A stretch of 64,000 bases of DNA. Origin: Candidatus Omnitrophota bacterium. Its GTDB lineage: Bacteria > Omnitrophota > Gorgyraeia > Pluralincolimonadales > Pluralincolimonadaceae. The stretch lies in contig PLNR01000005.1 in assembly GCA_003141835.1 (NCBI GenBank), positions 53,108 to 117,107 of the forward strand, written 5' to 3'. The notes below the pieces were generated by a model. That model was given only the letters and a program-made list of their open reading frames with translations, made no database searches and was not told where the DNA came from. The translations under genes were made by a program, and so were the position numbers. How positions within the stretch are numbered: position 1 is the first letter of the stretch; each line of letters begins with the position of its first letter. This document shows positions 1 to 64,000 of the stretch, one piece after another.

Positions 1-139
1 TCTCGCCCGAAGTAGAGATATATTCGAGTTATTATTATCACTATAAGCCGCGCGAAGAGAAGCCCGGCCGGGGCGTAAAAGAGACATGATGCCCTCCGGT
101 TATACCGGTTTTCATCCCCTCGTATCGGGGTATCTTTAA

Positions 140-1420
140 TTGGGCGAATTCCTTATTCCGGTCATAACGCTGACTTGCCTGTTAGTCGGTATGCTTGTCC
201 TGGTAAATACCGATGCCGCGGTAATATTGCTTATCTTCTCCATGCTCCTTTCGCCGGAACTGGAGCTGGCGCAGGTTCCAAGCCATGCTGTAGTCCTCAG
301 GTTCGACGATATATTACTTTGCGTGGTTTTCCTGACCTGGCTGGCAAAGATGGCCATGAATAAGCAATTAGGCCTGCTAAGAAATACCCCCCTGAACCTG
401 CCGATCGCGGTTTATGTGATAATTTCCATCCTTTCGACGGCGTGGGGTATCGCCGGCGGCTGGATCGTACCGATCAAGAGCCTCTTTTATTTATTAAAAT
501 ATTTTGAGTATTTTTTATTGTTTTACATGATCTCCAATATCGTAAAAAGCAAAGAACAGTTAAAGGCGTTTATCTTTGTATTTTTATTGACCGCGTTCAT
601 AATCTGTATCTATGCCTGGACCCAGTTCGGGACGGAAGCGAGGGTCACGGCCCCGTTTGAAGGGGAGTCCGAGCCGAATACCCTTTCCGGGTACCTGTTG
701 ATAGTAATGGCCTTATGCTGGGGGCTGATCTTATGCCTGAAACGGTTTAGCGCGCGCTTCTTGATTTTCGGCCTGTTCCTTTTTACCCTGCTGCCTTTTT
801 TCCGCACGCTTTCAAGAGGCGCCTGGATAGGGGTGCCGCCGATGGCGATCACGCTTACCATGCTGCACAAGCAGAAGAGCCCTATCCTTGTAGTTATTTT
901 GACCGCCGTTATTTTATCGCTGCCGGTAGTTTTGCCCAGTTTCGTAAAGCACAGGATAGAAGAGACCTTTGTGCCGGATTCGATAACCAAGGAATATGAG
1001 GTGGCCGGGAAAAAATTACCGGTGTCTTTGGAGGGTTCGGCCATGTTGAGGCTGGTAAGCTGGGAATGGATCATCACCAAGGAGTTCCCCAAGAAACCTT
1101 TCTTTGGCTGGGGGGTGACAGGCGTGGGGTTTATCGACAGCAACTATTTCCTTATGCTGGGCGAGGTCGGTTTCTTCGGCATAGCGGTATTCTTCTGGAT
1201 GTTGTCTACGATCTTCCGGCAGGCATACTGGAATTTTCAAAATATAGATGATGATTTTTACAAGGGCTTAAGTCTGGGACTGCTCGTTTGCCTGGTGGGG
1301 CTTATGGTCCAGGCGTTGACGGCAAATAGCTTTATCATCGTTCGCATAATGGAACCCTTCTGGTTTTTGACGGCTATGGTCATGGTGTTGCCCCGGCTGG
1401 CCGAGGAAAAAGCAAGATAA
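140..1420 (+). CDS. O-antigen ligase/polymerase-like polytopic membrane protein (Wzy_C-like)
   Basis: 426 aa with at least 10 predicted TM helices, the RGAWIG motif typical of the O-antigen ligase/Wzy_C family, and a large periplasmic loop. Sits directly upstream of the Wzx-like flippase. Confidence 0.55.
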   Translation: MGEFLIPVITLTCLLVGMLVLVNTDAAVILLIFSMLLSPELELAQVPSHAVVLRFDDILLCVVFLTWLAKMAMNKQLGLLRNTPLNLPIAVYVIISILSTAWGIAGGWIVPIKSLFYLLKYFEYFLLFYMISNIVKSKEQLKAFIFVFLLTAFIICIYAWTQFGTEARVTAPFEGESEPNTLSGYLLIVMALCWGLILCLKRFSARFLIFGLFLFTLLPFFRTLSRGAWIGVPPMAITLTMLHKQKSPILVVILTAVILSLPVVLPSFVKHRIEETFVPDSITKEYEVAGKKLPVSLEGSAMLRLVSWEWIITKEFPKKPFFGWGVTGVGFIDSNYFLMLGEVGFFGIAVFFWMLSTIFRQAYWNFQNIDDDFYKGLSLGLLVCLVGLMVQALTANSFIIVRIMEPFWFLTAMVMVLPRLAEEKAR

Positions 1421-1426
1421 AAATAA

Positions 1427-3043
1427 ATGGCTGCTAAAACAGAACAAAGCCTATCGCAAAAGATAGTCAGGAATACCATTTTTAATGCCGCTGGTCGTTT
1501 TTTGGGGATCTTAGTTGCTCTATTTTTGACTCCCTACGTTATCCATCATATCGGCATCGAAAGATTTGGAATTTGGGCAATCGTAGGGGCGGTAACCGGC
1601 TATTTTGGTTTGTTTGATTTTGGGATAGGGACCTCGTTTGTAAAATACATCGCTGAATTTTATGCAAATAAAGAATTTAAAAAAATAAACGAGGTCGTTA
1701 ACACAGGTTTTGTTTTTTATTCCATGTTTGCAATAATTATTATTGCCCTGGCATTTATTTTCATTAAGCCGCTACTCTCGTTTTTTAAAATCCCCCCCTA
1801 TCTATATAGCGAAACGGTGTTTGTCTTTTTAGCCGGGGTTATTCTCTTTGGTATTTCCAATGTCTTAAGTGCCTTTGTGGTAATTCAACCTGGTTTACAA
1901 CGGATGGATATTACCAATAAGGTGGCAATAGTCCTTTCAATACCAACTATTGCCGGAACATTTTTTTTCTTAGAAAAAGGGTATGGTCTACCGGGTCTTA
2001 TGATCAACAATATTATTATGTTTGTTATAAGTGGCGTAATCAATATCGTTATTTCTTTCAAGATATTACCCGAGTTAAGGTTTAATCCTTTCCTGCAGAA
2101 CAAGAAAATGTTTAAGAAGCTATTCACCTTTGGTTATAAATTGCAAATAGTCAAAATGAGCAGTTTTGCCGGGTCACAAACCGACAAGTTGCTGATCACC
2201 TATTTCTTAAGCCTGGGATCGGTAACTTTTTATTATCTGGGTAATACAATTGTTGAGAAAGCAAAAGACGTGTCCCTTCTTATCACTTCGGCTCTTCTGC
2301 CGGCAATATCAGAACTTGATGCCGGGAGGAAAATGGACAAAATTGCTCTGCTGTATTTTAGGAGCATAAAATATGTTACATTAATTGCCCTGCCCTTGAT
2401 TTTTTTTCTTTTTACAGATGCTCGCCTAATTATTTTAACCTGGATGAACCAAGATTTTGAAAAAGCGGTTCTCGCTTTACAGATTTTATCCGTCGGGATT
2501 TTCACAAATATCCTAACCGGGCCGGCGGCAGTTACTGTACAAGGCATAGGAAAACCAGAATACAATATGAGAGTTAGCCTGTTGCATTTATTCTTGAACT
2601 TATTCTTGAGTATAACCCTAATCATCAAATTTGGTTTTGTGGGTGTTTTAATTGGCACATCCCTGTCTTGTTTTCTCACGGGCGGTTATTTCATTTTCTT
2701 AGTAAATAGATTGCTAAAAATTTCTTCCGTTGAATTTTGCAAGATTATTCTTCAACCTTTACTCGCCTGCTTACTGGCAGCTTTTTTTATTCATCTTTTA
2801 AATATTCCGTTTGCTCCGTCAGGTCTTGCGGTAGACCGCCTTGCCAATCTTGGCATTTTAGTTCGTAACGGTCTCGCTTTCGGGGTGATAATTATAGCAA
2901 TTCTTTGGGTCACCAGGTACTTTAACGAGGAAGATGTGTCCTTAGCAAAAAGCCTATTTACGCAAGTTTCTTATGGCATAAAAGGTTTGAAGGGCGGTAA
3001 TTCCCGGAGAGACGATAAGATCAATGGGAAAGACTTGCAATGA
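1427..3043 (+). CDS. Wzx-like polysaccharide flippase (MOP/PST family)
   Basis: 538 aa, about 14 TM helices, N-terminal pattern typical of polysaccharide biosynthesis/flippase proteins. Low-GC coding region. Confidence 0.65.
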   Translation: MAAKTEQSLSQKIVRNTIFNAAGRFLGILVALFLTPYVIHHIGIERFGIWAIVGAVTGYFGLFDFGIGTSFVKYIAEFYANKEFKKINEVVNTGFVFYSMFAIIIIALAFIFIKPLLSFFKIPPYLYSETVFVFLAGVILFGISNVLSAFVVIQPGLQRMDITNKVAIVLSIPTIAGTFFFLEKGYGLPGLMINNIIMFVISGVINIVISFKILPELRFNPFLQNKKMFKKLFTFGYKLQIVKMSSFAGSQTDKLLITYFLSLGSVTFYYLGNTIVEKAKDVSLLITSALLPAISELDAGRKMDKIALLYFRSIKYVTLIALPLIFFLFTDARLIILTWMNQDFEKAVLALQILSVGIFTNILTGPAAVTVQGIGKPEYNMRVSLLHLFLNLFLSITLIIKFGFVGVLIGTSLSCFLTGGYFIFLVNRLLKISSVEFCKIILQPLLACLLAAFFIHLLNIPFAPSGLAVDRLANLGILVRNGLAFGVIIIAILWVTRYFNEEDVSLAKSLFTQVSYGIKGLKGGNSRRDDKINGKDLQ

Positions 3044-4128
3044 CTGCTTTAGAAGCACTCAATAAAATATTAAGAACCCTGTATTATACCTTTCATCCAA
3101 AGCACCTCTTTTTGTCAGTAAGACGTAGGGTTTTAAGAAAGACAAAGACCTTATTTCACGGCGAACTCCCTAGTTCTCTTTTTATCGAGGTTACCGGAGT
3201 ATGTAATCTACGCTGTGTCATATGTCACCGTAGTCACATAAGGGAAGAATTAGGTGAAATGGATTTAGGCACTTTTGCCCGAGTTGCAAGGATTTTTCCG
3301 TATGTTGAATCGGTATGCCTCATGGGTATCGGCGAACCTTTAGCAAGCAAGAACATTCTCGAAATGATCGCTGTATGCAAATCATATGGGCTTTCAGTTG
3401 GTTTTAATTCTAACGGCGTTTTATTAACGCCTAGTTTAACTAAAGATCTAATCTTATCCGGGCTGGATACTTTTGTTTTTTCTATTGACGGCGCTACTAA
3501 AGAAGTATATGAAAAAATTCGTATCGGTTCAAACTTCGATAAAGTCATCGAAAATATCAAGACCTTTACTGAAATGAAAAAAGAACTTAATAGGAATAAT
3601 CCAATTTTAGGATTGGAATTTGTTGCCATAACCAAAAATATTCACGAGCTTTTACCATATATTGACTTAGCTAAAAAAATTGGCATTAATAAAATTGTCG
3701 TAAGCCATGTTATTACGTTTTCAGAAGACCAGGAAAAGGAGGCATTGTATAATCATAGTGATCCAAGACATCAACAAATATGGAATGAGGCAATATCAAA
3801 AGCGAGGGACTTAGGAATTCGTTTAATACTACCTCCGTCGCAGGCAGTAGAAAACTCAAATTGCAGGTTTAGACCCTGGAAATGTTTATTTGTATCTTGG
3901 AAAGGAGACGTAAAACCTTGTTGTACCTACCTCCATTCTTTACCACTTTTATATAAGGGTAAAAAAATAATAGTTCCTACAATGAATTTTGGGAATGTCC
4001 ATAAAGAAGATATATTAAATTTATGGTATTCTCCCGAATACATCAAATTTAGAGAGCAAATTTTGAATAAGAAATATACAGAGATATGTGATTGTTGCCT
4101 TTACTCAAAGGAACTAATACCCGCTTAA
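3040..4128 (+). CDS. radical SAM protein with Cys-rich SPASM/twitch-like C-terminal domain
   Basis: CNLRCVIC = CX3CX2C radical-SAM motif near the N-terminus. C-terminal 80 aa contain 7 Cys (CC..C..CDCC), suggesting auxiliary Fe-S cluster(s). Start overlaps the stop of the upstream gene. Confidence 0.7.
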   Translation: MTALEALNKILRTLYYTFHPKHLFLSVRRRVLRKTKTLFHGELPSSLFIEVTGVCNLRCVICHRSHIREELGEMDLGTFARVARIFPYVESVCLMGIGEPLASKNILEMIAVCKSYGLSVGFNSNGVLLTPSLTKDLILSGLDTFVFSIDGATKEVYEKIRIGSNFDKVIENIKTFTEMKKELNRNNPILGLEFVAITKNIHELLPYIDLAKKIGINKIVVSHVITFSEDQEKEALYNHSDPRHQQIWNEAISKARDLGIRLILPPSQAVENSNCRFRPWKCLFVSWKGDVKPCCTYLHSLPLLYKGKKIIVPTMNFGNVHKEDILNLWYSPEYIKFREQILNKKYTEICDCCLYSKELIPA

Positions 4129-5492
4129 TGAAAAAAGTTTTATTTATCAACCCAGCAGTTAATAAATGTGGCGTCCCCCATACAGGACTGGCGATGTTAG
4201 GTGCTGTATTGAAAGAACAAGGACACGCGGTAAAGATTGCGGACTACCATTTTTTTTCTAAAACACCAAAGATTGAAAAAATTCTTGACGATTTTAGACC
4301 CGATGTAGTGGGAATTTCACTGTTTTCTTGTGCGGTATCCGTTGCCGATAAGATGATCACGGTCATAAAGGGCAAGAATAAAAATATCCCATTGCTATGC
4401 GGCGGTCCACATACCTCTTCATATTATAAGGAATTATCTACTGACTCTCGATTCGATTATATTATTATTGGAGAAGCAGAAAGCATTATTGTTGACCTGG
4501 TGGAAAAGGCTACGAGTAATAAACTACCCCAGGTAATTTATGCCCCCTTACCTGATATTAACAAATTGCCTTTTCCAGATTACACTTCCTTTTATAATCA
4601 CGAGAGTATCGACTTATATCCAATTATCACCAGCCGCGGCTGTCCATTTAACTGTTCTTTTTGTTCTGTACGACTCTCAAATTCAAAAAACTGGAGACCG
4701 AGATCTCTAGGGAACTGTATTGAAGAATTAAAAAGAATTAAGTCGGAACTTATTTTTGTTAAAAGTGTAATGATTTGGGACGACAATTTTTCATTAGATA
4801 TAGATCGAGCAAAGCTTTTTTTGCAATTGTGGCTCAAAGAGAAATTTCAATATAAATTAAGCTTAGCTAATGTCCGGGCAGATAAGATCGATAAAGAATT
4901 CCTGTCGCTTCTTAAGAGGGCCGGATGCGAAGAAGTCCAATTTGGCGTTGAACATGGGAATCCAGAAGTTTTCAGGCACGTTGAAAAGGGAGAAACGCTG
5001 GAAGATATCAGGCGAGCGGCAAAATTGGTAAACCAATGCGGAATGAAATTGGGTTGTTCGTTTATCATAGGGTTACCTCACGATACTTTAAAAAGAACCC
5101 TCGACTCTATTAAGTTTGCGAAAGAGTTAAAACCAGATCATATTCATTGGAACATACTTGTTCCCTACAAAGGGACAAGAGTTTATGAATATTTTAAAAA
5201 GAACGGACAAGCAAATAATGCTTCTATACCCTTTACGATCCCGCAAGACGGGCTATCTTTTGAACCAAATGCCGACACTCCTTATTTTACTCGAGAGGAA
5301 CGAAAAAAAGCTTATTTAATGGCATTACTTTTGTCAAAGGACGATTTATTATTACAGGATATAAGAAAAACTTTTTATAGAGCTCTGGAATATAATCTAA
5401 TAAAAGAATTTTTGCAGTGGCTTATTAGTGCAAAAATAATAAAAAACTTGATTTGGACAGCAAGGAAGCGCATGTCAAGGTATAAAAGGTGA
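4128..5492 (+). CDS. B12-binding domain radical SAM enzyme (class B-like)
   Basis: N-terminal B12-binding-like Rossmann segment (MKKVLFINP...GISLFS) followed by SRGCPFNCSFC = CX3CX2C. ATG 4128 overlaps the upstream TAA (TAATG). Paralog of 6472..7845 and 16945..18231. Confidence 0.75.
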   Translation: MKKVLFINPAVNKCGVPHTGLAMLGAVLKEQGHAVKIADYHFFSKTPKIEKILDDFRPDVVGISLFSCAVSVADKMITVIKGKNKNIPLLCGGPHTSSYYKELSTDSRFDYIIIGEAESIIVDLVEKATSNKLPQVIYAPLPDINKLPFPDYTSFYNHESIDLYPIITSRGCPFNCSFCSVRLSNSKNWRPRSLGNCIEELKRIKSELIFVKSVMIWDDNFSLDIDRAKLFLQLWLKEKFQYKLSLANVRADKIDKEFLSLLKRAGCEEVQFGVEHGNPEVFRHVEKGETLEDIRRAAKLVNQCGMKLGCSFIIGLPHDTLKRTLDSIKFAKELKPDHIHWNILVPYKGTRVYEYFKKNGQANNASIPFTIPQDGLSFEPNADTPYFTREERKKAYLMALLLSKDDLLLQDIRKTFYRALEYNLIKEFLQWLISAKIIKNLIWTARKRMSRYKR

Positions 5493-6475
5493 ACGTATTA
5501 GTCACGGGCGGAACGGGATTTATTGGAAGTGCGCTGGTCAAACGATTACTCAGAGAGGGTAATAGAGTAGGAGTTTTGAGTAGAGGTGAAAAAATTTTAG
5601 ACATTTCTCCTGAAGAAGAAGTAAAAATATATAGGGCCGATATATCTGATTTGGCATCGCTTGAACGTTCATTTCCTCTAGCTGGGAATATGAATATAAT
5701 ATTTCACTTAGCCGCCTGCACAGATTACAATGCAAGTAAAGAGAAACTATTTCGGACAAATGTAAAAGGAACCTTAAACCTTCTTAATCTTGCTGTAAAG
5801 CGCGGAATTAAGAAGTTTGTGTATATCAGTAGCATTGAAGCAATGGGCCCTATAACGAAAGAGCAAATTCCAGCCGAGGAATCTTACGTTTGTCAGCCTG
5901 TAAATGCTTATGGAGAATCAAAATTAGAGGCAGAAAAACAAGTAACAAGAGTTGGAAGCGAGGGGAAAGTAGAAACAGTTATTTTGCGCCTAGGTAATGT
6001 ATACGGCCCTAAAAGCTTATCTTTTATTTCACCTATTTCCAGCGCTATTTTAAGTAAAAATAAAAGATGGCTATATTTTAATCGCGATAGGTATTTATGG
6101 CATCCTGTATATATTGAAGATGTTATTGATGGAATTATGAAAGCTGCAGAAATAAAAGGGATAAATAATACTTATATTCTAACAGATGCAGAATATATTA
6201 CAGTTGAAGGTTTATCTCAGTTAATAGCCCGAGCGTTAGACATAGATGCAAGAACGTTAAGGTTAAATAAAATTGAGAAATTATGTTTAAGTTTACGAAG
6301 GCAAGCAGATAATTTTTACCATTGCCGGGGAGACAGCGTCAAAGAGAGGCCCCATTGGATATTTTCAATAGAAAAAGCAATAAGGGAATTCGGGTATTCT
6401 CCTAAGGTGAATTTGCGAGAAGGGATAGCAAAAACTATAGAGTGGGCAAAAAAGGAAGGTCTTTTACCGAAATGA
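5489..6475 (+). CDS. NAD-dependent sugar epimerase/dehydratase (SDR family)
   Basis: GTG start. N-terminal VLVTGGTGFIGS Rossmann motif and YxxxK-containing core. Sits between two radical-SAM genes in the glycan locus. Confidence 0.8.
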   Translation: MNVLVTGGTGFIGSALVKRLLREGNRVGVLSRGEKILDISPEEEVKIYRADISDLASLERSFPLAGNMNIIFHLAACTDYNASKEKLFRTNVKGTLNLLNLAVKRGIKKFVYISSIEAMGPITKEQIPAEESYVCQPVNAYGESKLEAEKQVTRVGSEGKVETVILRLGNVYGPKSLSFISPISSAILSKNKRWLYFNRDRYLWHPVYIEDVIDGIMKAAEIKGINNTYILTDAEYITVEGLSQLIARALDIDARTLRLNKIEKLCLSLRRQADNFYHCRGDSVKERPHWIFSIEKAIREFGYSPKVNLREGIAKTIEWAKKEGLLPK

Positions 6476-7845
6476 GGATCTTATTTATAAATCCACCTGC
6501 AAGGGAACATCCGGTAGTCAGGGATATGGCGGGGGGGCTTGGGTTTGACGGCGGAAGCAGCATAGTTCTTCCGCCATTGGATTTGGCTTATATGGCTGCT
6601 ACTTTATTGAATAAAGGTCATAAAATAAAAATAATAGATGCTGATGTTGAAAGTTCTTCAAATGAAGATATTTACCGAATTACAGGAGAATATGGACCAG
6701 AGGTAGCAGTTGCCACAGTGTCCTTGCCCAGTATTTACTCGGATTGCTTATTCTTAAAAGGTATTCGAGAGCATACTTCAGCTAAAGTAATAGCCAAAAC
6801 AAACATTTCTTATCCCCCTATTCTAAAAGAGTTATTACAAAGAAGCTCTGCAGATTTATGTATTTATGGTGAGTGCGATCTCAATATCGAAGAGATAATT
6901 TCAGAAAAAGAAAGAAAAGGTACAGCTTATTTTAGAAATGATGAAATTATAATTGAAGAAAATAATTTTATACAGGATTTGGATAAATTGCCCCTGCCTG
7001 CAAGGCAACTCTTACCTAATGAAAAGTATAGATACGTCCTTTTAGGCGATGGAGTAACGACGATGCAGACAAGCCGGGGATGTTCGTTTCCCTGCTCATA
7101 TTATTGCCCCTATCCTTTGGCGCAGGGCCATAAATGGCGCTCAAGGAGCCCGGAACACGTCGTTCGGGAAATCGAAGATATCGTAAATAAATATCACATA
7201 CAAAAGATCTTATTTCGCGACGCCACTTTTACTTTTGACAAGGAAAGGGCAAGGCGGATATGCGAGTTAATTCTCGAAAAAGGATTAAAAGTCAACTGGT
7301 GGTGCGAAACGAGGGTAGACTGCCTGGATTTCGACCTTATGAAAAAGATGAAAACGGCCGGATGCCTTGGGATGAACATTGGCGTAGAAACCGGCGATCC
7401 GGAACTCATGAAGAGACAGGCAAAAATCGGAATGACCCTGGATAAGCTTAAGGAGATCAGGAAAGCGGCGCGGGAATTGGATATGCGGCTGCATTTTTTA
7501 CTGATGGTGGGCTTGCCTGATGAGACTAAAAAAACTCTCTACGCGACGTATAAATTGATCTGCGATCTAAGACCTGAAAGTATCGGTATCTGCATTATCA
7601 CCCCATACCCAGGAACGCTGTTATACAACGAAGCGAAACAAAAAGGCTGGATCGAGGCAGAGGAGTGGTCAAGGTTCGGGGGTCATTATCCCGTGATGCA
7701 TACCGGGAACCTTTCGGCCAAGGACTTAATAAAGGCGCAGCAAATGATGTTTAAGTACTTTTCGTTTTCGCGCGATGGTTCGCTAAAGGGCCGGTTAAGA
7801 TCAGCGCTGATGGACTGGCGTTTTAAAATGTGGGTTTTATGTTAG
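6472..7845 (+). CDS. B12-binding domain radical SAM enzyme with atypical CX3CX3C motif
   Basis: MRILFINPP B12-like N-terminal domain. Cys triad reads GCSFPCSYYC (tat tat tgc), one residue longer than the canonical CX3CX2C. DLDKLPLPAR motif shared with paralog 16945..18231. ATGA overlap with the epimerase stop. Confidence 0.7.
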   Translation: MRILFINPPAREHPVVRDMAGGLGFDGGSSIVLPPLDLAYMAATLLNKGHKIKIIDADVESSSNEDIYRITGEYGPEVAVATVSLPSIYSDCLFLKGIREHTSAKVIAKTNISYPPILKELLQRSSADLCIYGECDLNIEEIISEKERKGTAYFRNDEIIIEENNFIQDLDKLPLPARQLLPNEKYRYVLLGDGVTTMQTSRGCSFPCSYYCPYPLAQGHKWRSRSPEHVVREIEDIVNKYHIQKILFRDATFTFDKERARRICELILEKGLKVNWWCETRVDCLDFDLMKKMKTAGCLGMNIGVETGDPELMKRQAKIGMTLDKLKEIRKAARELDMRLHFLLMVGLPDETKKTLYATYKLICDLRPESIGICIITPYPGTLLYNEAKQKGWIEAEEWSRFGGHYPVMHTGNLSAKDLIKAQQMMFKYFSFSRDGSLKGRLRSALMDWRFKMWVLC

Positions 7846-7855
7846 GAAGGAAATC

Positions 7856-9733
7856 TTGAAAGACCTATCGTTAAGCGTGGTTATCCCGACGTGCAACCGA
7901 AAAGAGGTCCTTAAAAAGTGCCTTGATGCGCTTTTTAGGCAGACATATCCCAAATCCGGTTATGAAATTATCGTCATAAACGACGGCTCGTCAGACGGGA
8001 CCGACGAATTGGTTGGATCTGAAATAAACCGTTCGCCTTGCGCTTTACGATATTTTAAACAGGAAAACAAAGGGCCTGCCGCGGCAAGGAATGTGGGAAT
8101 CATGAATGCGAACGGTAAGATCATCCTGATCATCGGTGACGATATTATCGCTGCCCCTACTTTACTGGAAGAACATGCTAACCGGCATAAACAATTTTCG
8201 GGCGAAAATGTGGCTGTGCTCGGATATGTAACCTGGTCGCCGGATTTAAAAATCAATCCTTTAATGGAGTTCGTCGAACAGGTGGGATTCCAATTTGGCT
8301 ATCCCTTGATCAAGGATCCCGACGATGTACCCTTCAATTTTTTTTATACGGCCAACATTTCCTTGAAAAGAAAATTCCTGCTGGAAAAAGGGTTATTTGA
8401 CGAGGATTTTAAATATCCGGCCTATGAGGATATGGAATTAGGCGCGCGATTAAAGAACAAAGGCTTAAGGATCATCTATAACAAAAATGCTATCGGCTGG
8501 CATTATCATTCGTATACCCTAAAAAAATTTTGTGAACGCCAAAAGATGGTAGGCCGCGCTTCTGAAATTTATTCTAAAAAATATTCACAACTGACTGGCA
8601 CCGCAGAGGTTGTTAAGCCCCGGGAGCGATTGCGCTTGAAGATCAAGTTATTAGAACCGCTGCTTTTAATATCCGAAAGGTTTAAAATAAAAAGTTTCTT
8701 GTTCAAGTATTATTACACTATTTTGGAATTTTACAAAAATTTAGGGTATACCGAGCAATTGAGAACTAAAAAAGTTTCCATACAAAAGGATTTTGTATCT
8801 ATAGTTATTGTCAACTGGAACGGCAAGAAATATATAATCCAGTGCCTCGAAGCCGTATTTAAGCAGACCTATAAAAATTTCGAAGTTATAATAATAGATA
8901 ATGGCTCAACGGACGGTTCGGACCGGTCGATCGAAAGTTATTTACCCCGGATCAGGCTGATCCGGAATCAGGCAAACGCCGGATTCAGCAAAGCCAACAA
9001 CCAGGGGATCAAATTCTCAAAAGGGGAATTCGTACTATTGTTGAATACGGATGCATTTATAGAGCCGGATTTTTTGGAGGAGGCGGTCAAAGCCGCTAAG
9101 TCAGACGAAAGAATAGGCCTTGTAACGGGTAAGATATTAAAACAGTCATCTGAAAGCGGCAAAAAGGTCATAGATTCGACAGGCCATACGGGCAGCAGGT
9201 ATAGGCGTTTTTGCGACAGGGGAGGGGACGAAGAGGATAAAGGGCAATACGATATTTGCGGATATGTATTCGGCGTCTGCGCCGCCTGCGGGCTGTATAA
9301 AAGGCGGATGTTGGAGGATATCTCAATAGACGGGGAATATCTTGACGAATTGTTTTTTTCATATTATGAAGATGTGGATCTGGGATGGCGGGCGCAGCTT
9401 CGGGGATGGAAAGCTTATTATACGCCCCTGGCGATCAGCTACCATGTTCGCGGCGGAAGCGGCCTCCACGGGCGTTTGGGACGTTGTTTTGATTATCGGA
9501 ATTGGCACCTGATGATTTTCAAGAACGATTCTTTATTTAATATATTAAAAGATTTCCGCCAGGTTTGCACTTATGATTATTACAGGTCGAAAACCGCATT
9601 TATTGAAGGATATCTATTTAAAAGCTGGTTTGGCATAATAAGGCTGCTTCCATCGGTTATAAAAAAGCGGTGGATCATCCAAAGAAAAAAGACGGCAACC
9701 GATGAATACATACGCAAGTGGTTTAAAACATAA
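7856..9733 (+). CDS. tandem two-domain family 2 glycosyltransferase (GT2-GT2)
   Basis: Two GT-A modules, each with the VVIPTCN/IVIVNWN start and a D-x-D/NDGS(D) signature: VINDGSSDGTDE at the N-terminus and IIDNGSTDGSD mid-protein. Confidence 0.8.
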   Translation: MKDLSLSVVIPTCNRKEVLKKCLDALFRQTYPKSGYEIIVINDGSSDGTDELVGSEINRSPCALRYFKQENKGPAAARNVGIMNANGKIILIIGDDIIAAPTLLEEHANRHKQFSGENVAVLGYVTWSPDLKINPLMEFVEQVGFQFGYPLIKDPDDVPFNFFYTANISLKRKFLLEKGLFDEDFKYPAYEDMELGARLKNKGLRIIYNKNAIGWHYHSYTLKKFCERQKMVGRASEIYSKKYSQLTGTAEVVKPRERLRLKIKLLEPLLLISERFKIKSFLFKYYYTILEFYKNLGYTEQLRTKKVSIQKDFVSIVIVNWNGKKYIIQCLEAVFKQTYKNFEVIIIDNGSTDGSDRSIESYLPRIRLIRNQANAGFSKANNQGIKFSKGEFVLLLNTDAFIEPDFLEEAVKAAKSDERIGLVTGKILKQSSESGKKVIDSTGHTGSRYRRFCDRGGDEEDKGQYDICGYVFGVCAACGLYKRRMLEDISIDGEYLDELFFSYYEDVDLGWRAQLRGWKAYYTPLAISYHVRGGSGLHGRLGRCFDYRNWHLMIFKNDSLFNILKDFRQVCTYDYYRSKTAFIEGYLFKSWFGIIRLLPSVIKKRWIIQRKKTATDEYIRKWFKT

Positions 9734-9746
9734 CGTCAGGACAAAT

Positions 9747-10913
9747 ATGGCTAAGATCAATGTCTTATATTTTACGCCGACCCTTGATATAGGCGGAGCG
9801 GAATGGACATTGTATATGCTGACCAAGAGCTTAAATAAGGAGAGGTTTACCCCTATCGTAGCTTACTTTTTTCGAAGCGGCCCATTGGAGGATCTGTTGA
9901 AGCAAAATGGGATAGAGGTCTTATGCGTCGGCCCAAATAAGGCTGATATTTCGAGGTGGGACAGGCTCAAGGCGGTTATAAAGCTTTCCAGGTTCCTTAA
10001 GAAAAGGAAGATCAAGATCGTCCACAGCTTTCAATTCGACGTGGATATATTGGGAGCTATAGCGGCGAAATTGGCAGGGGTCCCGGTCGTTATATCGCAT
10101 ATAGCGGGTGAAAGTTATCTTACATGGTTCCGGAAATATAAATGGCGATACAGGGTTATTTCCAGGTTTTTTATCGGTAAATATATCGCGTGCTCCAAAT
10201 TTTTAGCGGGACAGTTTATTTCGAGTTGCAATGTGAACAATGCGAAGGTGTTGACGATCCAGAATTGCGTTGACGAAGGGAGATTCCTTTCCCCGCACGG
10301 CAAGGATGAGAAGGGCTTGCGTGAAGAATTAGGTTTAGGCAATGAGGGGATCGTCATAGGTTGTGTAGCGAATTTTAGCCCGGACAAAGGACATCGATAT
10401 TTGATTGATGCTATCCCTAAAATCACGTCCTTATTTCCTAATATAAAAATTATATTGATAGGCAGGTTCTCCCCGTTAAAAGAGGGGCTTATAGAACAGG
10501 CAAAGACGCTCGGCGTCCTAGCTAATCTCATCTTCCTGGATTTTCATTTAAATATAGAAGAGGTCCTGGATTTAATGGACATATTTGTCTTACCGTCTTC
10601 ATCAGAAGGCTTACCGGTCGCGATTTTGGAGGCGATGTATATGGCTAAACCCGTTGTAGCGACCAGGATCGACGGTATCCCGGAGGCTGTTATTGAAGGC
10701 GAGACGGGAATTTTGGTGCCGCCAAGGAATAGCGGCGAGCTTGCCAAGGCGATAGTCTCTCTTTTGTCCGACAGGAATAAAGCCCGGGAGATGGGCAGAA
10801 TGGGCAGGGAAAGATGCCTTAAGGAATTTAGTTCAAGTGTTTTGATAAGGAAGGTCGAGGACCTGTATGAGTCGTCTCTTAACGAAAAAGATGCTAATTC
10901 ATGTTTTCCATAG
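9747..10913 (+). CDS. family 4 glycosyltransferase (GT4)
   Basis: GT-B fold signature EGLPVAILEAMYMAKPVVATRIDGIPE near the C-terminus. Start chosen at ATG 9747 (MAKINVLYF) to avoid overlap with the upstream stop. Confidence 0.8.
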   Translation: MAKINVLYFTPTLDIGGAEWTLYMLTKSLNKERFTPIVAYFFRSGPLEDLLKQNGIEVLCVGPNKADISRWDRLKAVIKLSRFLKKRKIKIVHSFQFDVDILGAIAAKLAGVPVVISHIAGESYLTWFRKYKWRYRVISRFFIGKYIACSKFLAGQFISSCNVNNAKVLTIQNCVDEGRFLSPHGKDEKGLREELGLGNEGIVIGCVANFSPDKGHRYLIDAIPKITSLFPNIKIILIGRFSPLKEGLIEQAKTLGVLANLIFLDFHLNIEEVLDLMDIFVLPSSSEGLPVAILEAMYMAKPVVATRIDGIPEAVIEGETGILVPPRNSGELAKAIVSLLSDRNKAREMGRMGRERCLKEFSSSVLIRKVEDLYESSLNEKDANSCFP

Positions 10914-11728
10914 TCTGCACGTATAATAATGAAAAGGTCATGGACGATTATTTGCTCAGGGGGCTGAAAGAGCAAACTTCGAGCTTTGAGCTGATAAAAG
11001 TGGATAATACCTCCGGCACGATCAAATCGGCTGCCGAAGGGCTTAACCGCGGCGGCAGAAGCGCAAAAGGAGATTATATAATCTTCATGCACCAGGATGT
11101 CTATTTTATGTCCGGAGAATGGCTGGAAAAGGCGGAGTCTTTTTTGAGGAAGATCCCGGATCTGGGAGTAGCCGGAATTGCAGGCATGAGAAAAGCGAAG
11201 GCCGCCGGCGCTTTTAAAGTCGGCGAGATCCCCGTTGAAAATCGGGCCTGTTTTGTGTATCAGGGGCCTGAAAAGAAGCCGAAAATGTACGGGAATGCTT
11301 TTGCCGGGCCCATAGAGGTGCAGACTTTAGACGAACAACTGCTGATAGTCCCGGGAAATGTTTTTACCGGCATTAAATTTGACGAAAAGACCTGCGACGG
11401 CTGGCATCTATACGGCGTGGACTATTCCCTATCGGTAAAAAAGGCGGGCCTGAAAGCCTATGTTTTGCCTTTGCCGGTATGGCACCTGTCCAGCAGACCC
11501 ATGGGCGATGAATATTATATAACTCTCGACAAGATCCTGAAGAAACACAAGAGAGAGAAAGTGATATATACAACCTGCGGATCATGGCACACATCCAATT
11601 TTTTCAATTGCTTGAACCTGGTTTTGATGGCGATAAAAGGCGGGATCGGGCGATGGACCGGCAGGAATAATTACGGCGCAGCCCCCTTTATAAGGACCAT
11701 GAAATTGCTGTTAGGAAACAAAAAGTGA
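10901..11728 (+). CDS. hypothetical protein, possibly GT-A-fold glycosyltransferase-like
   Basis: 275 aa with no secure motif. The N-terminus resembles the start of GT2-type enzymes (FSIVCTYNNE...VDNTSG). Inferred from locus context. Confidence 0.3.
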   Translation: MFSIVCTYNNEKVMDDYLLRGLKEQTSSFELIKVDNTSGTIKSAAEGLNRGGRSAKGDYIIFMHQDVYFMSGEWLEKAESFLRKIPDLGVAGIAGMRKAKAAGAFKVGEIPVENRACFVYQGPEKKPKMYGNAFAGPIEVQTLDEQLLIVPGNVFTGIKFDEKTCDGWHLYGVDYSLSVKKAGLKAYVLPLPVWHLSSRPMGDEYYITLDKILKKHKREKVIYTTCGSWHTSNFFNCLNLVLMAIKGGIGRWTGRNNYGAAPFIRTMKLLLGNKK

Positions 11729-11735
11729 TCAATCC

Positions 11736-12755
11736 ATGAAGATATTACTTTGCGCATCCAGTAATCCCCGCTTTATCGAATTGGGAGGATACGTGGAGAG
11801 GGCGCTGAATGCATTAGGGCATCGGTGCGAGAAGTTCGACTTTCGTCGATTTATTGTGCCCGGTGTCATAAGATACCGGGCTCCCCTTCTTAATAAATGG
11901 GATTTAAACAGGCTAAATCGTAGTTTGATCAGAAAAGTGTCTGAATACAGGCCTGACATTTTATTTGTAATCCAGGGGCATACGCTTTTTCCGGAAACGA
12001 TATCAGCGATCAAGCGAAGATTTGGGCCGACGACGATAAACTGGTTCCAGGATTATCCGAAGGATTTCGAAGTTTCTTTGAAATTAGCGCCTGTCTTTGA
12101 CCGTTTCTTTATGACCGACTCGTATGCTGTCCAATATCATTTAAACATTGGAAATAAGAATGTGAAATGCCTCCCTTTTGCTTGCGACCCCCAAATCCAC
12201 CGCCCTTTTAATTTAACAAAAGGGGAGCAAAAAACTTACGCGGCGGATATCGTATTTGTAGGCAGCATGTACGAATACAGGATCAAACTGCTTGAAAACC
12301 TGGTTGATTTTAACCTGGCAATTTGGGGACCGGGTTGGAAGAATTTGCAAGACAGGTCTTCATTAAAGAGATTTGTCAGAGGGGATGCTGTCATTCCTTC
12401 GGAATGGGTTAAAATTTTTAATGCGTCAAAGATCACATTTAATCATATCGGAGAATATAACATGCCTCCCTATCTTACGGGGAATAATATAGTTAATATG
12501 CGATTTTTTGAAGCGCTTGGTTGTAAGGCATTTCAAATAGTCGATTATAAAAAAGATATCTCCTCTTTATTATTCTCCGATAGGGAGGATCTGGTCTGTT
12601 TTAAAGATGATGATGAACTCAAGGAATTGGTCAAGTATTATTTAGCCCGCCCCGAGGAACGCAAAAGGATCTCTGAAAATGGCTATCGAAAAGTATTAGA
12701 AAAGCATACCTATATCGACAGGATGAAAGAGGTCTTTTCTTGTTTGGAGCAGTAA
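11736..12755 (+). CDS. CgeB-like glycosyltransferase (DUF3880 plus Glyco_trans_1_2-like)
   Basis: MKILLCASSN N-terminus and C-terminal RxxIxxxGxxxVLxxHTYxxRM pattern typical of the CgeB family. Clear paralog of 13706..14737. Confidence 0.5.
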   Translation: MKILLCASSNPRFIELGGYVERALNALGHRCEKFDFRRFIVPGVIRYRAPLLNKWDLNRLNRSLIRKVSEYRPDILFVIQGHTLFPETISAIKRRFGPTTINWFQDYPKDFEVSLKLAPVFDRFFMTDSYAVQYHLNIGNKNVKCLPFACDPQIHRPFNLTKGEQKTYAADIVFVGSMYEYRIKLLENLVDFNLAIWGPGWKNLQDRSSLKRFVRGDAVIPSEWVKIFNASKITFNHIGEYNMPPYLTGNNIVNMRFFEALGCKAFQIVDYKKDISSLLFSDREDLVCFKDDDELKELVKYYLARPEERKRISENGYRKVLEKHTYIDRMKEVFSCLEQ

Positions 12756-12757
12756 AT

Positions 12758-13702
12758 ATGACATCAAAATATGCAGATTGCATCGGTTGCGGAAATAAAA
12801 ATTTTAATTTTATATGTAATTTCTTCGATGGAAGTCGCAAATTTAAGGATAAATTGCGGCTTGTAAAGTGTAAAAGCTGCGGACTCGCGTTTATCAACCC
12901 TTTACCAAGCCGGGAGAAGCTGGAATCTTACGTTCAAAACCAGCTTTTTAGCGAAATAGACGACGGATCATATTTACCCCAGGTGAGGAAATTTTTATCC
13001 ATTAAAGATAAAGGAACGATTTTGGACATAGGCTGCGGAAGGGGATTTTTCCTTAACAGGATGAAACAGTCCGGTTGGTCCGCTTTTGGAGTTGAGCTAA
13101 ATGAACAAATGGCGGCGCAGGCAAAAGAAAAGCTTGGGCTTGATATCTTTTCCGGCACGCTCCGGGAGACAAGGTTCCCCGACGGGTCCTTTGATGCCGT
13201 AAATTTGCGCCATGTTTTGGAGCACCTGTTATCGCCGTACCAGGCCTTAACCCACATTCATAGACTGCTAAAGCAGGACGGGATCATTGTTATCACCGTG
13301 CCTAATTTTGAAGGCTTCCAAAGAAAGATATTCGGCAGATATTATTTGGCGGTGGCCGGAATATTTCACATCTCCCAATTCACTCCCCGCTCATTGAAGT
13401 CGTTATTGGAAAGGGCGGGTTACCGGGTGATCTCGACCAAGACATTTCAAGAGAGCGCTTCTGCGTGGCTTTATGGAGAGAGCCTGAGGTATTTGTTGAG
13501 AGATCTCAGGTTGTATCCTCAAAAGCAGGCCCTGGCCGGAAGAAGCAATTCCCTTAACGGCGCCTCGCCAAGGCCCTCAAGCCGTATATCGGTAAAGGAT
13601 TCCCTGCATTCCATTGAGCAAATATTATTTAAGGCCGTCGGGGGGATCGGAGCGGGCCTTGGCATGGGAGATGTAATGATCTGCTGCGCAAGGAAGGTGT
13701 AA
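12758..13702 (+). CDS. class I SAM-dependent methyltransferase with N-terminal Cys4 zinc ribbon
   Basis: CIGCGN...CKSCG zinc ribbon, then ILDIGCGRGFF (motif I) and acidic motif II. Paralog of 23219..24061. Confidence 0.75.
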   Translation: MTSKYADCIGCGNKNFNFICNFFDGSRKFKDKLRLVKCKSCGLAFINPLPSREKLESYVQNQLFSEIDDGSYLPQVRKFLSIKDKGTILDIGCGRGFFLNRMKQSGWSAFGVELNEQMAAQAKEKLGLDIFSGTLRETRFPDGSFDAVNLRHVLEHLLSPYQALTHIHRLLKQDGIIVITVPNFEGFQRKIFGRYYLAVAGIFHISQFTPRSLKSLLERAGYRVISTKTFQESASAWLYGESLRYLLRDLRLYPQKQALAGRSNSLNGASPRPSSRISVKDSLHSIEQILFKAVGGIGAGLGMGDVMICCARKV

Positions 13703-13705
13703 TAA

Positions 13706-14737
13706 ATGAAGATATTGTTATGCGCCTCTTCCAATAAACGGTTCATAGAGAACGGGGGATATGTCGAACTCGCTCTTAAAAAATTGGGCCATTGCGTGCA
13801 AGTCTTTGACTTCAGGGACTATCTTTTGCCTTTCGGGATCAGAAAGAGGCTCCCGGCTTTACACGGCTGGGACACGCATAGGATCAATAGGCTTCTCTAT
13901 GAACAAGCTAAGTCCTTCAAGCCGGATATCCTATTCGTTGTCCAGGGACAGACCATCCTGCCGCAGACGATCATTGAAATGAAGAAAAATTTAGGCTTGA
14001 TCGCAGTTAATTGGTTTGTAGATTATCCTAAGGAATTAGATCACGGTTTAAAAGTTGCTAAGGCATACGATCATTTTTTTGTAAACGGGACGGATGCGTT
14101 GGAAAAATACCTGGAAAACGGGATTACGCATGTTAAGTGGCTTCCGCTCGCTTGCGAGCCCGATATACATAAACCCCTGGTATTGGATGAAAAGGATAGG
14201 CTCAGGTTTAATGATGACATAGTATTTATCGGCTCTTTATATCCGGAGAGGATAAGTCTCTTCGGGAACCTGGCAGATCTTCCGCTTGGTATCTGGACCT
14301 GGGATGAGCGCCACCAGAAAATCGGGACATCATCCGCTTTAAGGAGAAGCATAAGGGGCGGCCCCTTGCCTCCTTGCGATTGGGTAAAATTATATAATAG
14401 CGCGAAGATCGCCTTGAATTCTGTCGGTCATTTCGGCGAATACGGAGAAAAAATCGGCGGGGATAAAATTCAGATGACAAACGCCAGGACATTCGAGATA
14501 CTTGCCTGCGGGACATTCCAATTAGTGGACAGGAAAAAAGACATTCTGGCCTTATTTTCCGATAGAGAGGATTTGGTCTGTTATAAAGACGGCGATGAAT
14601 TAAGGGACCTGGCCAAGTATTATTTAACCCACCCCGAAGAACGCAGGAAGATCTCGGAGAGCGGCCATAAAAAAGTATTGGAAAAACATACTTATGTCCA
14701 CAGGATGAAAGAAATATTCTCGTATTTGAAAATATGA
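13706..14737 (+). CDS. CgeB-like glycosyltransferase, second paralog
   Basis: N-terminal MKILLCASSNKRFIENGGYVE and C-terminal ERRKISESGHKKVLEKHTYVHRMKE closely parallel 11736..12755. Confidence 0.5.
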   Translation: MKILLCASSNKRFIENGGYVELALKKLGHCVQVFDFRDYLLPFGIRKRLPALHGWDTHRINRLLYEQAKSFKPDILFVVQGQTILPQTIIEMKKNLGLIAVNWFVDYPKELDHGLKVAKAYDHFFVNGTDALEKYLENGITHVKWLPLACEPDIHKPLVLDEKDRLRFNDDIVFIGSLYPERISLFGNLADLPLGIWTWDERHQKIGTSSALRRSIRGGPLPPCDWVKLYNSAKIALNSVGHFGEYGEKIGGDKIQMTNARTFEILACGTFQLVDRKKDILALFSDREDLVCYKDGDELRDLAKYYLTHPEERRKISESGHKKVLEKHTYVHRMKEIFSYLKI

Positions 14738-16920
14738 AAAAGATAACGGTGGCCCAGGCAGTGGAAAATTTGCGCATCGGCGGCATCGAGAAGACGGTCT
14801 CGACCGTTGCGCAGGGCTTAAATAAAGATAAATATGATGTCAAGGTCTATTGCCTCGCTGAAGGCGGGGCGATCGCGGATGAATTGGTCAGAAATGGCTA
14901 CGATGTTAAGGTGTTAAATTTAAAGACCTATCATAACCCGGTAAATATTTTAAGACTCGCCGGTTTAATGCGGAAAGACAGGGTGGATATCCTCCATACC
15001 CACGGTTATTTCGCAAGCACATTCGCCCGTTTGGCAGCCATCATCGCCCGGGTGCCGGTGATCTTCACTAAGATATCGAGCACTTATTACGACCTTAAAT
15101 TTAAACACCGGTTGACGGAACGGGTGCTTTCTTTATTTTCGGACAAGATAATCTGCGTCTCTGATGCGGTAAAGGAGTTCATAATACGGACGGAGGGGAT
15201 AGATCCCGGAAAGATAGCCGTGATCCACAACGGCGGAAGGGTAAAACCCGCTTCTCATCCGGAAGCTGCGCTAAGGTCAGGATGGGGCATAAAAGAAGGC
15301 GACAAAGTGATAGGTACGGTAGCGAGGCTCGAGCCGGTCAAGGGGGTGGAATATTTTATCAGGGCGGCAGCCGAAGCGGCAAAGGCGGACGTCCATATAA
15401 AGTTTTTGGTCGCCGGGGATGGCGCGCAGAGGCGGGAATTGGAAAATTTAGCGGATGCGCTTCAAATTAAGGATAAAGTGGTCTTCACGGGCTTTTTAAT
15501 GGATCCGCAAGACGCCTTATCGATAATGGATATCTTCGTTTTAGCATCGGCGGAAAGGGAGGGTTTTTCGAGCGCTTTAACAGAGGCGATGGGATTTGGA
15601 TTGCCTGTAATCGCAACCAGAATAGGCGGAAATGTCGAAGCGGTTTCTGACGGGATAAACGGGATTTTAGTCCCTCCGAAAGACCCCGGTGCCCTGGCAG
15701 AAGCGGTTATCTCCCTGTTAAAAGACCCTCCCAGGGCGAAAAAAATGGCGGAGGAGGGCAAGAGGTTATATCGCGAGAAATTCAGCGCCGACGTCATGGT
15801 CAATAAAATAGAAGGACTCTATGATTTTTATGTCAACAAAAAACTTAAAACGAAAACCAAATATAAAGTCATATTTTTCCCGGAAGGGAATATAACTAAT
15901 CCCGCGAGCAGGTATAACTGTTATTATTTAGCAGAGGCGTTAACCAGGGAAGGCATAAGGACCTGCATTTCTCATTCTGTTTTTCCGTATGGTAAACCCC
16001 TAAATTACGTTAGAGAAAAATATTTGCTTGTTAAAAACCTGATTAAAAAATCCCTTACGGTATTAACCAGCAGGGAAGGCGACATAATATTCATCCAGCG
16101 CGGCATCCCATGGAGAGGTTTTTTCGACAGGGCGGTATTCCGGCTCTATCTTTTTGCGAAAAGAGTCTTGAAGAAAAAAATAATATTTCATTTCGACGAC
16201 GCGGTCTATTTAAACCCTCCTGAACATGTGACGAGGACCATAATAGAGGTTAGCGATGCGGTTATCGCCGGCAGCCATCATTTAAGGGATTATGCTTTGA
16301 AGTTAAATAAAAACGTATTTTTGATCCCCACCTCGATCGATACCGATAAATGGAAGCCTGGTCCAAACCCGGGAAAGGATAAGAACGGTTTTTGTATCGG
16401 CTGGTGCGGAACGGGTTCAAATTTAAAATATCTGAGTTTATTGCGGGAACCCCTTTCGACCTTAGGCAAAAAATTCGATATAGAGTTGAAGATCATCGGT
16501 CCGGAAAGTGAAGCGGCGGATCTCCCGGAATTCGAAAACGTAAAGATCGTTTACCGGCCGTGGGACCTGGATGATGAGATAGAGGTCATCTCCAAATTTG
16601 ATATCGGCATTATGCCCCTTTACGACGGGGAGGCCGAAAGAGGCAAATGCGGCCTGAAACTCCTGCTGTATATGAGCCTTGGGATACCGGCGATAGGAAG
16701 CGCGGTCGGAGAAAACAGGCATATCATCAGGAACGGCGAGAACGGATTTTTGGCGTCGAATGAAAAAGAATGGGTCGAGAAATTGGAAGCGTTGATCACG
16801 GATGATGATTTAAGGGAAAGATTTTCCCTCGAGGGGAGAAGGACGGTCCTTGAAAGGTATTCTTTAAAGGAAAGCGCGAAAAAATTAGCGCAGATCATAA
16901 GGGACCTAAGTGCAGGATGA
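14734..16920 (+). CDS. two-domain glycosyltransferase (N-terminal GT4 plus C-terminal GT1-like)
   Basis: N-terminal half has the EGFSSALTEAMGFGLPVIATRIGG GT4 signature. C-terminal about 350 aa has a second GT-B-like C-domain (GSAVGENRHIIRNGENGFL). ATGA overlap with the upstream stop. Confidence 0.7.
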   Translation: MKKITVAQAVENLRIGGIEKTVSTVAQGLNKDKYDVKVYCLAEGGAIADELVRNGYDVKVLNLKTYHNPVNILRLAGLMRKDRVDILHTHGYFASTFARLAAIIARVPVIFTKISSTYYDLKFKHRLTERVLSLFSDKIICVSDAVKEFIIRTEGIDPGKIAVIHNGGRVKPASHPEAALRSGWGIKEGDKVIGTVARLEPVKGVEYFIRAAAEAAKADVHIKFLVAGDGAQRRELENLADALQIKDKVVFTGFLMDPQDALSIMDIFVLASAEREGFSSALTEAMGFGLPVIATRIGGNVEAVSDGINGILVPPKDPGALAEAVISLLKDPPRAKKMAEEGKRLYREKFSADVMVNKIEGLYDFYVNKKLKTKTKYKVIFFPEGNITNPASRYNCYYLAEALTREGIRTCISHSVFPYGKPLNYVREKYLLVKNLIKKSLTVLTSREGDIIFIQRGIPWRGFFDRAVFRLYLFAKRVLKKKIIFHFDDAVYLNPPEHVTRTIIEVSDAVIAGSHHLRDYALKLNKNVFLIPTSIDTDKWKPGPNPGKDKNGFCIGWCGTGSNLKYLSLLREPLSTLGKKFDIELKIIGPESEAADLPEFENVKIVYRPWDLDDEIEVISKFDIGIMPLYDGEAERGKCGLKLLLYMSLGIPAIGSAVGENRHIIRNGENGFLASNEKEWVEKLEALITDDDLRERFSLEGRRTVLERYSLKESAKKLAQIIRDLSAG

Positions 16921-16944
16921 AGATATCGTCGGGGATTTAGGTGA

Positions 16945-18231
16945 TTACCGCCATTTTATCCTTTTAAAATACTCCTGAATGTCGCCTCTCCACCTTCTTT
17001 TGGTCAAAAAACCCTTCAGGTCTTCCCTCATTTCCATGAGCTCTTCCAGGTCATAGGAATCGGTTTCGGTAACCAAGCCCCCTTCTCCCTGGCCGGCTAT
17101 GTTATAAAATTCGCTATAGACCTTAACGATGCGCCTGATCCCGTATTTCTTTTTATGCTCCCAGGTGTCGCTGCCCGGGAGGGGGATGAAGGTAAAAAGC
17201 GTATATTCATCGGGATCGGCCGTTTCCATGAATCTCTTTGTTTCTTGGATGGTATCCTTATTTTCCCCGGGTATGCCCACTATAAGGTAAACCTTCGTTA
17301 TCAATCCCGCTTTTTTGGCGTCTTTTATAGCTTTGATGTTCTGCCTCACCGTGCATTTTTTATTTATCCTGTCTAAAAGGTCCTGGCTGCCGGATTCTGC
17401 CCCAAATGCGATAGTTGTGCATCCCGACTCTTTTAATCTAACAAAATCTTCGTAATTATTCCGGTCCGCCCTCCCGTTGCACCGGAATTTTATCCGCAAT
17501 TTTTTGAACTCATCCAGGAGGGGATAAAGCCGCGCTCTATTTAACGTAAAAATATCGTCATAAATGATAAAGTTCCTGATACCATATCGTTTTATGATCA
17601 GTTTTATCTCGTCTACGACCGACCGGTTGGAGCGAAATCTCATCTTTTTGAAGGTCATGGGGCTATTACAGAAAGCGCATTTGTAAGGGCATCCCCTCGA
17701 AGTTATTATGGAAGTCGCTAACTTGCCCCCCACGATCCTATGGTAATTTTTTATATCGACCAGGTCCCTGGCCGGAAGAGGTAATTTATCCAGGTCCTGC
17801 GGTATGTTAAAGTCATAAACGGCCTTCGGCTTCCCCTTAATTATATCCTTCAGGCATTCCTTTATGCTCAGGTCCGCCTCTCCTTTTATGACTATATCAA
17901 AATCTTTTAACGACTGTTTAGGCAAGGCCGTGGGGTGGGCCCCGCCGGCTACGATCTTAGATTTGGGGTTTAGTTTTTTGCAGATCTTCTTTATTTGTTT
18001 TGAGATAGGGTAATTGCAGGTGTAAATTTCTATTCCGTATACATCCGCCTTACCTATCAATTTTTCCCATTGAGCATAGGGCTGTGAAGCCAGGTCGGCG
18101 ACCCTTACCTCAATACCCATATCTCTTATTGAGGCAGCCACATATAGCAGGCCTAAAGGCGGGTCTATCCTGTCATCCAGGCTGTTGATCTGGGGCGGGC
18201 TTATTAAACAGACATTGATCGTTCTTTTCAT
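16945..18231 (-). CDS. B12-binding domain radical SAM enzyme (minus-strand paralog)
   Basis: SRGCPYKCAFC = CX3CX2C. B12-like N-terminal domain and DLDKLPLPARDL motif shared with 6472..7845. Only minus-strand gene inside the glycan locus. Start taken at the MKRTINV ATG. Confidence 0.75.
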   Translation of the reverse strand: MKRTINVCLISPPQINSLDDRIDPPLGLLYVAASIRDMGIEVRVADLASQPYAQWEKLIGKADVYGIEIYTCNYPISKQIKKICKKLNPKSKIVAGGAHPTALPKQSLKDFDIVIKGEADLSIKECLKDIIKGKPKAVYDFNIPQDLDKLPLPARDLVDIKNYHRIVGGKLATSIITSRGCPYKCAFCNSPMTFKKMRFRSNRSVVDEIKLIIKRYGIRNFIIYDDIFTLNRARLYPLLDEFKKLRIKFRCNGRADRNNYEDFVRLKESGCTTIAFGAESGSQDLLDRINKKCTVRQNIKAIKDAKKAGLITKVYLIVGIPGENKDTIQETKRFMETADPDEYTLFTFIPLPGSDTWEHKKKYGIRRIVKVYSEFYNIAGQGEGGLVTETDSYDLEELMEMREDLKGFLTKRRWRGDIQEYFKRIKWR

Positions 18232-18421
18232 AAAGTCGCTCCGGTTAGTAACAGGGTACATTTTATAGTATGGGGAAGACGGAAATCAAGACAATTTGCC
18301 CCTCAGCCGCCAGGTCAAAGCCCTAGAATACGGGTACCTCCTGTGATATAATCATCGCTTAAGGAGTATTCTATTGGCCCCATCCGTAATTCTGATCACC
18401 GAAAGTCCGGATAAATAAACT

Positions 18422-20320
18422 ATGTGCGGCATATGCGGGATCTTAGATTTTAATAAGTCCGGATCCGTCGAGCCAAGCTCGATCAAAAGGATGTGCGATG
18501 AGTTGAAGCATCGCGGACCGGATGACGAGGGCATATATTCAAACGGAAGGATCGGCCTGGGAGTAAGGCGCTTAAGCATCATAGACCTGGTTACCGGGCA
18601 CCAACCGGTCCATAATGAAGATAAAAAGATCTGGGTCGTCATGAACGGCGAGATCTATAATTTCCGGGACTTAAGGGACGGGTTAGAGGGCAAGGGGCAT
18701 AAGTTTTACACAAAGTCGGATACAGAGGTATTGGTCCATCTATACGAAGAATATGCCGAGAATTGCGTGCAGCATCTTCGCGGGATGTACGCTTTTGCGA
18801 TCTGGGATGAGAGACGGGATAAACTGATCCTCGCAAGGGACAGGGTCGGAAAGAAACCTTTGTGTTATCGTCTGGAGAACGGTAGGCTGGTCTTCGGCTC
18901 CGAGATCAAGTCGATACTGGCTGTTTCTGAAACGTCCCCCCGCATGGATTTAGAGGCTTTGGACCTGTACCTTACCTATAAATATATTCCGGCCCCACGG
19001 ACCATCTTCCAGGGGGTGAGGAAACTTCCGCCTGCGAGCATCCTGGTCTGGGAAGACGGGAAAATGACCGTAAACGAATACTGGGACCTGAAATTTACAC
19101 CCAAGGGTGATTTCACGGAGGCCGAATGGAAAGAACAGATCATGGACCGTTTAAGGGAGGCAGTAAAGATCCGCCTGGTAAGCGATGTGCCCCTGGGGGT
19201 CCTTTTAAGCGGCGGGATCGATTCAAGCGCGGTCACCGCTTTGGCATCCCAGTTTTCAGGCGGACCGGTCAAGACCTTTTCGGTGGGTTTTGAAGAGACC
19301 GATTTTTCCGAGTTAGAATACGCCCGCCTTATCGCAAAACGCTTTAATACGGAGCACCGCGAATTTATCGTAAAACCTGAGGCGGTGAAGATCCTGCCGG
19401 AATTGATTTCGCATTACGGAGAACCGTTCGCGGACGCATCCTGTATCCCGACTTTTTATCTGTCAAAATTATCGAGGGAGTTCGTGACCGTCGCGCTCTC
19501 AGGCGACGGCGGGGACGAGAATTTTGCCGGCTACGGCTGGTACAACATCCATTCTTATTTCGCGCCGTTTAAGGTCTTTCCGAGGCCTCTATTCGCCTTA
19601 AATGAATCCTTGTTTAAAGCGATGGGTTTTGCAAGGAGCAGGTCCGTCCTGTTAAGGCGCCTTCAAAAAGCGATGAAGTACGGCAGGTTAGGTCCCATCC
19701 AGCGATACGGCGAGTGGGTATCTTATTTTAACGAGGAATTAAAATCGCAGCTTTATAATGAAAAACTAAAAAAAGGATCGAGGAAAGAACGCGAGTATGG
19801 TCTATTGCTCGAATGCCTCAAGGGCGCCGGGGATCTGGGCATATTGGACAAGCATCTCTACGTGGATATCAAAAATTACCTGCCGGGAGACCTGTTGGTA
19901 AAGATGGATATCGCTTCGATGGCGAATTCGCTTGAAGTGCGCTCGCCTTTTTTAGACCATAAATTTTTGGAGTTTACCGCAACGATCCCCGCCGGATTGA
20001 AACTGAAACAAGGGGAAGGAAAATATATCTTTAAAAAAGCCATGGAAGGGTTGCTGCCGGAGGAGGTATTGAACCGGAAAAAACAAGGTTTTTCGGTCCC
20101 GTTAAAGAAATGGATAAGCAAAGACCTGAGCGGATTTATCGAGCGGACGCTATTAAGCAAAGAGTCGGCTGCCGGAGAATATTTTAATACGGATTTTATC
20201 AAGCGGATGCTGACGGACCACCGGAATGGCAGGGTAAATTATGCCGGCCACTTATGGGCGCTTGCGAATTTTGAAATATGGCATAAAATATTCATCGAGA
20301 AAAAAGATCATGCCGGATAA
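18422..20320 (+). CDS. asparagine synthase (glutamine-hydrolysing) family amidotransferase
   Basis: N-terminal MCGICGI (Cys2 Ntn nucleophile) and SGGIDSS PP-loop. In glycan loci such homologs amidate sugar carboxylates. Confidence 0.85.
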   Translation: MCGICGILDFNKSGSVEPSSIKRMCDELKHRGPDDEGIYSNGRIGLGVRRLSIIDLVTGHQPVHNEDKKIWVVMNGEIYNFRDLRDGLEGKGHKFYTKSDTEVLVHLYEEYAENCVQHLRGMYAFAIWDERRDKLILARDRVGKKPLCYRLENGRLVFGSEIKSILAVSETSPRMDLEALDLYLTYKYIPAPRTIFQGVRKLPPASILVWEDGKMTVNEYWDLKFTPKGDFTEAEWKEQIMDRLREAVKIRLVSDVPLGVLLSGGIDSSAVTALASQFSGGPVKTFSVGFEETDFSELEYARLIAKRFNTEHREFIVKPEAVKILPELISHYGEPFADASCIPTFYLSKLSREFVTVALSGDGGDENFAGYGWYNIHSYFAPFKVFPRPLFALNESLFKAMGFARSRSVLLRRLQKAMKYGRLGPIQRYGEWVSYFNEELKSQLYNEKLKKGSRKEREYGLLLECLKGAGDLGILDKHLYVDIKNYLPGDLLVKMDIASMANSLEVRSPFLDHKFLEFTATIPAGLKLKQGEGKYIFKKAMEGLLPEEVLNRKKQGFSVPLKKWISKDLSGFIERTLLSKESAAGEYFNTDFIKRMLTDHRNGRVNYAGHLWALANFEIWHKIFIEKKDHAG

Positions 20321-21086
20321 TCCTCACAAACAAGGGATACTAGCTAAAGAGAGCCCCGATTTCTTAAGTTATTCGCGGCTCTACTTTTGGTGGAAGAAGA
20401 ACAGGGTGATTTGCGATATTGTGCGCCGGGAATTGAAAAGCCGGAATATAAAAGATATCCTGGACCTGGGATGCGGCGTAGGAGACGATATTTTTTGCCT
20501 GAACTCCAAATACGGCGCCGAATTCGGTTTAACGTTCAACGGAGTCGATAAAAACGCCGAAAAAATAGGATTTTGTGAGGCGCGGAAGGATTTCAGGGGA
20601 GACGGAAATGTAAGATTCAGCGTCGGCGATATAGCCGATCTGGAATTAAAGGATTCTTCATACGACTTAGTGATCTGTTCCGAGGTAATAGAGCATTTGA
20701 CCCGGCCTTCGGATGCGATCAGGGAAATAAAAAGGGTCCTTAAAAATAACGGTGTGGCCGTAGTCAGCACGCCGAACAAGTCCAATCCCATGATGAGGAT
20801 CCGGAGATCCTTATGGTTTTTGAGATCCGCAAAAGATGGGTGCAGGGATACTTCGGACGCCGGGCATATTTCCGTCTCCGGCTTGAATGATTGGGTCGGG
20901 GTCTTTAAGGACGAAGGGTTTAAGATCGAGAAAATATGCAGGGGAAGCCTGCTTTTCGGCGGGCACCAGATCGATCCCCACAGGGTTTTATTTTTATTTG
21001 TCCTGTTTCTTGATATCGTTTTGGATCTCCTGCCTTTCGGGAAAAATTGGTCGGAAAATGTGATCTTTTGCCTAAGGAAGAGATGA
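20310..21086 (+). CDS. class I SAM-dependent methyltransferase
   Basis: LDLGCGVGDD motif I and an acidic motif II (VICSEVIEHL). Start moved to ATG 20310 (MPDNPH), just before the upstream stop. Confidence 0.7.
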   Translation: MPDNPHKQGILAKESPDFLSYSRLYFWWKKNRVICDIVRRELKSRNIKDILDLGCGVGDDIFCLNSKYGAEFGLTFNGVDKNAEKIGFCEARKDFRGDGNVRFSVGDIADLELKDSSYDLVICSEVIEHLTRPSDAIREIKRVLKNNGVAVVSTPNKSNPMMRIRRSLWFLRSAKDGCRDTSDAGHISVSGLNDWVGVFKDEGFKIEKICRGSLLFGGHQIDPHRVLFLFVLFLDIVLDLLPFGKNWSENVIFCLRKR

Positions 21087-23215
21087 GAACCTTCAATGTG
21101 TTATATGTAGACATATTCGGCGACTGGATAGGCGGCGGGCAGAGAAGCCTGATGGACCTGGCGAAGTCGTTAGATCCCGGACATTTCAATCCGGTCATAA
21201 TTTGCCCGGAGGAAGGCAAGTTTGTCGACTTGATCCGGAGCCATTCGATCACCGTTGAAATTGTGCCGATGGGCACGTTCAAAACGATAGATCCCATATC
21301 CAGGTTATTAACTTTTAATAAATTGGCGGGGCTTGTCAAAAAGCACAAGATCGACCTGATCCACGTAAACGGCCTGAGAGCGGCGATCTATTGCGGGGCG
21401 ATAGCAAAGTATTTCAAGGTCCCTCTCGTCTGGCATGTAAGGGTGCCGGAATCAGGTGGTGTCGCCGAAAGGGCGGCGTATGCCTTCGCCGATAAGATAA
21501 TCGTCAATTCAAGGGCAGTCGGTAAAAAATTCGCGAATTGGCGGGGGAGCGCAGATAAGGTCGTGGTCATATATAACGGGATAAATTTGGAAGAATTTAA
21601 GCCCTGCGAAAGGAAAAACAAGTTAGCTCCCGGACTCGGATTCGGTGAAAATGAACCTTTAGTCGGTATGGTCGGGGAATTAAGTCCGAAAAAAGGCCAG
21701 AAATGCTTTTTAGAGGCGGCGTCTAAAGTGATCGGGGAATCGCCGCAGGTTAAATTCTTGATCGTAGGAGAAGAGCATGACAGCGGCGTATATAAAGGCG
21801 AATTGACCAGGTTGGCGGATAAACTAAAGATCTCACAGTCGGTTTGTTTCCTGGGATTCCGGGATGATATAGCCGAGATACTGGATTCCCTGGCATTGTT
21901 GGTCCATTGTCCGGAGAGGGAGGGGTTCGGGAGGGTAGTGGTGGAAGCGATGGCATTAAAAGTGCCGGTTGTCGCAACTGATGCCGGCGGGATACCGGAG
22001 ATAATCAAAGACGGGGTGAACGGGTTCCTGATCCCCGTCGGGGACACAGAGGCGCTGGCTAAGACGATATTAGGCCTATTAAGGGATAAAGCGAGATCCG
22101 GGATCCTGGGAGAGGCGGGCAGGAAGACGGTCGAGGGATCATTCGATCTGAAGAGGCAGATAAAAAAGATCGAAGGGATCTACCGGGAATTGCTCCAAGG
22201 ATATGGAACAGGCGCAATAAAACAATACGCGGACCTATTCCTGGATTCGATCTGGGGCGACCGGAACGTCTTTGCGATCCAGCCGGAGCATCGGAGGCAG
22301 TTGGATGAATTCGCGGATTATCTTGCGGGGGGAGGCATAAACTTCCGGTCAACCGGTGATTTCCTTAAGGATAGGAACAATTTCTTGATAGAGAATTTTT
22401 TGACTTTCCTGATATCTAAAAAGATATTAAAAGGGTCCCGCTTATACAGGGACCTCGAAATCATCAAAAGACAAATAAGGGAGAAAACGGTAAGCGATAA
22501 AGATTACGATGAACGCATATCAATACAGACGCCGGAGTCGTTGATCGACGAATATTACGATCCCGAGGATCCCGAAAGGAAGAAGAGGCTGGAGGTGATC
22601 TTACGAAATCTGGACGCCGCGGGCGGCGAAAAGATACTGGACCTGGGCTGCGGGGCCGGCGCCCTTGTTTACCATTCGGCGCTGGCGGGGGCCGCGGCTT
22701 GGGGGATCGACTATTCAAAAAAATCGATAGAGGCCGCCGTCCGGCTTTCCGAGCGTTATAACTTTAAAGATAAAGCGACGTTTTTGGTCCACGACGTCAC
22801 GAGAGGCGCCTTGCCTTTCAATGACGGATTTTTTGACAAAGTCGTGGCGGCCGATTTTATCGAACACATAACCCATTTCGATAAGGAAAAGCTGATCAAA
22901 GAAGTACGCCGGGTTTTAAGAACCGGCGGAACGCTGGTGATCTATACGCCCAACGGGATAAGGGAGTTTTTGGGACATTTAAAGCGGCGTCTATTGCGTG
23001 CGTTCAGGAAGGGAAATGATTGTAACGACAAAACAAGGCTCCATTTCGGCTTGATCGACAGGTTTAGGTTTGAAGGCCTGTTGAGGAGGAACAACCTTAT
23101 CTTTAAAAGGTATTATGTCGATATTACACGGCCATATTTGGCGGCTATACCCCTGCTAAAGGATCTTTTAAGCGCTAATTTATTGTGGGTAATTAGAAAG
23201 GACGGTAAATCTTAA
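21083..23215 (+). CDS. fusion protein: GT4 glycosyltransferase (N) plus class I SAM methyltransferase (C)
   Basis: N-terminal about 380 aa have a GT4 signature (EGFGRVVVEAMALKVPVVATDAGGIPE). C-terminal about 200 aa have ILDLGCGAGALV motif I and DFIEHI motif. ATGA overlap at the 21083 start. Confidence 0.75.
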   Translation: MRTFNVLYVDIFGDWIGGGQRSLMDLAKSLDPGHFNPVIICPEEGKFVDLIRSHSITVEIVPMGTFKTIDPISRLLTFNKLAGLVKKHKIDLIHVNGLRAAIYCGAIAKYFKVPLVWHVRVPESGGVAERAAYAFADKIIVNSRAVGKKFANWRGSADKVVVIYNGINLEEFKPCERKNKLAPGLGFGENEPLVGMVGELSPKKGQKCFLEAASKVIGESPQVKFLIVGEEHDSGVYKGELTRLADKLKISQSVCFLGFRDDIAEILDSLALLVHCPEREGFGRVVVEAMALKVPVVATDAGGIPEIIKDGVNGFLIPVGDTEALAKTILGLLRDKARSGILGEAGRKTVEGSFDLKRQIKKIEGIYRELLQGYGTGAIKQYADLFLDSIWGDRNVFAIQPEHRRQLDEFADYLAGGGINFRSTGDFLKDRNNFLIENFLTFLISKKILKGSRLYRDLEIIKRQIREKTVSDKDYDERISIQTPESLIDEYYDPEDPERKKRLEVILRNLDAAGGEKILDLGCGAGALVYHSALAGAAAWGIDYSKKSIEAAVRLSERYNFKDKATFLVHDVTRGALPFNDGFFDKVVAADFIEHITHFDKEKLIKEVRRVLRTGGTLVIYTPNGIREFLGHLKRRLLRAFRKGNDCNDKTRLHFGLIDRFRFEGLLRRNNLIFKRYYVDITRPYLAAIPLLKDLLSANLLWVIRKDGKS

Positions 23216-23218
23216 GGG

Positions 23219-24061
23219 GTGATCATGGAAGAGGTCAGCTGCGATATATGCGGGATCGACAAGACGAAAAATATAGTGAGCTCGGATAAATTTAACATCG
23301 TCCAATGCCAGGGGTGTGGTTTGGTATATATGAACCCAAGGCCGGATAAGCGGTTGTTAGGCGAATACTATGCCAACTATTACTCGGACCTGAAAGGCCA
23401 TTACGAAGAAGAGAGGCTGTACAAGTGCCGCTTTAAAGAACGGCTAGATGCGATCAAAAAATATAAGAATGGAGGCAGGTTATTAGACATCGGATGCGGC
23501 GTCGGATTTTTTTTGCAATCGGCTAAGGAGAGGAAATGGCAGGTCTCCGGGATAGAACTTTCATCGTTGTCGGCCGATATAGCCCGGTCATCCGGCGTAG
23601 ACGTGTTTACGGGCTCGATCGAAGATGCGGACCTGGAGAGCGGCTCCTTCGACGTGATCACAATGTGGCACGTGATAGAACATTTACAGCGTCCTTCAGG
23701 GGCCCTGAAGAAAATTTATCGCGCGTTGAAAAAAGGGGGCGTATTGGCCCTTGAGACCCCGAATATGGATTATTATTTCAAATTTAAGGCCGATAAATTA
23801 AATGATGTTTTACGTCGCGAACACCTCTATAACTTTTCAAGCCGTACATTAACCCGCTTATTGGAAAATTCAGGATTTACCGTTTTAAATTTAGAACAAA
23901 AGCCGTCAGGGACGGATCTGGGAGGGATGCTGAAAAAATACGGGGTTAAAGGTTATCTGGTAAAGCACCTGCCTTTTTTGTCCGTGATCAGGGAGCCTTT
24001 GATGCGATTCAGGGGTTTATTGGGCCAAAACGAGGTTATCGTTGCTTACGCAAAAAAATAG
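23219..24061 (+). CDS. class I SAM-dependent methyltransferase with N-terminal zinc ribbon
   Basis: CDICG...CQGCG ribbon then LLDIGCGVGFF. Same architecture as 12758..13702. Confidence 0.75.
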   Translation: MIMEEVSCDICGIDKTKNIVSSDKFNIVQCQGCGLVYMNPRPDKRLLGEYYANYYSDLKGHYEEERLYKCRFKERLDAIKKYKNGGRLLDIGCGVGFFLQSAKERKWQVSGIELSSLSADIARSSGVDVFTGSIEDADLESGSFDVITMWHVIEHLQRPSGALKKIYRALKKGGVLALETPNMDYYFKFKADKLNDVLRREHLYNFSSRTLTRLLENSGFTVLNLEQKPSGTDLGGMLKKYGVKGYLVKHLPFLSVIREPLMRFRGLLGQNEVIVAYAKK

Positions 24062-25088
24062 GATTAAGAAGATCCTGATCCTCCGGTTAGACCGCATAGG
24101 GGATATAGTGCTTTCTACGCCGGCAATTAAAGCGGTGAGGGAATATTTTCCGGAAACGCACATCGCGGTAATGGTCAGGGGGGAATATAAGGGCTTACTC
24201 ATAAACGATCCCGCCATAAATGAGGTCATCGGATGCAAGCCCCTTTGGGATTTTAAGTTCATCGGGGAACTGCGGGACAGGAAGTTCGATCTAGCCGTCG
24301 ACCTGGTCATGGACCGGGATTATAAAAGCGCTTTTTTGGCTTATTTAAGCGGGGCCCCTTATCGGGCAGGGTACGATATTGCAGGCAGGGGCATATTTTT
24401 CAATATAAGGGCCGGATATGGCAAAGAGAAGAAACATCTCGTTGAAAATAATTTAGATGTCATAAGAAAGCTGGGGATAGTCCCCGGCGGGGGGAGGCCT
24501 CAACTTCATGTTGCCCCGCAGGATTCGGGATTTATCAGGGATTTTTTATCATCACAGGGCATTGATCAGGGTGAAATTTTAGTCGGCATCCATCCCGGAG
24601 GATATTATCCATCGCAGCGCTGGCCGGCGGAGAGAGTCGCCGCGCTGTCCGATGAAATAATAAAAAGATACACTGCTAAGGTGGTCCTTATCGGAGGGCC
24701 GGAAGAAAGGGATTTTATGGAAAGGGCTGCGGGATCGATGAAGGTAAAAGCTATTGTCGTAAAAGACATCTCTTTGGCGCATTTAACGGCGCTGATCCGG
24801 CGGTGCCAGCTTTTGGTCTGTAATAATTCCGGGCCCTTGCATATCGCCTGCGCATTAGGGGTGCCTACGGTATCGACTATGGGGCCGACTTTACCCTGGC
24901 GGTGGTGGCCTGTCGGGGAGGGCCACATTGTCCTGCGGAAGGACCTGCCTTGCAGCCCTTGCGGGAAAGGTTCTTGCGGGACGCACGAGTGCATGGAATT
25001 GATCACTGTGGATGAAATGCTGGAGGCGGTTGACAAGCAGATGAAACTTTTGGTGAAGAATAAATGTGCGGAATCTACGGCGCGGTAG
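24042..25088 (+). CDS. family 9 glycosyltransferase (heptosyltransferase-like)
   Basis: ILILRLDRIGDIVLSTPAIKAVREYFP N-terminal signature of GT9 (RfaF/RfaC-like) and C-terminal CxxC Cys cluster. Overlaps the upstream gene by 20 nt. Confidence 0.75.
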   Translation: MLTQKNRIKKILILRLDRIGDIVLSTPAIKAVREYFPETHIAVMVRGEYKGLLINDPAINEVIGCKPLWDFKFIGELRDRKFDLAVDLVMDRDYKSAFLAYLSGAPYRAGYDIAGRGIFFNIRAGYGKEKKHLVENNLDVIRKLGIVPGGGRPQLHVAPQDSGFIRDFLSSQGIDQGEILVGIHPGGYYPSQRWPAERVAALSDEIIKRYTAKVVLIGGPEERDFMERAAGSMKVKAIVVKDISLAHLTALIRRCQLLVCNNSGPLHIACALGVPTVSTMGPTLPWRWWPVGEGHIVLRKDLPCSPCGKGSCGTHECMELITVDEMLEAVDKQMKLLVKNKCAESTAR

Positions 25089-28033
25089 GGATCCGGGACC
25101 CTTCGCTTTTGGAGCGCATGGGCGCGGTCACGATCCATCGCGGCCCTGATGAAAGCGGCGCCTATCTGGATGATGATGCCTCATTGGGCGTGCGGAGGTT
25201 AAAGATAATCGGGTTAGAATCCGGGCATCAGCCGATACACAATGAGGATCAGGCGCTTTGGCTCGTTTATAACGGCGAGATATATAACTTTAAGGAATTA
25301 CGATATTCCCTTGAGGCGAAGGGGCATAAATTCTATACGAAGACAGACGGCGAGGTGATCGTGCACCTCTACGAGGAATACGGCGAGGATTGCGTCAAAC
25401 ATTTAAGAGGGATGTTCGCCTTCGCTGTCTGGGATAAAAAAAACCGGAACTTATTTCTGGCGCGGGACAGGATCGGGATAAAACCGCTTTATTACACATC
25501 TGTTGACGGAGTTTTGTATTTTGCCTCAGAACTTAAGGCCTTATTGGAGGCGGATGTGATCAAAAAAGAGATAAACCCTGAGGCGATACATGATTTCCTG
25601 ACGTTCCTATATATCCCCGCCCCCTCGACGATCTTTAAATCCGTCTTTAAATTACCGCCGGGGTATACCTTGAGATTCCAGGACGGGAGTTATTCGGTAC
25701 AGGAATACTGGGACCTGGAATTGGATATAAGCAAGGAAAAGGATGAAATTTTTTACCTCGATAAGATATACGATCTATTGCAAGAGGCGGTAAAGTTACA
25801 TTTAATAAGCGATGTGCCTTTAGGGGTTTTTTTGAGCGGAGGAGTGGATTCGAGCGTCCTGGTAAGCATTATGGCGGGTTTGACAAATCGACCGATAAAG
25901 ACTTTTAGCATCGGATACGGCAGGAAAGACGAAGATTATAATGAGCTGAAATACGCCCGCCTGGTCAGTGAATGCTTTGGCACGGAGCACAGGGAGTTTA
26001 TCGTCAAACCGGACGCGATCGGACTCTTACCGGAACTCGCCTGGCATTTCGATGAGCCATTCGCGGATTCATCCGCGATCCCCACTTTCTTAATTTCAAA
26101 ATTAGCGAAAAAAGATATAACGGTCGCCTTAAGCGGCATCGGCGGAGATGAGGCCTTTGGGGGATATCCCAGGTATTTAGGCGCTTATATTTCCGGATAT
26201 TACCAGCGGCTGCCGGAAATCATGAGAAAGGCGGCGTATAAAGCGGCATCTTTATTTCCCGAGAGCACGCAGAACAGGGACCTCTTTAGTTGGGCGCGGA
26301 GGTTTGCCAGGGGCGGGCTCCTTCCTTTTGGAATGAGGTATTTCGATTGGGTGACTTTCCTGCGACCGGACGAGATAAATAAACTCTACACGGCAAGTTT
26401 TATCGGAAATTTAAAAGATGCCGGTCCGGTCAAGGATAAGCAGGCTTATTTCGGCGGGGACAGATCGCTGGAGGGGATTTTTCGTTTCGATATAAAAACC
26501 TATCTCCCCGATGACCTGCTCTTTATGGCGGATAAGATGAGCATGGCGAATTCGCTGGAATTGCGGGTGCCGTATTGCGACCACAAGGTGATGGAGTTTG
26601 CCGCCTCGATCCCCTACGGATTAAAGCTCAAAGGGCTTAAATTAAAATACCTGTTAAAAAAATCCTTCAAGGGCCTGCTGCCCCGGGAGGTCTTAACCCG
26701 GCGAAAACAAGGTTTTATGATCCCCATAGGCAGATGGATAAAACAGGACCTGAAGGGCGTCGCGGAAGAGCTCTTGTCCAGGCGGCAAATTGAAAAGCGC
26801 GGCTATTTCAATTACGAATATGTCCGCTGGATCCTGGACCAGCATTACTCCGGAAAACGGGATTTCACCGACAGGATCTGGGCGCTTATGAACCTGGAGA
26901 TGTGGCACAGGATATATATAGACAAAGATCACCCGGTAAATAAGGATATGGATATAGCGGTAGAAGATGTCCCCTCAGCTACGGGCAGGCATTGCCCCCG
27001 GATCGCCGGGGACGATTTTAAGGACGCCAAAAAGATCCTTATCGTAAACCTGGCGGGCATAGGAGACGTTGTGATGTCCACCCCTGCCTTGAGGGCGGTG
27101 AGAAAGAGATTTCCGTCGGCCTTTATCTCGTTCCTTACGGTCCCCGGTTCCGCCGGCATCCTCAGGGGCAGCTCAGATGTAAACGAGATATTGGCTTTAG
27201 ACGCGGGGAGACCGGGTATAAGAGATGTTTTAAGGCTGTTGACGGATCTAAGGAAAGCCAAATATGACATGCTGATCAACCTTTACGAGATAGGTTCGCT
27301 TTCCGGCGCTATTAAGATGGCATCTCTTTTCTGGTTCGTGGGTGGAAAATATAAAGTCGGACGGAATACCGGCGGATTAGGCTTCTTCTTAAATCGTAAA
27401 ATTTTTGAAAGCGCCCGGCTGAAAAGGCATACGGTCGAGTCAATGCTGGACATAGCGAGATTTTTGGGCGGCAACTCGGACGGGAAAGGCATGGAGATAC
27501 CGCTTGAAAAAAATGAGATGGATTTCGCCAGTGATTATCTTAAGTCGCATAATATTTCCGGCGAGGACCTGTTGTTCGGGCTTCATAAAGACGCTAAAAG
27601 GCCGAGCAGGCGCTGGCCGGATGAAAGTTGGGATATTCTGGAAAAAGAATTAAGAATAAGATACGGGGCAAAAATAATCTTGACGCCGGGCGCCGGCGAA
27701 TTTAATTTAAAACAATTTGCCGCCATCCTTAAAAGGTTCGACCTTTTCATTACTAATGATACCGGAGCCATGCATATCGCCGCGGCCGTGGGTACGCCCA
27801 CGGTGGCTTTATTCGGACCGTCGGACATCCATAAGTTCCGGCCTTATGCCGAGAGTGATAAATTTGCGATCGTAAGGAAACACGTCGGTTGTAACCGGCC
27901 TTGCTATAAGCATGATTGCGCAGATAAAGGCTGTATGGAGCGTATTGCGCCTGAAGATGTACTGATAGCGGCGGAGAAAATATTAAATGAAAAAAAGATT
28001 AAAAGTCCTTCATATAATCACGCGCTTAGATAA
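25064..28033 (+). CDS. fusion protein: asparagine-synthase-like amidotransferase (about 620 aa) plus GT9 heptosyltransferase-like domain (about 350 aa)
   Basis: MCGIYGA Ntn-Cys start and SGGVDSS PP-loop, then a continuous frame into ILIVNLAGIGDVVMSTPALRAVRKRFP (GT9 signature). 989 aa with no internal stop. Confidence 0.8.
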   Translation: MCGIYGAVGIRDPSLLERMGAVTIHRGPDESGAYLDDDASLGVRRLKIIGLESGHQPIHNEDQALWLVYNGEIYNFKELRYSLEAKGHKFYTKTDGEVIVHLYEEYGEDCVKHLRGMFAFAVWDKKNRNLFLARDRIGIKPLYYTSVDGVLYFASELKALLEADVIKKEINPEAIHDFLTFLYIPAPSTIFKSVFKLPPGYTLRFQDGSYSVQEYWDLELDISKEKDEIFYLDKIYDLLQEAVKLHLISDVPLGVFLSGGVDSSVLVSIMAGLTNRPIKTFSIGYGRKDEDYNELKYARLVSECFGTEHREFIVKPDAIGLLPELAWHFDEPFADSSAIPTFLISKLAKKDITVALSGIGGDEAFGGYPRYLGAYISGYYQRLPEIMRKAAYKAASLFPESTQNRDLFSWARRFARGGLLPFGMRYFDWVTFLRPDEINKLYTASFIGNLKDAGPVKDKQAYFGGDRSLEGIFRFDIKTYLPDDLLFMADKMSMANSLELRVPYCDHKVMEFAASIPYGLKLKGLKLKYLLKKSFKGLLPREVLTRRKQGFMIPIGRWIKQDLKGVAEELLSRRQIEKRGYFNYEYVRWILDQHYSGKRDFTDRIWALMNLEMWHRIYIDKDHPVNKDMDIAVEDVPSATGRHCPRIAGDDFKDAKKILIVNLAGIGDVVMSTPALRAVRKRFPSAFISFLTVPGSAGILRGSSDVNEILALDAGRPGIRDVLRLLTDLRKAKYDMLINLYEIGSLSGAIKMASLFWFVGGKYKVGRNTGGLGFFLNRKIFESARLKRHTVESMLDIARFLGGNSDGKGMEIPLEKNEMDFASDYLKSHNISGEDLLFGLHKDAKRPSRRWPDESWDILEKELRIRYGAKIILTPGAGEFNLKQFAAILKRFDLFITNDTGAMHIAAAVGTPTVALFGPSDIHKFRPYAESDKFAIVRKHVGCNRPCYKHDCADKGCMERIAPEDVLIAAEKILNEKKIKSPSYNHALR

Positions 28034-29141
28034 AGGCGGCTCTTCGGAGAATACCTTGTTGACCGCCTCCGGCCTGGATAAGGGAAGGTTTGATGTAACC
28101 TTAGTCTTCGGGAAAACCAAGGACCCCGACGGCCGGGTAAGAAGGGCTTTGTCCGATAACGGGATAAATTATCGGGTAGTCCCCCGGCTCGTAAGACAAC
28201 TGGATCCCTGGAGCGACCTGACCGCCTTTTTGAGGTTATACGCTATAATAAAGCGGGGGGATTTCGACATCGTCCACACCCATACGTCAAAAGCAGGCAT
28301 CCTGGGCAGGTGGGCGGCGAAATTAGCCGGCGTCAAGGTCATAATCCACACCCCGCACGGCCATATCTTTTACGGTTATTTTGGCCCGGTAAGGAACAGG
28401 TTGTTCATTATGCTGGAACGGTTCACTGCGCATATTACCGACAGGATAATCACATTAACCCAAAGAGGGAAAGATGAGCACGTTAAATTCGGGATATCCA
28501 AGGCCGATAAATTCGTGTCTATTTATAGCGGAGTAGAGTTAGAAAAGTTCATAAATTCAAACTATGACCCGGCGCAGGCGAGGGAATCGCTTGGCATCCC
28601 GCCAAACGGGCCGGTGATAGGGACCATAACGAGGCTCGAGCCGGTAAAAGGGAACATGTATTTCATCGAAGCGATACCGCAGGTTATCAAGATCTTTCCT
28701 GACCTAAAAGTTATAATAACGGGCGACGGAGCGCAAAAACGCGCTATGGAAAATAAGATCAAGGAACTTTCTTTATCACGGAATGTCATTCTCCGGGGCG
28801 CCACAAATGACGCCCCCGGGGCATTGTCCGCGTTAGACATATTTGTCCTGCCTTCTTTAAATGAAGGGATGGGAAGATGCCTGCTTGAGGCGATGGCCCT
28901 GTCCAAACCGATAATCGCGACAGATGTCGGCGGGGTATCTGAAATTGTCGAGAATGGGGTGAACGGGATATTGGTCCCTCCGAAAGATCCGGACGCGCTG
29001 GCGCAAGCTATAATATCTTTACTGGGAAATAAGGCCCGCGCCGACGGGATGGGCAAGTCGGGCAAGGGTAAGCTCAACCGTTTTTTTAGCGCTCAAGCTA
29101 TGGTAGAAAAGATAGAGGCGTTATACGAAGAACTCACATAA
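27987..29141 (+). CDS. family 4 glycosyltransferase (GT4)
   Basis: EGMGRCLLEAMALSKPIIATDVGGVSEIVENG signature. Confidence 0.8.
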   Translation: MKKRLKVLHIITRLDKGGSSENTLLTASGLDKGRFDVTLVFGKTKDPDGRVRRALSDNGINYRVVPRLVRQLDPWSDLTAFLRLYAIIKRGDFDIVHTHTSKAGILGRWAAKLAGVKVIIHTPHGHIFYGYFGPVRNRLFIMLERFTAHITDRIITLTQRGKDEHVKFGISKADKFVSIYSGVELEKFINSNYDPAQARESLGIPPNGPVIGTITRLEPVKGNMYFIEAIPQVIKIFPDLKVIITGDGAQKRAMENKIKELSLSRNVILRGATNDAPGALSALDIFVLPSLNEGMGRCLLEAMALSKPIIATDVGGVSEIVENGVNGILVPPKDPDALAQAIISLLGNKARADGMGKSGKGKLNRFFSAQAMVEKIEALYEELT

Positions 29142-29148
29142 ATTTTGC

Positions 29149-30279
29149 ATAGTAAACGGCAGCCTGGTATTACCCGGGAAGATCGAGCGAGGCAAAACAC
29201 TTTTCGTAAATAACGGAAAGATCTCGTCGGTCGGAAAAAGCCGCGTCAGGGGCTATGAGGTCCTGGATGCCAAAGGCCTTTTCGTCTCGCCGGGTTTCAT
29301 AGATATCCATGTCCACGGGCTTTTCGCGGACAGGGCCGCGGACATCGGGAGCTCGGGCCTGAAAGAGATGTGCCGGCGGCTGGCTGAACACGGGGTCACG
29401 GGTTTCCTCGCGACTACGGTTTCATTTCCGCCTTCGACGCTCTTGAAGATCGTAAGAGTAGTCAAAGACTTCATTGAAGACAATCCCGGCACGAACCTTT
29501 TGGGTGTCCATCTTGAGGGGCCGTTCGTTAACCCCCAAGCCAGCGGCGCCCAGAACCGTAAATACATACGTCCGTTCGTTCCTTCCGAGATGGAAGACGT
29601 CTTCTCTGAAGGAAGGGGGATCATAAAGGCCGTGACATTCGCGCCCGAGGTAGAGAACGGGATGCGCCTGTTGAAGGCGTTGACAGCCCGCGGCATCAAA
29701 CCGTTCATCGGCCACTCGGTCGCCGGATATAAGGAGGTTGAGGCCGCCGCAGGCAAAGGCGCGACGCATGTTACCCATCTTTTTAACGCTATGCCGGCCC
29801 TGCATCACCGCGGGCCCGGCCTCATAGGCGCTGCGCTTACTATCGGTAATATTACGGCGGATATCATAGCCGACGGCGTCCACGTCGATCCCGTCGCTGT
29901 AAAATTAGCGGTCGAGGCAAAGGGTCCCGGCAAGGTCATCCTGATATCCGACGGGATAGGCGACGGGGAAAAGGCCTTTAAACTAGGCGGCCTGAAGGTG
30001 CGCGTGAAGGGAAAAGAGGCGCGGCTCGAAAACGGCAAGTTGGCCGGAAGCGTCATCGGCCTCGACGAAGCGGTCGGGAACATTATGAGGTTTGCCGGCG
30101 TAAGCCTTCCCGAAGCGGTCGGTATGGCGAGCCTTAATCCGGCGCGCGTCCTGGGCATCGACGGCAGCAAGGGCTCGCTCGAGGCCGGTAAAGACGCCGA
30201 TATCGTGATATTCGACCATGACCTGAAGGTCAGGCACACTATCGTTCACGCTACCAAAATATTTTCCAATCTGGTATAA
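29149..30279 (+). CDS. nagA: N-acetylglucosamine-6-phosphate deacetylase (amidohydrolase); start codon uncertain
   Basis: Conserved N-terminus GKI..G..L...GKI..VG......VLDA.G.FVSPGFIDIHVHG is encoded in-frame upstream of the first ATG (29368). The frame is open from 29116 but has no ATG/GTG/TTG, so the start is set at an ATA codon as a placeholder. Confidence 0.75.
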   Translation: MVNGSLVLPGKIERGKTLFVNNGKISSVGKSRVRGYEVLDAKGLFVSPGFIDIHVHGLFADRAADIGSSGLKEMCRRLAEHGVTGFLATTVSFPPSTLLKIVRVVKDFIEDNPGTNLLGVHLEGPFVNPQASGAQNRKYIRPFVPSEMEDVFSEGRGIIKAVTFAPEVENGMRLLKALTARGIKPFIGHSVAGYKEVEAAAGKGATHVTHLFNAMPALHHRGPGLIGAALTIGNITADIIADGVHVDPVAVKLAVEAKGPGKVILISDGIGDGEKAFKLGGLKVRVKGKEARLENGKLAGSVIGLDEAVGNIMRFAGVSLPEAVGMASLNPARVLGIDGSKGSLEAGKDADIVIFDHDLKVRHTIVHATKIFSNLV

Positions 30280-30287
30280 TTGCTTCT

Positions 30288-31262
30288 ATGCCTTTCTTTA
30301 TAATCCTGATCGCGGTCTTCCTCGCGATGAACGTCGGCGCGAACAACGCCGCCGCCGAAATGGAGGCGGCCTACAGGACCGGCGTCCGCACTAAAAAGGA
30401 AGCGCTGATATTGATCGCCACCTTCGTCATCCTCGGGGCGATAATATCCGGCCTCCCCGTCCTGAAGACCCTGAGCGAAGGGATAGTCCCGATCCGGACC
30501 TTCAAAACCTATTTTTATATCGTCTTCGTCGTTATGGCGGTCTCAGCCGCTTATGATTTCATATCCAGCATCTTCAAGGTATCCATCCCCACCACCTACG
30601 CGATAGTTTCTTCGATCGCGGCGGCAGGCATATATTACGAGACCATGAACGTCGATAAGTACACGGACATCCTCGCCTGGTGGTTCCTTTCGCCTATCTG
30701 CGTCTTCGGCGCCGCGTTCGCCATCGGGAAACTGCTTAATTCCAGGGCCGTAACGGATTACCGTCACCTGAAGGAGGAGAAGAAGGGCAGGGCCGTGCTA
30801 GGCGCGCTCCTGACATTTTCCGGGTGCTATGTGGCTTTCGCCGGCGGCGCGAACGGGGTGGGTAAGGCAATGGCCCCGGTAGTCTCGGTGGGTTTCATAG
30901 ATACCAGGTGGGGAATACTGATAGCCGGCGTCGGGATCGCTGCCGGGGCCCTTATCTTCGGCAAGGCGGCGCTCGAGACCGACGAGAGGGAGATGGGCGA
31001 GATCGGTTTTGTCAGGGCTATAATCATCGAACTGATATGCGCCACGGCGCTTTTGGCCGCCTCGATAAACGGTATCCCGCTCTCGGTATCCGTAACAGTT
31101 ACCGCGAGCCTGACCGGGCTCGGATGCGCCGATATGGGGATAATGCCGAGTCTGAAGAAACATCATGCGGTAAGGAACCTCCTGATGTGGCTTATAGTGC
31201 CTTTCACGTCGGCTTGGCTCACCTATGCCCTTTTGCACCTGCTTAAATCGATATTGAAATGA
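30288..31262 (+). CDS. PiT-family (PHO4-like) inorganic phosphate/sulfate permease
   Basis: N-terminal AMNVGANNAAA matches the GANDVAN signature of the PiT family. About 9 TM helices with internal repeat. Confidence 0.6.
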   Translation: MPFFIILIAVFLAMNVGANNAAAEMEAAYRTGVRTKKEALILIATFVILGAIISGLPVLKTLSEGIVPIRTFKTYFYIVFVVMAVSAAYDFISSIFKVSIPTTYAIVSSIAAAGIYYETMNVDKYTDILAWWFLSPICVFGAAFAIGKLLNSRAVTDYRHLKEEKKGRAVLGALLTFSGCYVAFAGGANGVGKAMAPVVSVGFIDTRWGILIAGVGIAAGALIFGKAALETDEREMGEIGFVRAIIIELICATALLAASINGIPLSVSVTVTASLTGLGCADMGIMPSLKKHHAVRNLLMWLIVPFTSAWLTYALLHLLKSILK

Positions 31263-31657
31263 AATTATCCCTTAAAAAAACGCACATAGCCGAGATCATA
31301 GAACACGCGAAGCGTGATTTCCCGAACGAAGCGTGCGGCCTCCTGGCCGGAAAAGGCAGGAAGGTAAGCAAGGTCTACCGGATGTCGAATACCGAAAGGG
31401 GGGGGATGAGGTATTCGATGGCCCTCAAGGAACAATTCGACGCGGCCAGGGATATGCGTTCGCAAAATATGGAGATAGTCGGGATATACCATTCTCATCC
31501 CAACGTCCGGCCCTATCCCTCTTTCCGCGATATCCAGCGCGCGATGCATCCGGAATGTTCTTATGTCATCGTCTCGCTTATCAACGGCATGCCTGAGGTC
31601 CGTTCGTTCCGGATAATAAAAGGCATGGTGACGGAGGAGGAGATAGATGCCGGCTGA
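31259..31657 (+). CDS. JAMM/MPN+ (Mov34, Mec+-like) metalloisopeptidase
   Basis: Complete JAMM motif E(25)...HSHPNVRPYPSFRD (HxHx7SxxD). 132 aa, the size of CysO/MoaD-deconjugating Mec+/QbsD enzymes. Confidence 0.8.
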   Translation: MKLSLKKTHIAEIIEHAKRDFPNEACGLLAGKGRKVSKVYRMSNTERGGMRYSMALKEQFDAARDMRSQNMEIVGIYHSHPNVRPYPSFRDIQRAMHPECSYVIVSLINGMPEVRSFRIIKGMVTEEEIDAG

Positions 31658-32405
31658 TCTCACTTCCGCCCAGCGGGAGAGGTACAGGAAACATCTCATC
31701 TTTGATGCCATAGGCGAAAAGGGCCAGAGGAAACTTCTTTCTTCGAAGGCCCTGATAATAGGCGCAGGCGGCCTCGGTTCGCCAGCCGCTTTATATCTCG
31801 CCTCCTGCGGGGTGGGCACGATCGGCCTTGTCGACAGCGACGACCTCGAACTTTCCAACCTCCACAGGCAGGTATTATATTCCACTGGCGATATAGGAAA
31901 GCCCAAAGTCTTGCTGGCGGAGAAGAGGCTGAAAGAGATAAATCCCGACGTTAATATCAGGACCTATAAGGTCAGGATGGATGCGGATAACGCGAAAGGC
32001 CTGATCAAAGATTACGACGTGATACTCGACTGCGCCGATAACTTCGAGACCAAGTATCTCATCAATGACACGTGCGTCTCTTTGGATAAGGCCCTGGCGC
32101 ACGGAGGCATTTACGGTTTTGACGGGCAGGTGACTTTCATCCTGCCGGGCAAGGGCCCGTGTTACAGGTGCATCTTCCCGGAACTGCCGGGCCCGGGCGC
32201 GTTCCGCGATTGCCAGCAGGCAGGGATCCTCGGTTCAGTGCCGGCTGTGATCGGCGCGCTGCAGGCGAACGAGGCGTTGAAATACCTGCTCGGGATAGGG
32301 AAGAACCTCGTCGGGCGGCTGTTAAGGTACGACGCGCTTACCGGAGAGTTCAGGATATCGGAATATAAAAAGGACGTGAAATGCCCTGTTTGCGGCGGGA
32401 GATAA
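31647..32405 (+). CDS. ThiF/MoeB/HesA-family E1-like adenylyltransferase
   Basis: IIGAGGLGSPAALYLASCGVGTIGLVDSDDLELSNLHRQ nucleotide-binding signature. Cys clusters CYRC and CPVCGG (zinc site). No rhodanese domain. Overlaps the JAMM gene. Confidence 0.85.
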   Translation: MPADLTSAQRERYRKHLIFDAIGEKGQRKLLSSKALIIGAGGLGSPAALYLASCGVGTIGLVDSDDLELSNLHRQVLYSTGDIGKPKVLLAEKRLKEINPDVNIRTYKVRMDADNAKGLIKDYDVILDCADNFETKYLINDTCVSLDKALAHGGIYGFDGQVTFILPGKGPCYRCIFPELPGPGAFRDCQQAGILGSVPAVIGALQANEALKYLLGIGKNLVGRLLRYDALTGEFRISEYKKDVKCPVCGGR

Positions 32406-32411
32406 ACTGAT

Positions 32412-33332
32412 ATGACGGCCAGGTTTGAATTGTGGGCGGTATTCGGCGTCGCGATAACCGCTATGCTTTTCATCGACCTGTTCGTCGTGAACAGGAAGTC
32501 GCACGCGATCTCGGTCAAGGAGGCGCTGAAGTGGGTCGCCATCTGGGTCGGGGCAGCGCTGTTCTTTTGCGCGGGGATATTCTTCCTTATGGGGAAGGTA
32601 AAGGCCCTCGAATTCCTTACCGGTTATATCCTCGAAGAATCGCTGAGTGTCGACAACCTTTTCGTCTTTATCATGATATTCGAATATTTCCACGTTCCCC
32701 GGACTTTCCAGCCCCGCGTGCTCAAGTGGGGGATAATCGGCGCCATAGTGTTGAGGGCATTGTTCATCATAGCGGGGGTAGGGCTCTTCACGAAGTTCGG
32801 CTGGATAATATACGTTTTTGGCGCGTTCCTTATTTTTACCGCGGTCAAGCTTGTGTTGAGGAAAGAGGAAAAATTCGAACCCGAGAAGAACCCGTTATTG
32901 CGCTTGTTCAGGAGGTTCTTCAGGGTCTCCGCGGAATACCACGAGGACAGGTTTTTCGTATTGCACAGCGGCGCCTGGGCGGCGACCCCTCTTTTCATCG
33001 CGCTGCTCCTGATAGAGTCGAGTGATGTGATATTCGCGATGGACTCGATACCGGCGGTCCTCGCCGTCACCAGGGACCCGTTCATCGTATATACTTCCAA
33101 CATATTCGCGATACTCGGCTTGCGTTCGCTCTTCTTCGTGATATCCGGCATAATGCCGGTCTTCCGTTACCTGAAGCTGGGCATCTCGGCGATACTCTGT
33201 TTCGTGGGCGTCAAGATGCTCATCTCCCATTTCGTAGAGATAGATATCCGTATCTCACTGGCGGTCATATTCGGGTTATTGGCCGCGTCGATAGCCGCGT
33301 CACTCGTCTTTAAAGAAAAAGGAGAGAAATAG
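32412..33332 (+). CDS. TerC-family integral membrane protein
   Basis: About 8 TM helices with the paired DNLFVF/acidic motifs typical of the TerC/Alx family. Confidence 0.7.
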   Translation: MTARFELWAVFGVAITAMLFIDLFVVNRKSHAISVKEALKWVAIWVGAALFFCAGIFFLMGKVKALEFLTGYILEESLSVDNLFVFIMIFEYFHVPRTFQPRVLKWGIIGAIVLRALFIIAGVGLFTKFGWIIYVFGAFLIFTAVKLVLRKEEKFEPEKNPLLRLFRRFFRVSAEYHEDRFFVLHSGAWAATPLFIALLLIESSDVIFAMDSIPAVLAVTRDPFIVYTSNIFAILGLRSLFFVISGIMPVFRYLKLGISAILCFVGVKMLISHFVEIDIRISLAVIFGLLAASIAASLVFKEKGEK

Positions 33333-34370
33333 ATGCCCGAGCTCAGGGAGAACCTCGCCACTAAAAGATGGGTGGCGATCGCCACCGAGCGCGCGAAGAG
33401 GTCCGACGATTTCAATAAAGGCAAAGAATTGCCGGCGCCGCGTCCGGCATATGACGCGAAATGCCCGTTCTGCGAGGGGAACGAGACCCCGGACCAGACC
33501 GAGGAGTTCTCGATCCGTGACCCCGGGACCAGGCCCGGCGAAAAGGGATGGAAGATAAGAGCGATCCCCAATAAGTATCCTGTGCTTGTCCCCGCGCGTA
33601 AAGGCGCTTCAATCGAGGTGAAGAGGCACAAGGCCGGCATATACCTCCATATGGAAGGGATCGGAAAGCATGAAGTTATCGTCGAGAACCCGGCCCACAA
33701 CAAGACTATTGCGACGATGACGCTCGACGAGGTCGCGACCGTAATAAAGGCATACCACGAAAGATACCTTGCGCTCGACCGGGACCCGGCGTATAAGCAG
33801 GTCCTGATATTCCGCAACCAGGGCGCCGGCGCCGGCGCTTCACAGCTGCATCCGCACTCTCAGATAATAGCCACAGCTATCATCGCGCAGCATATGAGGT
33901 ATGCCTTGATAGAAGCGCAAAGATATTTCGACGAACTCGGAAAGTGCGTCTTCTGCGACATGATAAAATATGAGCTTGCGGAGAAAGAGCGGCTGGTGAT
34001 GCAAAATGATAAATTCGTCGCATTCGTCCCTTATGCGGCGCTGCTCCCTTATGAGACCTGGATATTGCCGCTCAAGCACTCGACCTCTTTCGCCAACCTG
34101 CTGCCCGAGGACACAGGGTCGCTCGCCCAGATACTGCGTGACATCCTTGCGAAATTATATTACGGCCTGAACAATCCCGATTACAATTACTGCATAAAGA
34201 GCGTCCCCCATTACTCGGCGTGCGAGCCTTATTACCACTGGCATATACAGATACTCCCGCGCCTTACGACGCCGGCGGGCTTTGAGATCGGTTCGGGTAT
34301 GGCCGTAAATGTCGCGCTCCCTGAGGAGTCGGCTAAATTCCTGCGCGAATTCAAGGTCGGGACGCCGTGA
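33333..34370 (+). CDS. GalT-like (HIT superfamily) hexose-1-phosphate nucleotidyltransferase
   Basis: CPFCEGNE zinc motif and HPHSQ active-site histidine motif of class I galactose-1-phosphate uridylyltransferases. Second CVFCD motif. Confidence 0.7.
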   Translation: MPELRENLATKRWVAIATERAKRSDDFNKGKELPAPRPAYDAKCPFCEGNETPDQTEEFSIRDPGTRPGEKGWKIRAIPNKYPVLVPARKGASIEVKRHKAGIYLHMEGIGKHEVIVENPAHNKTIATMTLDEVATVIKAYHERYLALDRDPAYKQVLIFRNQGAGAGASQLHPHSQIIATAIIAQHMRYALIEAQRYFDELGKCVFCDMIKYELAEKERLVMQNDKFVAFVPYAALLPYETWILPLKHSTSFANLLPEDTGSLAQILRDILAKLYYGLNNPDYNYCIKSVPHYSACEPYYHWHIQILPRLTTPAGFEIGSGMAVNVALPEESAKFLREFKVGTP

Positions 34371-35761
34371 GATCAGCCGCCGCGTTCGCATTATTTTGCC
34401 TGCTTTTCCTTCCTGCGGCCGAAGCCGCCCCCGGCAATACCGTTCCTCCTAAGCTCGAGGGGTGGTACCTGGTCTGGCACGACGAGTTCGACGGTGACAA
34501 GGTTGACCCGGCAAAGTGGAGGGTCGAAGATGCCGCTCTCGTGAAGAACAAGGAACTGGAATATTATTCCCCGGCGAACGTCTACGTTAGGGACGGGAAG
34601 CTTATCATAAAGAGCGAAAAGAAGGAACAGGGCGGGCGTCCGTACACCTCGGGCCTTGTAGAGACGAAAGGCAGGTATTCTTTTGAATACGGCCGGGTCG
34701 AGGTCCGCGCCAAGCTACCCGGCACAAAAGGCTTATGGCCGGCCCATTGGATGATGCCGGCGAAGGGCGGATGGCCGCCGGAGATAGATATAATGGAACT
34801 CGTGGGGAGCAAGCCCGATGCGATACACATGACGAACCACTACGGCGAATTCCCGCGTAATCGTTATGACTCAAAGGTCTTCAACGGCCCGGATTACACG
34901 AAAGATTTCCACGTCTTTGCGCTGGAATGGGATCCTGCGGGACTGCACTGGTATATAGACGGCGTCATGCATTTTTCCGTGTCGAGGAACGTCCCGCACG
35001 AACCATTCTATATAATACTCAATACCGCGGTAGGGGGTACGATGCCCCGTGACCCCGACGAAACGACGGTCTTTCCGCAACACCACGAGGTAGATTATGT
35101 GCGCGTCTACATGAAGGAGATACCCGGCACATACTTTCTCATGACATCTGCAGTAAACGGGAAGATAACGGTCGACCCCAGGCTTCCGAGGTATAACAAG
35201 GGCGATAAGGTAAGGGTGGCCGCCGTCCCCGCGATAGGCTATAAATTCGAAGGTTGGAACGGGGACGCAAACCTTGGCAGCAATAATCCCGGTACAGTAT
35301 TGATGAACAGGCACAAGACGATAACCGCGAATTTCGCACCTGATCCCAACGCGCCGAAACTCATTTCGCGCGGCAAGAAAACGGCTGCGTCGACCTCAGA
35401 GAGCCCCGAATTATCGGCAGGGAACGCCGTCGACGGGGATATGGGCACCCGCTGGTCGTCGGAGTTCTTTGACCCCCAGTGGATATATGTAGACCTCGGC
35501 AAGTCCTGCGCGATAGAGGCGGTCCGCCTCGAATGGGAGAATGCGTCCGCGAGGGCGTTCAAGCTCCAGGTCTCTGATGACGCCAGGAGCTGGAGGACAG
35601 TCTATTCGACCGATAACGGGGCAGGGGGGACCGAGGAGATCACCGGCCTGGACGTTACCGGCAGGTATGTGCGCATGTACGGCTCAGAGCGCAGGTCAAA
35701 GTACGGTTATTCTCTCTGGGAGTTCGAGGTCTTCGGCAAAGAGCCGCCTTCCGTTATGTAG
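34367..35761 (+). CDS. secreted family 16 glycoside hydrolase with C-terminal F5/8 type C (discoidin) domain
   Basis: GTG start and signal peptide. GH16 catalytic motif EIDIMELVG (E-x-D-x-x-E). C-terminal GNAVDGDMGTRWSSE...WIYVDLG discoidin signature. Confidence 0.8.
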   Translation: MRSAAAFALFCLLFLPAAEAAPGNTVPPKLEGWYLVWHDEFDGDKVDPAKWRVEDAALVKNKELEYYSPANVYVRDGKLIIKSEKKEQGGRPYTSGLVETKGRYSFEYGRVEVRAKLPGTKGLWPAHWMMPAKGGWPPEIDIMELVGSKPDAIHMTNHYGEFPRNRYDSKVFNGPDYTKDFHVFALEWDPAGLHWYIDGVMHFSVSRNVPHEPFYIILNTAVGGTMPRDPDETTVFPQHHEVDYVRVYMKEIPGTYFLMTSAVNGKITVDPRLPRYNKGDKVRVAAVPAIGYKFEGWNGDANLGSNNPGTVLMNRHKTITANFAPDPNAPKLISRGKKTAASTSESPELSAGNAVDGDMGTRWSSEFFDPQWIYVDLGKSCAIEAVRLEWENASARAFKLQVSDDARSWRTVYSTDNGAGGTEEITGLDVTGRYVRMYGSERRSKYGYSLWEFEVFGKEPPSVM

Positions 35762-35780
35762 GTCCCCGGTACATTTCCTC

Positions 35781-35808
35781 TTGACAAAACCCCGGATATC
35801 ATTATAAT
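35781..35808 (+). promoter_or_regulatory. consensus sigma70 promoter (TTGACA-16-TATAAT) for the TetR/efflux operon
   Basis: TTGACA at 35781-35786 and TATAAT at 35803-35808 with a 16-nt spacer. Confidence 0.6.
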
Positions 35809-35812
35809 CATC

Positions 35813-35838
35813 TTATTGAGTGAGCGCTCACTCAATAA
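35813..35838. promoter_or_regulatory. perfect 26-bp palindromic operator TTATTGAGTGAGCGCTCACTCAATAA
   Basis: Exact inverted repeat between the -10 element and the AAGGAG RBS/ATG of the TetR gene. Typical TetR-family autoregulatory operator placement. Confidence 0.6.
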
Positions 35839-35845
35839 GGAGACC

Positions 35846-36436
35846 ATGGCAAACGTGACCGCATTACATACCGATACAAGGCAGAAGATCATAAATGCCA
35901 CTTTGATCGTCGCCGCCAAGAACGGCTTCGACGGGGCGACGACCGGGGAGATATCGCGCACGGCCGGGGTCTCCGAAGGCATCATATACCATTATTTCAG
36001 GAGCAAGCAGGAGCTTTACGTAAACATGATAAAGGAGAGGGCCGATAACTACAGGCAGGCCCTCGATAAGGAGATCTCCGGGATAGGCAGCCCGAGAAAG
36101 AAACTCGAAAAGCTCATAGATTTCCATTTTGGGCATTTTACAGGCAAGAAGAGCATGTTCCGGGGCGTCCTCGACAGGACAAGCGATACCCCGGTGATAA
36201 AAGAGCAGTTGTTAAAGTTGGCCATGTCGCCCTACTGCCGGATGATCGCGGAGATAATCGGCAAGGGCATCAAAGCAGGTGAGTTCAGGGATGTAAACCC
36301 GCAGGCCGCGGCATTCGGCCTGCTCGGCATGATGCAGATCCCTGCGATCGCGATGCATTTCGGCCACGCCGAATTTTCCGCCCGGGACGCGGTGGATACC
36401 GTCAAAAAAATATACTTCGGAGGCATTCTAAAATGA
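35846..36436 (+). CDS. TetR-family transcriptional repressor
   Basis: HTH TGEISRTAGVSEGIIYHYFRSKQELY. ATG 35846 preceded by AAGGAG is preferred over the TTG at 35816 used by the ORF track. Confidence 0.85.
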   Translation: MANVTALHTDTRQKIINATLIVAAKNGFDGATTGEISRTAGVSEGIIYHYFRSKQELYVNMIKERADNYRQALDKEISGIGSPRKKLEKLIDFHFGHFTGKKSMFRGVLDRTSDTPVIKEQLLKLAMSPYCRMIAEIIGKGIKAGEFRDVNPQAAAFGLLGMMQIPAIAMHFGHAEFSARDAVDTVKKIYFGGILK

Positions 36437-37347
36437 AGAAACATTTAAAGAGATCCGTTATCCTGCTTGTGGTCGTCGCCATTTTAGCCGCAGCCTTATT
36501 TTATATAATGCCGCGCAAAGCGCCGAAAGGCATATTCCAGACTACCGGGATCATAGAAGCGACAGAAGTGAACCTTGCCCCGAAGATCTCCGAGCGGATT
36601 AAAGAGATCAGGCTCCACGAGGGGGATTACGTAAAGGAAGGCGAGGTCGTGGTGGTCCTTGATGACAGGAAGGAAAAAGCGCAGTACGAACAGGCCCAGG
36701 CCGACCTCGAGGTCGCGAAAGCGAACGTCCTGACCTCTGACGCTAATATAGAGAAGGCGAAGGTCAAGATCGAAGATACAAAGCGCGACCTCGGCAGGTA
36801 TTCGCGGCTTCTGGAAAAAAAATTGGCCGCTCAGAACGATGTCGACAAGGCGAAGACGGCTTACGATACGGCGGTCGCCGAGTTGAACGGGTCTGTTGCC
36901 CAGAAGACCCTATCCGAAGCGACCGTTAAACAGTCTGAAGCCGCTTTAACGGTCGCCAAAACAAATCTCGACGATACGGTAATTTATTCCAGTTTATCCG
37001 GGATGGTGGTCTTGCGGGCGTTCGAGCCCGGGGAGATGTCCTCGAACGGCACGACCATCCTGACTATTGTTGACTTGTCGGACATATGGGTGCGCGTAGA
37101 CGTGGAGGAGACGGTGGTCTCGAAGATAAAACTCGGCGATATCACGCAGGTCAGGGTAGATTCCCTTAAAGGCAGCGAATTCAAAGGCCGCGTCACCGAG
37201 ATAAACAGTGAGGGCGAGTTCGCGACCCAGCGAGACGTGAAGAGGGGCAGGCAGGATATCAAAACATTCAGGGTGAAGGTAAAGATAGACGAGCCGAAAG
37301 GGCTGTTTAAGCAGGGTATGACTGCCACAGCCGTATTCGGGGAATAA
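36433..37347 (+). CDS. HlyD-family periplasmic adaptor (membrane fusion protein)
   Basis: N-terminal TM anchor, long coiled-coil, beta-barrel/lipoyl-like segments (IIEATEVNLAPKISERIKEI...). Operon with the ABC and TolC genes. Confidence 0.8.
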   Translation: MKKHLKRSVILLVVVAILAAALFYIMPRKAPKGIFQTTGIIEATEVNLAPKISERIKEIRLHEGDYVKEGEVVVVLDDRKEKAQYEQAQADLEVAKANVLTSDANIEKAKVKIEDTKRDLGRYSRLLEKKLAAQNDVDKAKTAYDTAVAELNGSVAQKTLSEATVKQSEAALTVAKTNLDDTVIYSSLSGMVVLRAFEPGEMSSNGTTILTIVDLSDIWVRVDVEETVVSKIKLGDITQVRVDSLKGSEFKGRVTEINSEGEFATQRDVKRGRQDIKTFRVKVKIDEPKGLFKQGMTATAVFGE

Positions 37348-37354
37348 GGATGCG

Positions 37355-38365
37355 ATGGCATACGCGGCGGAAGTGAAAAATATAGTAAAAAAATTCTCGT
37401 CGGTCACGGCGGTCAACGATGTCAGCTTCTCGGTCAACGAGGGCGAGATATTCGGATTCCTGGGCCCAAACGGGGCGGGCAAGACGACATTGATAAGGAT
37501 ACTCACCTGCCTGATGAAACCGACATCCGGCCAGGCGAGCATAAGGGGCATCGACGTCGTCAAGCACCCGTCGCTTGTCAGGCGCAATATCGGCGTCGTC
37601 TCGCAGGCGCTTACCAGCGACCTCGACCTGACGGCTTATGAGAACCTGAATATCTACGGGAAATATTTCGATGTGCCGAAGAAAGAGCGCAAGCAGAGCA
37701 TAGATTACCTTCTCGGCAAGGTCGACCTGAAGGACAGGGCGAAGGACCTCGTCGCGACATACTCGGGCGGCATGAGGCGGCGCCTCGAGATAGCGCGCGG
37801 GCTCATACATAAGCCGTATATCCTGTTCCTCGACGAGCCGACGATCGGGCTAGACCCGCAGTCGCGCCGCGTGATATGGGAACTCCTGCAGAAGATACGC
37901 AAGGAGACGGGGCTTACGATATTCATCACGACCCATTACATGGACGAGGCCGATGTCCTCTGCGACAGGATAGGGATAATCGATTACGGCAAGATCGTGG
38001 CGCTCGACTCGCCGGCCAACTTAAAAAGGACCATCGGAGGTTTCGATATCATCGAGGTCACGCTCGGCAATTTCGGGACGGAAGCCATGGAAAAGCTCAA
38101 GGCGATGCCGTTTGTAAAGAGCGTAACCGAAAAGGATGAGAGTTTGCGGATATACGTCGAAGACGCCGCAAAGTCCATGCCTGTGCTCTTCGAAGAATTC
38201 AAGAAGACGGGTGTCATCATAGAGTACCTCGCGATACACGAGCAGACGCTCGAGGACGTTTTTATACATTATACGGGGAAAACAATAAGGGAAGCGGAAA
38301 CCCAAAAGGTGAACTTCTTTATAGGGGCCGGGGCCCCGAGGAAAATGCCGGGAGCCAGGATATGA
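37355..38365 (+). CDS. ABC transporter ATP-binding protein
   Basis: Walker A GPNGAGKTT, signature YSGGMRRR, Walker B ILFLDEPTIGLD. Confidence 0.9.
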   Translation: MAYAAEVKNIVKKFSSVTAVNDVSFSVNEGEIFGFLGPNGAGKTTLIRILTCLMKPTSGQASIRGIDVVKHPSLVRRNIGVVSQALTSDLDLTAYENLNIYGKYFDVPKKERKQSIDYLLGKVDLKDRAKDLVATYSGGMRRRLEIARGLIHKPYILFLDEPTIGLDPQSRRVIWELLQKIRKETGLTIFITTHYMDEADVLCDRIGIIDYGKIVALDSPANLKRTIGGFDIIEVTLGNFGTEAMEKLKAMPFVKSVTEKDESLRIYVEDAAKSMPVLFEEFKKTGVIIEYLAIHEQTLEDVFIHYTGKTIREAETQKVNFFIGAGAPRKMPGARI

Positions 38366-39474
38366 GAGCGCTGGCGGTAAGCGAAAGGGACCTGAAAAGG
38401 TTCATGCGCAACCCGTTCGTCATAATAGCGAGCATATTCATGCCGCTCATGTACCTTGTCATAATGGGCAATTCGTTCCAGGGCGAACTCAAGCACCTTC
38501 CGGTCCTCCTGGTAAACCAGGATAGCGGCCCTTACTCCAGGCGCGTGGTCGAATTACTTCAGGCGCTCGAGGACGGCCCCCGCACTCTCGAGATAACCAG
38601 GGAGAACGACCAGAAGAAAGCGGTCGACATGGTAAGGGACGGTTTTTATAAAGGGGTCATAATAATACCGCCGGATTTCAGCAAAAATGTCGTCAAGAAC
38701 GTGGAGCCGCAGGTCGGGCTGCTGCTGGATAATACCGATTCGATATCCGCGGGGAGCATCTCCGGCGCGGTCTCGAGGTCGATGGCTTACCTCAAATCCG
38801 ATTACCTGGCGGTCCGTCCGGACAGGGCGACGCCCCAGCTGCGCTCGATAGAATTATATAAGAAGATAGACTACGACGCCTCGCTGGTCCCGGGCATAAT
38901 CGTCATGGCGATATTCATGGGCACGACGTTCACCGGGGCGTTCAGCCTCGTCATGGATAAGTTCCTCGGCATACACGAGAGCTACCTGTCGACGCCGCTT
39001 ACCCGGTTTGACCTCGTCGCCGGAACGATAATGAGCGGAGTGCTCATCACGACGGTCATGTCGATAATAGTCATGATAGGCGGACTTATGATAACCGGGA
39101 TAAAGCTTGCGGGCGGCATAGGTACCCTCCTGCTACTGCTGGTCACGATGGTACTTACAGCCCTCGGGCTGTTGAGCATGATATTTACGGTACTGGGGCG
39201 GGCAGACCATCCGAGGATAGTCGGCGTGCTGGTAGGCTTCCTGAACGTCATATTCTATTTCCCGAGCGGTGCGGTCTATCCGATAGAGAGCCTGCCCAAC
39301 TGGTTAAGGGCTTTCGCGAAAGTCAATCCCGAGGCATACGCGGTGCACGCTTTCAAGGAACTTATACTTAAAGGTTCCGGTTTCACGGCGATCCGGGGTG
39401 ACCTTATGTTTTTCGTGGCGTTTATCGCGTTTATGTTATGTTTAGCGACTTTGACGTTCAAGAGGACGATGTGA
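38362..39474 (+). CDS. ABC-2 type transporter permease
   Basis: 370 aa with a large periplasmic loop after TM1 then 5 TM helices. Coupled to the ATPase by ATGA overlap. Confidence 0.8.
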   Translation: MRALAVSERDLKRFMRNPFVIIASIFMPLMYLVIMGNSFQGELKHLPVLLVNQDSGPYSRRVVELLQALEDGPRTLEITRENDQKKAVDMVRDGFYKGVIIIPPDFSKNVVKNVEPQVGLLLDNTDSISAGSISGAVSRSMAYLKSDYLAVRPDRATPQLRSIELYKKIDYDASLVPGIIVMAIFMGTTFTGAFSLVMDKFLGIHESYLSTPLTRFDLVAGTIMSGVLITTVMSIIVMIGGLMITGIKLAGGIGTLLLLLVTMVLTALGLLSMIFTVLGRADHPRIVGVLVGFLNVIFYFPSGAVYPIESLPNWLRAFAKVNPEAYAVHAFKELILKGSGFTAIRGDLMFFVAFIAFMLCLATLTFKRTM

Positions 39475-40832
39475 TGATATATATAAGGAAGATAGTTATA
39501 TTCTCGGCCGTGCTTGCGCTCATGGCGGCAAGCAGCGCATATCCCGCCGAGGCGGTTATCCCCGGTACGGCGACGCTAACCCTGGACGACTGCGTCAAGG
39601 CCGCGCTCGCGAACAGTCCCAAGCTGCAGGAAGCCGTCAGTAATGTTGACCTGAATAAGGCCGGGGTCGGTTCGGCGAAGTCCGCTTACCTGCCGCAGCT
39701 CTCGACTACAGCCAGCTACTTGCATTATGATACCTCGAAAGTTGCTTTCGGCTCTTTCGCGATCTCGAGCAACGTGGCAAACGCGTTCCCTGCGGTAGAT
39801 AAGAGATACGAAGTCTTATCGGAGAACACCGCCGTAAGCCAGCTTATCTGGGATTTCGGCCAGACGCTGAACAGGATCAAGTTTGCCAACGAGACTCTCT
39901 CGGCCTCGCAGTATGAGTTCCTTGAGACGCAGGAGAACACGATACTTAATTCCGAAAAGGGGTATTTCGACGCGATGCGCGCTCAGCTCCTGCTTGAGGC
40001 GGCGAAAGATAACTATGAGATGATGAAAGTCCACCTCGAACGCACAAAGGGATTCTTTGAGGTGGGATACCGGCAGGCCTATGACGTTACGAAGGACGAG
40101 GTCAACGTAGCTAACGCGAACCTCGACCTCGTGACCGCGAAGAAGAATTTCGAGATGTCCAAAGTGACGCTCAATAATATAATGGGGAATACCGGCGGGA
40201 CGGCATACAGGGTGGTCGAGATCGGGGATTTCAAACCGGACGAGATAAACCTTGATGAGGCGCTGAAGTCGGCGGCGTCAAACCGCGTCGAGCTCTCGAA
40301 GCTCCAGGCCAGGGCGCGGGCGGCCCAGGCCGATCTCGCGGCTAAGAAGAAAGGCAATTGGCCGGTCATCTCGGTCGGCGGCAGCCACCAGGTCAGCGAT
40401 ACGAGCACGCCCGGCGTCGGAAACGTCCATAGCTGGAACGCAGGGCCACAGATCAGTTGGCCGTGGTTCGACGGTTTCAAGACAAAGTCCGATATCGAGG
40501 CCGCGCAGGCGAACCTTAAGTTAGCCCAGCTCGGGATACAGGACGAGACATTGAACATAGCCCTTGAGGTCCAGAGCGCGGTGCTTTCTCTCGGGGAATC
40601 GAAGGAGCGGATCACCGCGACGGGAAAACTCCTCCAGCAGTCGAAAGAATACCTCGATATATCCAACGCGAGGTACGAGGAAGGCCTCGGCTCGATAATA
40701 GAAGTCACCGACGCAGAGAACTCGCTCGTCTCGGCCAGGCAGGGCCACGCCTCCGCGATCGCGGACTATTTGACCGCCTCCGCGTCATACCAAAAATCCA
40801 TCGGCGTCATCTCCCAGGGCATAGTAAAGTAG
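39474..40832 (+). CDS. TolC-like outer membrane efflux protein
   Basis: Signal peptide and duplicated OEP repeats (LTLDDCVKAAL...; ...EVTDAENSLVSARQ). ATG 39474 overlaps the permease stop by 1 nt. Confidence 0.8.
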   Translation: MIYIRKIVIFSAVLALMAASSAYPAEAVIPGTATLTLDDCVKAALANSPKLQEAVSNVDLNKAGVGSAKSAYLPQLSTTASYLHYDTSKVAFGSFAISSNVANAFPAVDKRYEVLSENTAVSQLIWDFGQTLNRIKFANETLSASQYEFLETQENTILNSEKGYFDAMRAQLLLEAAKDNYEMMKVHLERTKGFFEVGYRQAYDVTKDEVNVANANLDLVTAKKNFEMSKVTLNNIMGNTGGTAYRVVEIGDFKPDEINLDEALKSAASNRVELSKLQARARAAQADLAAKKKGNWPVISVGGSHQVSDTSTPGVGNVHSWNAGPQISWPWFDGFKTKSDIEAAQANLKLAQLGIQDETLNIALEVQSAVLSLGESKERITATGKLLQQSKEYLDISNARYEEGLGSIIEVTDAENSLVSARQGHASAIADYLTASASYQKSIGVISQGIVK

Positions 40833-40874
40833 ATTCTTCCGGTCGGCCCCCATATTTAACCCTCCTTATTATGC

Positions 40875-40902
40875 TTGAAATAAGCATTTCTGGCGTTATA
40901 AT
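40875..40902 (+). promoter_or_regulatory. sigma70-like promoter (TTGAAA-16-TATAAT) at the edge of the AT-rich islet
   Basis: TTGAAA at 40875-40880 and TATAAT at 40897-40902. The -35 lies inside a 6-bp-stem palindrome ATGCTT gaaat AAGCAT (40871-40887). Confidence 0.45.
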
Positions 40903-40922
40903 CATGTTATATGCTAAGGGCA

Positions 40923-40946
40923 CAGCCGCTGAGTTCAAACGTTAGG
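40923..40946 (+). repeat. 24-nt GC-rich direct repeat copy 1 (CAGCCGCTGAGTTCAAACGTTAGG) just 5' of a small-ORF start
   Basis: Matches copy 2 at 23/24 positions. Followed by an A-rich tract and ATG 40954. Ends in GTTAGG, which fits the GTTRRRY core-site consensus. Confidence 0.6.
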
Positions 40947-40953
40947 TTTAAAA

Positions 40954-41331
40954 ATGATTAATGAGCTAATAATGAAATTAAATGAGAAAAATATACCCTA
41001 TGTGAATAACGGCAAGGGTATAAAAATCAAAGGTAATTCTGACTTTGATATTGACATATATGATGAAGGGCATGAATTAACGCTGGCTATGGGCGAAACT
41101 CATTGTCACCGCGATACCATTGAAGAAGCTTTGAAAATTATAGATTATTCTTTAAGTGGAAAGCTAAAAATTGTTAATAAATTGCGCGGAACTACAGTAG
41201 TAGGGTCCCAAATACAGATAGTTGATTCTGATGGGAATAATAAGGTTTTAGAGTATTCTGGATCATTATTAAGCATTCTTTATTTTTGGAAGAAAAAATC
41301 ATTCGAAGAAAGATATTTCAAAAAAATCTAA
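40954..41331 (+). CDS. hypothetical small protein (125 aa) in AT-rich islet
   Basis: About 30% GC ORF in about 55-60% GC surroundings. No recognisable motif. Soluble, Lys/Asp-rich. Confidence 0.4.
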   Translation: MINELIMKLNEKNIPYVNNGKGIKIKGNSDFDIDIYDEGHELTLAMGETHCHRDTIEEALKIIDYSLSGKLKIVNKLRGTTVVGSQIQIVDSDGNNKVLEYSGSLLSILYFWKKKSFEERYFKKI

Positions 41332-41375
41332 CATTTCACTCCAGCGGACTGCGCCAACTACCTGTTTTAAAGTCG

Positions 41376-41399
41376 CAGCCGCTGAGTTCAGACGTTAGG
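41376..41399 (+). repeat. 24-nt GC-rich direct repeat copy 2 (CAGCCGCTGAGTTCAGACGTTAGG)
   Basis: 453 nt downstream of copy 1, again followed by an A-run then ATG (41408). An in-frame TGA overlaps the ATG (ATGA). Confidence 0.6.
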
Positions 41400-41407
41400 C
41401 ATAAAAA

Positions 41408-41656
41408 ATGAATAAAATAATAGACGTTTTGGGAATAGTTATCTATGCGATTTTAATCATAGCGTACTATCGTTTCATTACTAAAGAAAAAAGGATAGAA
41501 AATATATTTAATTGGCAAAAGAAAAATATTCCTTTCATTATGAAAACGCAGGGCTTAGATCAATATAAAGCATTTATGATTTGGGGCCATCGCTTACTTA
41601 TCGCATTTGGGCTTATTGCCTGCGCTTGTTGGTTATATCAAATATTTACCCAATAA
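41408..41656 (+). CDS. hypothetical small membrane protein (82 aa, 2 TM) in AT-rich islet
   Basis: AT-rich ORF with two hydrophobic helices (VLGIVIYAILIIAYY and LLIAFGLIACACWLY). No known motif. Confidence 0.4.
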   Translation: MNKIIDVLGIVIYAILIIAYYRFITKEKRIENIFNWQKKNIPFIMKTQGLDQYKAFMIWGHRLLIAFGLIACACWLYQIFTQ

Positions 41657-41669
41657 TCAGAAAAAGAAG

Positions 41670-42149
41670 ATGATTAAAGACTTCAGGTTCTCTGCGACAA
41701 ATGACGCATACCATGCGCACTCTGACAGTATGAAGTTCGATCTGTCACAACCACCTGTCGTTTGCACCTTTAAACGCCGCAATGCTCCCCAAGAGCTCAT
41801 CCTATCCATCGGACAAACACAGGGCGACGCTCAACGGGGTCCCACGTATCAAGATGTTGCGGCTCAAGGAGAGATCCGATTCTTAAATCCTTTTGAACCG
41901 GGCAGATTCAACGCCTTTTTAGCCGAGGCGGTTGTGCGTTACTATCTCGCAAAAGCGTCAAACACTCGCACGACCATCGCCAAGATCCTTGTGTTGATTA
42001 TCGGAGGTAAGTTCGAAGCCCAGCTTGACCTTTCAGGGTATGAGAATGTTTCGCCGGAGGGGCAAAGGGACTTCGAGTCGCGCCTCTCAAGCATTCTTTT
42101 GATCAGGACATGGAGAATAATACAGAAACCGAACAAACAAAACGGTTGA
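41670..42149 (+). CDS. hypothetical protein (160 aa)
   Basis: Open frame of normal GC immediately after the islet. Start chosen at the MIKDFRF ATG. No recognisable domain. Confidence 0.35.
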   Translation: MIKDFRFSATNDAYHAHSDSMKFDLSQPPVVCTFKRRNAPQELILSIGQTQGDAQRGPTYQDVAAQGEIRFLNPFEPGRFNAFLAEAVVRYYLAKASNTRTTIAKILVLIIGGKFEAQLDLSGYENVSPEGQRDFESRLSSILLIRTWRIIQKPNKQNG

Positions 42150-42174
42150 GTTTCAACCCGCGAAGTTATAGAAT

Positions 42175-42729
42175 ATGCCTGTGCCGGAGAAGCCAAGATT
42201 ACTTTTGCATGTCTGCTGCGCGCCTTGCTGCACCTACCCGATAACAGCCCTGCAGGATGAATTTGAGGTAGAATTATTCTTTTACAACCCGAACATCCAT
42301 CCTGAGGAAGAGTACAAGGCGCGGCTTGACGAGGCGGAGAGATACGCCGCTAAGATCGGCTTGATCCTGTACAAGTCCGCATACGAGGCAGACGCCTGGT
42401 ATCGCGCCACGTCAGGCCTCCAGGACGAGCCGGAGGGCGGCGACCGCTGCGAGATATGTTACCGGATGCGGCTGGGCAAGACCGCTAAGTTTGCCGTGGC
42501 TAATGATTTTGATTATTTCGCTACGACGCTGACTATCAGCCCGCATAAGGACGCGAAAAAGATAAACTCGCTCGGCGCGATGATCGCGGATATGTACATG
42601 CTGAAATTCCACGGCGCCGATTTCAAGAAGAAGGACGGTTTCAAGAAGTCCGCGCAGATGTCCAAAGAGGCGGGATTATACAGGCAGGATTACTGCGGCT
42701 GCCAGTACAGCAAAAAAGGGAAAGGCTAA
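42175..42729 (+). CDS. queH: epoxyqueuosine reductase QueH (DUF208)
   Basis: LLLHVCCAPCCTYP N-terminal Cys motif and C-terminal CGC..Y motif characteristic of QueH. Confidence 0.8.
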   Translation: MPVPEKPRLLLHVCCAPCCTYPITALQDEFEVELFFYNPNIHPEEEYKARLDEAERYAAKIGLILYKSAYEADAWYRATSGLQDEPEGGDRCEICYRMRLGKTAKFAVANDFDYFATTLTISPHKDAKKINSLGAMIADMYMLKFHGADFKKKDGFKKSAQMSKEAGLYRQDYCGCQYSKKGKG

Positions 42730-42731
42730 AG

Positions 42732-43046
42732 ATGAAGAAATGCCCGTATTGCGCTGAAGAGATACAGGACGACGCGATAAAATGCAAGCATTGCGGCGAA
42801 TTCCTCGATAAGCAGAAGCAGAAATGGTATTTCAAGACCTACTCCTTCGTGATAGCTTTCCTCTGCATCGGGCCGTTCGCCCTGCCGATGGTATGGTTCA
42901 ACCCTAATTACAGCAAATCGAAGAAGATGAACATAACGATCATAACTTTGGCGGTCAGCGTGGCGCTGACCATCGTATTCTGGGGCGCTTTCCAGTCTAT
43001 CGGAAGTTATTATAAGCAGCTCGAAGAATTGTTCCCGAAGGCATAA
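42732..43046 (+). CDS. zinc-ribbon membrane protein
   Basis: N-terminal CPYC...CKHC ribbon followed by two TM helices. Confidence 0.5.
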   Translation: MKKCPYCAEEIQDDAIKCKHCGEFLDKQKQKWYFKTYSFVIAFLCIGPFALPMVWFNPNYSKSKKMNITIITLAVSVALTIVFWGAFQSIGSYYKQLEELFPKA

Positions 43047-43062
43047 AAGAGGAGGAGACAAA

Positions 43063-43299
43063 ATGGCAGGCGATCAGGATCTAAAACCAAAAGTTCAGCA
43101 GGCCCTGAACAAGATACGCCCGATGCTCCAGGCCGACGGCGGCGACATCGAGCTGGTAGACGTCGTAGGGAAGGTCGTTAAAGTGAAACTTACCGGCGCG
43201 TGCGGATGCTGCCCGATGTCGCAGATGACGCTCCAGATGGGCGTACAGCGCGCGATCAAAGAGGCAGTTCCCGAGATAGAGAAGGTGGAGGCGGTTTAA
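43063..43299 (+). CDS. NifU-like (Nfu) Fe-S cluster domain protein
   Basis: 78 aa with GACGCCPMSQMTLQ CxxC motif typical of the NifU C-terminal domain. Good RBS GAGGAG. Confidence 0.8.
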   Translation: MAGDQDLKPKVQQALNKIRPMLQADGGDIELVDVVGKVVKVKLTGACGCCPMSQMTLQMGVQRAIKEAVPEIEKVEAV

Positions 43300-43384
43300 G
43301 CGTAACGCCGTTCGTGAGGGAGGAAATTTCCTTGACAAAGGTTTTTCGGTTAAGTATACTTATTACAAAAGAAAGGGGGAAATT

Positions 43385-43723
43385 ATGAAGAGCAGACTGT
43401 TGACGACCGCAATTTTAGTATTGGTAGTGATCGGACTTTTATCGGTAAGCTCGCCTTCATACGCCCAGGGTGCCTTGAATAAGCTAGGCCGCGGAGTCGT
43501 GAATACATTGACCGGCTGGCTCGAGATCCCGAAGGGGATAGTCGATGAGAGCAAGGCCAATAACGTATTCACCGGGCTGACAGTCGGGACGATAAAAGGA
43601 TTAGGCTTAGGCCTGGTCCGTACCGGCGCGGGTATCTATGAAGCCCTGACGTTCCCGTTCCCGATCCCCGAAGGCTATGCGCCAATCGTAAAGCCTGAGT
43701 TTGTTTATTCTAACGAAAAGTAA
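43385..43723 (+). CDS. small exported protein, possibly exosortase-system-associated (TIGR04073-like)
   Basis: Signal peptide. LNKLGRGVVNTLTGWLEIPKG pattern recalled from the about 100-aa putative exosortase-associated family. Assignment is from memory, not verified. Confidence 0.4.
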   Translation: MKSRLLTTAILVLVVIGLLSVSSPSYAQGALNKLGRGVVNTLTGWLEIPKGIVDESKANNVFTGLTVGTIKGLGLGLVRTGAGIYEALTFPFPIPEGYAPIVKPEFVYSNEK

Positions 43724-43742
43724 AATCTTGTAGTCGGAAGGA

Positions 43743-43769
43743 AGAATCTTGCGGGGCCTTGGAAAAGGC
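43743..43769 (+). terminator. rho-independent terminator
   Basis: GGGGCCTT ggaa AAGGCCCC perfect 8-bp stem followed by GTTTTTT. Confidence 0.8.
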
Positions 43770-43928
43770 CCCGTTTTTTAAGGCACAATTCGAAACGTGA
43801 ATAATTAATCTTGACAAGGCCCTGTTTATATGGCAATATTAAAACAACCTACTTAATAACAATACCTTACATACCTGTTTTAAAAAGTCCCCTGCTGCAA
43901 AAATTACATTTGGAGAAGGAGGCCTTGA

Positions 43929-45884
43929 ATGCGTTTTAAAGCATTTCTTCTTATCGGTTCTTTTGTGGTGCTATTGGCGGGCCATGCGGCGCCGGCTTTT
44001 ACGGCAGTCGCCAAGCAGATAGCGCCGCTTTTTGACCCGGGAACCGAAGAAGCGGTTGACTACGCCAAATACGGTGAGTTCAAGGGCATAGGCACCGAGG
44101 CTTACAAGTATGAGATCAAAGACAGGCAGGGCCTTGCCGCAGCCGTAGGCGAGGGCATATATCCAAACACCAGCGTCACCAAAGACCCCGCATACAGGGA
44201 AGCGCAGGCGAGCGGGAAGCTCGTGGGAAAACACTGGGATTTCGTGAATAACGAGGACCAGATGCTCGCCTTTTACAAATGGGCGACGGCAAGCGAAGAA
44301 TCCGGCGTAAAGCTGTATTATACCGCCGCTGCCCTCGCCAGGTCCGGCCACACGCTCCAGGCGATAAAAGCATATTATGCGGTGCTGGTGAATTACCCGA
44401 GGTCGATAGGCTGGACATATTGGCACACCCCGCTTTATAGCTCGAAGATGGCATTAAATGACATCGAATACCTTACCAGGACCCATCCGGAGCTGGGCAT
44501 TAAACTGGTGGGCGCTAAGATAACCGTAGAAAATTCTTTCGACAACGACGTATCCAACGACAAATTCATCATAGACCCGGGAAAACTCGTCAAGGTAAAA
44601 CCCGAAGAAGTCATCCCCCCGAAGATAGATCTCTCAAAACTTAAAGTCATCAAGACCGCAGGCGGCGCGCACGTCAAGCTCGTCGAATACGAGAACGGCC
44701 ACTGGCAGCTTTTGGTCGACGGCAAGCCTTTCCCGATGAAGGCGATGGCGTATTCCCCGAACAAGGTCGGCCTCTCGCCTGATAACGGCTCCCTGAACGT
44801 TCAGACCGACTGGATGACCGCGGATTTTAACAAGAACGGCAAGATCGACGGGCCGTATGACGCCTACGTCGACATGAATAAGAACAACAAGCAGGACCCG
44901 GACGAACCGTTCGTCGGCGATTTCCAATTAATGAAGGATATGGGGGTCAACACTATACGCCTTTATCACCATTCTACCAATAAAGACCTCCTTAAGGACG
45001 GTTACGAGAAGTACGGTTTCATGTACCTCATGGGCGATTTCCTCGGGATGTACGCGGCCGGCTCGGGCGCGGATTGGTATTCGGGCACCGATTACACCGA
45101 CGAAGGGCAAAAGAAGAAGATGATGGATAGCGTCAGGCAGGTCGTCATGGAATATAAGGATGAACCTTATATCCTCATGTGGGTGCTTGGCAACGAGAAC
45201 AATTACGGATATCCCGGCACGCCTGATGTCGAACCGGGAATGGGTTGCCGCGCGAAACTCCAGCCCGACGCCTATTACGCCTTCGTCAACGAAGTCGCTA
45301 AGATGATTAAATCGATCGACCCTAACCATCCGGTCGCCATCTGCAACGGCGAGACGGTATATCTCAATTATTTCGCAAAATATTGCACGGATGTGGACGT
45401 CTTCGGCGCGAATGTCTACCGCGGCCCGAACGGTTTCGGGAGGACGTATTGGGAGGATGTAAAGGACCTGACCGGCAGGCCTTCGATCATAACCGAATAC
45501 GGCTGCCCCTCTTATTTTAAAGATGATCCGGAAAAAGGGGAGACACTGCAGGCGGAATACCATAAAGGCAACTGGGAAGACATCGCCTATAATATGGCCG
45601 GCTCGGGTTTCGGCAATGCCCTCGGCGGCGTCTGTTTCGAATGGGTGGACGAGTGGTGGAAGGCAGGGCCTCCGCCGCAGCTTGATCCGGCGAAGCAGGA
45701 GCCGGAGGGCTGGGATTACAAGACAAAATCAAAGACCCCGGGGAATTTCCGCGGGCCGTTCCCTGACGGATGGCTGCATGAGGAATATTTGGGTGTGACA
45801 AGCCAGGGTAACGGGTCTGACAGCCCGTTCTTAAGGCAGATAAAGAAGGCTTATTACTGGTACAAGGAAAACTGGACAAAATAG
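43929..45884 (+). CDS. secreted multidomain glycoside hydrolase, clan GH-A TIM-barrel (paralog of 47863..49236)
   Basis: Signal peptide and N-terminal about 200-aa helical domain. Core with MKDMGVNTIRLYHH, WVLGNENNYG (acid/base NE) and ITEYGCPSY (nucleophile E). EF-hand-like insert DFNKNGKIDGPYD. Confidence 0.6.
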   Translation: MRFKAFLLIGSFVVLLAGHAAPAFTAVAKQIAPLFDPGTEEAVDYAKYGEFKGIGTEAYKYEIKDRQGLAAAVGEGIYPNTSVTKDPAYREAQASGKLVGKHWDFVNNEDQMLAFYKWATASEESGVKLYYTAAALARSGHTLQAIKAYYAVLVNYPRSIGWTYWHTPLYSSKMALNDIEYLTRTHPELGIKLVGAKITVENSFDNDVSNDKFIIDPGKLVKVKPEEVIPPKIDLSKLKVIKTAGGAHVKLVEYENGHWQLLVDGKPFPMKAMAYSPNKVGLSPDNGSLNVQTDWMTADFNKNGKIDGPYDAYVDMNKNNKQDPDEPFVGDFQLMKDMGVNTIRLYHHSTNKDLLKDGYEKYGFMYLMGDFLGMYAAGSGADWYSGTDYTDEGQKKKMMDSVRQVVMEYKDEPYILMWVLGNENNYGYPGTPDVEPGMGCRAKLQPDAYYAFVNEVAKMIKSIDPNHPVAICNGETVYLNYFAKYCTDVDVFGANVYRGPNGFGRTYWEDVKDLTGRPSIITEYGCPSYFKDDPEKGETLQAEYHKGNWEDIAYNMAGSGFGNALGGVCFEWVDEWWKAGPPPQLDPAKQEPEGWDYKTKSKTPGNFRGPFPDGWLHEEYLGVTSQGNGSDSPFLRQIKKAYYWYKENWTK

Positions 45885-45902
45885 GGAAAGGGGGTCAGGG
45901 AG

Positions 45903-46556
45903 ATGAAGAAGTCAGTGATTCTGTTGGTGGTAATGGCGCTTGCCGTATGCGTCGCGGGTATATCCGTAGCCGCCGATGTGGCTGTAACAACTCCTGCTGC
46001 AACCACAACGACAGGGTTCAAGAGGTTTAATGTCTACACCGACCGCACAGCTCGGGATAACCATTTTATACCTTCCGGTTGGATGGGTGATTACGGTGAC
46101 ATAAAACTTGATACCGGTTGGAAGGATAATCCTCATGGCGGGACAACGTGCATAAAGATCGTTTACACCGGCGAGCAGAAGCAGGGCGCCGGATGGGCAG
46201 GCATCTTCTGGCAGAACCCGGCGAATAACTGGGGAACCAAGCCGGGCGGCTACGACCTTACCGGAGCCAAGAAGCTAGTCTTCTGGGCGAGGGGCGAAAA
46301 AGGCGGAGAGATGCTTTCGAAGACCCAGGTAGGCACCCTGGCCGAGGTTAAGGTCGGCGGCATCACGGGTGAATATGCCGATTCGGATTCCGTCTCGATC
46401 GGGCCTTTGATGCTCACGCCCGAATGGAAGGAATATACGATAGACCTGACCGGCAAGGACCTCACCTACATCTCGGGAGGTTTCTGCTGGGCGGCAAGCG
46501 CTGCGGATAACCCGAGCGGGTTCACGATCTACTTTGATGATATTTATTACGAGTAG
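45903..46556 (+). CDS. secreted putative carbohydrate-binding beta-sandwich protein, tandem paralog 1 of 3
   Basis: Signal peptide. Conserved FKRFNVYTD.....DNH(F/Y)IPSGWMGD...GWK..PHGG.T.IKI.Y..EQKQGAGW.GI(F/Y)WQNPANNWGT.PGG.DLTGAKKL.FWARGE.GGE across the three tandem genes. Confidence 0.55.
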   Translation: MKKSVILLVVMALAVCVAGISVAADVAVTTPAATTTTGFKRFNVYTDRTARDNHFIPSGWMGDYGDIKLDTGWKDNPHGGTTCIKIVYTGEQKQGAGWAGIFWQNPANNWGTKPGGYDLTGAKKLVFWARGEKGGEMLSKTQVGTLAEVKVGGITGEYADSDSVSIGPLMLTPEWKEYTIDLTGKDLTYISGGFCWAASAADNPSGFTIYFDDIYYE

Positions 46557-46631
46557 ACGTTAGCTTTTTCTGATAGTATAATATGGATTTAGTATGAAAG
46601 CGCGGTTCTTGACAAAAGGAGGTCACGTTAG

Positions 46632-47216
46632 ATGAAGAGGTTTGTTGTTTTAGTGATAGCTCTCGGTATGCTCGCGGCGGCGGCGGTATCATACGCCGAG
46701 TTCAAGGGACTGAATGTCTATACCGATAAAACGGCAAAAGACAACCATTACATCCCTTCGGGCTGGATGGGCGATACCGGGGATATCAAGATCGACGCCG
46801 GTTGGAAAGAGAAACCCCACGGCGGGGCAACTTCCATAAAGATCACCTACACGGCCGAGCAGAAGCAGGGCGCGGGCTGGGCGGGTGTATATTGGCAGAA
46901 CCCGGCGAACAACTGGGGCACGCAGCCCGGCGGCATAGATCTTACCGGAGCCAAGAAGCTCGTCTTCTGGGCGAGGGGCGAGAAGGGCGGAGAGAAGTTA
47001 GCGGAATTCAAGATCGGCGGCATTACCGGTGAATACGCTGATTCCGATACCGCCGGCCTGACCGACGTGGTGCTCGCGCCCGAATGGAAGGAATATACGA
47101 TAGACCTGGCCGGAAAAGACCTCAAATCGATCTCCGGAGGTTTCTGCTGGGTCGCTAACGCCGCGTCTAATCCGGGCGGTTTTACGATGTATCTGGACGA
47201 TATACGTTACGAATAG
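46632..47216 (+). CDS. secreted putative carbohydrate-binding protein, tandem paralog 2 of 3
   Basis: Same conserved blocks as 45903..46556. Shorter N-terminal linker. Own RBS GGAGG. Confidence 0.55.
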   Translation: MKRFVVLVIALGMLAAAAVSYAEFKGLNVYTDKTAKDNHYIPSGWMGDTGDIKIDAGWKEKPHGGATSIKITYTAEQKQGAGWAGVYWQNPANNWGTQPGGIDLTGAKKLVFWARGEKGGEKLAEFKIGGITGEYADSDTAGLTDVVLAPEWKEYTIDLAGKDLKSISGGFCWVANAASNPGGFTMYLDDIRYE

Positions 47217-47234
47217 CGAAAGGGGGTTAAGGGA

Positions 47235-47855
47235 ATGAAGAAGTTGGCAATTCTGTTGGTGCTTTTGGCGATGGTAGGCTGCGCCGCGGGCCGTTCATAC
47301 GCGGCTGATACTACCGCGACTTCCGCCGTTAACACGGGGTTCAAGAGATTCAACGTCTATACAGACAGGTCGGTGCGCGATAACCATTACATACCTTCGG
47401 GCTGGATGGGCGATTACGGCGACATAAAGATCGATGCCGGGTGCAAAGATAATCCGCATAGCGGGACGACATCCATCAAGATCGTATACTCGGCCGAGCA
47501 GAAACAGGGCGCGGGCTGGTGCGGCATATTCTGGCAGAACCCTGCGAATAACTGGGGCACTAAGCAGGGCGGATTTGACCTGACAGGCGCCAAGAAACTT
47601 ACATTCTGGGCGCGCGGCGAACGCGGCGGAGAAGTGCTGGCCGAGGTCAAGGTAGGCGGCATCACCGGTGAATACTCGGATTCGGATTCTGCCTCCATAG
47701 GGCCTATAACCCTTACACGCGACTGGAAGGAATACACGATAGACTTGGCCGGGAAGAACCTTTCGTACATCTCAGGCGGTTTCTGCTGGTCGGCAAGCGC
47801 CGCAGATAACCCGAACGGGTTTACTATCTACTTAGATGAAATCTATTACGAGTAA
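47235..47855 (+). CDS. secreted putative carbohydrate-binding protein, tandem paralog 3 of 3
   Basis: Same family. Variant Cys in DAGCKDNPHSGTT and CGIFWQNP. Ends 8 nt before the next gene. Confidence 0.55.
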   Translation: MKKLAILLVLLAMVGCAAGRSYAADTTATSAVNTGFKRFNVYTDRSVRDNHYIPSGWMGDYGDIKIDAGCKDNPHSGTTSIKIVYSAEQKQGAGWCGIFWQNPANNWGTKQGGFDLTGAKKLTFWARGERGGEVLAEVKVGGITGEYSDSDSASIGPITLTRDWKEYTIDLAGKNLSYISGGFCWSASAADNPNGFTIYLDEIYYE

Positions 47856-47862
47856 ATAAAAT

Positions 47863-49236
47863 ATGGACCATCACACGAACCACCATCCCGGGCATCACGA
47901 GACGCATCATGTGGGCCATCACGAGATCCATCATGCGGGCGGCCGGCGCAGGAAGAGACGCTACCTTGTAGTCCTGCTGGCGCTCCTGCTCCTGGGCTTC
48001 TTCGTCGGCGGGTCATTCCTCCTGAACTTCATTTCGCATAAGGCCGCGGTTAAGAAGAATAAGGTCGTCCTGGAGAGGCTGCTGAAAAACGGCCATTACA
48101 GGCTTTTGGTCGGCGGCGAACCGTATCTTATCACGGGTGTATGCTACCAGCCTGTACCTCCGGGGAATGACTATAACTACAATTGGTGGGGAGACCCGGC
48201 GAAGCCGTGGCTGGTCGACGGGCAGCTCATGAAGGATGCAGGGATCAATACGGTCCGTATCTACCAGCCGGGCGAGAACCCGAAAGAGGTCAAGCAGGTG
48301 ATAAGCGACCTTTTCCAGAAGTTCGGCGTGCGCACTATCCTCGGCCACAACCTCGGGATATATGATATCCCGCCGCCTAATTATACCGATGAAGGTTACA
48401 GGCAGCTGCTGAAGGAACAGGTGTTGAGTATAGTCAAGACCTACAAGGATGAACCCGGGATATTGATGTGGGTGCTTGGCAACGAGAACGATTATAGTTT
48501 TGACGACACGATCGCGGCCTGGGGTTCTGCCGAGCTCGATGCGATAGCCGATCCGAAAGAGAGGGCGAACGCCAAGGCGAAGATATATTATTCTTTCGTG
48601 AACGATATCGCCAGGGATCTTAAGAAGATAGACCCGAACCACCCGGTCGCGATGGGGAACGGCGAAGTATTCTATCTTGATATCGCAAAGCCGTTGACGC
48701 CGGATGTGGACATACTCGGGCTTATCTCTTACCGGGGCATAAGTTTCGGCAATACATGGGAACAGGTGGATAAGCGTATCGGAAAACCCGTAGTGTTGAT
48801 CGAATTCGGCTGCGACAGGTTCAACTCCCTCACGAAAAAGGAAGACGAGGACGACCAGGTCAAGTTCCTCATATCCCAGTGGAAGGAGATGCTCCGCAAT
48901 ACCTACGATATGACCGGCAGGGGGACGGTGCTGGGAGGATGCATATTCGAGTGGAACGATGAATGGTGGAAGCATGACCCGGCCAATCCCGCCGGCTGGT
49001 TTGTCCAGGACGAGGCCGCCGGCTGGACGAATGGTTCCTATTATTTCGATATCGAGGCCGAAGGCCATATGAACATGAACGAGGAATGGTACGGCATCGT
49101 GGGGATGAGCCTCGAGAAAGAAGATAACGGCGTCAACAAGAGGATTCCCAAAAAGGCGTATTATGCCCTTAAGGAATTATGGTCGAAGGGCCGCGCGGCA
49201 GTCGGGCCGCCGAGGGTGGGCAAGAAGCCTAACTGA
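47863..49236 (+). CDS. membrane-anchored clan GH-A glycoside hydrolase with His-rich cytoplasmic N-terminus
   Basis: MDHHTNHHPGHHETHHVGHHEIHHAGG then RRRKRR and a TM helix. Catalytic core WVLGNENDYS / VLIEFGCDRF parallels 43929..45884. Confidence 0.6.
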   Translation: MDHHTNHHPGHHETHHVGHHEIHHAGGRRRKRRYLVVLLALLLLGFFVGGSFLLNFISHKAAVKKNKVVLERLLKNGHYRLLVGGEPYLITGVCYQPVPPGNDYNYNWWGDPAKPWLVDGQLMKDAGINTVRIYQPGENPKEVKQVISDLFQKFGVRTILGHNLGIYDIPPPNYTDEGYRQLLKEQVLSIVKTYKDEPGILMWVLGNENDYSFDDTIAAWGSAELDAIADPKERANAKAKIYYSFVNDIARDLKKIDPNHPVAMGNGEVFYLDIAKPLTPDVDILGLISYRGISFGNTWEQVDKRIGKPVVLIEFGCDRFNSLTKKEDEDDQVKFLISQWKEMLRNTYDMTGRGTVLGGCIFEWNDEWWKHDPANPAGWFVQDEAAGWTNGSYYFDIEAEGHMNMNEEWYGIVGMSLEKEDNGVNKRIPKKAYYALKELWSKGRAAVGPPRVGKKPN

Positions 49237-49237
49237 T

Positions 49238-49271
49238 CCCTTAACGGATTTAAGGGACAACTAGTCCCTTA
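49238..49271. terminator. bidirectional terminator: two overlapping hairpins between convergent genes
   Basis: CCCTTAA cggat TTAAGGG (49238-49256) and TAAGGGAC aact GTCCCTTA (49251-49271). Sits at the junction of the + glycosidase and the - HAMP gene. Confidence 0.5.
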
Positions 49272-50430
49272 GGTGGGCGTCCGCGTATTGCGCGATCATC
49301 TCCGCGACTTTGGTGGGCGGGGTGACCGAGAAGTAATGGTCCACGACGCAATGCGCTATCTCGTGGGCGAGGACGTTGGCCGAGAGTTTCTCTTCGCTTG
49401 CGAAGAGCGTGTTTATCTTGAAGACGTAATAAGCTATGAACTTGTTATCCTGGCTGAATATTTCCACGTATATCCTGTTAAGGTCATCCTGCCCCTTGTA
49501 GATCCTGACGTTTAAGTGAAGGTCATTCGGCCTCATATCCAGTATCTCCTGCACCTTTGAAAATATCAGGTCGAATTTGTAGGCGATCTCATCCTTCGCG
49601 TCATTTCCGGCGCGCGCCGGTTTTTCCGTAAGGCCGTAATCTATCTTGTATGTGTCTATCCTGTCGTTTACCGACGAGAGGTCGACGCCGTCCTTGAAGA
49701 AGACGTTGCAATAGGTGCTGTTTACGCTCGTCCAGTCGCTGCCGTCGGAGAACCGGTCGTCGGAAACGACGGCCGCCGACGCAGCCGACGCGGTGAATAG
49801 CAGGATGAACAAAAATACCGGCGATACCTTGAAATAAGAGAGGCTGTTCTTTACCTGCCCGATCTTTTTCTCCATCTCCGCTATCTTCTTGTCTATCTCA
49901 CCTCCGGGTGCTTCCTTCGACCGCAGCAGTGACCTTATCCCTTTGACCTCTTCTTCCAGTTCATTTATTTTGGCTTGTGAAGAGGAGAGCGGGTTTTTTA
50001 TGTTCCGGACCATGGCGTTGATCACGTCGCTTAAACCCTTGAACTCGTCGTGCTGCCTTAAATGCACTTCCATGGTCAAGTTGCCCTTGCCTATCTCAGT
50101 GACGTCTTTTTCCAGGCGATATATAGGACCGTAGATGCGGTGGGATATGAAAAGGAGCACCGCTATGGTCGCGAGGCTCACGAGGACTATCGCTATTACG
50201 CCGCTTGAGGCCAAAACCGGCAGTATATAGTCGGCCGTGCTCTTTACTACAAGCCTCAGGCCCTCGAAACTTGTAGTTACGGTCTTTTTTGTCAGAAGGA
50301 GGGAGATCGAGCTCATTATCAGGCACGCCAATATAAGGAGGAGGCAGAACTTAAGTATGAAACTCGCCTGGAATTTTTTCTTTATGAAATAATTCCTTCT
50401 CCTATTCCTCTGATCCGGGGCGTTTGTCAT
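49261..50430 (-). CDS. membrane protein: TM-TM-HAMP-coiled coil-TM plus extracytoplasmic HExxH (zincin-like) domain
   Basis: HAMP region IYGPIYRLEKDVTEIGKGNLTMEV. A third hydrophobic segment looks like an internal signal/anchor (VSPVFLFILLFTASAASA). C-terminal AHEIAHCVVDHYF HExxH motif. Confidence 0.5.
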   Translation of the reverse strand: MTNAPDQRNRRRNYFIKKKFQASFILKFCLLLILACLIMSSISLLLTKKTVTTSFEGLRLVVKSTADYILPVLASSGVIAIVLVSLATIAVLLFISHRIYGPIYRLEKDVTEIGKGNLTMEVHLRQHDEFKGLSDVINAMVRNIKNPLSSSQAKINELEEEVKGIRSLLRSKEAPGGEIDKKIAEMEKKIGQVKNSLSYFKVSPVFLFILLFTASAASAAVVSDDRFSDGSDWTSVNSTYCNVFFKDGVDLSSVNDRIDTYKIDYGLTEKPARAGNDAKDEIAYKFDLIFSKVQEILDMRPNDLHLNVRIYKGQDDLNRIYVEIFSQDNKFIAYYVFKINTLFASEEKLSANVLAHEIAHCVVDHYFSVTPPTKVAEMIAQYADAHLRD

Positions 50431-50936
50431 TTTAACTCGATCTTATTAAGGGCTTCCCTGTTGATCTCGATCTTCGTATTCTTCTCGAGGCCGGCTATCC
50501 ACGCCTTGATCATCCCGCTCGCCTTTTTGCCGCGGTCTTTTTCCGCCTCGGGGATCAACAAGAGGACCTCGGCGGATTTCTTGCTCAAAAGCGAACGCAG
50601 GAGGCTCTGTTCCCAGAACCGCTCGATCATCTTCATGAATTCAGGTTCCCTGTCCATGCCCTGGCGCCTGGCCTCCATGAGCAAGACTTTCTTCTCTATC
50701 ACGTCGTTTATGAACTGTTCTTTCGGGACTTTGTTGCGGTATTCGGGAGGGTAGAGCGATAATTCCGAGAGGAGATCCTCCTTATATAAGGAATAATCGC
50801 CTATTTTAGCGATAACCTCTTTTTTAGGCCCTTTTTCCCCGCATCCGGCCGCGGAAAACACGGAAACCGCGATAAGGATAAAGGATATGAAATATCTCAC
50901 ATCCGCTATTATAAGGGCTTTACTTCCTTTTTGCAA
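50427..50936 (-). CDS. lipoprotein with SurA-N-like chaperone domain
   Basis: Lipobox AAGC after the signal helix. Pattern KIGDYSLYKEDLLSEL...KKVLLMEARRQG resembles the SurA/PpiD N-terminal domain. Operon with the HAMP gene (4-nt overlap). Confidence 0.4.
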   Translation of the reverse strand: MQKGSKALIIADVRYFISFILIAVSVFSAAGCGEKGPKKEVIAKIGDYSLYKEDLLSELSLYPPEYRNKVPKEQFINDVIEKKVLLMEARRQGMDREPEFMKMIERFWEQSLLRSLLSKKSAEVLLLIPEAEKDRGKKASGMIKAWIAGLEKNTKIEINREALNKIELK

Positions 50937-50953
50937 TATGTTAATTTAGTACT

Positions 50954-51730
50954 ATGAAATTTCCCGTTTTTTTGGCGATTTTTCCCGTCCTCCTTTGCTC
51001 GGTGCCGGTTTACGCTGAATATAACACCGTCACGAACAGGGATGAGCCGGTCCGCATGTCCACCGAACAGGAGGTGGCCATAGGCGATAATGTCGCCAAG
51101 CAGATCGAAAAAGCTTACAAACTCGTCCAGGACAAGCATATGGAGGAGCGGGTGGAGCTTATAGGCAACAACCTGGCAAAGGTCTGCGACCGCAAAGAGC
51201 TCATCTACCATTTCAAGGTGCTGGATATTGACGACATAAACGCGGTCTCCCTGCCCGGCGGCTGGGTCTATGTCTTCAAGGGCCTGGTCGAGAAGTGCAA
51301 GAACGACGATGAGCTGGCTGGGGTAATTGCCCATGAAATCGGGCACATCTGCGCGCGGCACTCCGCCAAACAACAGGAAACAAGTTCTATAATGACCGCC
51401 ATTATGATAGCCGCAGCGTTGGGCACAGGGGGGCAAGGCGCCCAGGCGACCAATCTCGCCCTCACGTCCCTCATGGCGGCCTATTCGAGGGAGGATGAGT
51501 TCGAGGCCGACAGGCGGGCGGTCATATACACCAAAAAGGCCGGTTACGACTCGTACGCCCTGATAACTTTTATGCAGACGATGCACGAGGCCGAGAGGGA
51601 TAGGATAAGGCCCTACACTTACTTCAGGTCCCACCCTTACGAAGGGGAGAGGATCGGAAATATCAACCGCGAGATAAACGGCGTCAGGGATTTCAACGGC
51701 TGGATAAACAAGCCGATTGATAAAGATTAG
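50954..51730 (+). CDS. M48-family zinc metallopeptidase
   Basis: Signal peptide, HEIGHICARH (HExxH) and downstream EFEADRRA glutamate motif. Confidence 0.8.
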   Translation: MKFPVFLAIFPVLLCSVPVYAEYNTVTNRDEPVRMSTEQEVAIGDNVAKQIEKAYKLVQDKHMEERVELIGNNLAKVCDRKELIYHFKVLDIDDINAVSLPGGWVYVFKGLVEKCKNDDELAGVIAHEIGHICARHSAKQQETSSIMTAIMIAAALGTGGQGAQATNLALTSLMAAYSREDEFEADRRAVIYTKKAGYDSYALITFMQTMHEAERDRIRPYTYFRSHPYEGERIGNINREINGVRDFNGWINKPIDKD

Positions 51731-51751
51731 TGATAATATTAGGAGGGTGAT

Positions 51752-52579
51752 ATGAAGGCAAGATTTCTTTTTTCAGCGACCATTCTGTGTTTGGTTTTTC
51801 TCCCGGTTAGTAACGCATATTCTGCGGACAAGCCGCAGCAGAAACCCGCGGTCCGCATCCCGAAAGCGGAAAAGCCCGTCTTGATAGACGGGAACCTGGA
51901 TGAGTACCCCGCGTACGCCATAAGGATGGATAATGAGTCCTTCGAAAGGCTCCAGTATTTCGAATACGGCGGAAAGAATGACATCAGCGCGGATATATAT
52001 CTCCTATGGGACGATGAAAACCTCTACGTCGCGGCCAGGGTGACCGATGATGTCCCGTTCGATAACAACAAAGAAGGGCCTGACATCTGGGACGGCGACT
52101 CGCTTGAGGTCCTCCTGGGGATGGACGGGAAGGCGGATCCCGCGAGGATCTATTTCGGAAAGGGCGATTACCAGATAGGGTTAAGCCCGGGCAACAACAA
52201 GGATATCAAGCCGGGCGAGTGGGTCTGGCGGCGCGATGATTATAAAGGCGGTATTGAGGTTGCGGCGAAGCCGTGGTCAAAAGGATATACGATCGAAGCC
52301 AAAATACCTTTTAAGGTGTTGGGAGGTTTCACCCCGGCGCTCGGTAAGAAGTTCGATTTCGATATAGCTGTCGATGACAGCGACAAAGGCAAAAGGAAAG
52401 AGCAATTAGCGTGGACCGGGACGAAAGAGTTCTATTCAGACCCGAGCCAGTGGGGGACGGCGGTCCTCGCCGCGCCGCAGGCCGCATTTACGCTCTCTTA
52501 TGCCGGCATCATAGGCATAATTATCGCCGTTACGGCTATCGTGGTCTTTATGACTTTCACCGTCCATAAGCCTAAATAG
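51752..52579 (+). CDS. CBM9-like (DOMON-type) carbohydrate-binding protein with C-terminal TM anchor
   Basis: Signal peptide. DGNLDEYPAYAIRMDNE....IYLLWDDENLYVAARVTDD signature of family 9 CBM. C-terminal hydrophobic helix. Confidence 0.55.
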   Translation: MKARFLFSATILCLVFLPVSNAYSADKPQQKPAVRIPKAEKPVLIDGNLDEYPAYAIRMDNESFERLQYFEYGGKNDISADIYLLWDDENLYVAARVTDDVPFDNNKEGPDIWDGDSLEVLLGMDGKADPARIYFGKGDYQIGLSPGNNKDIKPGEWVWRRDDYKGGIEVAAKPWSKGYTIEAKIPFKVLGGFTPALGKKFDFDIAVDDSDKGKRKEQLAWTGTKEFYSDPSQWGTAVLAAPQAAFTLSYAGIIGIIIAVTAIVVFMTFTVHKPK

Positions 52580-52632
52580 CCATTGAAAAAGCCCGTTAAT
52601 ATTGATAAAATCATCACATCGGAGGACTTCCT

Positions 52633-52791
52633 ATGAAATGCGACACATGCGGACGCGACGTGCCCGAGGTAAGAAGGGTGGTAGTCGCCCCTGGATACGA
52701 CAGGGCGCTGGCCAAGCCGGTCTACAATTGCCCGGAATGCTACGAGAAGAAAGAGAAAGCCAAGAAGTACAACACCCCGGAAAATAAATAG
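52633..52791 (+). CDS. 52-aa zinc-ribbon protein (below the ORF-track size cut-off)
   Basis: GGAGG RBS 8 nt upstream of the ATG. MKCDTCGRDV...YNCPECYEKKEKAKKYNTPENK with two CxxC pairs. The overlapping 61-aa TTG ORF is Arg-rich low complexity. Confidence 0.45.
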   Translation: MKCDTCGRDVPEVRRVVVAPGYDRALAKPVYNCPECYEKKEKAKKYNTPENK

Positions 52792-52797
52792 CCTATC

Positions 52798-53412
52798 ATG
52801 CCCCAGAAGATAAAAGTACTGGATAACGGATATGTCGCGCTCGTCGATTCAATGGGCGGCGATAAGGCGGTAATAGAAGGCGCCCGCCGCTGCTACATGA
52901 GCGAGCCGCAGGGTGAGTCTGCGGACTCAAAGCTCATCCGCCACCTCATCACAAAAGACCACGGCACGCCGTTCGAGCATGCCTATTTCAGGTTCGACGT
53001 AAAATGCCCGATATTCGTCGCGCGCCAGTGGATCCGCCACCGCATCGGTACATACAACGAGATGTCGCTGCGCTATTGCCTGGCCAAGAGGGATTTCTAT
53101 ATACCGGAGGATCTCTCCGGTGAAACGCTGGAAAAATACAAAAAGACCATCAACGACGCCTTTGATGCCTATGAGGCGATCGTCGCTTCGGGAGTGAAAC
53201 GGGAACAAGCACGCGGCGTCCTGCCGCTTTCCCTTTACACGCTCTATTACTGGACCGTGAACGCCCGGTCGCTGATGAATTTCCTCAAGCTGCGCCTGGA
53301 CAAGGCCGCGCAGCCTGAGATCCGCGAATACGCGAAAGCGCTCCTGGAGATATTTAGGGAGACGATGCCGGTCACGGCTAAGGCCTTTGAAGAAAAGGTC
53401 ATGCCGAAATAA
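52798..53412 (+). CDS. thyX: FAD-dependent thymidylate synthase
   Basis: ThyX signature QWIRHRIGTYNEMSLRY (RHRxxxxxxxS). Confidence 0.9.
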   Translation: MPQKIKVLDNGYVALVDSMGGDKAVIEGARRCYMSEPQGESADSKLIRHLITKDHGTPFEHAYFRFDVKCPIFVARQWIRHRIGTYNEMSLRYCLAKRDFYIPEDLSGETLEKYKKTINDAFDAYEAIVASGVKREQARGVLPLSLYTLYYWTVNARSLMNFLKLRLDKAAQPEIREYAKALLEIFRETMPVTAKAFEEKVMPK

Positions 53413-53416
53413 GTAA

Positions 53417-54055
53417 ATGGGATCCTCAGACCTGGCCAGCCCATCCCCGGAACAATTGATAGAAGGGTGCATAAATAAAGACAAGCGTTCGTGGGACATC
53501 TTCGTCGAGCGTTATTCGAAAGTCGTATACTGGGCGATAAGGGACAGGCTGAAGCGTTTCGGGTACAGTTTCGAGGACGAGGACATAAATGACATCCACC
53601 AGGATGTCTTTATCGCTTTATGGGCCGACGGTAAGCTCGCGCAGCTCAAGGAGAGGGAGAAGGTCGCCGGATGGCTCGCGATGGTGGCAGGCAACGCGGC
53701 GATAGACTATTTCAGGAGGATGAAACGCCAGTCTCCTCCAAATTCGATATCGATATATGAAGAGATATACAAGAACGGCGACGGCGAGGCGAGGACCCTC
53801 GAAGATGTCCTGCCGTCCAAAGCCGCCGGGCCCGACGAACAGGCGCAATTAAACGACGCCCGCGAGGCCCTGGAATCGGCCATCGAGGATTTCAAGCCGA
53901 AGGAGAGGGCGGTCGTAAAACTCAACCTCCTGCACGGGATGAAGCATGAAGAGATAGCCGATATGCTCAATATCCCGGTAAATACCGTATCTACTACGAT
54001 AGCGCGGGCCAAGAAATACTTGAAAGAAAAACTAGAAGGAAAGCGTCTATTATAG
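53417..54055 (+). CDS. ECF-subfamily RNA polymerase sigma factor
   Basis: Region 2 (DINDIHQDVFIALW) and region 4 HTH (EEIADMLNIPVNTVSTTIARAKKYLKE). Confidence 0.85.
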   Translation: MGSSDLASPSPEQLIEGCINKDKRSWDIFVERYSKVVYWAIRDRLKRFGYSFEDEDINDIHQDVFIALWADGKLAQLKEREKVAGWLAMVAGNAAIDYFRRMKRQSPPNSISIYEEIYKNGDGEARTLEDVLPSKAAGPDEQAQLNDAREALESAIEDFKPKERAVVKLNLLHGMKHEEIADMLNIPVNTVSTTIARAKKYLKEKLEGKRLL

Positions 54056-54056
54056 T

Positions 54057-54539
54057 ATGGAAAAGAACATGACGAAATTACATGATGCTACGGCGCTAAA
54101 ATGTCCGGATGAGGCCGCGCTGGCCGCCTTCCTCGGCGGCAAGCTCAAGGAGGCTGATGCCCGCGCCATCGAAGGCCATATAGCCGGCTGTCCCGCATGC
54201 CTGGAGAACGTAAGGGCCGGTTACCTGGGCGAGAGATTGCATGACGGGGGAGGCCTGCCGGCATCGGATACGGAAATAATACGAAAGGCGAAAGGCATAG
54301 CGAAGATGGATCCCAGAAAGAAGAATATCCGGACAAACCTGTGGCTGGCCGCGACAGCGGCGGCGTTCCTGTTGTCATTTATCGCGCCGAAATTTTTCGC
54401 GCAATTCCTGGTCGCGTCGCTGATACTCGGGCTCAAATGGGTCTCGGAGAGCGAGAGTGTCCGCACCCTGATCGTAGCGATGGACGCGAAACGCCGGCAT
54501 GAAAATAAGGAAGAAGAGATATCTAAATGGAGACGGTGA
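54057..54539 (+). CDS. zinc-finger (HxxxCxxC) anti-sigma factor with TM segment
   Basis: HIAGCPAC ZAS-type motif in the N-terminal domain, central TM helix. Immediately downstream of the ECF sigma. Confidence 0.65.
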   Translation: MEKNMTKLHDATALKCPDEAALAAFLGGKLKEADARAIEGHIAGCPACLENVRAGYLGERLHDGGGLPASDTEIIRKAKGIAKMDPRKKNIRTNLWLAATAAAFLLSFIAPKFFAQFLVASLILGLKWVSESESVRTLIVAMDAKRRHENKEEEISKWRR

Positions 54540-55756
54540 CAGTAAATCACAGGAAAGCCGCTTTCCACCTGATAATCATATTCGGGCTGGTCAGCCTATT
54601 CGGCGACATCGTCTATGAGGGCGCGCGCAGCGTCAACGGCCCGTACCTAAAGACATTGGGCGTCAGCGCTGCCGTGGTCGGGTTTATCGCCGGGCTCGGC
54701 GAGTTCATAGGTTACGCGATACGTTTGGTTTCCGGTTATTTCGCCGACAAGACAAAGGCATATTGGGTCTTCACTTTCCTGGGATACGGGATGCTCATTT
54801 CTGTCCCGCTGCTTTCCCTGACCGGCGTTTGGCAGGTCGCGGCGCTTTTCATAGTAATGGAAAGGTTCGGTAAGGCGCTTAGGGCGCCGGCAAGGGACAC
54901 AATAGTCTCCCAGGCGTCCAAGCAGGTCGGAACAGGCTTAGGGTTCGCGATATCAGAGGTCATGGACCAGGTCGGGGCTTTGACCGGCCCGCTCATCCTC
55001 AGCGGGCTTTTTCTGGTCATGGGCACGTCCGGAAATGAGATAGCCAAATACCAGAAAGGTTACAGCCTCTTCTGGATACCGTTCATCCTCGTAATGGCCT
55101 GTGTCACGTTCGCGTTCATAAAGGTCCCGAACCCGGAAAAACTGGAGATGGCGGTAAAGAAAGCCCCGGAACCGGACAAATTATCGAAGACCTTCTGGCT
55201 TTATACAGTTTTTTCTTTTATTACTACCATGGGTTTCGTGAATTTCGCGCTTATAGGTTATCACTTCAAGGCCAAGAACGTCCTCTCAGACGCCCAGATA
55301 CCGCTTTTTTACGCCGTCGCGATGGCCGTAGACGGTGTCGCCGCCTGGTTCATCGGCATCCGTTACGACCGGCTAAAAAAGAGGCACGATAACGAGAGGG
55401 CCGGCCTCGGCGCGCTGCTGATGATCCCGCTTTTTTCGGTCTTCATACCCGTCTTTGCTTTTTCCATGAATTTTACATTCGCCTTGATAAGCGCTATTAT
55501 CTGGGGTATAGTTATGGGCATACATGAGACGATCATGAAATCGGCTATCGCAGACCTTACCCCGATGAAGAAGAGGGGGACGGGATACGGGATATTCAAT
55601 ACGGCTTACGGGCTCGCGATGTTCGTAGGCAGCGCGGCGATGGGTGTGCTCTACGACCATTCCATTGCGGCGGTAATAGCGGTTGCAGTCGTCTTACAGT
55701 TGCTTGCGATACCTGTTTTCTTTTTGATGAAGAAGGAAGCTTATGGGACCCGATAA
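54527..55756 (+). CDS. MFS transporter
   Basis: 12 predicted TM helices with MFS-like loop motifs (GKALRAPARDTIVSQ). Confidence 0.75.
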   Translation: METVTVNHRKAAFHLIIIFGLVSLFGDIVYEGARSVNGPYLKTLGVSAAVVGFIAGLGEFIGYAIRLVSGYFADKTKAYWVFTFLGYGMLISVPLLSLTGVWQVAALFIVMERFGKALRAPARDTIVSQASKQVGTGLGFAISEVMDQVGALTGPLILSGLFLVMGTSGNEIAKYQKGYSLFWIPFILVMACVTFAFIKVPNPEKLEMAVKKAPEPDKLSKTFWLYTVFSFITTMGFVNFALIGYHFKAKNVLSDAQIPLFYAVAMAVDGVAAWFIGIRYDRLKKRHDNERAGLGALLMIPLFSVFIPVFAFSMNFTFALISAIIWGIVMGIHETIMKSAIADLTPMKKRGTGYGIFNTAYGLAMFVGSAAMGVLYDHSIAAVIAVAVVLQLLAIPVFFLMKKEAYGTR

Positions 55757-57734
55757 GACGATAGGCAGAAAACTTAAAAATATAGTGATAGGCGGGGCGC
55801 ACGACCCGCACGATAAGAAACTATTCCATAATATCTCCCTTATAGCTTTCTTCGCGTGGATAGGTATCGGCGCTGACGGCCTTTCTTCGTCTTGCTACGG
55901 TCCGCAGGAAGCGTTCCTAGCGTTACAGGGGCATATGTACCTGGGCATATTCGTCGCCCTGCTTTCTGCCGCTACCATCATCATCATAAGCACTAGCTAT
56001 TCGCAGATAGTCGAGGTATTCCCATCAGGCGGCGGAGGGTATCTTGTCGCCAGCAAACTGCTTTCTCCGAGGACCGGAATGGTCTCCGGCTGCGCCCTCC
56101 TGATAGACTACATACTTACGATAACCGTCTCTGTCGCGGCCGGTGCAGACGCGGTTTTTAGTTTCCTTCCGGCGAGCTGGTATCCTTACAGGCTTTTATT
56201 CGCCTGTCTTGTATTGTTCGGACTTATACTGCTTAATCTGAGGGGCGTAAAGGAATCCGTGCTGGTCCTTATGCCGATCTTCATAATATTCATGATAACC
56301 CATATATTGCTGATCTTATATGCCCTCTCGCTGCATGCCTCGAATTTCCCGCAGGTCGTATCGCAGACTAGGCTCGACGCGAGCGGGACGGCCGCACAAC
56401 TCGGATTTTTCGGGATGATATTCCTCATATTAAGGGCATACAGTATGGGTGCAGGTACTTATACCGGTATAGAGGCGGTCAGTAACTCTCTTCCCGTTTT
56501 AAGGGAGCCGAAAGTCGAGACAGCGAAGCGGACGATGCTCTACATGTCCCTGTCTCTCGCTTTTATGGTCTTGGGCCTTACGCTTGCTTACGTCCTTTTT
56601 AAGATACAGTTCCAGGAAGGCAAGACATTAAACGCCGTATTACTGGAGCAAGTGACCGGCTCATGGAGTAGGAGTTGGGGAGTGCCGTTTGTCCTGATAA
56701 CGCTCGTCTCCGAAGCAGTACTGCTTTTCGTCGCGGCGCAGACCGGTTTTATCGACGGGCCGAGGGTGTTATCGTATATGGCGCTCGACAAATGGGTCCC
56801 GACAAGGTTCGCGACGTTAAGCGACCGTTTTGTCACGTTAAACGGTGTCCTGATAATGGGCGCCGGGGCATTGATACTGATGATTGTTACCCAGGGCTCA
56901 GTCGCGCTCCTGGTCGTCCTCTATAGTATCAACGTTTTTATAACCTTCACCCTTTCGCAGGCGGGGATGGTCCGTCACTGGTGGATAGAGCGCAAGGTAT
57001 TGTCATCGTGGCGCAGGAAACTCGCGATAAACAGCATCGGCCTGATCATGACCGCTTTTATACTTATATCGATCATCGTGGTGAAATTCACAGAGGGTGG
57101 ATGGATAACGCTGGTCGTGACCGGGAGCCTTGTCGCAGTAGTGCTTATAATAAAACGCAATTATGAAAATACCGCTAAACTGTTAAAAAGGCTCGATGCC
57201 CTTGTAATGGCGGCCGGTTATTCAAGCTCCGAGGAGATCCCGGGCATAACAAAGAAAGAGATAGGGGAGTTCGACCCGGAGGCCAAGACGGCCGTCCTGC
57301 TCGTCAACGGATTTAACGGGATGGGGCTCCATACGCTCTTCAACGTCTTCCGGCTCTTCGGGGATTCGTTCAAGAATTTCGTTTTCGTCCAGATAGGCGT
57401 CATAGACGCGGGGAATTTCAAGGGGGCGGCCGAATTAGACAAGCTGCAGGCGCAAGCCAAGAGCGAGATAGACCGCTACGTCAAATTTGTCCAGCAGCAC
57501 GGCTACCATGCCGAAGGCCTCTTCTCGATCGGCACCGACGTGGTCGAGGAGGCCTCAAAACTCGGCCCGAAGATAGTCGAAAAATATCCTCAGTCAGTCT
57601 TTTTCGGGGGACAGATAGTCTTCCCGAAGGAGACCTTCCTTACCAGATTGCTACACAACTATACGGTATTTTCGATGCAGAGGAAGTTCTACCACGAGGG
57701 GATACCGGTAGTCATCCTTCCGATAAGGGTATGA
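55743..57734 (+). CDS. APC-superfamily permease with C-terminal cytoplasmic domain
   Basis: About 12 TM helices with GADGLSSSCYGPQEA-type N-terminal motif of amino-acid/cation permeases. About 190-aa soluble C-terminal extension. Confidence 0.65.
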   Translation: MGPDKTIGRKLKNIVIGGAHDPHDKKLFHNISLIAFFAWIGIGADGLSSSCYGPQEAFLALQGHMYLGIFVALLSAATIIIISTSYSQIVEVFPSGGGGYLVASKLLSPRTGMVSGCALLIDYILTITVSVAAGADAVFSFLPASWYPYRLLFACLVLFGLILLNLRGVKESVLVLMPIFIIFMITHILLILYALSLHASNFPQVVSQTRLDASGTAAQLGFFGMIFLILRAYSMGAGTYTGIEAVSNSLPVLREPKVETAKRTMLYMSLSLAFMVLGLTLAYVLFKIQFQEGKTLNAVLLEQVTGSWSRSWGVPFVLITLVSEAVLLFVAAQTGFIDGPRVLSYMALDKWVPTRFATLSDRFVTLNGVLIMGAGALILMIVTQGSVALLVVLYSINVFITFTLSQAGMVRHWWIERKVLSSWRRKLAINSIGLIMTAFILISIIVVKFTEGGWITLVVTGSLVAVVLIIKRNYENTAKLLKRLDALVMAAGYSSSEEIPGITKKEIGEFDPEAKTAVLLVNGFNGMGLHTLFNVFRLFGDSFKNFVFVQIGVIDAGNFKGAAELDKLQAQAKSEIDRYVKFVQQHGYHAEGLFSIGTDVVEEASKLGPKIVEKYPQSVFFGGQIVFPKETFLTRLLHNYTVFSMQRKFYHEGIPVVILPIRV

Positions 57735-57867
57735 AATAAATTTCCGGGAGCTCTTGACAAATCCGGGATATATGGTAAAATATCTGCCAGTAAGATCGTT
57801 ATAGACAAAGGCGTTCCACATTGGGGCGTCTTTTTATTTTTACAAAATACACGCTTAATTTCTCATT

Positions 57868-57992
57868 ATCACCCGCGTCTATCGGGGATAAAAGAGGAAG
57901 CGGGGGAACCAAGTTTTTGGGGCGAATATCTGAAGTTTAGATTAGGGCCGCTCAGCCCGAGTCCGACAGCTAACCTCGTCAGCCCATTTTAG
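57868..57992 (+). ncRNA. candidate c-di-AMP (ydaO/kimA-type) riboswitch in kdp leader
   Basis: Leader contains CGGGGGAACCA, GGGGCGAAT and CCGACAGCTAACCTCGT blocks resembling the two pseudo-symmetric conserved segments of the ydaO motif. Followed directly by a terminator. Assignment by memory only. Confidence 0.4.
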
Positions 57993-58029
57993 AGAGAACA
58001 CACCGGAGAATGCGTTCTCTGGTTTTTTA
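57993..58029 (+). terminator. rho-independent terminator / attenuator upstream of kdpF
   Basis: AGAGAAC (14-nt loop) GTTCTCT then GGTTTTTTATTT. Confidence 0.7.
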
Positions 58030-58087
58030 TTTGGAGCGAAAGCGACATACCTGCCTATAGGCAGGTATTACGATCAAGGAGGATGAA

Positions 58088-58168
58088 ATGGACGTTATTT
58101 TCGTAGCGTTAATAATTTTTCTTACGGTGATTTCCTTTGGCTTTATCGCCCTCTGCGATAAGGTCTGA
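58088..58168 (+). CDS. KdpF-like 26-aa hydrophobic peptide
   Basis: AAGGAGG RBS. MDVIFVALIIFLTVISFGFIALCDKV single TM. Precedes canonical kdpF. Confidence 0.45.
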   Translation: MDVIFVALIIFLTVISFGFIALCDKV

Positions 58169-58180
58169 CAGGAGGCATTG

Positions 58181-58270
58181 ATGACGGCTATTTACTGGAT
58201 CGGCGGTATTGTTTCTCTCGTTATTTTTGTTTATTTGTTGGTCGCTTTATTGAAGCCGGAGATATTCTAA
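58181..58270 (+). CDS. kdpF: KdpF, 29-aa subunit of the Kdp ATPase
   Basis: MTAIYWIGGIVSLVIFVYLLVALLKPEIF matches the KdpF pattern (aromatic/Gly-rich TM ending ALLxPExF). Stop shares a base with the kdpA ATG. Confidence 0.7.
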   Translation: MTAIYWIGGIVSLVIFVYLLVALLKPEIF

Positions 58271-60018
58271 TGAGCTGGAATGACCTGATACAGAGCGTCA
58301 TTTTTCTCGGGGTGCTGCTTTTATTGGTAAAGCCGCTAGGGACATATATGGCGCGTATATACGAAGGCAAGCCGGCCGGAGTCAATGTCTGGCTGGGCCC
58401 GCTCGAGAGAGGGATCTATCGGCTCTCCGGAGCGGATCCCGAGAGGGAGATGTCGTGGAAGACGTATACGGCAGCCGTTATGTTGTTTAACATTATCGGC
58501 TTAATAGTCGTATATGGCCTCCAGCGCCTTCAGGCGCATCTTCCCTTGAACTCGATGTCCATGGCCGCGGTGAGCCCGGATTTGTCTTTTAATACGGCCG
58601 TCAGTTTTGCCACGAACACGAACTGGCAGAGCTACGGCGGCGAGACGACCTTGAGCTATTTTACCCAGATGCTCGGGCTGACGGTGCAGAATTTCGTTTC
58701 TGCCGCGACCGGGATGGCAGTACTTATAGCTTTTATAAGGGGATTTATCCGGAAACAGGCCGAGACGATAGGCAACTTCTGGGTAGACCTGGTCAGGTCG
58801 ACGCTATATATACTGATACCGCTTTCGCTGATACTTGCTTTATTGTTGGTCTCCCAGGGAGTCGTGCAGACATTTAATCCGAGCGCGAAGGTCGCGTTGC
58901 TCCAGCCGACGCAAAATGCGGACGGGAAACCTGTCACGGAACAGGTGCTTGCTCTCGGCCCGGCCGCGTCGCAGATCGCCATCAAGCAGCTGGGTACGAA
59001 CGGCGGAGGGTTCTTTAACGTCAATTCCGCGCATCCTTTCGAAAATCCTACGCCTCTGTCAAACTTTCTCGAGGTCATATCGATACTCGTGATATCCGCC
59101 GCTTTGTGTTACACCTTCGGTTACATGGTCAGGGACAAGCGCCAGGGATGGGCCTTATTGGCAGCGATGCTCATCATCTTTATCCCTTGTCTTTGGATAT
59201 GCGTCCACTTTGAGCAAATAGGCAATCCCGCTTTTGACCGCTTGGGGATCGACCGGAAAGCCGCCGCCTCCCAGCCGGGCGGGAACATGGAAGGCAAAGA
59301 GGCCCGTTTCGGTATAGCAAGTTCCGCTATCTGGGCGACGGCTACTACGGCTGCCTCCAACGGGTCGGTAAATTCGATGCACGACTCTTACATGCCGCTT
59401 GGCGGCCTGGTCCCGATGTGGCTTATGCAATTGGGAGAGGTCATATTCGGCGGCGTAGGGTCAGGCCTTTACGGGATGCTTGCGTTTGTGATCGTCGCCG
59501 TCTTTATCGCCGGGCTCATGATCGGCCGGACTCCTGAATATCTGGGCAAGAAGATAGAGTCTTTTGAGATGAAGATGGCCGCGCTCATACTTTTGATACC
59601 TCACATGTGCGTCCTTATCGGGACCGCGCTCGCCGTGGTCTTGCCCAAGGCGAAGGCGGCCATATTCAATCCCGGCGCCCACGGTTTCAGCGAAGTGCTC
59701 TATGCATTCACTTCCGCGGGGAACAATAACGGCAGCGCGTTCGCCGGCCTGGGCACTAATACGTTTTTTTACAATATAGCTTTAGGGTTGGCGATGTTCT
59801 TTTCCCGGTATTGGCTCATCATACCGACGCTGGCGATCGCAGGTTCGCTTTCCAGGAAGAAGATAGTGCCCGCGACCCAGGGGACTTTGCCCACTCACAC
59901 TCCGCTTTTTATCGTCTTTCTGGTCATGGTCGTCCTGATCGTCGGGGCGCTTACTTTTTTTCCTGCGATGGCCCTTGGCCCGATCGTAGAGCACTTGATG
60001 CTATATGCCGGTCAATAG
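58270..60018 (+). CDS. kdpA: potassium-transporting ATPase subunit A
   Basis: 582 aa polytopic. TNGGGFF, NAD/NNGSAF selectivity-filter-like motifs typical of KdpA. Confidence 0.9.
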   Translation: MSWNDLIQSVIFLGVLLLLVKPLGTYMARIYEGKPAGVNVWLGPLERGIYRLSGADPEREMSWKTYTAAVMLFNIIGLIVVYGLQRLQAHLPLNSMSMAAVSPDLSFNTAVSFATNTNWQSYGGETTLSYFTQMLGLTVQNFVSAATGMAVLIAFIRGFIRKQAETIGNFWVDLVRSTLYILIPLSLILALLLVSQGVVQTFNPSAKVALLQPTQNADGKPVTEQVLALGPAASQIAIKQLGTNGGGFFNVNSAHPFENPTPLSNFLEVISILVISAALCYTFGYMVRDKRQGWALLAAMLIIFIPCLWICVHFEQIGNPAFDRLGIDRKAAASQPGGNMEGKEARFGIASSAIWATATTAASNGSVNSMHDSYMPLGGLVPMWLMQLGEVIFGGVGSGLYGMLAFVIVAVFIAGLMIGRTPEYLGKKIESFEMKMAALILLIPHMCVLIGTALAVVLPKAKAAIFNPGAHGFSEVLYAFTSAGNNNGSAFAGLGTNTFFYNIALGLAMFFSRYWLIIPTLAIAGSLSRKKIVPATQGTLPTHTPLFIVFLVMVVLIVGALTFFPAMALGPIVEHLMLYAGQ

Positions 60019-60027
60019 GAGGTTTAG

Positions 60028-62106
60028 ATGGACAGGTCACATAAAGCAAGATCATTATTTGAGCCGGCTATAGTCGGGCCGGCGGCCATAGATTCGTTCA
60101 GGAAGCTGGACCCGAGGCACCAGATAAAGAATCCGGTGATGTTCGTGGTATTGGTAGTGAGCGTATTGACCACCGGATTATGGTTCCAGGCGTTGATTAG
60201 CCGCGGGGAAGCCCCGGCCAGTTTTATCCTGGCGATAACTTTATGGCTGTGGTTTACCCTGATCTTCGCGAATTTCTCTGAGGCGATGGCTGAAGGACGC
60301 GGAAAAGCGCAAGCAGCCAGCCTTAGGAAAGCCAGGAAGGATACCCCCGCAAAAAAATTGGCAAAGCCAAAATTCGGCTCTAATTACGATATGGTCTCGG
60401 CTACGGCTCTCAGGAAAGGGGATGTCGTCCTTATCGAGGCCGGGGACATGATCCCGATGGACGGGGAAGTCATAGAGGGCGTAGCTTCGGTCGATGAGAG
60501 CGCCATTACCGGAGAGAGTGCGCCTGTCATACGCGAAAGCGGCGGAGACCGCAGCGCGGTTACCGGCGGCACGCGCGTCCTTTCCGACTGGCTTGTCGTG
60601 CGCATCAGCTCAAATCCCGGGGAGACATTCCTTGACCACATGATCGAGATGGTCGAAGGGGCCAAGAGGCAGAAGACCCCCAATGAGATAGCCCTCAGCA
60701 TACTGCTGGCGGTATTTACCATTATTTTTCTTTTGGCGACGATCACACTTTTACCATTTTCTATTTACAGTGTGGTCACATCCGGTCACGGATCGCCAAT
60801 CACGGTGACCGTATTGGCAGCGCTGCTCGTTTGCCTTATTCCTACGACTATAGGCGGTTTATTACCTGCTATCGGGATAGCGGGTATGGACAGGATGATC
60901 CAGGCCAATGTCATCGCCACTTCGGGCCGGGCGGTAGAAGCGGCCGGAGATGTCGACGTCCTGCTCTTGGATAAGACAGGGACCATTACTCTCGGTAACA
61001 GGCAGGCCGTGTCCTTTATCCCGGCTCAAGGCGTTGGCGCTGAAGCGTTGGCTGATGCGGCGCAGATATCCTCTTTATCCGACGAGACGCCTGAGGGAAG
61101 GAGTATCGTCGTTTTGGCCAAAGAGAAATATAATATCAGGGAACGCCAGATACATGAGCTCAACGCGAAATTCATCCCCTTCACGGCGCAGACGCGGATG
61201 AGCGGCGTAGACTTAGGCGACGGCAGGCAGATCCGGAAAGGCGCCGTTGATGCTATCGAGAAGTACATAAAAGAACTCGGAGGGTCATTCCCCGAAGACC
61301 TTAAGGCGAGCATCACATCGATATCCAAAAGCGGAGGCACACCGCTTGTAGTAGCGGAACATAAACATGTGCTCGGCGTCATCCATTTGAAAGATATTGT
61401 CAAAGGCGGCATTAAAGAGCGTTTCGCGGAATTGCGGCGGATGGGCATCAAGACCATAATGATCACGGGAGACAATCCCCTGACCGCGGCAGCTATTTCC
61501 GCCGAAGCCGGCATGGATGATTTCCTTGCTCAGGCTACTCCCGAGACCAAGCTTAAACTCATCCGCGATATGCAGACAGGAGGCAGGCTCGTCGCCATGA
61601 CCGGCGACGGCACTAATGACGCGCCGGCCCTCGCGCAGGCGGACGTCGCTGTTGCCATGAACACCGGGACGCAGGCGGCTAAAGAGGCCGGAAACCTGAT
61701 AGACCTTGATTCCAACCCAACAAAGCTGATCGAGATCGTGGAGATAGGCAAACAGCTTCTAATGACGCGCGGGTCATTGACCACTTTCAGTATCGCCAAT
61801 GACGTCTCGAAATATTTCGCGATAATACCCGCGGCGTTCGTAGGGACTTACCCGGCGCTCGGCGCGCTTAACATAATGCACCTGGCAACACCGGCAAGCG
61901 CTGTCTTGTCCGCGGTCATTTTTAACGCGATCATCATAGTAGCTTTGATCCCGCTTGCTTTGCGCGGCATACCTTATAAACCGATGCCGGCAAGCAAGCT
62001 GTTAAGGGATAACCTTTGGATCTACGGTGCAGGCGGCATCATAACGCCGTTCATTGGCATTAAATTAATAGATATGATCCTGGTCGCTTTACACTTGGTG
62101 AGGTAA
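60028..62106 (+). CDS. kdpB: potassium-transporting P-type ATPase subunit B
   Basis: DKTGTIT phosphorylation motif, [16 protein letters not shown] hinge motif. Confidence 0.95.
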
Positions 62107-62109
62107 AAA

Positions 62110-62691
62110 ATGATAAAAGAACAAGTCAAGCCGGCGATTTTGATATTTATAATATTAACGGTGATCACGGGGATCGTATATCCGCTTTTTGTAACAGGCG
62201 TTTCCAAGGCGCTTTTTCCAAAAAAGGCGGAAGGGAGCCTGATCTATCGGGACGGTAAGGCCGTCGGATCATCGCTTATCGGACAGCCGTTCGATGATCC
62301 GAAGTACCTGTGGGGCCGCATCTCCGCGACATCGCCGGCGCAATATAACGCCTCATCTTCATCGGGTTCTAATATCGGTCCCTCGAATCCCGCCTTGGTC
62401 GACGAGATAAAGGGACGCATCAAAGCGCTGCAGGCGGCCGATCCGGGCAACAAAGCGCCGATCCCGGTAGACCTTGTCACTTCTTCATCGAGCGGATTAG
62501 ACCCGCATATTAGCCTGGCCGCCGCGGATTACCAGGTGCCGCGCATCGCGCGCCTCAGTGGATTACCCGAAGAAACGGTCAGGGGTATCGTAAAACAGCA
62601 TACCTATGGACGGTTCCTGGGATTGATCGGTGAGCCGGTCGTGAACGTGCTGGAAGTGAACCTGGCGCTGGACGGATACAAAAATAAATAG
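62110..62691 (+). CDS. kdpC: potassium-transporting ATPase subunit C
   Basis: 193 aa, single N-terminal TM. SGLDPHIS and YQVPRIAR motifs of KdpC. Confidence 0.85.
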   Translation: MIKEQVKPAILIFIILTVITGIVYPLFVTGVSKALFPKKAEGSLIYRDGKAVGSSLIGQPFDDPKYLWGRISATSPAQYNASSSSGSNIGPSNPALVDEIKGRIKALQAADPGNKAPIPVDLVTSSSSGLDPHISLAAADYQVPRIARLSGLPEETVRGIVKQHTYGRFLGLIGEPVVNVLEVNLALDGYKNK

Positions 62692-62723
62692 CGTAAAAAG
62701 CGAATAGGATATATCATATCCAT

Positions 62724-64000
62724 ATGGAAAAACGTCCGAACCCGGATGAAATATTAGCGAGGGTCAAAGCGGAAGAGGCCCGTCGCGGAAAACTCAAGAT
62801 ATTCTTCGGCGCCGTTGCGGGTGTCGGCAAGACCTATTCGATGCTCGAGGCCGCAAGATCGCGTAAAAAAGAAGGCATCGATGCCGTAGTCGGCTACGCG
62901 GAAACTCATAAGCGCGCCGAAACCGAAGCGCTCCTGGAAGGCCTCGAGATACTTCCCCCAAAGATAATCCCGTACAAAAATGTCGACCTGCGCGAATTCG
63001 ATGTCGACGCCGCATTAAAAAGGAACCCCGGCCTTATTTTAGTCGATGAATTAGCTCACACGAACGCTCCCGGGTCGCGCCATACCAAACGCTGGCAGGA
63101 TATCGATGAGCTTCTTGATAAGGGCATCAATGTTTATACGACGTTAAATGTGCAGCATTGCGAGAGCGCTAACGATATAGTCTCCCAGGTGACCGGTATC
63201 ACGGTGCAGGAGACCGTCCCCGATACATTTATCGAGAAGGCCGATGAGATGGAGCTTGTCGACCTGCCTTCCGAAGAGCTGCTTAAACGCCTTAAGGAAG
63301 GGAAGGTCTATCTCGGCGAGCAGGCAGAACGCGCTGCCCAGCATTTCTTCCAGCCGGGTAACCTGATCGCTTTACGCCAGTTGGCTCTGCGTTATACCGA
63401 ACGCAACGTCGATACCCAATTGATGTCATATAAGAGGGCGCATTCTGTCTCAAAGATCTGGAACGTAAGGGACAGGTTTTTGGTATGCATAAGCCCGAGC
63501 CCGACCGCGATGCGTTTGATAAGGGCAGGCAAGCGCATATCCTCGGACCTGGGTGAAGAGTGGATAGTCGCGTATGTCGAGACCCTTGCGGAATTGCGCC
63601 CCGAGGACAGGAACAGGGTGGCCGAGATGATGAATTTCGCGGAAAAGCTTGGCGCGGAGACCGTTACGCTCAGCGGCCAGGAGGTCGCCGATACATTGAT
63701 CTCTTACGCGCGCTCAAGGAACGTCACCAAGATAATCGTGGGAAAACCCGGCAAACCCAGGTTGCGGGAGCGCATTTTAGGGTCCGTAATAGACAAATTG
63801 GCGAGAAAATGCGGGGAGATAGACCTGTACCTATTGAGCGGCGATGTCCAGGCGCAGCCGGTCAAATTTAAGCCGCCTGTTTTAAAGCCATTTTCCTGGA
63901 AGAATCTCGGCTGGTCCGTAGGCATAATAGCCCTTTGCTCCCTGATCGACCGGATGCTGTTATCTCATCTTGCCCTCGTAAACTTGATAATGATCTACCT
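62724..64000 (+). CDS. kdpD: sensor histidine kinase KdpD, N-terminal part (runs off window)
   Basis: KdpD N-terminal P-loop KIFFGAVAGVGKTYSMLEAA, then Usp-like domain and start of the TM region. No stop before the window end. Confidence 0.85.
   Translation, partial: MEKRPNPDEILARVKAEEARRGKLKIFFGAVAGVGKTYSMLEAARSRKKEGIDAVVGYAETHKRAETEALLEGLEILPPKIIPYKNVDLREFDVDAALKRNPGLILVDELAHTNAPGSRHTKRWQDIDELLDKGINVYTTLNVQHCESANDIVSQVTGITVQETVPDTFIEKADEMELVDLPSEELLKRLKEGKVYLGEQAERAAQHFFQPGNLIALRQLALRYTERNVDTQLMSYKRAHSVSKIWNVRDRFLVCISPSPTAMRLIRAGKRISSDLGEEWIVAYVETLAELRPEDRNRVAEMMNFAEKLGAETVTLSGQEVADTLISYARSRNVTKIIVGKPGKPRLRERILGSVIDKLARKCGEIDLYLLSGDVQAQPVKFKPPVLKPFSWKNLGWSVGIIALCSLIDRMLLSHLALVNLIMIY

Follow-up and report, generated by a model that had tools for sequence, protein, structure and literature searches.

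A JAMM peptidase and a rhodanese-less E1 enzyme of an Omnitrophota genome as a likely fragment of a sulfur-carrier pathway

In M. tuberculosis, the metallopeptidase Mec (Rv1334) belongs with CysO, CysM and MoeZ to a system of cysteine synthesis through a thiocarboxylate, in which the JAMM enzyme has the predicted role of freeing the amino acid from its carrier. CysO is a free protein, and MoeZ has a rhodanese domain. A related homocysteine system, HcyS/HcyD/HcyF, occurs in Wolinella. In archaea, where JAMM proteins are part of the SAMP/UbaA/JAMM1 system, HvJAMM1 is also able to cleave fusions of a carrier to another protein. Single E1 enzymes serve ThiS/MoaD-fold proteins of this kind in Thermus (TtuC) and in Haloferax (UbaA). 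The MetM/MetO/Mec/MoeZ proteins form a homocysteine pathway in Streptomyces (Hasebe et al., 2024, as outlined in the preprint 10.1101/2024.10.14.618325). Operons of type 4e, containing a ubiquitin-like protein (Ubl), a JAB peptidase, a rhodanese-less E1, SirA/TusA, sulfate transporters, PAPS reductase and sulfite reductase, and those of type 4b, which are JAB and E1 derivatives with an E1-rhodanese fusion, were described by Iyer et al. (2006; PMC1779556).

The locus reported here shares with the M. tuberculosis system the JAMM family, an E1-like activator and the predicted release of an amino acid from a carrier, but contains no cysO or cysM gene. It lies in a window of 64,000 nucleotides, the whole stretch of DNA analysed, from an Omnitrophota metagenome-assembled genome. 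Four genes follow each other on the + strand. A PiT/PHO4 permease of 324 aa (30288-31262; Pfam PHO4, 5.9e-38) overlaps by 4 nt a JAMM/MPN+ metallopeptidase of 132 aa (31259-31657; Pfam Prok-JAB, 1e-25). This gene in turn overlaps by 11 nt that of a single-domain ThiF/MoeB-type E1 of 252 aa (31647-32405; Pfam ThiF, 9.5e-84), as the initial annotation had observed. A TerC/Alx membrane protein of 306 aa (32412-33332; Pfam TerC, 1.8e-49) comes next. The start/stop overlaps once ascribed to both flanking genes were found only between PHO4 and JAB, as E1 and TerC are separated by a 6-nt gap; GalT follows TerC directly and shares 4 nt with GH16. Co-transcription had been read from these overlaps, and the packing is indeed tight. 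However, dense co-directional packing spans functionally unrelated genes between about 18.4 and 35.8 kb of the window, and thus the overlaps are no specific evidence for a four-gene operon. A promoter and terminator scan gave a result no better than that of shuffled sequence.

The JAMM motif, already described as intact, is complete, and its residues E24 (in NEACG), H78-S-H80, S88 and D91 are invariant in alignments of 27 and 25 homologues. The protein passed the Prok-JAB model PF14464 (90.2 bits, cutoff 25). Its relatives in the PDB include 2KKS (2e-22) and the archaeal PfJAMM1 (1e-9), and the NCBIfam desampylase equivalog is among its best matches, below the cutoff (77 bits, cutoff 130). Values of dN/dS between 0.05 and 0.33 indicate purifying selection. 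JAMM orthologues were found in clusters resembling mec-cysO-cysM and in clusters for sulfate assimilation, and a carrier was encoded within 10 kb of the orthologue in 33 of the 40 genome loci that extend 5 kb or more in both directions. By homology, the enzyme is of the Mec type, that is, a CysO/MetO hydrolase and maturase, with predicted activity on carrier adducts and on C-terminal tails.

The ThiF domain (PF00899) of the E1 covers model positions 1-238 of 238. Aligned to E. coli ThiF (1ZFN, 6e-60), the enzyme keeps the segments IIGAGGLGS, CYRC, CPVCG and DCQQAGILG, thus conserving the Rossmann GxGxxG, both CxxC pairs and, in the last segment, the equivalent of ThiF Cys184. It remained under the cutoff of all NCBIfam equivalogs: MoeB PRK08762 (333.6, cutoff 449), UbaA (306 bits, cutoff 450), ThiF (260.3, cutoff 275.25), PRK05690 (258.4, cutoff 266) and MoeZ, whose 392-position model its 252 aa match only at positions 13-261. 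The rhodanese domain is missing, and therefore the protein is not to be classed as MoeZ; it fits the rhodanese-less E1s of type 4e operons. The E1 is also under purifying selection (dN/dS 0.05-0.18). The initial description of a CysO/QbsE-type pair of JAMM and E1 with no local Ubl agrees with the domains, the catalytic residues and the neighbourhoods of the orthologues.

A neighbourhood survey covered 160 related loci, 80 from genomes and 80 from metagenomes. In most Omnitrophota, the orthologous JAMM lies within a sulfate-assimilation supercluster, with the order CysH-PHO4-JAB-hemA/C/D/cobA/hemB/hemL-ThiS~CysK-SiR-TusA-MetM-like-MoaD-like-E1-NIL in about 50 loci. This canonical cluster corresponds feature by feature to type 4e, including the rhodanese-less E1 together with TusA, but its transporter is of the PiT/CysP type instead of the ABC type. 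It represents the known Mec/CysO/MetO thiocarboxylate system. Two loci of Actinomycetota (L016, L021), whose JAB is of the same family, show the classical JAB-ThiS-CysK/M-E1 order. The Omnitrophota carrier is of the ThiS type and in most cases joined to CysK, unlike the free CysO. In all 30 ThiS-type carriers examined, a fused CysK or a short tail comes after YYMGGG, and 41 of 58 MoaD-type carriers have 1-20 residues beyond the GG. With the Gly-Gly masked in this way, a peptidase is required. Both the canonical cluster and a sister locus, L109, resemble the MetM/MetO pathway, as outlined in the preprint, in pairing a threonine-synthase-like PLP enzyme with a tailed MoaD-like carrier, an E1 and a JAMM, and JAMM-dependent maturation of a tailed carrier would be common to both; the Omnitrophota module differs from that outline in being accompanied by a NIL-domain protein.

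The sister locus L109, transitional in its layout, has the order PHO4 of the window type (65% identity)-Rrf2-JAB (61%)-CysK-MetM-like-MoaD-like (ending AIAGG plus GKKWS)-E1-NIL-x-GalT (65%)-GH16 (60%). The window order is that of L109 minus the carrier and PLP genes, plus TerC. The arrangement PHO4-JAB-E1-TerC-GalT-GH16, with the window-type permease, also occurs in L002/L010, L006, L104, L105, L107 and L110, and without GalT in L087; two truncated contigs (L007, L008) show only PHO4-JAB-E1. Losses are graded: L009 retains SiR, ThiS, CysK, MetM and MetO, the 15-kb locus of L109 lacks CysH, SiR, the siroheme genes and ThiS, and the locus of the window clade shows none of these, nor CysK, MetM, MetO or NIL. 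The window locus is thus without MetM and MetO of the Streptomyces pathway as outlined in the preprint, and its E1 is without rhodanese. Compared with type 4e it misses TusA, the Ubl and the reductases, and is thus an incomplete operon fragment, and it recalls the 'JAB + E1 only' derivatives of type 4b, but without the rhodanese fusion. The window E1 is 39% identical to that of L109 and about 55% identical to the canonical MetO-adjacent E1, and in a neighbor-joining tree, too crude for assigning it to a paralogue, the E1s of the window clade form their own branch. This low identity and separate branch leave a simple deletion as an unproven scenario.

The PiT permease passed PF01384 (131 bits, cutoff 33.7), and its sole NCBIfam match was the CysP sulfate permease NF053884, below the cutoff (189.8 bits, cutoff 400). 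The PiT paralogue of the canonical cluster, to which the window type is only about 25% identical, likewise fell below this cutoff (193.8 bits). PHO4 lies directly upstream of JAB, usually just after CysH, in 26 of 80 genome loci and 44 of 80 metagenome loci (70/160). The canonical paralogue comes after CysH in about 60 loci, and the window type adjoins CysH only in L067, and JAB-CysK in L109. In every member of the window clade the permease gene overlaps that of the JAMM translationally. As neither paralogue attains the CysP equivalog cutoff, the substrate can only be inferred, and the permease is a probable CysP-like importer of sulfate or a related sulfur oxyanion.

The absence from the window of a free, GG-terminated Ubl of 60-100 aa, claimed earlier, was upheld by two scans. 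No plausible ORF ending in GG plus 0-8 residues occurs in the window, and profile HMMs of the carriers in related clusters, made with 55 ThiS-type and 57 MoaD-type sequences, found no match in a six-frame translation of the window with 7 kb to its left and 8.7 kb to its right; positive controls scored between 1e-31 and 1e-47. As a search image, such a free ORF was too narrow, given that carriers are usually fused or tailed. When all canonical cluster proteins were compared with the window by tblastn, only PHO4 and JAB were recovered. Neither the source contig, over about 79 kb, nor the 10 kb on either side in nine clade relatives yielded a carrier or PLP partner, and the window and the same ~79 kb are also devoid of TusA/SirA, PAPS reductase and sulfite reductase, which relatives have. 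Three candidate matches on long contigs (P0125, P0322, P0252) all proved to be canonical clusters of other genomes. Searches for ThiS~CysK fusions and MetM-like proteins in a set of 5.8 billion proteins returned over 8000 matches, of which the best 120 showed 73-100% identity; in families of this size and conservation, no match could be tied to a contig of the clade.

TerC passed the NCBIfam TerC/Alx model TIGR03718 (401.7 bits, cutoff 246.4). An Rfam search revealed no yybP-ykoY riboswitch upstream of it, where the spacing to E1 is just 6 nt. GalT and GH16 are syntenic in the same clade that shows the TerC adjacency, and a 99%-identical strain has cleanly lost GalT, so this block of genes is not fixed. 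GalT was also considered as a sulfate-activating HIT enzyme and rejected: its score attains the equivalog cutoff of galT_1, its neighbour is GH16, and the 99%-identical strain does without it. In a comparison of the nagA start region with that of L087, the upstream DNA proved not homologous. TerC, GalT and GH16 share the neighbourhood through common descent rather than as demonstrated partners, and TerC looks incidental.

On this evidence, JAMM, E1 and PiT are likely to be the remnant of a carrier-dependent synthesis of cysteine and/or homocysteine, with a carrier presumably encoded elsewhere. Purifying selection on both enzymes, JAMM and E1, makes it probable that such a carrier exists at another site in the genome. 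Of the two options raised at the outset, an orphan pair that depends on a distant Ubl, itself presumed, is still the best reading. By homology, the permease would import a sulfur oxyanion, and the JAMM would free the C-terminal Gly-Gly of the carrier from a masking tail or fused domain. The E1 would then adenylate the carrier glycine, and sulfur loading would yield a thiocarboxylate, which CysK/CysM or MetM, as the PLP enzyme, would condense with activated serine or homoserine. The JAMM would hydrolyse the resulting carrier-amino-acid adduct, thereby regenerating the carrier. The carrier and PLP genes that lie between JAMM and E1 in the sister lineage would be gone from the window clade, and the three genes kept would use a distant carrier.

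A rather unlikely alternative is that thiocarboxylate synthesis of cysteine and homocysteine was lost together with sulfate reduction, and that E1 and JAMM now serve another ThiS/MoaD-fold protein, such as a MoaD in molybdopterin synthesis, a ThiS in thiamin synthesis or a TtuB/SAMP-like carrier in tRNA thiolation. The graded loss among close relatives would fit such a relic, as would the nearly equal scores of the E1 against the MoeB, UbaA and ThiF models, with no cutoff reached, and purifying selection indicates that both enzymes are still in use. Nevertheless, the sulfate-type permease, whose gene overlaps that of the JAMM throughout the clade, is more in keeping with continued sulfur assimilation, no MoaE, ThiG or TtuA genes occur nearby, and Moco and thiamin operons are characteristically without JAB proteins (Iyer et al., 2006; PMC1779556). 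Although desampylase and UbaA rank among the best NCBIfam matches of the two enzymes, the neighbourhoods are biosynthetic and, unlike the SAMP system, give no evidence of protein conjugation. That the pair belongs to a system of Ubl conjugation or anti-phage defence, of the CBASS Cap2/Cap3, 6A-MBL or Bub type, is scarcely credible. Weak generic PADLOC matches to JAB and E1-E2 and NCBIfam 6A-MBL cap2_3 scores of 15.8 and 48.7 bits (cutoff 320) are restricted to the shared catalytic cores; the E1 is a bare ThiF domain of 252 aa without an E2 module, no CD-NTase, effector, E2, Ubl or defence gene occurs nearby, and the orthologues reside in sulfur-assimilation operons. Domain architecture and neighbourhood effectively refute this reading.

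The other option initially raised, an undescribed membrane-associated module, would have PiT, JAMM, E1 and TerC handle sulfur, selenium, tellurium or a metal, either independently of a carrier or on a non-canonical substrate. The refuting condition set at the outset, that no relative keeps the four genes as neighbours, does not hold: they are contiguous in at least nine distinct relatives with JAB identities from 54% to 99% and differing upstream neighbours, but all within one clade. Among the 160 loci surveyed, TerC adjoins JAB or E1 in none outside it. The synteny reaches the GalT, GH16 and TetR-efflux genes equally, and thus the TerC linkage looks inherited, in a block from which the 99%-identical strain could lose GalT. 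Recurrence of a LysE-superfamily membrane protein beside PHO4-JAB was also tested; a GDT1/UPF0016 protein follows PHO4-JAB and offers some parallel, but it is confined to one other lineage and was therefore rejected as a pattern. The permease is regular in the ancestral sulfate-assimilation cluster, so its association with JAMM is already of a known kind, and both enzymes retain every feature of carrier-dependent homologues. The membrane module is thus very improbable. There is also a slim chance that the clade lacks every conventional carrier and has kept the pair in fixed linkage with PiT and TerC for tens of millions of years. In that case the pair would act without a carrier or on a non-canonical substrate, for instance by activating and processing a protein not recognisable as ThiS or MoaD, or by handling sulfur, selenium or tellurium oxyanions in a membrane-coupled way.

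If the locus is, as favored here, a fragment of a sulfur-carrier pathway, an apparent orphan pair of E1 and JAMM is explained as a piece of a well-described pathway, and the link to TerC loses significance. In Omnitrophota and neighbouring candidate phyla, ThiS~CysK fusions form a very large family that is annotated only as "cysteine synthase A", and MetM-like enzymes are annotated as "threonine synthase", so that a thiocarboxylate route to cysteine and homocysteine stays hidden. The near-universal masking of the carrier Gly-Gly would make the JAMM an obligatory maturase in these clusters. The graded loss from L009 through L109 to the window clade provides a small, testable case of an eroding pathway, in a phylum for which host-dependent lifestyles are suspected.

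An ORF check of the window confirmed as real, and in position, the four + strand reading frames of the initial annotation, namely a PiT/PHO4 permease (30288-31262, 324 aa), a Prok-JAB (JAMM) protein (31259-31657, 132 aa), a ThiF-family E1 (31647-32405, 252 aa) and a TerC/Alx protein (32412-33332, 306 aa). A GalT-like HIT enzyme (33333-34370) follows TerC without a gap, and a GH16 glucanase (34367-35761) comes directly after it. The JAMM motif, described as intact, has its complete catalytic set (E24, H78, H80, S88 and D91), which is invariant in the alignment of homologues. Over its whole length the E1 can be aligned with E. coli ThiF, and the Cys184 equivalent and the two CxxC pairs are conserved; a rhodanese domain is lacking, and its scores stay below every NCBIfam equivalog cutoff. 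In unsaturated pairs, dN/dS was 0.05-0.33 for JAMM and 0.05-0.18 for E1, with similar values for their neighbours, the window clade also covering divergences where dS saturates. By dN/dS and the invariant catalytic residues, JAMM and E1 are live genes, and a substrate carrier is therefore expected.

The start/stop overlaps taken as a sign of co-transcription hold for PHO4/JAB (4 nt) and JAB/E1 (11 nt), whereas E1 and TerC are separated by a 6-nt gap. Equally tight co-directional packing spans about 18 kb to 36 kb of the window, covering a polysaccharide cluster, a NagA-like gene, the PiT-JAMM-E1-TerC block and sugar genes, so that packing alone tells little about function. A promoter/terminator scan did no better than shuffled sequences, except for a sigma-70 consensus before the downstream TetR gene. 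This perfect promoter (TTGACA-16-TATAAT; 35781-35808), directly 5' of the TetR gene, the first of a TetR-MFP-ABC-OMP efflux cluster, marks the downstream limit of the packed block. The polysaccharide cluster, of roughly 29 kb, has many B12-binding radical SAM enzymes and methyltransferases and includes a 989-aa fusion (25064-28033) of asparagine synthase (GATase + Asn_synthase) with a GT9 heptosyltransferase-like domain. The NagA-like deacetylase frame (29116-30279) extends without a stop from 29116, and an N-terminal PGFIDIHVHG metal-binding motif is encoded in it; its first ATG, GTG or TTG comes no earlier than 29368, which leaves the listed ORF (303 aa) some 75 N-terminal residues short. 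In strains whose JAMM is 99% identical, the NagA-like gene is 369 aa long, and either a start codon of non-canonical type or loss of the start codon could account for the shortfall. Just 5' of kdpA-kdpB-kdpC-kdpD (58270 onward) is a c-di-AMP riboswitch (57842-57999; Rfam RF00379, 79.8 bits).

Homologues of the JAMM protein were overwhelmingly from Candidatus Omnitrophota. The survey took in 80 loci of GTDB species genomes and as many of JGI metagenomes, all collected through JAMM alignments and mapped by tblastn using window and reference proteins. The common Omnitrophota layout, seen in the survey and in individual loci, is a long operon-like supercluster: (DUF2061), CysH (PAPS reductase), PiT/PHO4, JAMM, hemA, hemC/cobA/hemD, hemB, hemL, a ThiS~CysK fusion, ferredoxin-type sulfite reductase, TusA, a threonine-synthase-like PLP enzyme, a MoaD/Urm1-like protein of 92-111 aa, a ThiF-type E1 and a NIL-domain protein. 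NCBIfam models assigned the fusion halves to ThiS (69 bits, cutoff 37) and CysK (468 bits, cutoff 351), and the small protein to the MoaD-family/SAMP1-like group. PiT lies directly 5' of JAMM in 26/80 genome and 44/80 metagenome loci, and a recognisable carrier occurs within 10 kb in 33 of the 40 genome loci having at least 5 kb on either side. In one genome (L067 6802-9990) both PiT paralogues stand side by side around CysH, the window type (68% identical) first and the canonical type second, so the two types are old paralogues and each is linked to sulfur clusters. Under the same JAMM profile, Actinomycetota loci show SiR-TusA-CysH ... JAMM-ThiS-CysK/M-E1, the classical mec-cysO-cysM layout, and Nitrospirota loci TusA-E1-JAMM.

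The supercluster matches gene-neighbourhood type 4e of Iyer, Burroughs and Aravind, in which a ThiS/MoaD-like protein, JAB and E1 accompany SirA/TusA, sulfate transporters, PAPS reductase and sulfite reductase; its E1 "always lacks" rhodanese, and derivatives holding JAB and E1 alone were noted (PMC1779556). The threonine-synthase-like enzyme, annotated 'threonine synthase', forms a conserved module with the MoaD/Urm1-like carrier (usually C-terminally tailed), the E1 and a 79-aa NIL protein (L094 12320-15211; L109 6246-8815; L184 8001-10592). The enzyme and carrier are the counterpart of MetM/MetO, which in the pathway summary of the GapMind preprint (10.1101/2024.10.14.618325, citing Hasebe et al. 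2024) form a thiocarboxylate route from O-phosphohomoserine to homocysteine, Mec maturing MetO and MoeZ loading sulfur; MetM is described there as "often misannotated" as threonine synthase. The module is probably a MetM/MetO-type homocysteine route, and its NIL protein has no counterpart in that summary.

In all 30 ThiS-type carriers examined, YYMGGG is followed either by a 9-19-residue linker into CysK or by a short tail (e.g., YAF, KL, A, SLW, SP), and 41/58 MoaD-type carriers extend 1-20 residues beyond GG, 14/58 ending exactly there. Free Gly-Gly for adenylation would therefore usually have to come from cleavage in Omnitrophota. HcyD and QbsD have a parallel maturation role. The role ascribed to Mec in the GapMind preprint (10.1101/2024.10.14.618325) is similar. 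The ThiS~CysK fusions (L004 13687-14820; also L014, L015, L024, L035, L045, L050, L059, L067, L094, L184 and L186) form a very large family of about 377-385 aa, which Omnitrophota share with several further candidate phyla and which is annotated solely as 'cysteine synthase A'; a limited literature search found no description of this particular fusion. The best 120 of at least 8000 matches all combine PF02597 and PF00291 at 73-100% identity; 92 of these 120 fit the strict junction pattern, 83 of the 92 with FVYYMGGG.

The reported absence of a ubiquitin-like partner was borne out. No credible window ORF has a GG at its C-terminus or up to 8 residues before it, and profile HMMs of 55 ThiS-type and 57 MoaD-type carriers from related clusters found nothing in the six-frame translation of the window, in its flanks (7 kb left, 8.7 kb right; record positions 15,975-95,041 of the 443-kb ENA metagenome contig in all) or within ±10 kb of the corresponding genes of nine relatives; the positive controls gave 1e-31 to 1e-47. 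Two large protein searches, with a ThiS~CysK fusion and with a MetM-like protein, yielded families so big and so alike that no member could be tied to the window genome, and the candidate matches examined as carrier or PLP partner belonged to canonical clusters.

The order PiT-JAMM-E1-TerC-GalT-GH16 recurs in L002/L010, L006, L104, L105, L107 and L110, and without GalT in L087; in L007 and L008, whose contigs end early, only PiT-JAMM-E1 is visible. The JAMM proteins of these relatives are 54% to 99% identical to that of the window, and their upstream neighbours vary. More genes are retained in the outgroup closest by JAMM similarity (59-61%), to which L009 and L109 belong. L009 has JAMM-cysG(N)-hemB-hemL-ThiS-CysK-SiR-TusA-MetM-like-MoaD-like. 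The sister lineage L109 (Omnitrophica WOR_2 SM23_29) has a window-type PiT (65%)-Rrf2-JAMM-CysK (no ThiS)-MetM-like-MoaD-like (AIAGG+GKKWS)-E1-NIL-unknown-GalT (65%)-GH16 (60%). Removing Rrf2, CysK, MetM, MetO and NIL from the L109 order, with TerC in place, thus gives the window order, which points to stepwise erosion of the locus, with the caveat that the window E1 is 39% identical to that of L109 versus about 55% to the canonical MetO-adjacent E1, and that window-clade E1s form their own branch in a rough NJ tree.

The pair had been read either as serving a distant ubiquitin-like protein or as part of an undescribed membrane-associated module. The latter draws on the adjacency of TerC, which adjoins JAMM or E1 in the window clade only among the 160 loci, and no Mn riboswitch leader of TerC was found. 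GalT passes the galT_1 equivalog cutoff, is paired with GH16 and is cleanly absent from strains with a 99%-identical JAMM, where GH16 directly follows TerC (L087 3535-5780 versus window 32412-35761). After PiT-JAMM, a GDT1/UPF0016 membrane protein occurs in a single other lineage (L186 / L187 653-1219, a contig shared with L156); there this protein (faintly TauE-like) and a low-molecular-weight phosphatase enter an otherwise canonical cluster, whose sulfite reductase and TusA form one 755-aa fusion protein and in which a thioredoxin stands between the MetM-like enzyme and the carrier. TerC, GalT and GDT1 are treated as inherited neighbours. A role in defence or conjugation was rejected: the E1 has no E2 module, effector genes are absent nearby and PADLOC matches core domains only. 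The distant-partner reading is the better one, with a MetO/ThiS carrier encoded elsewhere in the genome favoured; the alternative is a different protein of the ThiS/MoaD fold, for example MoaD, ThiS or a TtuB-like carrier.

The observation of a JAMM-E1 pair flanked by PiT and TerC with no local carrier is therefore confirmed. Judged by sequence and gene neighbourhood, the pair and its permease are the Mec-type JAMM, rhodanese-less E1 and CysP-like PiT of the Omnitrophota sulfate-assimilation/thiocarboxylate cluster, in a lineage whose carrier and PLP genes are no longer at the locus. The system is of a kind already known from type 4e (Iyer 2006), CysO/Mec and MetO/MetM.

Follow-up and report, generated by a model that had tools for sequence, protein, structure and literature searches.

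In the definition of IntegronFinder, a CALIN holds at least two attC sites and no intI nearby. The term stands for a cluster of attC sites without integron integrase (Cury et al. 2016, as cited in bioRxiv 10.1101/2022.09.11.507474), and its counterpart with a single attC site, likewise without integron integrase, is the SALIN (Loot et al., bioRxiv 10.1101/2022.09.11.507474). Cassettes that stand alone without an integrase occur commonly, and attC x attG insertion has been put forward as their origin (bioRxiv 10.1101/2022.09.11.507474); the product of such a reaction should have genomic DNA up to G|TT on its left and, on its right, an entire attC that meets genomic TT (Loot et al., same preprint). 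The attC sites themselves are recognized by the core consensus RYYYAAC/GTTRRRY, as quoted in PMC5027507, and by the classic attC primer HS287, with the sequence GCSGCTKANCTCVRRCGTTAGSC (PMC10963911).

Here we analysed a 64-kb stretch of DNA (the window) from an Omnitrophota-like genome, where a preliminary description had reported an AT-rich islet with two small ORFs, each preceded by the same 24-nt element. In our judgement the islet is very probably the decayed remnant of a sedentary chromosomal integron from which the integrase has been lost. The coordinates of its features are collected in Table 1.

Table 1. Features of the islet and of its flanks, in window coordinates
Feature	Position	Strand	Basis or remark
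OEP (outer-membrane efflux, TolC-like) gene	39438..40832	+	ORF list; Pfam PF02321 on source contig
Scar, OEP stop codon to promoter	40833..40874	+	Phd/RelE (L017, L018, L012) and intI (L012) here in relatives
Pc-like promoter TTGAAA-16-TATAAT	40875..40902	+	11/12 match; best promoter-like site in 40500-42500
Copy 1, truncated attC (relic)	40923..40947	+	L' arm and R' core GTTAGGT (40941-40947), no complementary L''
ORF1, cassette 1 CDS, 125 aa	40954..41331	+	ORF list
Complete attC, 75 nt	41326..41400	+	Copy 2 is the right arm; covariance model, folding
ORF2, cassette 2 CDS, 82 aa	41408..41656	+	ORF list
ORF3, 159 aa	41670..42149	+	Extra relative to the L015 empty site; no recognisable attC
QueH gene, right flank	42175..42729	+	Pfam PF02677 on source contig

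The islet and its flanks

The composition scan of the window gave a GC content of 0.28-0.38 across approximately 40800-41700 and of 0.50-0.64 on both sides, in agreement with the AT-rich islet described before, the islet as a whole having about 31% GC. The values of the single genes are 0.307 for ORF1, 0.305 for ORF2, 0.561 for the OEP gene and 0.537 for QueH. Both small ORFs were found in the ORF list as reported, nevertheless the extent of the islet had to be corrected: relative to the empty site of a relative (L015), the inserted stretch is not about 0.8 kb long but reaches over approximately 40833-42174, and besides the two AT-rich ORFs it also holds a third one of normal GC content.

The OEP gene, the final gene of a TetR-HlyD-ABC-ABC2-OEP operon, is host DNA and lies outside the element, and the QueH gene on the right is host DNA as well. 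Pfam annotation within ±10 kb lists only the efflux operon, QueH, NifU and glycoside hydrolases; the cluster is small, and the same annotation contains no flanking transposase. No tRNA or tmRNA that might mark an integration site was found, and Rfam gave no family match at the locus, the scan of the whole window returning only a c-di-AMP riboswitch elsewhere. When the 64-kb window was searched by tblastn with the IntI proteins of two other loci (L010 and L012), no intI was detected at E<=1e-3 (best E 1.2), and the TA proteins of L012 gave no match to a Phd/RelE pair in the window.

A complete attC site and a half site

The 24-mer CAGCCGCTGAGTTCA(A/G)ACGTTAGG occurs twice on the + strand, at 40923-40946 and 41376-41399. 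The two copies are 453 nt apart and identical at 23 of 24 positions, exactly as first described, and the similarity between them reaches about 40 nt (85%). No further copy is present in the 64 kb, even at three mismatches, and in 100 shuffles the number expected by chance was 0. The 24-mer is the L'-R' arm of integron attC sites, with matches to HS287 at 22 of 23 positions in copy 2 and at 21 of 23 in copy 1. The element does not belong to the ORF downstream but forms the 3' terminus of the attC that goes with the cassette before it. Attention had also been drawn to upstream frames with ends in ATGA/ATGATTAA; these are trivial: the frame at copy 2 has 41 codons and crosses the attC, the ORF list holds no ORF of at least 40 aa upstream of copy 1, and the overlapping stop was judged incidental to the A-rich leaders.

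The R'' box of the complete site, ATCTAAC (41326-41332), overlaps the stop codon of ORF1; after it come L'' TCACTCCAGCGGACTGCG, a loop, L' CGCAGCCGCTGAGT and finally R' GTTAGGC (41394-41400). R'' and R' fit the RYYYAAC/GTTRRRY consensus with five Watson-Crick pairs in the R box and two adjacent ones, and unpaired spacers lie between the R and L boxes. For the bottom strand the fold has -16.3 kcal/mol (z -4.0; 0 of 200 shuffles as good), better than the -14.1 of the top strand, and it shows single-base bulges, T at position 23 and G at 16/17 counted from the 3' end; the EHB mutants of attCaadA7 carry the names G16 and T23 (PMC5027507). Covariance model R1, built from 13 attCs with the window's own site in this training set, scores 41326-41400 at 87.3 bits (E 3.6e-22). 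Of the cells in the alignment of these 13 attCs, 86.8% are paired, and the share drops to 14-42% when the partners are slid; HS286 matches the other, left arm of the window site at 20 of 23 positions. The five closest relatives of this site are all Omnitrophota attCs (69-79%, compared to at most 59% for others), and the cassettes of Omnitrophota have 26-41% GC, like the islet.

Copy 1 behaves differently. In the covariance model it reaches 21.3 bits through its right half only, the left-arm pairs being mismatched throughout, and its folds are no better than those of shuffles (z -0.5 and -0.75). The scar contains a single RYYYAAC match, ATTTAAC at 40854-40860, which is at chance level in the RYYYAAC scan; combined with this sole upstream candidate, copy 1 gives a poor 94-nt fold of -8.4 kcal/mol. 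Since the complementary L'' is absent, copy 1 cannot form a recombinogenic hairpin, and we class it as a truncated relic and not as a functional site. The proposed check of the junctions for attC-like bulged hairpins was positive for copy 2 and negative for copy 1.

After ORF2 or ORF3 no more attC sites were found, either by the covariance model with filters off or by a scan for RYYYAAC...GTTRRRY combined with folding, and because no attC follows these ORFs the former array has no definable end on its right side. The idea that a hairpin GGTTGAgttTCAACC followed by GTTATAG (42144-42171) might be a relic attC was dismissed as unsupported, the score being less than 9 bits.

The same arm in other genomes

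Further copies of the arm, for which the preliminary description had proposed a search, do exist: its 22-mer was found in 12 other genome loci of many phyla (Omnitrophota, Syntrophales, Desulfobacterales, Gammaproteobacteria, Burkholderiales, Flavobacteriales, Planctomycetales). In every locus with complete sequence the 22-mer is surrounded by full attC architecture; most of these loci have additional attC sites spaced 0.4-1 kb, and in L003-L014 model R1 detects over 40 arrayed sites. Two of the 12 loci, L010 and L012, are adjoined by IntI (TIGR02249, 449 and 409 bits respectively, at a cutoff of 265). The likeness to integron attC junctions proposed at the outset is thus supported by the canonical site at copy 2, by the occurrence of the arm in these loci, by the IntI neighbours and by the syntenic integron of L012.

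Relatives at the same junction

The junction between OEP and QueH has differing contents in four relatives. L012 was read over 7792 nt from the efflux operon through the cassettes, i.e. on the left side of the junction. Its positions 3-3816 are syntenic with window 37012-40835, the efflux operon, the OEP gene having 68-75% amino acid identity in this comparison; after this operon L012 carries Phd, RelE, intI, Pint/Pc and cassettes separated by attC sites. In L017 and L018 a TA pair and cassettes are present without intI, and three relatives differ in their cassette content at the same junction. L015, a more distant relative, is an empty site, where OEP is followed directly by QueH, 4 nt past the OEP stop codon, and L015:1490-2220 matches window 42179-42904. 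The OEP gene of the window is 72-84% identical to those of L015, L017 and L018.

L012 and the window are only about 70-75% identical in their efflux proteins, so that independent acquisition at a hot spot is a conceivable, though less likely, alternative.

The promoter and its leader

The promoter of the preliminary description, TTGAAA-16-TATAAT, is present and overlaps a small palindrome, the hairpin ATGCTTgaaatAAGCAT (40871-40887). It does not appear to be the islet's own: the homology of the leader points to the cassette promoter of an ancestral integron platform. In L012 TTGAAA-16-TATACT faces the cassettes and stands back to back with a 12/12 promoter towards intI; the window promoter is its counterpart in position as well as in sequence, and the leaders of the window, L018 and L012 have in common the TTGAAA -35 box and the 16-nt spacer. 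A four-way MAFFT alignment gave no information on the leaders, which were then compared two at a time by local alignment against shuffle nulls. The window and L018 score 55 (null 23.4±4.6; 0/500 shuffles), L018 and L012 score 58 (null 31±5.1; 0/500 shuffles), and the direct comparison of the window with L012 is not significant (28, null 24.7±3.8). On these alignments the leader homology between the window and L012 is transitive, via L018. No recognisable attI was found in the window, where the post-promoter stretch of L012 and L018 is replaced by the L' arm of an attC. The regions upstream of ORF1 homologues in L083 and L084 match the window promoter by eye at 19 of 25 positions; nevertheless we make no claim of promoter kinship, since in local alignment the null reaches scores of up to 42 and the observed 28 falls inside its range.

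The encoded proteins

By the G|TT convention cassette 1 spans 40942-41394 (453 bp). Its ORF1 has 12 remote homologues at E<=1e-3 in a full phmmer scan of 1.8 billion representatives, while a word-indexed search returned ORF1 itself alone. With the family alignment the AlphaFold model reached a pLDDT of 93.1, and ORF1 is predicted to be a soluble alpha/beta protein of a rare family; the fold has a weak resemblance to one immunity protein. Sites resembling attC flank the homologues P0005 and P0012, the family being cassette-borne elsewhere too. Pfam, NCBIfam and PADLOC gave no match for ORF1-3 or for the ORF1 family. The protein family that ORF1 defines is small, can be modelled with confidence and is carried on cassettes.

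ORF2 has the two hydrophobic segments expected for the two-TM protein proposed earlier, at approximately residues 1-26 and 55-82 by hydropathy, predicted to be transmembrane. Its cassette is without its own attC, and its 3' end directly adjoins the ORF3 module. No homologue was detected by word-indexed search in 5.8 billion proteins, and at this level ORF2 is a true orphan. The gene calls of the source collection do not include it, and it may not be a functional gene; the chance of 83 stop-free codons at the composition of the islet is 0.0011. The earlier statement that the proteins match nothing recognisable holds for ORF2, but not for ORF1.

ORF3 (GC 0.49) has a GC3 of 0.54, compared to 0.71-0.74 in host genes, and is not found in L015. 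In the word-indexed search it had one homologue, 62% identical, on an unrelated 1-kb contig, and the two are alike from the ribosome-binding stretch tcagaaaa(a)gaagATG onwards. ORF3 was probably acquired as a further gene, or else represents the array's tail in a decayed state.

Origin of the islet

The ancestral locus behind the efflux operon would have contained Phd/RelE, intI, divergent Pint/Pc promoters, attI and AT-rich cassettes split by GC-rich attCs, and its integrase would have captured cassettes through recombination at G|TT of R', with the bottom strand of each attC in its folded form. The lineage of the window may then have lost the TA pair, intI and attI by deletion, where one deletion endpoint inside an attC would have placed the L'-R' arm (copy 1) just downstream of the kept Pc-like promoter. 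Cassette 1 (ORF1) with the intact attC, cassette 2 (ORF2) without an attC and ORF3 would be left over, and the cassettes would now be fixed in place: ORF1 should be non-excisable because its upstream partner site cannot fold, and ORF2 should be fixed as well because it has no downstream site. Transcription of the cassettes probably starts at the former Pc, to which read-through out of the efflux operon may add, and the lone intact attC could accept cassettes if an integrase were supplied in trans.

It might also be imagined, although we regard it as improbable, that the half attC and the old Pc have been retained as a functional module, which would be either a 5'-UTR element setting the translation of ORF1, or a hybrid attI-like landing site that together with the intact attC keeps a hot spot of exchange for an integrase in trans. 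If this were true, Omnitrophota would have a route by which cassettes become permanent, promoter-equipped chromosomal genes while the locus is still recombinationally open.

The integron remnant has to be weighed against an insertion of more recent date, in which an integrase brought one or two free cassettes to a non-canonical genomic site (attG) and formed a SALIN or small CALIN that was never a local integron. The frequency of integrase-less isolated cassettes, the lack of intI in the window and the clean empty site in L015 would all suit such an event; we consider it unlikely, since the left junction has 18 nt of the attC L' arm upstream of GTT, no attC stands at the right end after ORF2 or ORF3, homology links the leader to the intI-proximal part of the integron that a syntenic relative carries at this locus, and three relatives hold other cassettes at this very junction. 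A local tandem duplication of 24-40 nt, or a host regulatory or REP-like 5' UTR element without recombination role, might be suspected from the presence of just two copies in the window, both 7-8 nt upstream of a start codon, where AGG could serve as a weak ribosome-binding site. This reading, with hardly any probability left to it, is effectively refuted already: what lies between the copies is unrelated to what follows them, an L''/R'' arm upstream of copy 2 pairs with it and overlaps the ORF1 stop codon, the 22-mer recurs in the 12 loci of many phyla with attC architecture where complete and with IntI beside two of them, and no Rfam family matches the locus. Nor is an immunity or orphan-toxin cassette array of a polymorphic toxin system, which the preliminary description had put beside integrons, anything but highly improbable; the resemblance of the ORF1 fold to one immunity protein is only weak, no Rhs, CdiA, T6SS or T7SS toxin gene is found within ±10 kb, the junction element is a bona fide attC, and the consistent attC context of the ORF1 family argues against it.

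Comparison with known systems

[quoted passage not shown] GC-rich sites between AT-rich cassettes and a right arm equal to the HS287 consensus are shared as well, whereas a single intact site, a halved upstream site, a last cassette without attC and the lack of an integrase or a recognisable attI within 64 kb set the window apart. With CALINs and SALINs it has in common attC-bearing cassettes in a chromosome with no intI nearby, in a small cluster without flanking transposase; since one attC is intact, the locus is by strict count a SALIN plus a half site. Unlike in usual CALINs and SALINs, the origin can be traced here, the kept Pc-like promoter and the synteny pointing to loss of intI and not to de novo attG insertion.

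A further counterpart is the complete integron of Omnitrophica WOR_2 bacterium RIFCSPLOWO2_12_FULL_51_24 (L012; MHHC01000038.1), which has the efflux operon upstream as in the window, a 90-bit attC with the identical 22-mer, a TTGAAA-16-TATAxT promoter facing the cassettes, and AT-rich cassettes. It differs by keeping Phd/RelE, intI and the Pint promoter, and its cassettes encode other proteins (an S26 peptidase-like protein and a 157-aa ORF). A natural decay series can be laid out at one junction: the complete integron (L012), intI lost with the TA pair kept (L017, L018), the window, where Pc and the cassettes have outlasted both intI and the TA pair, and lastly L015 with its empty site. This series bears on whether integrase-less cassettes originate by erosion or by attG insertion, erosion being favoured here, and it documents integrons and the widely shared HS287-type attC class in Omnitrophota; a full-text literature search returned only four papers in which integron and Omnitrophota are both named, and by their titles, the level at which they were judged, none has 'integron' in it. 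Current concepts are unchanged by these results: the window holds an ordinary integrase-less integron remnant of the SALIN/CALIN type, a well-known kind of element, and the islet is standard integron biology.

Islet, repeat and promoter

The 24-mer CAGCCGCTGAGTTCA(A/G)ACGTTAGG described as preceding each small ORF was recovered in just two copies (Table), with likeness between them reaching about 40 nt; no third instance, and none is expected by chance, was detected in the 64-kb window at up to three mismatches. Measured GC and ORF coordinates agreed with the islet as described: GC is 0.28-0.38 over about 40800-41700 versus 0.50-0.64 on both sides, and the flanking genes reach 56% (OEP, of the efflux operon on the left) and 54% (QueH, on the right). 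The promoter-like site, said to overlap a small palindrome, matches at 11/12, is the top-scoring one in the region and is overlapped by a 6-bp hairpin. The upstream frames reported to terminate at the ATG proved to be a by-product of A-rich leaders.

Features of the islet and of the rest of the window
Feature	Position	Strand	Description
Surface-polysaccharide cluster	~1500-13000	+	Wzy-like ligase, flippase, three radical-SAM/B12 enzymes, epimerase, several glycosyltransferases
Promoter-like site	40875-40902		TTGAAA-16-TATAAT
24-mer, copy 1	40923-40946	+
ORF1	40954-41331		125 aa, 31% GC
attC2	41326-41400	+	75 nt, complete
attC2 R''			ATCTAAC, overlaps ORF1 stop codon
attC2 L''			TCACTCCAGCGGACTGCG, then loop
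attC2 L'			CGCAGCCGCTGAGT, after loop
attC2 R'			GTTAGGC, last part
24-mer, copy 2	41376-41399	+
ORF2	41408-41656		82 aa, 31% GC
ORF3	41670-42149
Hairpin	42144-42174		GGTTGAgttTCAACC then GAAGTTATAGAAT, directly 5' of QueH start codon
AT-rich dip	43700-43950		intergenic, 5' of 651-aa GH2-like gene
c-di-AMP riboswitch	57842-57999	+	ydaO/yuaA leader, RF00379

Copy 2 as part of an attC site

Copy 2 makes up the right-hand arm of attC2, which is a complete attC site; the attC consensus is RYYYAAC/GTTRRRY (PMC5027507). Its bottom strand folds more stably than the top strand (-16.3 kcal/mol, z -4.0, 0/200 shuffles equally good) and leaves a single extrahelical T at 23 and G at 16/17, counted from the 3' end; extrahelical-base mutants of attCaadA7 bear the names G16 and T23 (PMC5027507). 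The classic degenerate attC primer HS287, GCSGCTKANCTCVRRCGTTAGSC (PMC10963911; PMC2669170), agrees with copy 2 at 22/23 and with copy 1 at 21/23, and HS286 agrees with the opposite arm of attC2 at 20/23.

A 22-mer scan with one genome per species gave 12 loci, from Omnitrophota (five), Syntrophales, Desulfobacterales, Gammaproteobacteria, Ideonella/Burkholderiales, Flavobacteriales and Planctomycetales, and every match with complete sequence had full attC architecture. The 22-mer scan, the attC2 architecture and the HS287 match all upheld the integron-like reading of the junction. A covariance model was trained on 13 of these sites, attC2 among them, in whose alignment 86.8% of cells are paired versus 14-42% with slid partners; it detected more than 40 further attC sites within the 22-mer loci, in arrays at 0.4-1 kb spacing. 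In the window it matched 41323-41403 at 87.3 bits (E 3.6e-22, attC2 itself being in the training set) and 40870-40950, around copy 1, at 21.3 bits with the right half alone, all other matches in the whole window being at most 9 bits. Scanning 40600-42400 for RYYYAAC...GTTRRRY plus folding returned these two candidates again, the left one folding poorly. With its right-half-only match and this poor fold, copy 1 is a truncated attC; the suggested hairpin folding of the junctions held for attC2 and failed for copy 1.

Omnitrophota attCs make up all five nearest relatives of attC2, at 69-79% identity versus at most 59% for others. GC is 26-41% in Omnitrophota cassettes and higher in their attCs, and the islet shows exactly the same pattern.

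The 22-nt arm GCCGCTGAGTTCAAACGTTAGG is identical across integron arrays of at least seven distant bacterial lineages (L003-L014), left arms and loops being different; a shared constraint from integrase recognition, or cross-phylum cassette exchange, may account for this identity.

The same junction in relatives

In Omnitrophica WOR_2 (L012, MHHC01000038.1) positions 3-3816 are syntenic with window 37012-40835 (HlyD, ABC, ABC2, OEP, 68-75% amino acid identity), and past the OEP stop come genes for a Phd antitoxin and a RelE toxin, next intI in convergent orientation to the latter, and then promoters and cassettes. The promoter sites stand back to back, TTGACA-16-TATAAT (12/12) toward intI and TTGAAA-16-TATACT toward AT-rich cassettes that are separated by attCs, one of which (90 bits) holds the 22-mer. 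In L012:3871-5736 no more than 4 nt separate the ends of the toxin and intI ORFs, and the Phd/RelE pair, between efflux operon and intI, lies outside the cassette array and is not cassette-borne.

An integrase stands beside the attC array both here and in the Ideonella locus L010 (TIGR02249, 409 and 449 bits respectively, cutoff 265). With these two IntI as queries the integrase sought near the islet was missing from the whole 64-kb window, where the toxin-antitoxin proteins of L012 were also unmatched.

Three further relatives were retrieved by OEP protein search. In L015 (OEP 72% identical) QueH begins 4 nt past OEP; judged against this empty site, window ~40833-42174, ORF3 included, is extra. 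L017 (71%) and L018 (84%) carry the Phd/RelE pair, then attC-like sites and other cassettes, with no intI at the junction. The promoter-bearing leader of the window is homologous to the L018 stretch 3' of the toxin gene (score 55, null 23.4±4.6, 0/500), and that stretch is homologous to the intI-upstream region of L012 (score 58, null 31±5.1, 0/500); direct window-L012 leader comparison was not significant alone. One -35 hexamer with a 16-nt spacer is common to all three. Past the RelE stop, L018 (1437-1520, compared with L012:4396-5840) runs straight into the intI-upstream homologue, and L018 appears to lack the ~1.34-kb intI ORF cleanly, together with the -35 box of Pint.

Encoded proteins

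The proteins had been said to match nothing familiar, which stood for ORF2, whose homologue search was empty, and fell for ORF1: a word-indexed search left it orphan-like, without relatives, while a full phmmer scan gave 12 (112-182 aa, 25-47% identity). AlphaFold with the family alignment reached pLDDT 93.1 and pTM 0.84. Two homologues are cassette-borne as well: P0005 has an attC-like site over its stop codon (L085:408-479, 18.6 bits) and P0012 one on each side (L092, 21.6 and 8.9 bits). ORF2 is absent from the gene calls of the source collection; it has 83 stop-free codons in 34% GC DNA (chance p about 0.001) and two hydrophobic segments. ORF3 was probably also acquired; its GC3 is 0.54 versus 0.71-0.74 in host genes, and its start region is DNA-conserved with its sole homologue, on an unrelated contig.

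P0013, 2462 aa long, matches query residues 51-97, the middle of the ORF1 family, over four distinct stretches, so a giant protein may likewise contain the ORF1-type fold as a repeated module. The homologue P0006 (L086:1-4366) lies just 3' of genes whose Pfam hits are Fic, Methylase_S (weak) and SduA_C, a setting that looks like a defence-island neighbourhood, and no attC was detected there. Two ORF1 homologues, 47% and 45% identical, belong to the ENA study series that also yielded the window; upstream of them, L083:300-330 and L084:10-35 read ATTTTGGnnCnATATAATC. Against the promoter at window 40878-40903 this is 19/25 by eye, with a local-alignment score inside the shuffle null.

Elsewhere in the window

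The riboswitch, the sole Rfam match in the window, is full length (79.8 bits, gathering 38). The polysaccharide cluster forms a second, far larger low-GC region (0.33-0.46), without attC sites by the covariance model, and the short dip before the GH2-like gene (GC 0.365-0.39) likewise has no attC match. On the minus strand the hairpin before QueH has a terminator-like score, and on the plus strand it is overlapped by a 9/12 promoter-like site; its reading as a relic attC end was unsupported and was rejected.

Discussion

We consider it very probable that the islet is what erosion has left of a chromosomal integron. Its Pc-like promoter would be a survivor of the former integron, from which the TA pair, intI and attI would have been lost, and a deletion endpoint within an attC would have left only the L'-R' arm as copy 1. 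Cassette 1 (40942-41394, 453 bp) carries ORF1 and retains its attC; cassette 2, with ORF2, would have lost its own attC and now abuts ORF3. Since the upstream partner cannot fold and there is no downstream site, both cassettes should at present be immobile.

De novo insertion of the cassettes at attG is improbable: such an event should give a bare G|TT on the left and close on the right with a complete attC (bioRxiv 10.1101/2022.09.11.507474), neither of which is seen, and synteny favours erosion instead. A local duplication or host regulatory repeat is very hard to credit, being refuted by the attC contexts across phyla, and no greater chance can be given to a polymorphic-toxin immunity array, the alternative of the preliminary description, since the neighbourhood holds no toxin gene.

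For the eroded integron, the value lies in a decay series that can be traced at one junction and in the documentation of HS287-type attCs and integrons in Omnitrophota; in a full-text literature search 'integron' and 'Omnitroph' occurred together in just four papers, and never with 'integron' in the title. The element belongs to a class already described, that of integron remnants without an integrase; counted strictly it is a SALIN, and it may otherwise be called a minimal CALIN.

Follow-up and report, generated by a model that had tools for sequence, protein, structure and literature searches.

Among the enzymes closest to the glycosidases considered here are those of CAZy family GH158, which comprises endo or processive beta-1,3-glucanases (9oro/9p25, 6pal). 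In a GH158 protein, the (beta/alpha)8 barrel comes first and an Ig-like domain, which shapes the active site, lies C-terminal to it; the catalytic residues of GH158(Pro) are Glu143 and Glu229 (PMC13195107). The beta(1,3)-glucan utilisation locus of Bacteroides (BuGH158, 6pal; BtSGBP-B, 7kwb; PMC7157763) combines surface glycan-binding proteins with GH158/GH16 enzymes. Also compared were GH157 (the endo-beta-1,3-glucanase LaGH157, 9fz9) and the TIM-barrel enzymes of GH2. For the small proteins of the locus, the described counterparts are the type B beta-jelly-roll carbohydrate-binding modules (CBM4, CBM11 and CBM30; 4bj0, 1v0a, 2c24 and 1gui).

The window is the whole 64-kb stretch of Omnitrophota DNA that was analysed, and all coordinates refer to it. 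It contains no tRNA genes. It codes for a set of five genes which, as judged from sequence, is a dedicated and widely conserved glycan-processing module. All five ORFs are on the plus strand, the first starting at 43929 and the last ending at 49236, and they are separated by 18, 75, 18 and 7 nt. Two glycosidases, GH-A (43929..45884, 651 aa) and GH-B (47863..49236, 457 aa), enclose three small proteins, S1 (45903..46556, 217 aa), S2 (46632..47216, 194 aa) and S3 (47235..47855, 206 aa). A preliminary description had these three tandem genes 75 and 18 nt apart, each with its own ribosome binding site. Both points hold, a purine-rich Shine-Dalgarno-like stretch preceding each of S1, S2 and S3. There is none in the 7-nt gap ahead of GH-B. 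A strong terminator (43751-43774) lies just before a promoter-like site upstream of GH-A (TTGACA-18-AATATT, 43811..43840, plus strand; 10 of 12 matches in a consensus scan). This site is the likely start of the five-gene unit, but only as a suggestion, because promoter and terminator scans found the region no richer in such sites than shuffled sequence. The occurrence of a second promoter-like site in the 75-nt gap between S1 and S2 (TAGACG-17-TATAAT, 46554..46582, plus strand; again 10/12 matches) is no evidence of function.

GH-A and GH-B are 34% identical over about 420 residues (E 7e-62). Both carry the GNEN motif and a second motif (TEYG/IEFG), as expected for the paralogous clan GH-A glycosidases they had been taken to be. 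In GH-A, Glu423 (GNEN; 45195..45197, plus strand) is the predicted acid/base and Glu523 (TEYG; 45495..45497, plus strand) the predicted nucleophile, both being invariant in the GH-A homolog set. The corresponding residues of GH-B are E208 and E314, which at least 95% of 57 short paralogs share. The retaining catalytic pair of GH158 is thus found in both proteins, in alignment with Glu143 and Glu229 of GH158(Pro).

GH-A starts with a signal-peptide-like segment. In its AlphaFold model (pLDDT 89.5), a helical region (about residues 66-185) and a beta domain (about 190-275) are N-terminal to the TIM barrel, and the part C-terminal to it is limited to some short strands and one helix. This agrees with the secreted enzyme with an extra N-terminal helical domain that had been proposed. 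An Asp/Asn-rich insert (residues 296-326; 44814..44906, plus strand) coincides with a gap in the GH-A/GH-B alignment, 28 residues being absent from GH-B. Where one EF-hand-like loop had been noted, the insert holds two, of the DxNxN type, with key residues (D299, G304, D307, D315, N317, N319 and D323) that are invariant in 54 homologs. These loops may bind calcium. GH-B begins with a His-rich, predicted cytoplasmic tail, followed by RRRKRR and a single hydrophobic helix, which is common to GH-B orthologs. It is therefore predicted to be membrane-anchored, as previously claimed.

Comparison at the sequence level with Pfam, NCBIfam and the PDB yielded no clean assignment of GH-A and GH-B to a known GH family, nor of the S proteins to a known CBM family. 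Identity of both enzymes to GH158 is only 20-27%. In phmmer searches against 9oro (GH158), E-values are 1.1e-10 for GH-A and 5.6e-6 for GH-B. The GH-A family profile, searched against the PDB, matches GH158(Pro) with 5.3e-14, but a GH2 beta-glucuronidase is close behind (8.7e-12). Unlike GH158, including that of the Bacteroides locus, GH-A is predicted to have its additional domains, the helical region and the beta domain, before the barrel, and it has the putative calcium-loop insert. The Pfam model for the GH2 barrel (PF02836, GH2_C) matches GH-A with 44.6 bits (cut-off 21) and GH-B with 18.8 bits, which is below the cut-off, as is the match of GH-B to GH72. Neither enzyme has a Pfam match to Glyco_hydro_2_N or Glyco_hydro_2, the N-terminal sugar-binding and Ig-like domains of the GH2 architecture. 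Scores with the beta-galactosidase models of NCBIfam are 14-22 bits, where the cut-offs are 900-2000, and PDB searches gave no sequence-level match to GH157.

The long similar blocks reported for the small proteins are borne out by pairwise protein identities of 71-78% and a mean column identity of 81% in the alignment of the three copies. Conserved loops of the S proteins are SGWMGD, WQNPANNWG and GGITGEYxDSD. Nucleotide identity is 72-80%, with dS of 1.1-1.5 and dN/dS of 0.08-0.12. These values indicate real, old and selected genes, not a chance or recent repeat. S1 has orthologs in the sister loci L002 and L003, and the ortholog of S3 is L003_d. A recent origin of the copies in the window, by tandem amplification or gene conversion, was considered and rejected, because dS exceeds 1 and sister genomes contain a separate ortholog of each. 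Of the "amplified" modules in the preliminary description, the three paralogs therefore stand, and a recent gain of copies does not, the paralogy being ancient. In related loci elsewhere, one S copy is the commonest state.

The three copies differ in how they may be attached. S3 has a PROSITE-type lipobox (Cys16) and a Thr/Ala-rich linker and is a possible lipoprotein. S1 consists of a signal peptide, a Thr/Ala-rich linker and the beta-jelly-roll domain with an 8-residue insert; it lacks a strict lipobox (Val at -1). In S2, the signal peptide is cut directly onto the domain, and with neither a Cys nor a linker it is the predicted soluble form. S3, and possibly S1, would be tethered through a flexible linker to a lipid anchor, and a corresponding division of labour among the copies is conceivable. 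The array had been called extracellular. Its secretion signals stand as predictions; the extracellular site is less certain, since in a diderm Sec signal peptides and an inner-membrane anchor would suit the periplasm or the envelope just as well.

The S proteins model as a beta-sandwich with carbohydrate-binding modules as the closest folds, in support of the beta-sandwich-like proteins that had been described. The S domain is a predicted beta-jelly-roll of about 170 residues, within the 150-180 residues of CBM4/9, CBM11 and CBM30. The family could not be named before, and Pfam, NCBIfam and the PDB offer no name for it either. Against Pfam at E up to 1, S1-S3 match no CBM model, returning noise only (New_glue, DUF2749, DUF7338), and S2 and a 53-sequence S profile returned nothing meaningful against all PDB chains. 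Identity to any solved CBM or surface glycan-binding protein (SGBP) is only 10-17%. S1-S3 thus resemble type B modules in fold class, in size and, in modular relatives, in being appended to glucanases, but they are set apart by Pfam models and PDB sequences, and they are stand-alone secreted proteins from tandem genes. Some multi-repeat relatives have faint summed Pfam scores for CBM30 or CBM_11 near the threshold. The NCBIfam model for choice-of-anchor J (NF038128) gives 17.6 bits for S1, 24.7 for S2 and 22.1 for S3, all below the curated cut-off of 30 (S2 residues 37-192 align to positions 8-161 of 162, E 2e-5). Unlike expected for choice-of-anchor J, the S proteins have no C-terminal sorting signal.

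In some relatives, S domains are fused to GH17 catalytic modules, which indirectly supports carbohydrate binding. Alternatively, the jelly-roll fold, being common, could be all that the S proteins share with such modules: they would then be abundant structural proteins of the envelope, or serve GH-A and GH-B as partner subunits or regulators. We regard this as improbable and prefer to see them as sugar-binding proteins.

Omnitrophota and Elusimicrobia are widespread phyla that are almost wholly uncultivated, and their diet is largely guesswork. The module is carried by many uncultivated members of both. In relatives, its same-strand partners are a CUT1-type ABC importer (a substrate-binding protein and two permeases), GH116, a ROK protein and a GH161 phosphorylase, none of which is encoded in the window. 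Their presence in relatives favours degradation for uptake and points to a beta-1,3-linked glucan. Of the "degrading or remodelling" array proposed earlier, it is thus the first option that is retained. We consider it probable that this gene set supplies the cell-envelope half of a system for using beta-glucans that is typical of Omnitrophota and Elusimicrobia. Its substrate would most likely be a beta-1,3-linked glucan (laminarin/curdlan type), to be cut by the enzymes, bound by the S proteins and imported. Two retaining clan GH-A enzymes would cut the polymer, GH-A as a secreted protein and GH-B from the inner membrane, where it would be anchored with the barrel on the non-cytoplasmic side. 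S1-S3, as free-standing, non-catalytic members of an uncatalogued CBM-like family, would bind the glycan or its oligosaccharides and so retain them at the envelope, available to the enzymes and to import. In relatives, the importer, the GH116 beta-glucosidase, the ROK protein and the GH161 beta-1,3-glucan phosphorylase would be co-transcribed with this core and would complete the breakdown in the cytoplasm.

The module might also act on the cell's own glycan. GH-A and GH-B would then work in the periplasm, trimming or transglycosylating a glucan that belongs to the envelope or is an exopolysaccharide, similar to GH72 and GH17 transglycosylases, BcsZ and PslG, and the S proteins would hold or scaffold the polymer. 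This is rather unlikely, given that the partners in relatives are uptake and catabolic genes and that no glucan synthase adjoins the module in any locus examined. The neighbours in the window do not argue for it either. Upstream is a gene for a 112-aa exosortase-system-associated protein (TIGR04073; 43385..43723, plus strand; NCBIfam E 9.6e-26, 89.7 bits, cut-off 50), for which nothing was found in the literature. Downstream are genes for a 389-aa HAMP-like membrane protein and a 169-aa SurA-N-like protein (49261..50936, minus strand). Synteny of all three is limited to close relatives (TIGR04073 in 6 of 76 related loci by tblastn, the other two in 11 of 81 loci). The TIGR04073 gene is a separate transcription unit; a functional operon link with the module was rejected because of this narrow synteny and the intervening terminator.

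Omnitrophota are suspected epibionts or predators, so that enzymes and adhesin-like S proteins could serve to attach to the envelopes of hosts or prey and to digest them. In preprints, "GH2 catalytic-domain" genes, which may or may not be kin of GH-A and GH-B, were reported to recur next to giant surface proteins and secretion genes in Omnitrophota, which was read as cell-wall attack (10.64898/2026.06.07.730766). S domains do occur in very large multi-repeat proteins, and also beside cohesin/dockerin, caspase and beta-helix domains. However, the window has no secretion, pilus or giant gene next to the module, the module is also present in gut Endomicrobium and Elusimicrobium genomes, and the context of ABC importer and phosphorylase fits plain nutrition. 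We thus give little credence to an attack on other cells and retain glucan utilisation as the preferred reading.

Sus-type clusters are absent from Omnitrophota according to a preprint (10.64898/2026.06.07.730766). Neither a SusC-like TonB-dependent transporter nor a SusD-like protein was found among the Pfam-annotated genes of the window or the frequent neighbour families of the 81 loci. Unlike the Bacteroides locus with its SusC/SusD pair, relatives use the ABC importer and a different large outer-membrane protein, a barrel of about 913 aa. A further neighbour in relatives is a PilZ-domain membrane protein, for which the PDB has no sequence match and which the window lacks. We tentatively raise the possibility that the S proteins are a new, beta-1,3-glucan-specific carbohydrate-binding family, mainly free-standing (lipid-tethered or soluble). 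Together with GH-A and GH-B (as a new clan GH-A family), the PilZ-domain protein and the outer-membrane barrel, they might form an undescribed glycan capture-and-import system, which in diderm phyla without Sus-type loci (Omnitrophota, Elusimicrobia) would be their functional counterpart. Within its paralog sets, members might have specialised in their anchoring and in fine ligand preference.

The module is among the most conserved carbohydrate-related gene sets of the two phyla. In public annotation, its enzymes are a "GH2 TIM barrel" or "beta-galactosidase/glucuronidase" and its binding-like proteins are "hypothetical". If laminarin-type glucans are indeed the substrate, both phyla would have a part in the turnover of a glycan that ranks among the most abundant in the sea and in soil, and conclusions on the carbon cycle based on "GH2" counts would have to be corrected. 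Laminarin was reported to induce "GH2" genes in a PVC isolate (PMC13526803); as these may or may not be GH-A homologs, the result was set aside. A literature search on Velamenicoccus proteomics turned up no mention of the module's proteins. The natural variants of the S domain (soluble, lipid-anchored, tandem and enzyme-fused) would be material for studying how free-standing binding modules and enzymes cooperate. With at least 3166 clusters at 50% identity, the S domain is a sizeable would-be new family for CAZy and Pfam.

The region 43929–49236 contains five ORFs, all on the plus strand: the glycosidase gene GH-A (43929–45884, 651 aa), three tandem genes for small secreted proteins, S1 (45903–46556, 217 aa), S2 (46632–47216, 194 aa) and S3 (47235–47855, 206 aa), and the second glycosidase gene, GH-B (47863–49236, 457 aa). 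This is the arrangement given in the preliminary description, and the intergenic gaps (18, 75, 18 and 7 nt, in order from GH-A to GH-B) include the 75 and 18 nt reported there between the S genes. Each S gene was said to have its own ribosome-binding site, and a purine-rich Shine-Dalgarno-like stretch indeed precedes S1, S2 and S3; the leader of S1 resembles that of S3 in this upstream region. No such stretch was found before GH-B, and this gene may be translationally coupled. A strong hairpin with a T-run (43751–43774) ends the gene upstream of GH-A, a promoter-like site (TTGACA-18-AATATT, 43811–43840) lies ahead of GH-A and a second one lies in the S1–S2 gap, all in a region that does not exceed shuffled sequence in its number of such promoter and terminator consensus matches. 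The window belongs to a metagenome contig of 443 kb (ENA ERZ27254250 k141_397642), and the closest named relatives of all five proteins are from Candidatus Omnitrophota MAGs. The gene upstream of GH-A (43385–43723, plus strand) codes for a secreted protein of 112 aa from the exosortase-system-associated family TIGR04073 and has its own promoter-like site (43332–43360). Its synteny with the module is restricted to close relatives, and a literature search for the family found nothing.

GH-A and GH-B had been described as paralogs with an assigned pair of catalytic glutamates, and both points hold. The proteins share 34% sequence identity (E 7e-62). The predicted acid/base (E423 in GH-A, E208 in GH-B) and nucleophile (E523 and E314, respectively) are conserved and align with Glu143/Glu229 of GH158(Pro) (PMC13195107). 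This enzyme and BuGH158, both beta-1,3-glucanases, are the nearest solved sequence relatives of GH-A and GH-B. GH-A passes the Pfam model for the GH2 TIM barrel; GH-B is slightly under the cut-off and also touches GH72. The enzyme comparison gave 29.7 (20%) for GH157, about 27 (16–20%) for GH2 and GH5 enzymes, 25.9 (27%) for GH158(Pro), 24.6 (22%) for BuGH158 and about 24 (17%) for the GH72 enzymes Gas2p and Gel4. The family profile matches GH158(Pro) at 5e-14 and a GH2 glucuronidase at 9e-12, so that both proteins are clan GH-A retaining glycosidases near GH158, GH157 and GH2, with membership in none of these demonstrable. Their domain order is unlike that of GH158. The EF-hand-like loop noted for GH-A is part of a conserved 28-residue insert, missing in GH-B, with two such DxNxN loops, which are predicted to bind calcium. 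GH-B and its orthologs have a positively charged stretch and a single N-terminal helix, consistent with the membrane anchor proposed for this enzyme. GH-B starts with a His-rich, predicted cytoplasmic tail (residues 1–33, 47863–47960), followed by RRRKRR and the membrane helix. There are 12 His among the first 40 residues, with HHxxHH repeats. The tail is confined to the lineage of the window, with 13–19 His in close relatives and almost none in more distant orthologs.

S1, S2 and S3 share 71–78% protein sequence identity, and their mature domains are 72–80% identical at the DNA level. Because dS is 1.1–1.5 and dN/dS is 0.08–0.12, all three are functional genes that arose by old duplications. 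In a neighbor-joining tree that includes two sister genomes with four S copies each, every copy from the window groups with its own orthologs, and a fourth S lineage, missing from the window, is present. The family is thus amplified, as had been suggested, but not recently. Near-identical blocks, signal peptides and variable linkers had been reported, and an alignment of the three copies places their differences in the leader, an 8-residue insert peculiar to S1, a strand at S2 positions 141–147 and scattered surface positions. In S2, the signal peptide is cleaved off right at the start of the domain; in S1 and S3, the signal peptide contains a Cys, and a Thr/Ala-rich linker of 15–20 residues comes between it and the domain. 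Among the three, only S3 satisfies the PROSITE lipobox rule. The most conserved blocks, SGWMGD (43–48), WQNPANNWG (88–96) and GGITGEYxDSD (129–139), are loops and are the poorest-modelled regions of the structure prediction. In another related locus (L008, 9928–11364), two S genes are 100% identical in nucleotide sequence across 171 codons and differ in their leaders, one having a lipobox and a long linker and the other neither. Either the duplication or conversion is very recent, or the identity is an artefact of assembly.

The small-protein family could not be named in the preliminary description, and this remains so. No Pfam family, named CBM families included, was found for S1–S3, the near full-length match to the NCBIfam "choice-of-anchor J" surface-protein domain is below threshold, and neither S2 nor a profile of 53 S sequences matched any PDB sequence. 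S2 shares only 10–17% identity with solved CBM and surface glycan-binding proteins of related fold. The family is large, with at least 1529 matches in a 90%-clustered database (every one annotated "hypothetical" and none with a Pfam domain), at least 3166 clusters at 50% identity and at least 561 matches in GTDB species genomes. The domain is modular, with up to eight copies per protein, and occurs within proteins of 400–2900 aa. Among 59 multidomain representatives, a sample biased by being picked by length, 16 have a Pfam GH17 match, which spans only the C-terminal third of the model; others have GH2_C-like, GH26, CBM4_9, CBM11, CBM30, beta-helix, cohesin/dockerin or caspase domains. Beta-1,3-glucans are the substrates of GH17 enzymes. 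One GH17-type protein matches the solved GH17 beta-1,3-glucanosyltransferase 4wtp over 250 residues (E 8.7e-31), directly upstream of its S repeats. Laminarinases include GH17 (PMC13526803). The S proteins might be structural or partner proteins rather than lectins, since non-lectins also have the jelly-roll fold and the structure prediction leaves the conserved loops unmodelled. Against this speaks that modular enzymes use the domain in the manner of a CBM, and we consider the reading improbable. The S family is a candidate for a new CBM family.

The module was surveyed in 76 loci from different species genomes, many on truncated contigs, labelled as Omnitrophota, "uncultured Planctomycetia", Elusimicrobia/Endomicrobium, Caldiserica and Clostridia. 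A barrel of the GH-A/GH-B type is near S in 62 of them, full-length GH-A is found in 43, and at least two barrels are present in 40. S is present as one copy in 41 loci, two in 22, three in 7, four in 5 and five in 1. The S and barrel genes are at most 300 nt apart in 56 of the 64 loci holding both. All ORFs from 81 loci were clustered, and frequent families were annotated by Pfam and PDB. A recurrent same-strand operon starts with the binding protein and two permeases of an ABC importer, continues with GH-A, one or two S genes, GH-B, a PilZ-domain membrane protein, GH116 and an outer-membrane-barrel-like protein of ~913 aa, and ends with either a ROK protein or a protein of 1066 aa. The latter is a GH161 phosphorylase (PDB 9qqk, E 7.6e-237); GH161 enzymes are beta-1,3-glucan phosphorylases (PMC6484121). 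One or more of these markers of uptake or catabolism occur in 48 of the 81 loci; none of the additional operon genes was found in the 64-kb window. The PilZ-domain protein (~647 aa, e.g. L028 2153–4093), which follows GH-B in 27 loci, combines its N-terminal PilZ domain with a membrane helix, a coiled coil and a C-terminal domain of unknown type; no PDB sequence matched it. The ~913-aa protein, likewise uncharacterized, occurs in 19 loci (e.g. L021 9138–11876). Elusimicrobia-type loci have the order GH, OmpA-like protein, several S genes and more barrels. The sister genomes L002 and L003 have, in this order, TIGR04073, GH-A, four S genes, GH-B and opposite-strand genes for HAMP-like and SurA-like proteins, past which an M48 protease is encoded on the strand of the module.

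The module is a conserved non-Sus glycan module that combines an uncatalogued CBM-like family with an unassigned pair of clan GH-A enzymes. It is functionally similar to the beta(1,3)-glucan utilization locus of Bacteroides, where GH158 or GH16 enzymes pair with surface glycan-binding proteins (PMC7157763), but lacks SusC/D, has an unrelated binding-protein family and differs in enzyme architecture. We think that it is probably the envelope half of a beta-glucan utilization system, with beta-1,3-glucan as the likely substrate. Depolymerization of the glucan would fall to GH-A, which would be secreted and soluble, and to GH-B, anchored in the inner membrane with the barrel on the outer side. 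The S proteins, in part soluble and in part attached by a lipid anchor through flexible linkers, would bind the polymer or its oligosaccharides and retain these at the envelope. The ABC importer of the relatives would then take up the products, and GH161, GH116 and ROK proteins would finish their breakdown. Gene structure, paralogy, selection, fold class, family size, domain fusions and synteny are established by the data, and the substrate, the binding, the localization and the roles of the individual paralogs are inferred from them. The module is not mechanistically surprising; it offers a concrete way to test how Omnitrophota and Elusimicrobia, two phyla that have hardly been studied experimentally, use carbohydrates.

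Alternatively, the module could remodel an envelope or exopolysaccharide glucan that the cell itself makes. This would fit the resemblance to GH72/GH17 transferases, the very high conservation, the PilZ neighbor in relatives, and the envelope-type neighbors and upstream Wzx/Wzy cluster in the window. As the operon partners in relatives are catabolic and no synthase is adjacent, we regard it as unlikely. That the module is directed against the surface of other cells is less plausible still: preprints place genes that they label "GH2" near giant Omnitrophota surface proteins, but in the window the module has neither secretion nor giant genes next to it.

A secreted GH16 enzyme with an F5/8-type C domain is encoded 8 kb upstream of the module (34367–35761, plus strand). 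This beta-glucan-type enzyme is laminarinase/licheninase-like, also matches SKN1/KRE6 and carries an InlB B-repeat. Downstream, a 275-aa membrane protein (51752–52579, plus strand) combines a CBM9-like domain (E 6e-27) with a signal peptide and a membrane helix at the C-terminus. In L002, the gene immediately ahead of GH-A codes for a 1038-aa CBM11/CBM9 protein, part of which shares 30% identity with the 275-aa protein. Two minus-strand genes within 49261–50936 converge on the end of GH-B, with synteny in 11 of 81 loci; one codes for a membrane protein of 389 aa that combines a HAMP-like segment with a C-terminal domain of unknown type, the other for a 169-aa SurA-N-like protein. The ~29-kb cluster for Wzx/Wzy-type polysaccharide synthesis (140–29141, plus strand) contains Wzy-like, flippase, many GT2/GT4/GT9 and methyltransferase genes, several B12-binding radical SAM/SPASM genes and asparagine-synthase-like fusions, among them a 989-aa AsnB-GT9 fusion (25064–28033). 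A c-di-AMP riboswitch (RF00379, 79.8 bits; 57842–57999, plus strand) immediately precedes kdpA, kdpB and kdpC (58270–62691), a known type of arrangement that is unrelated to the module.
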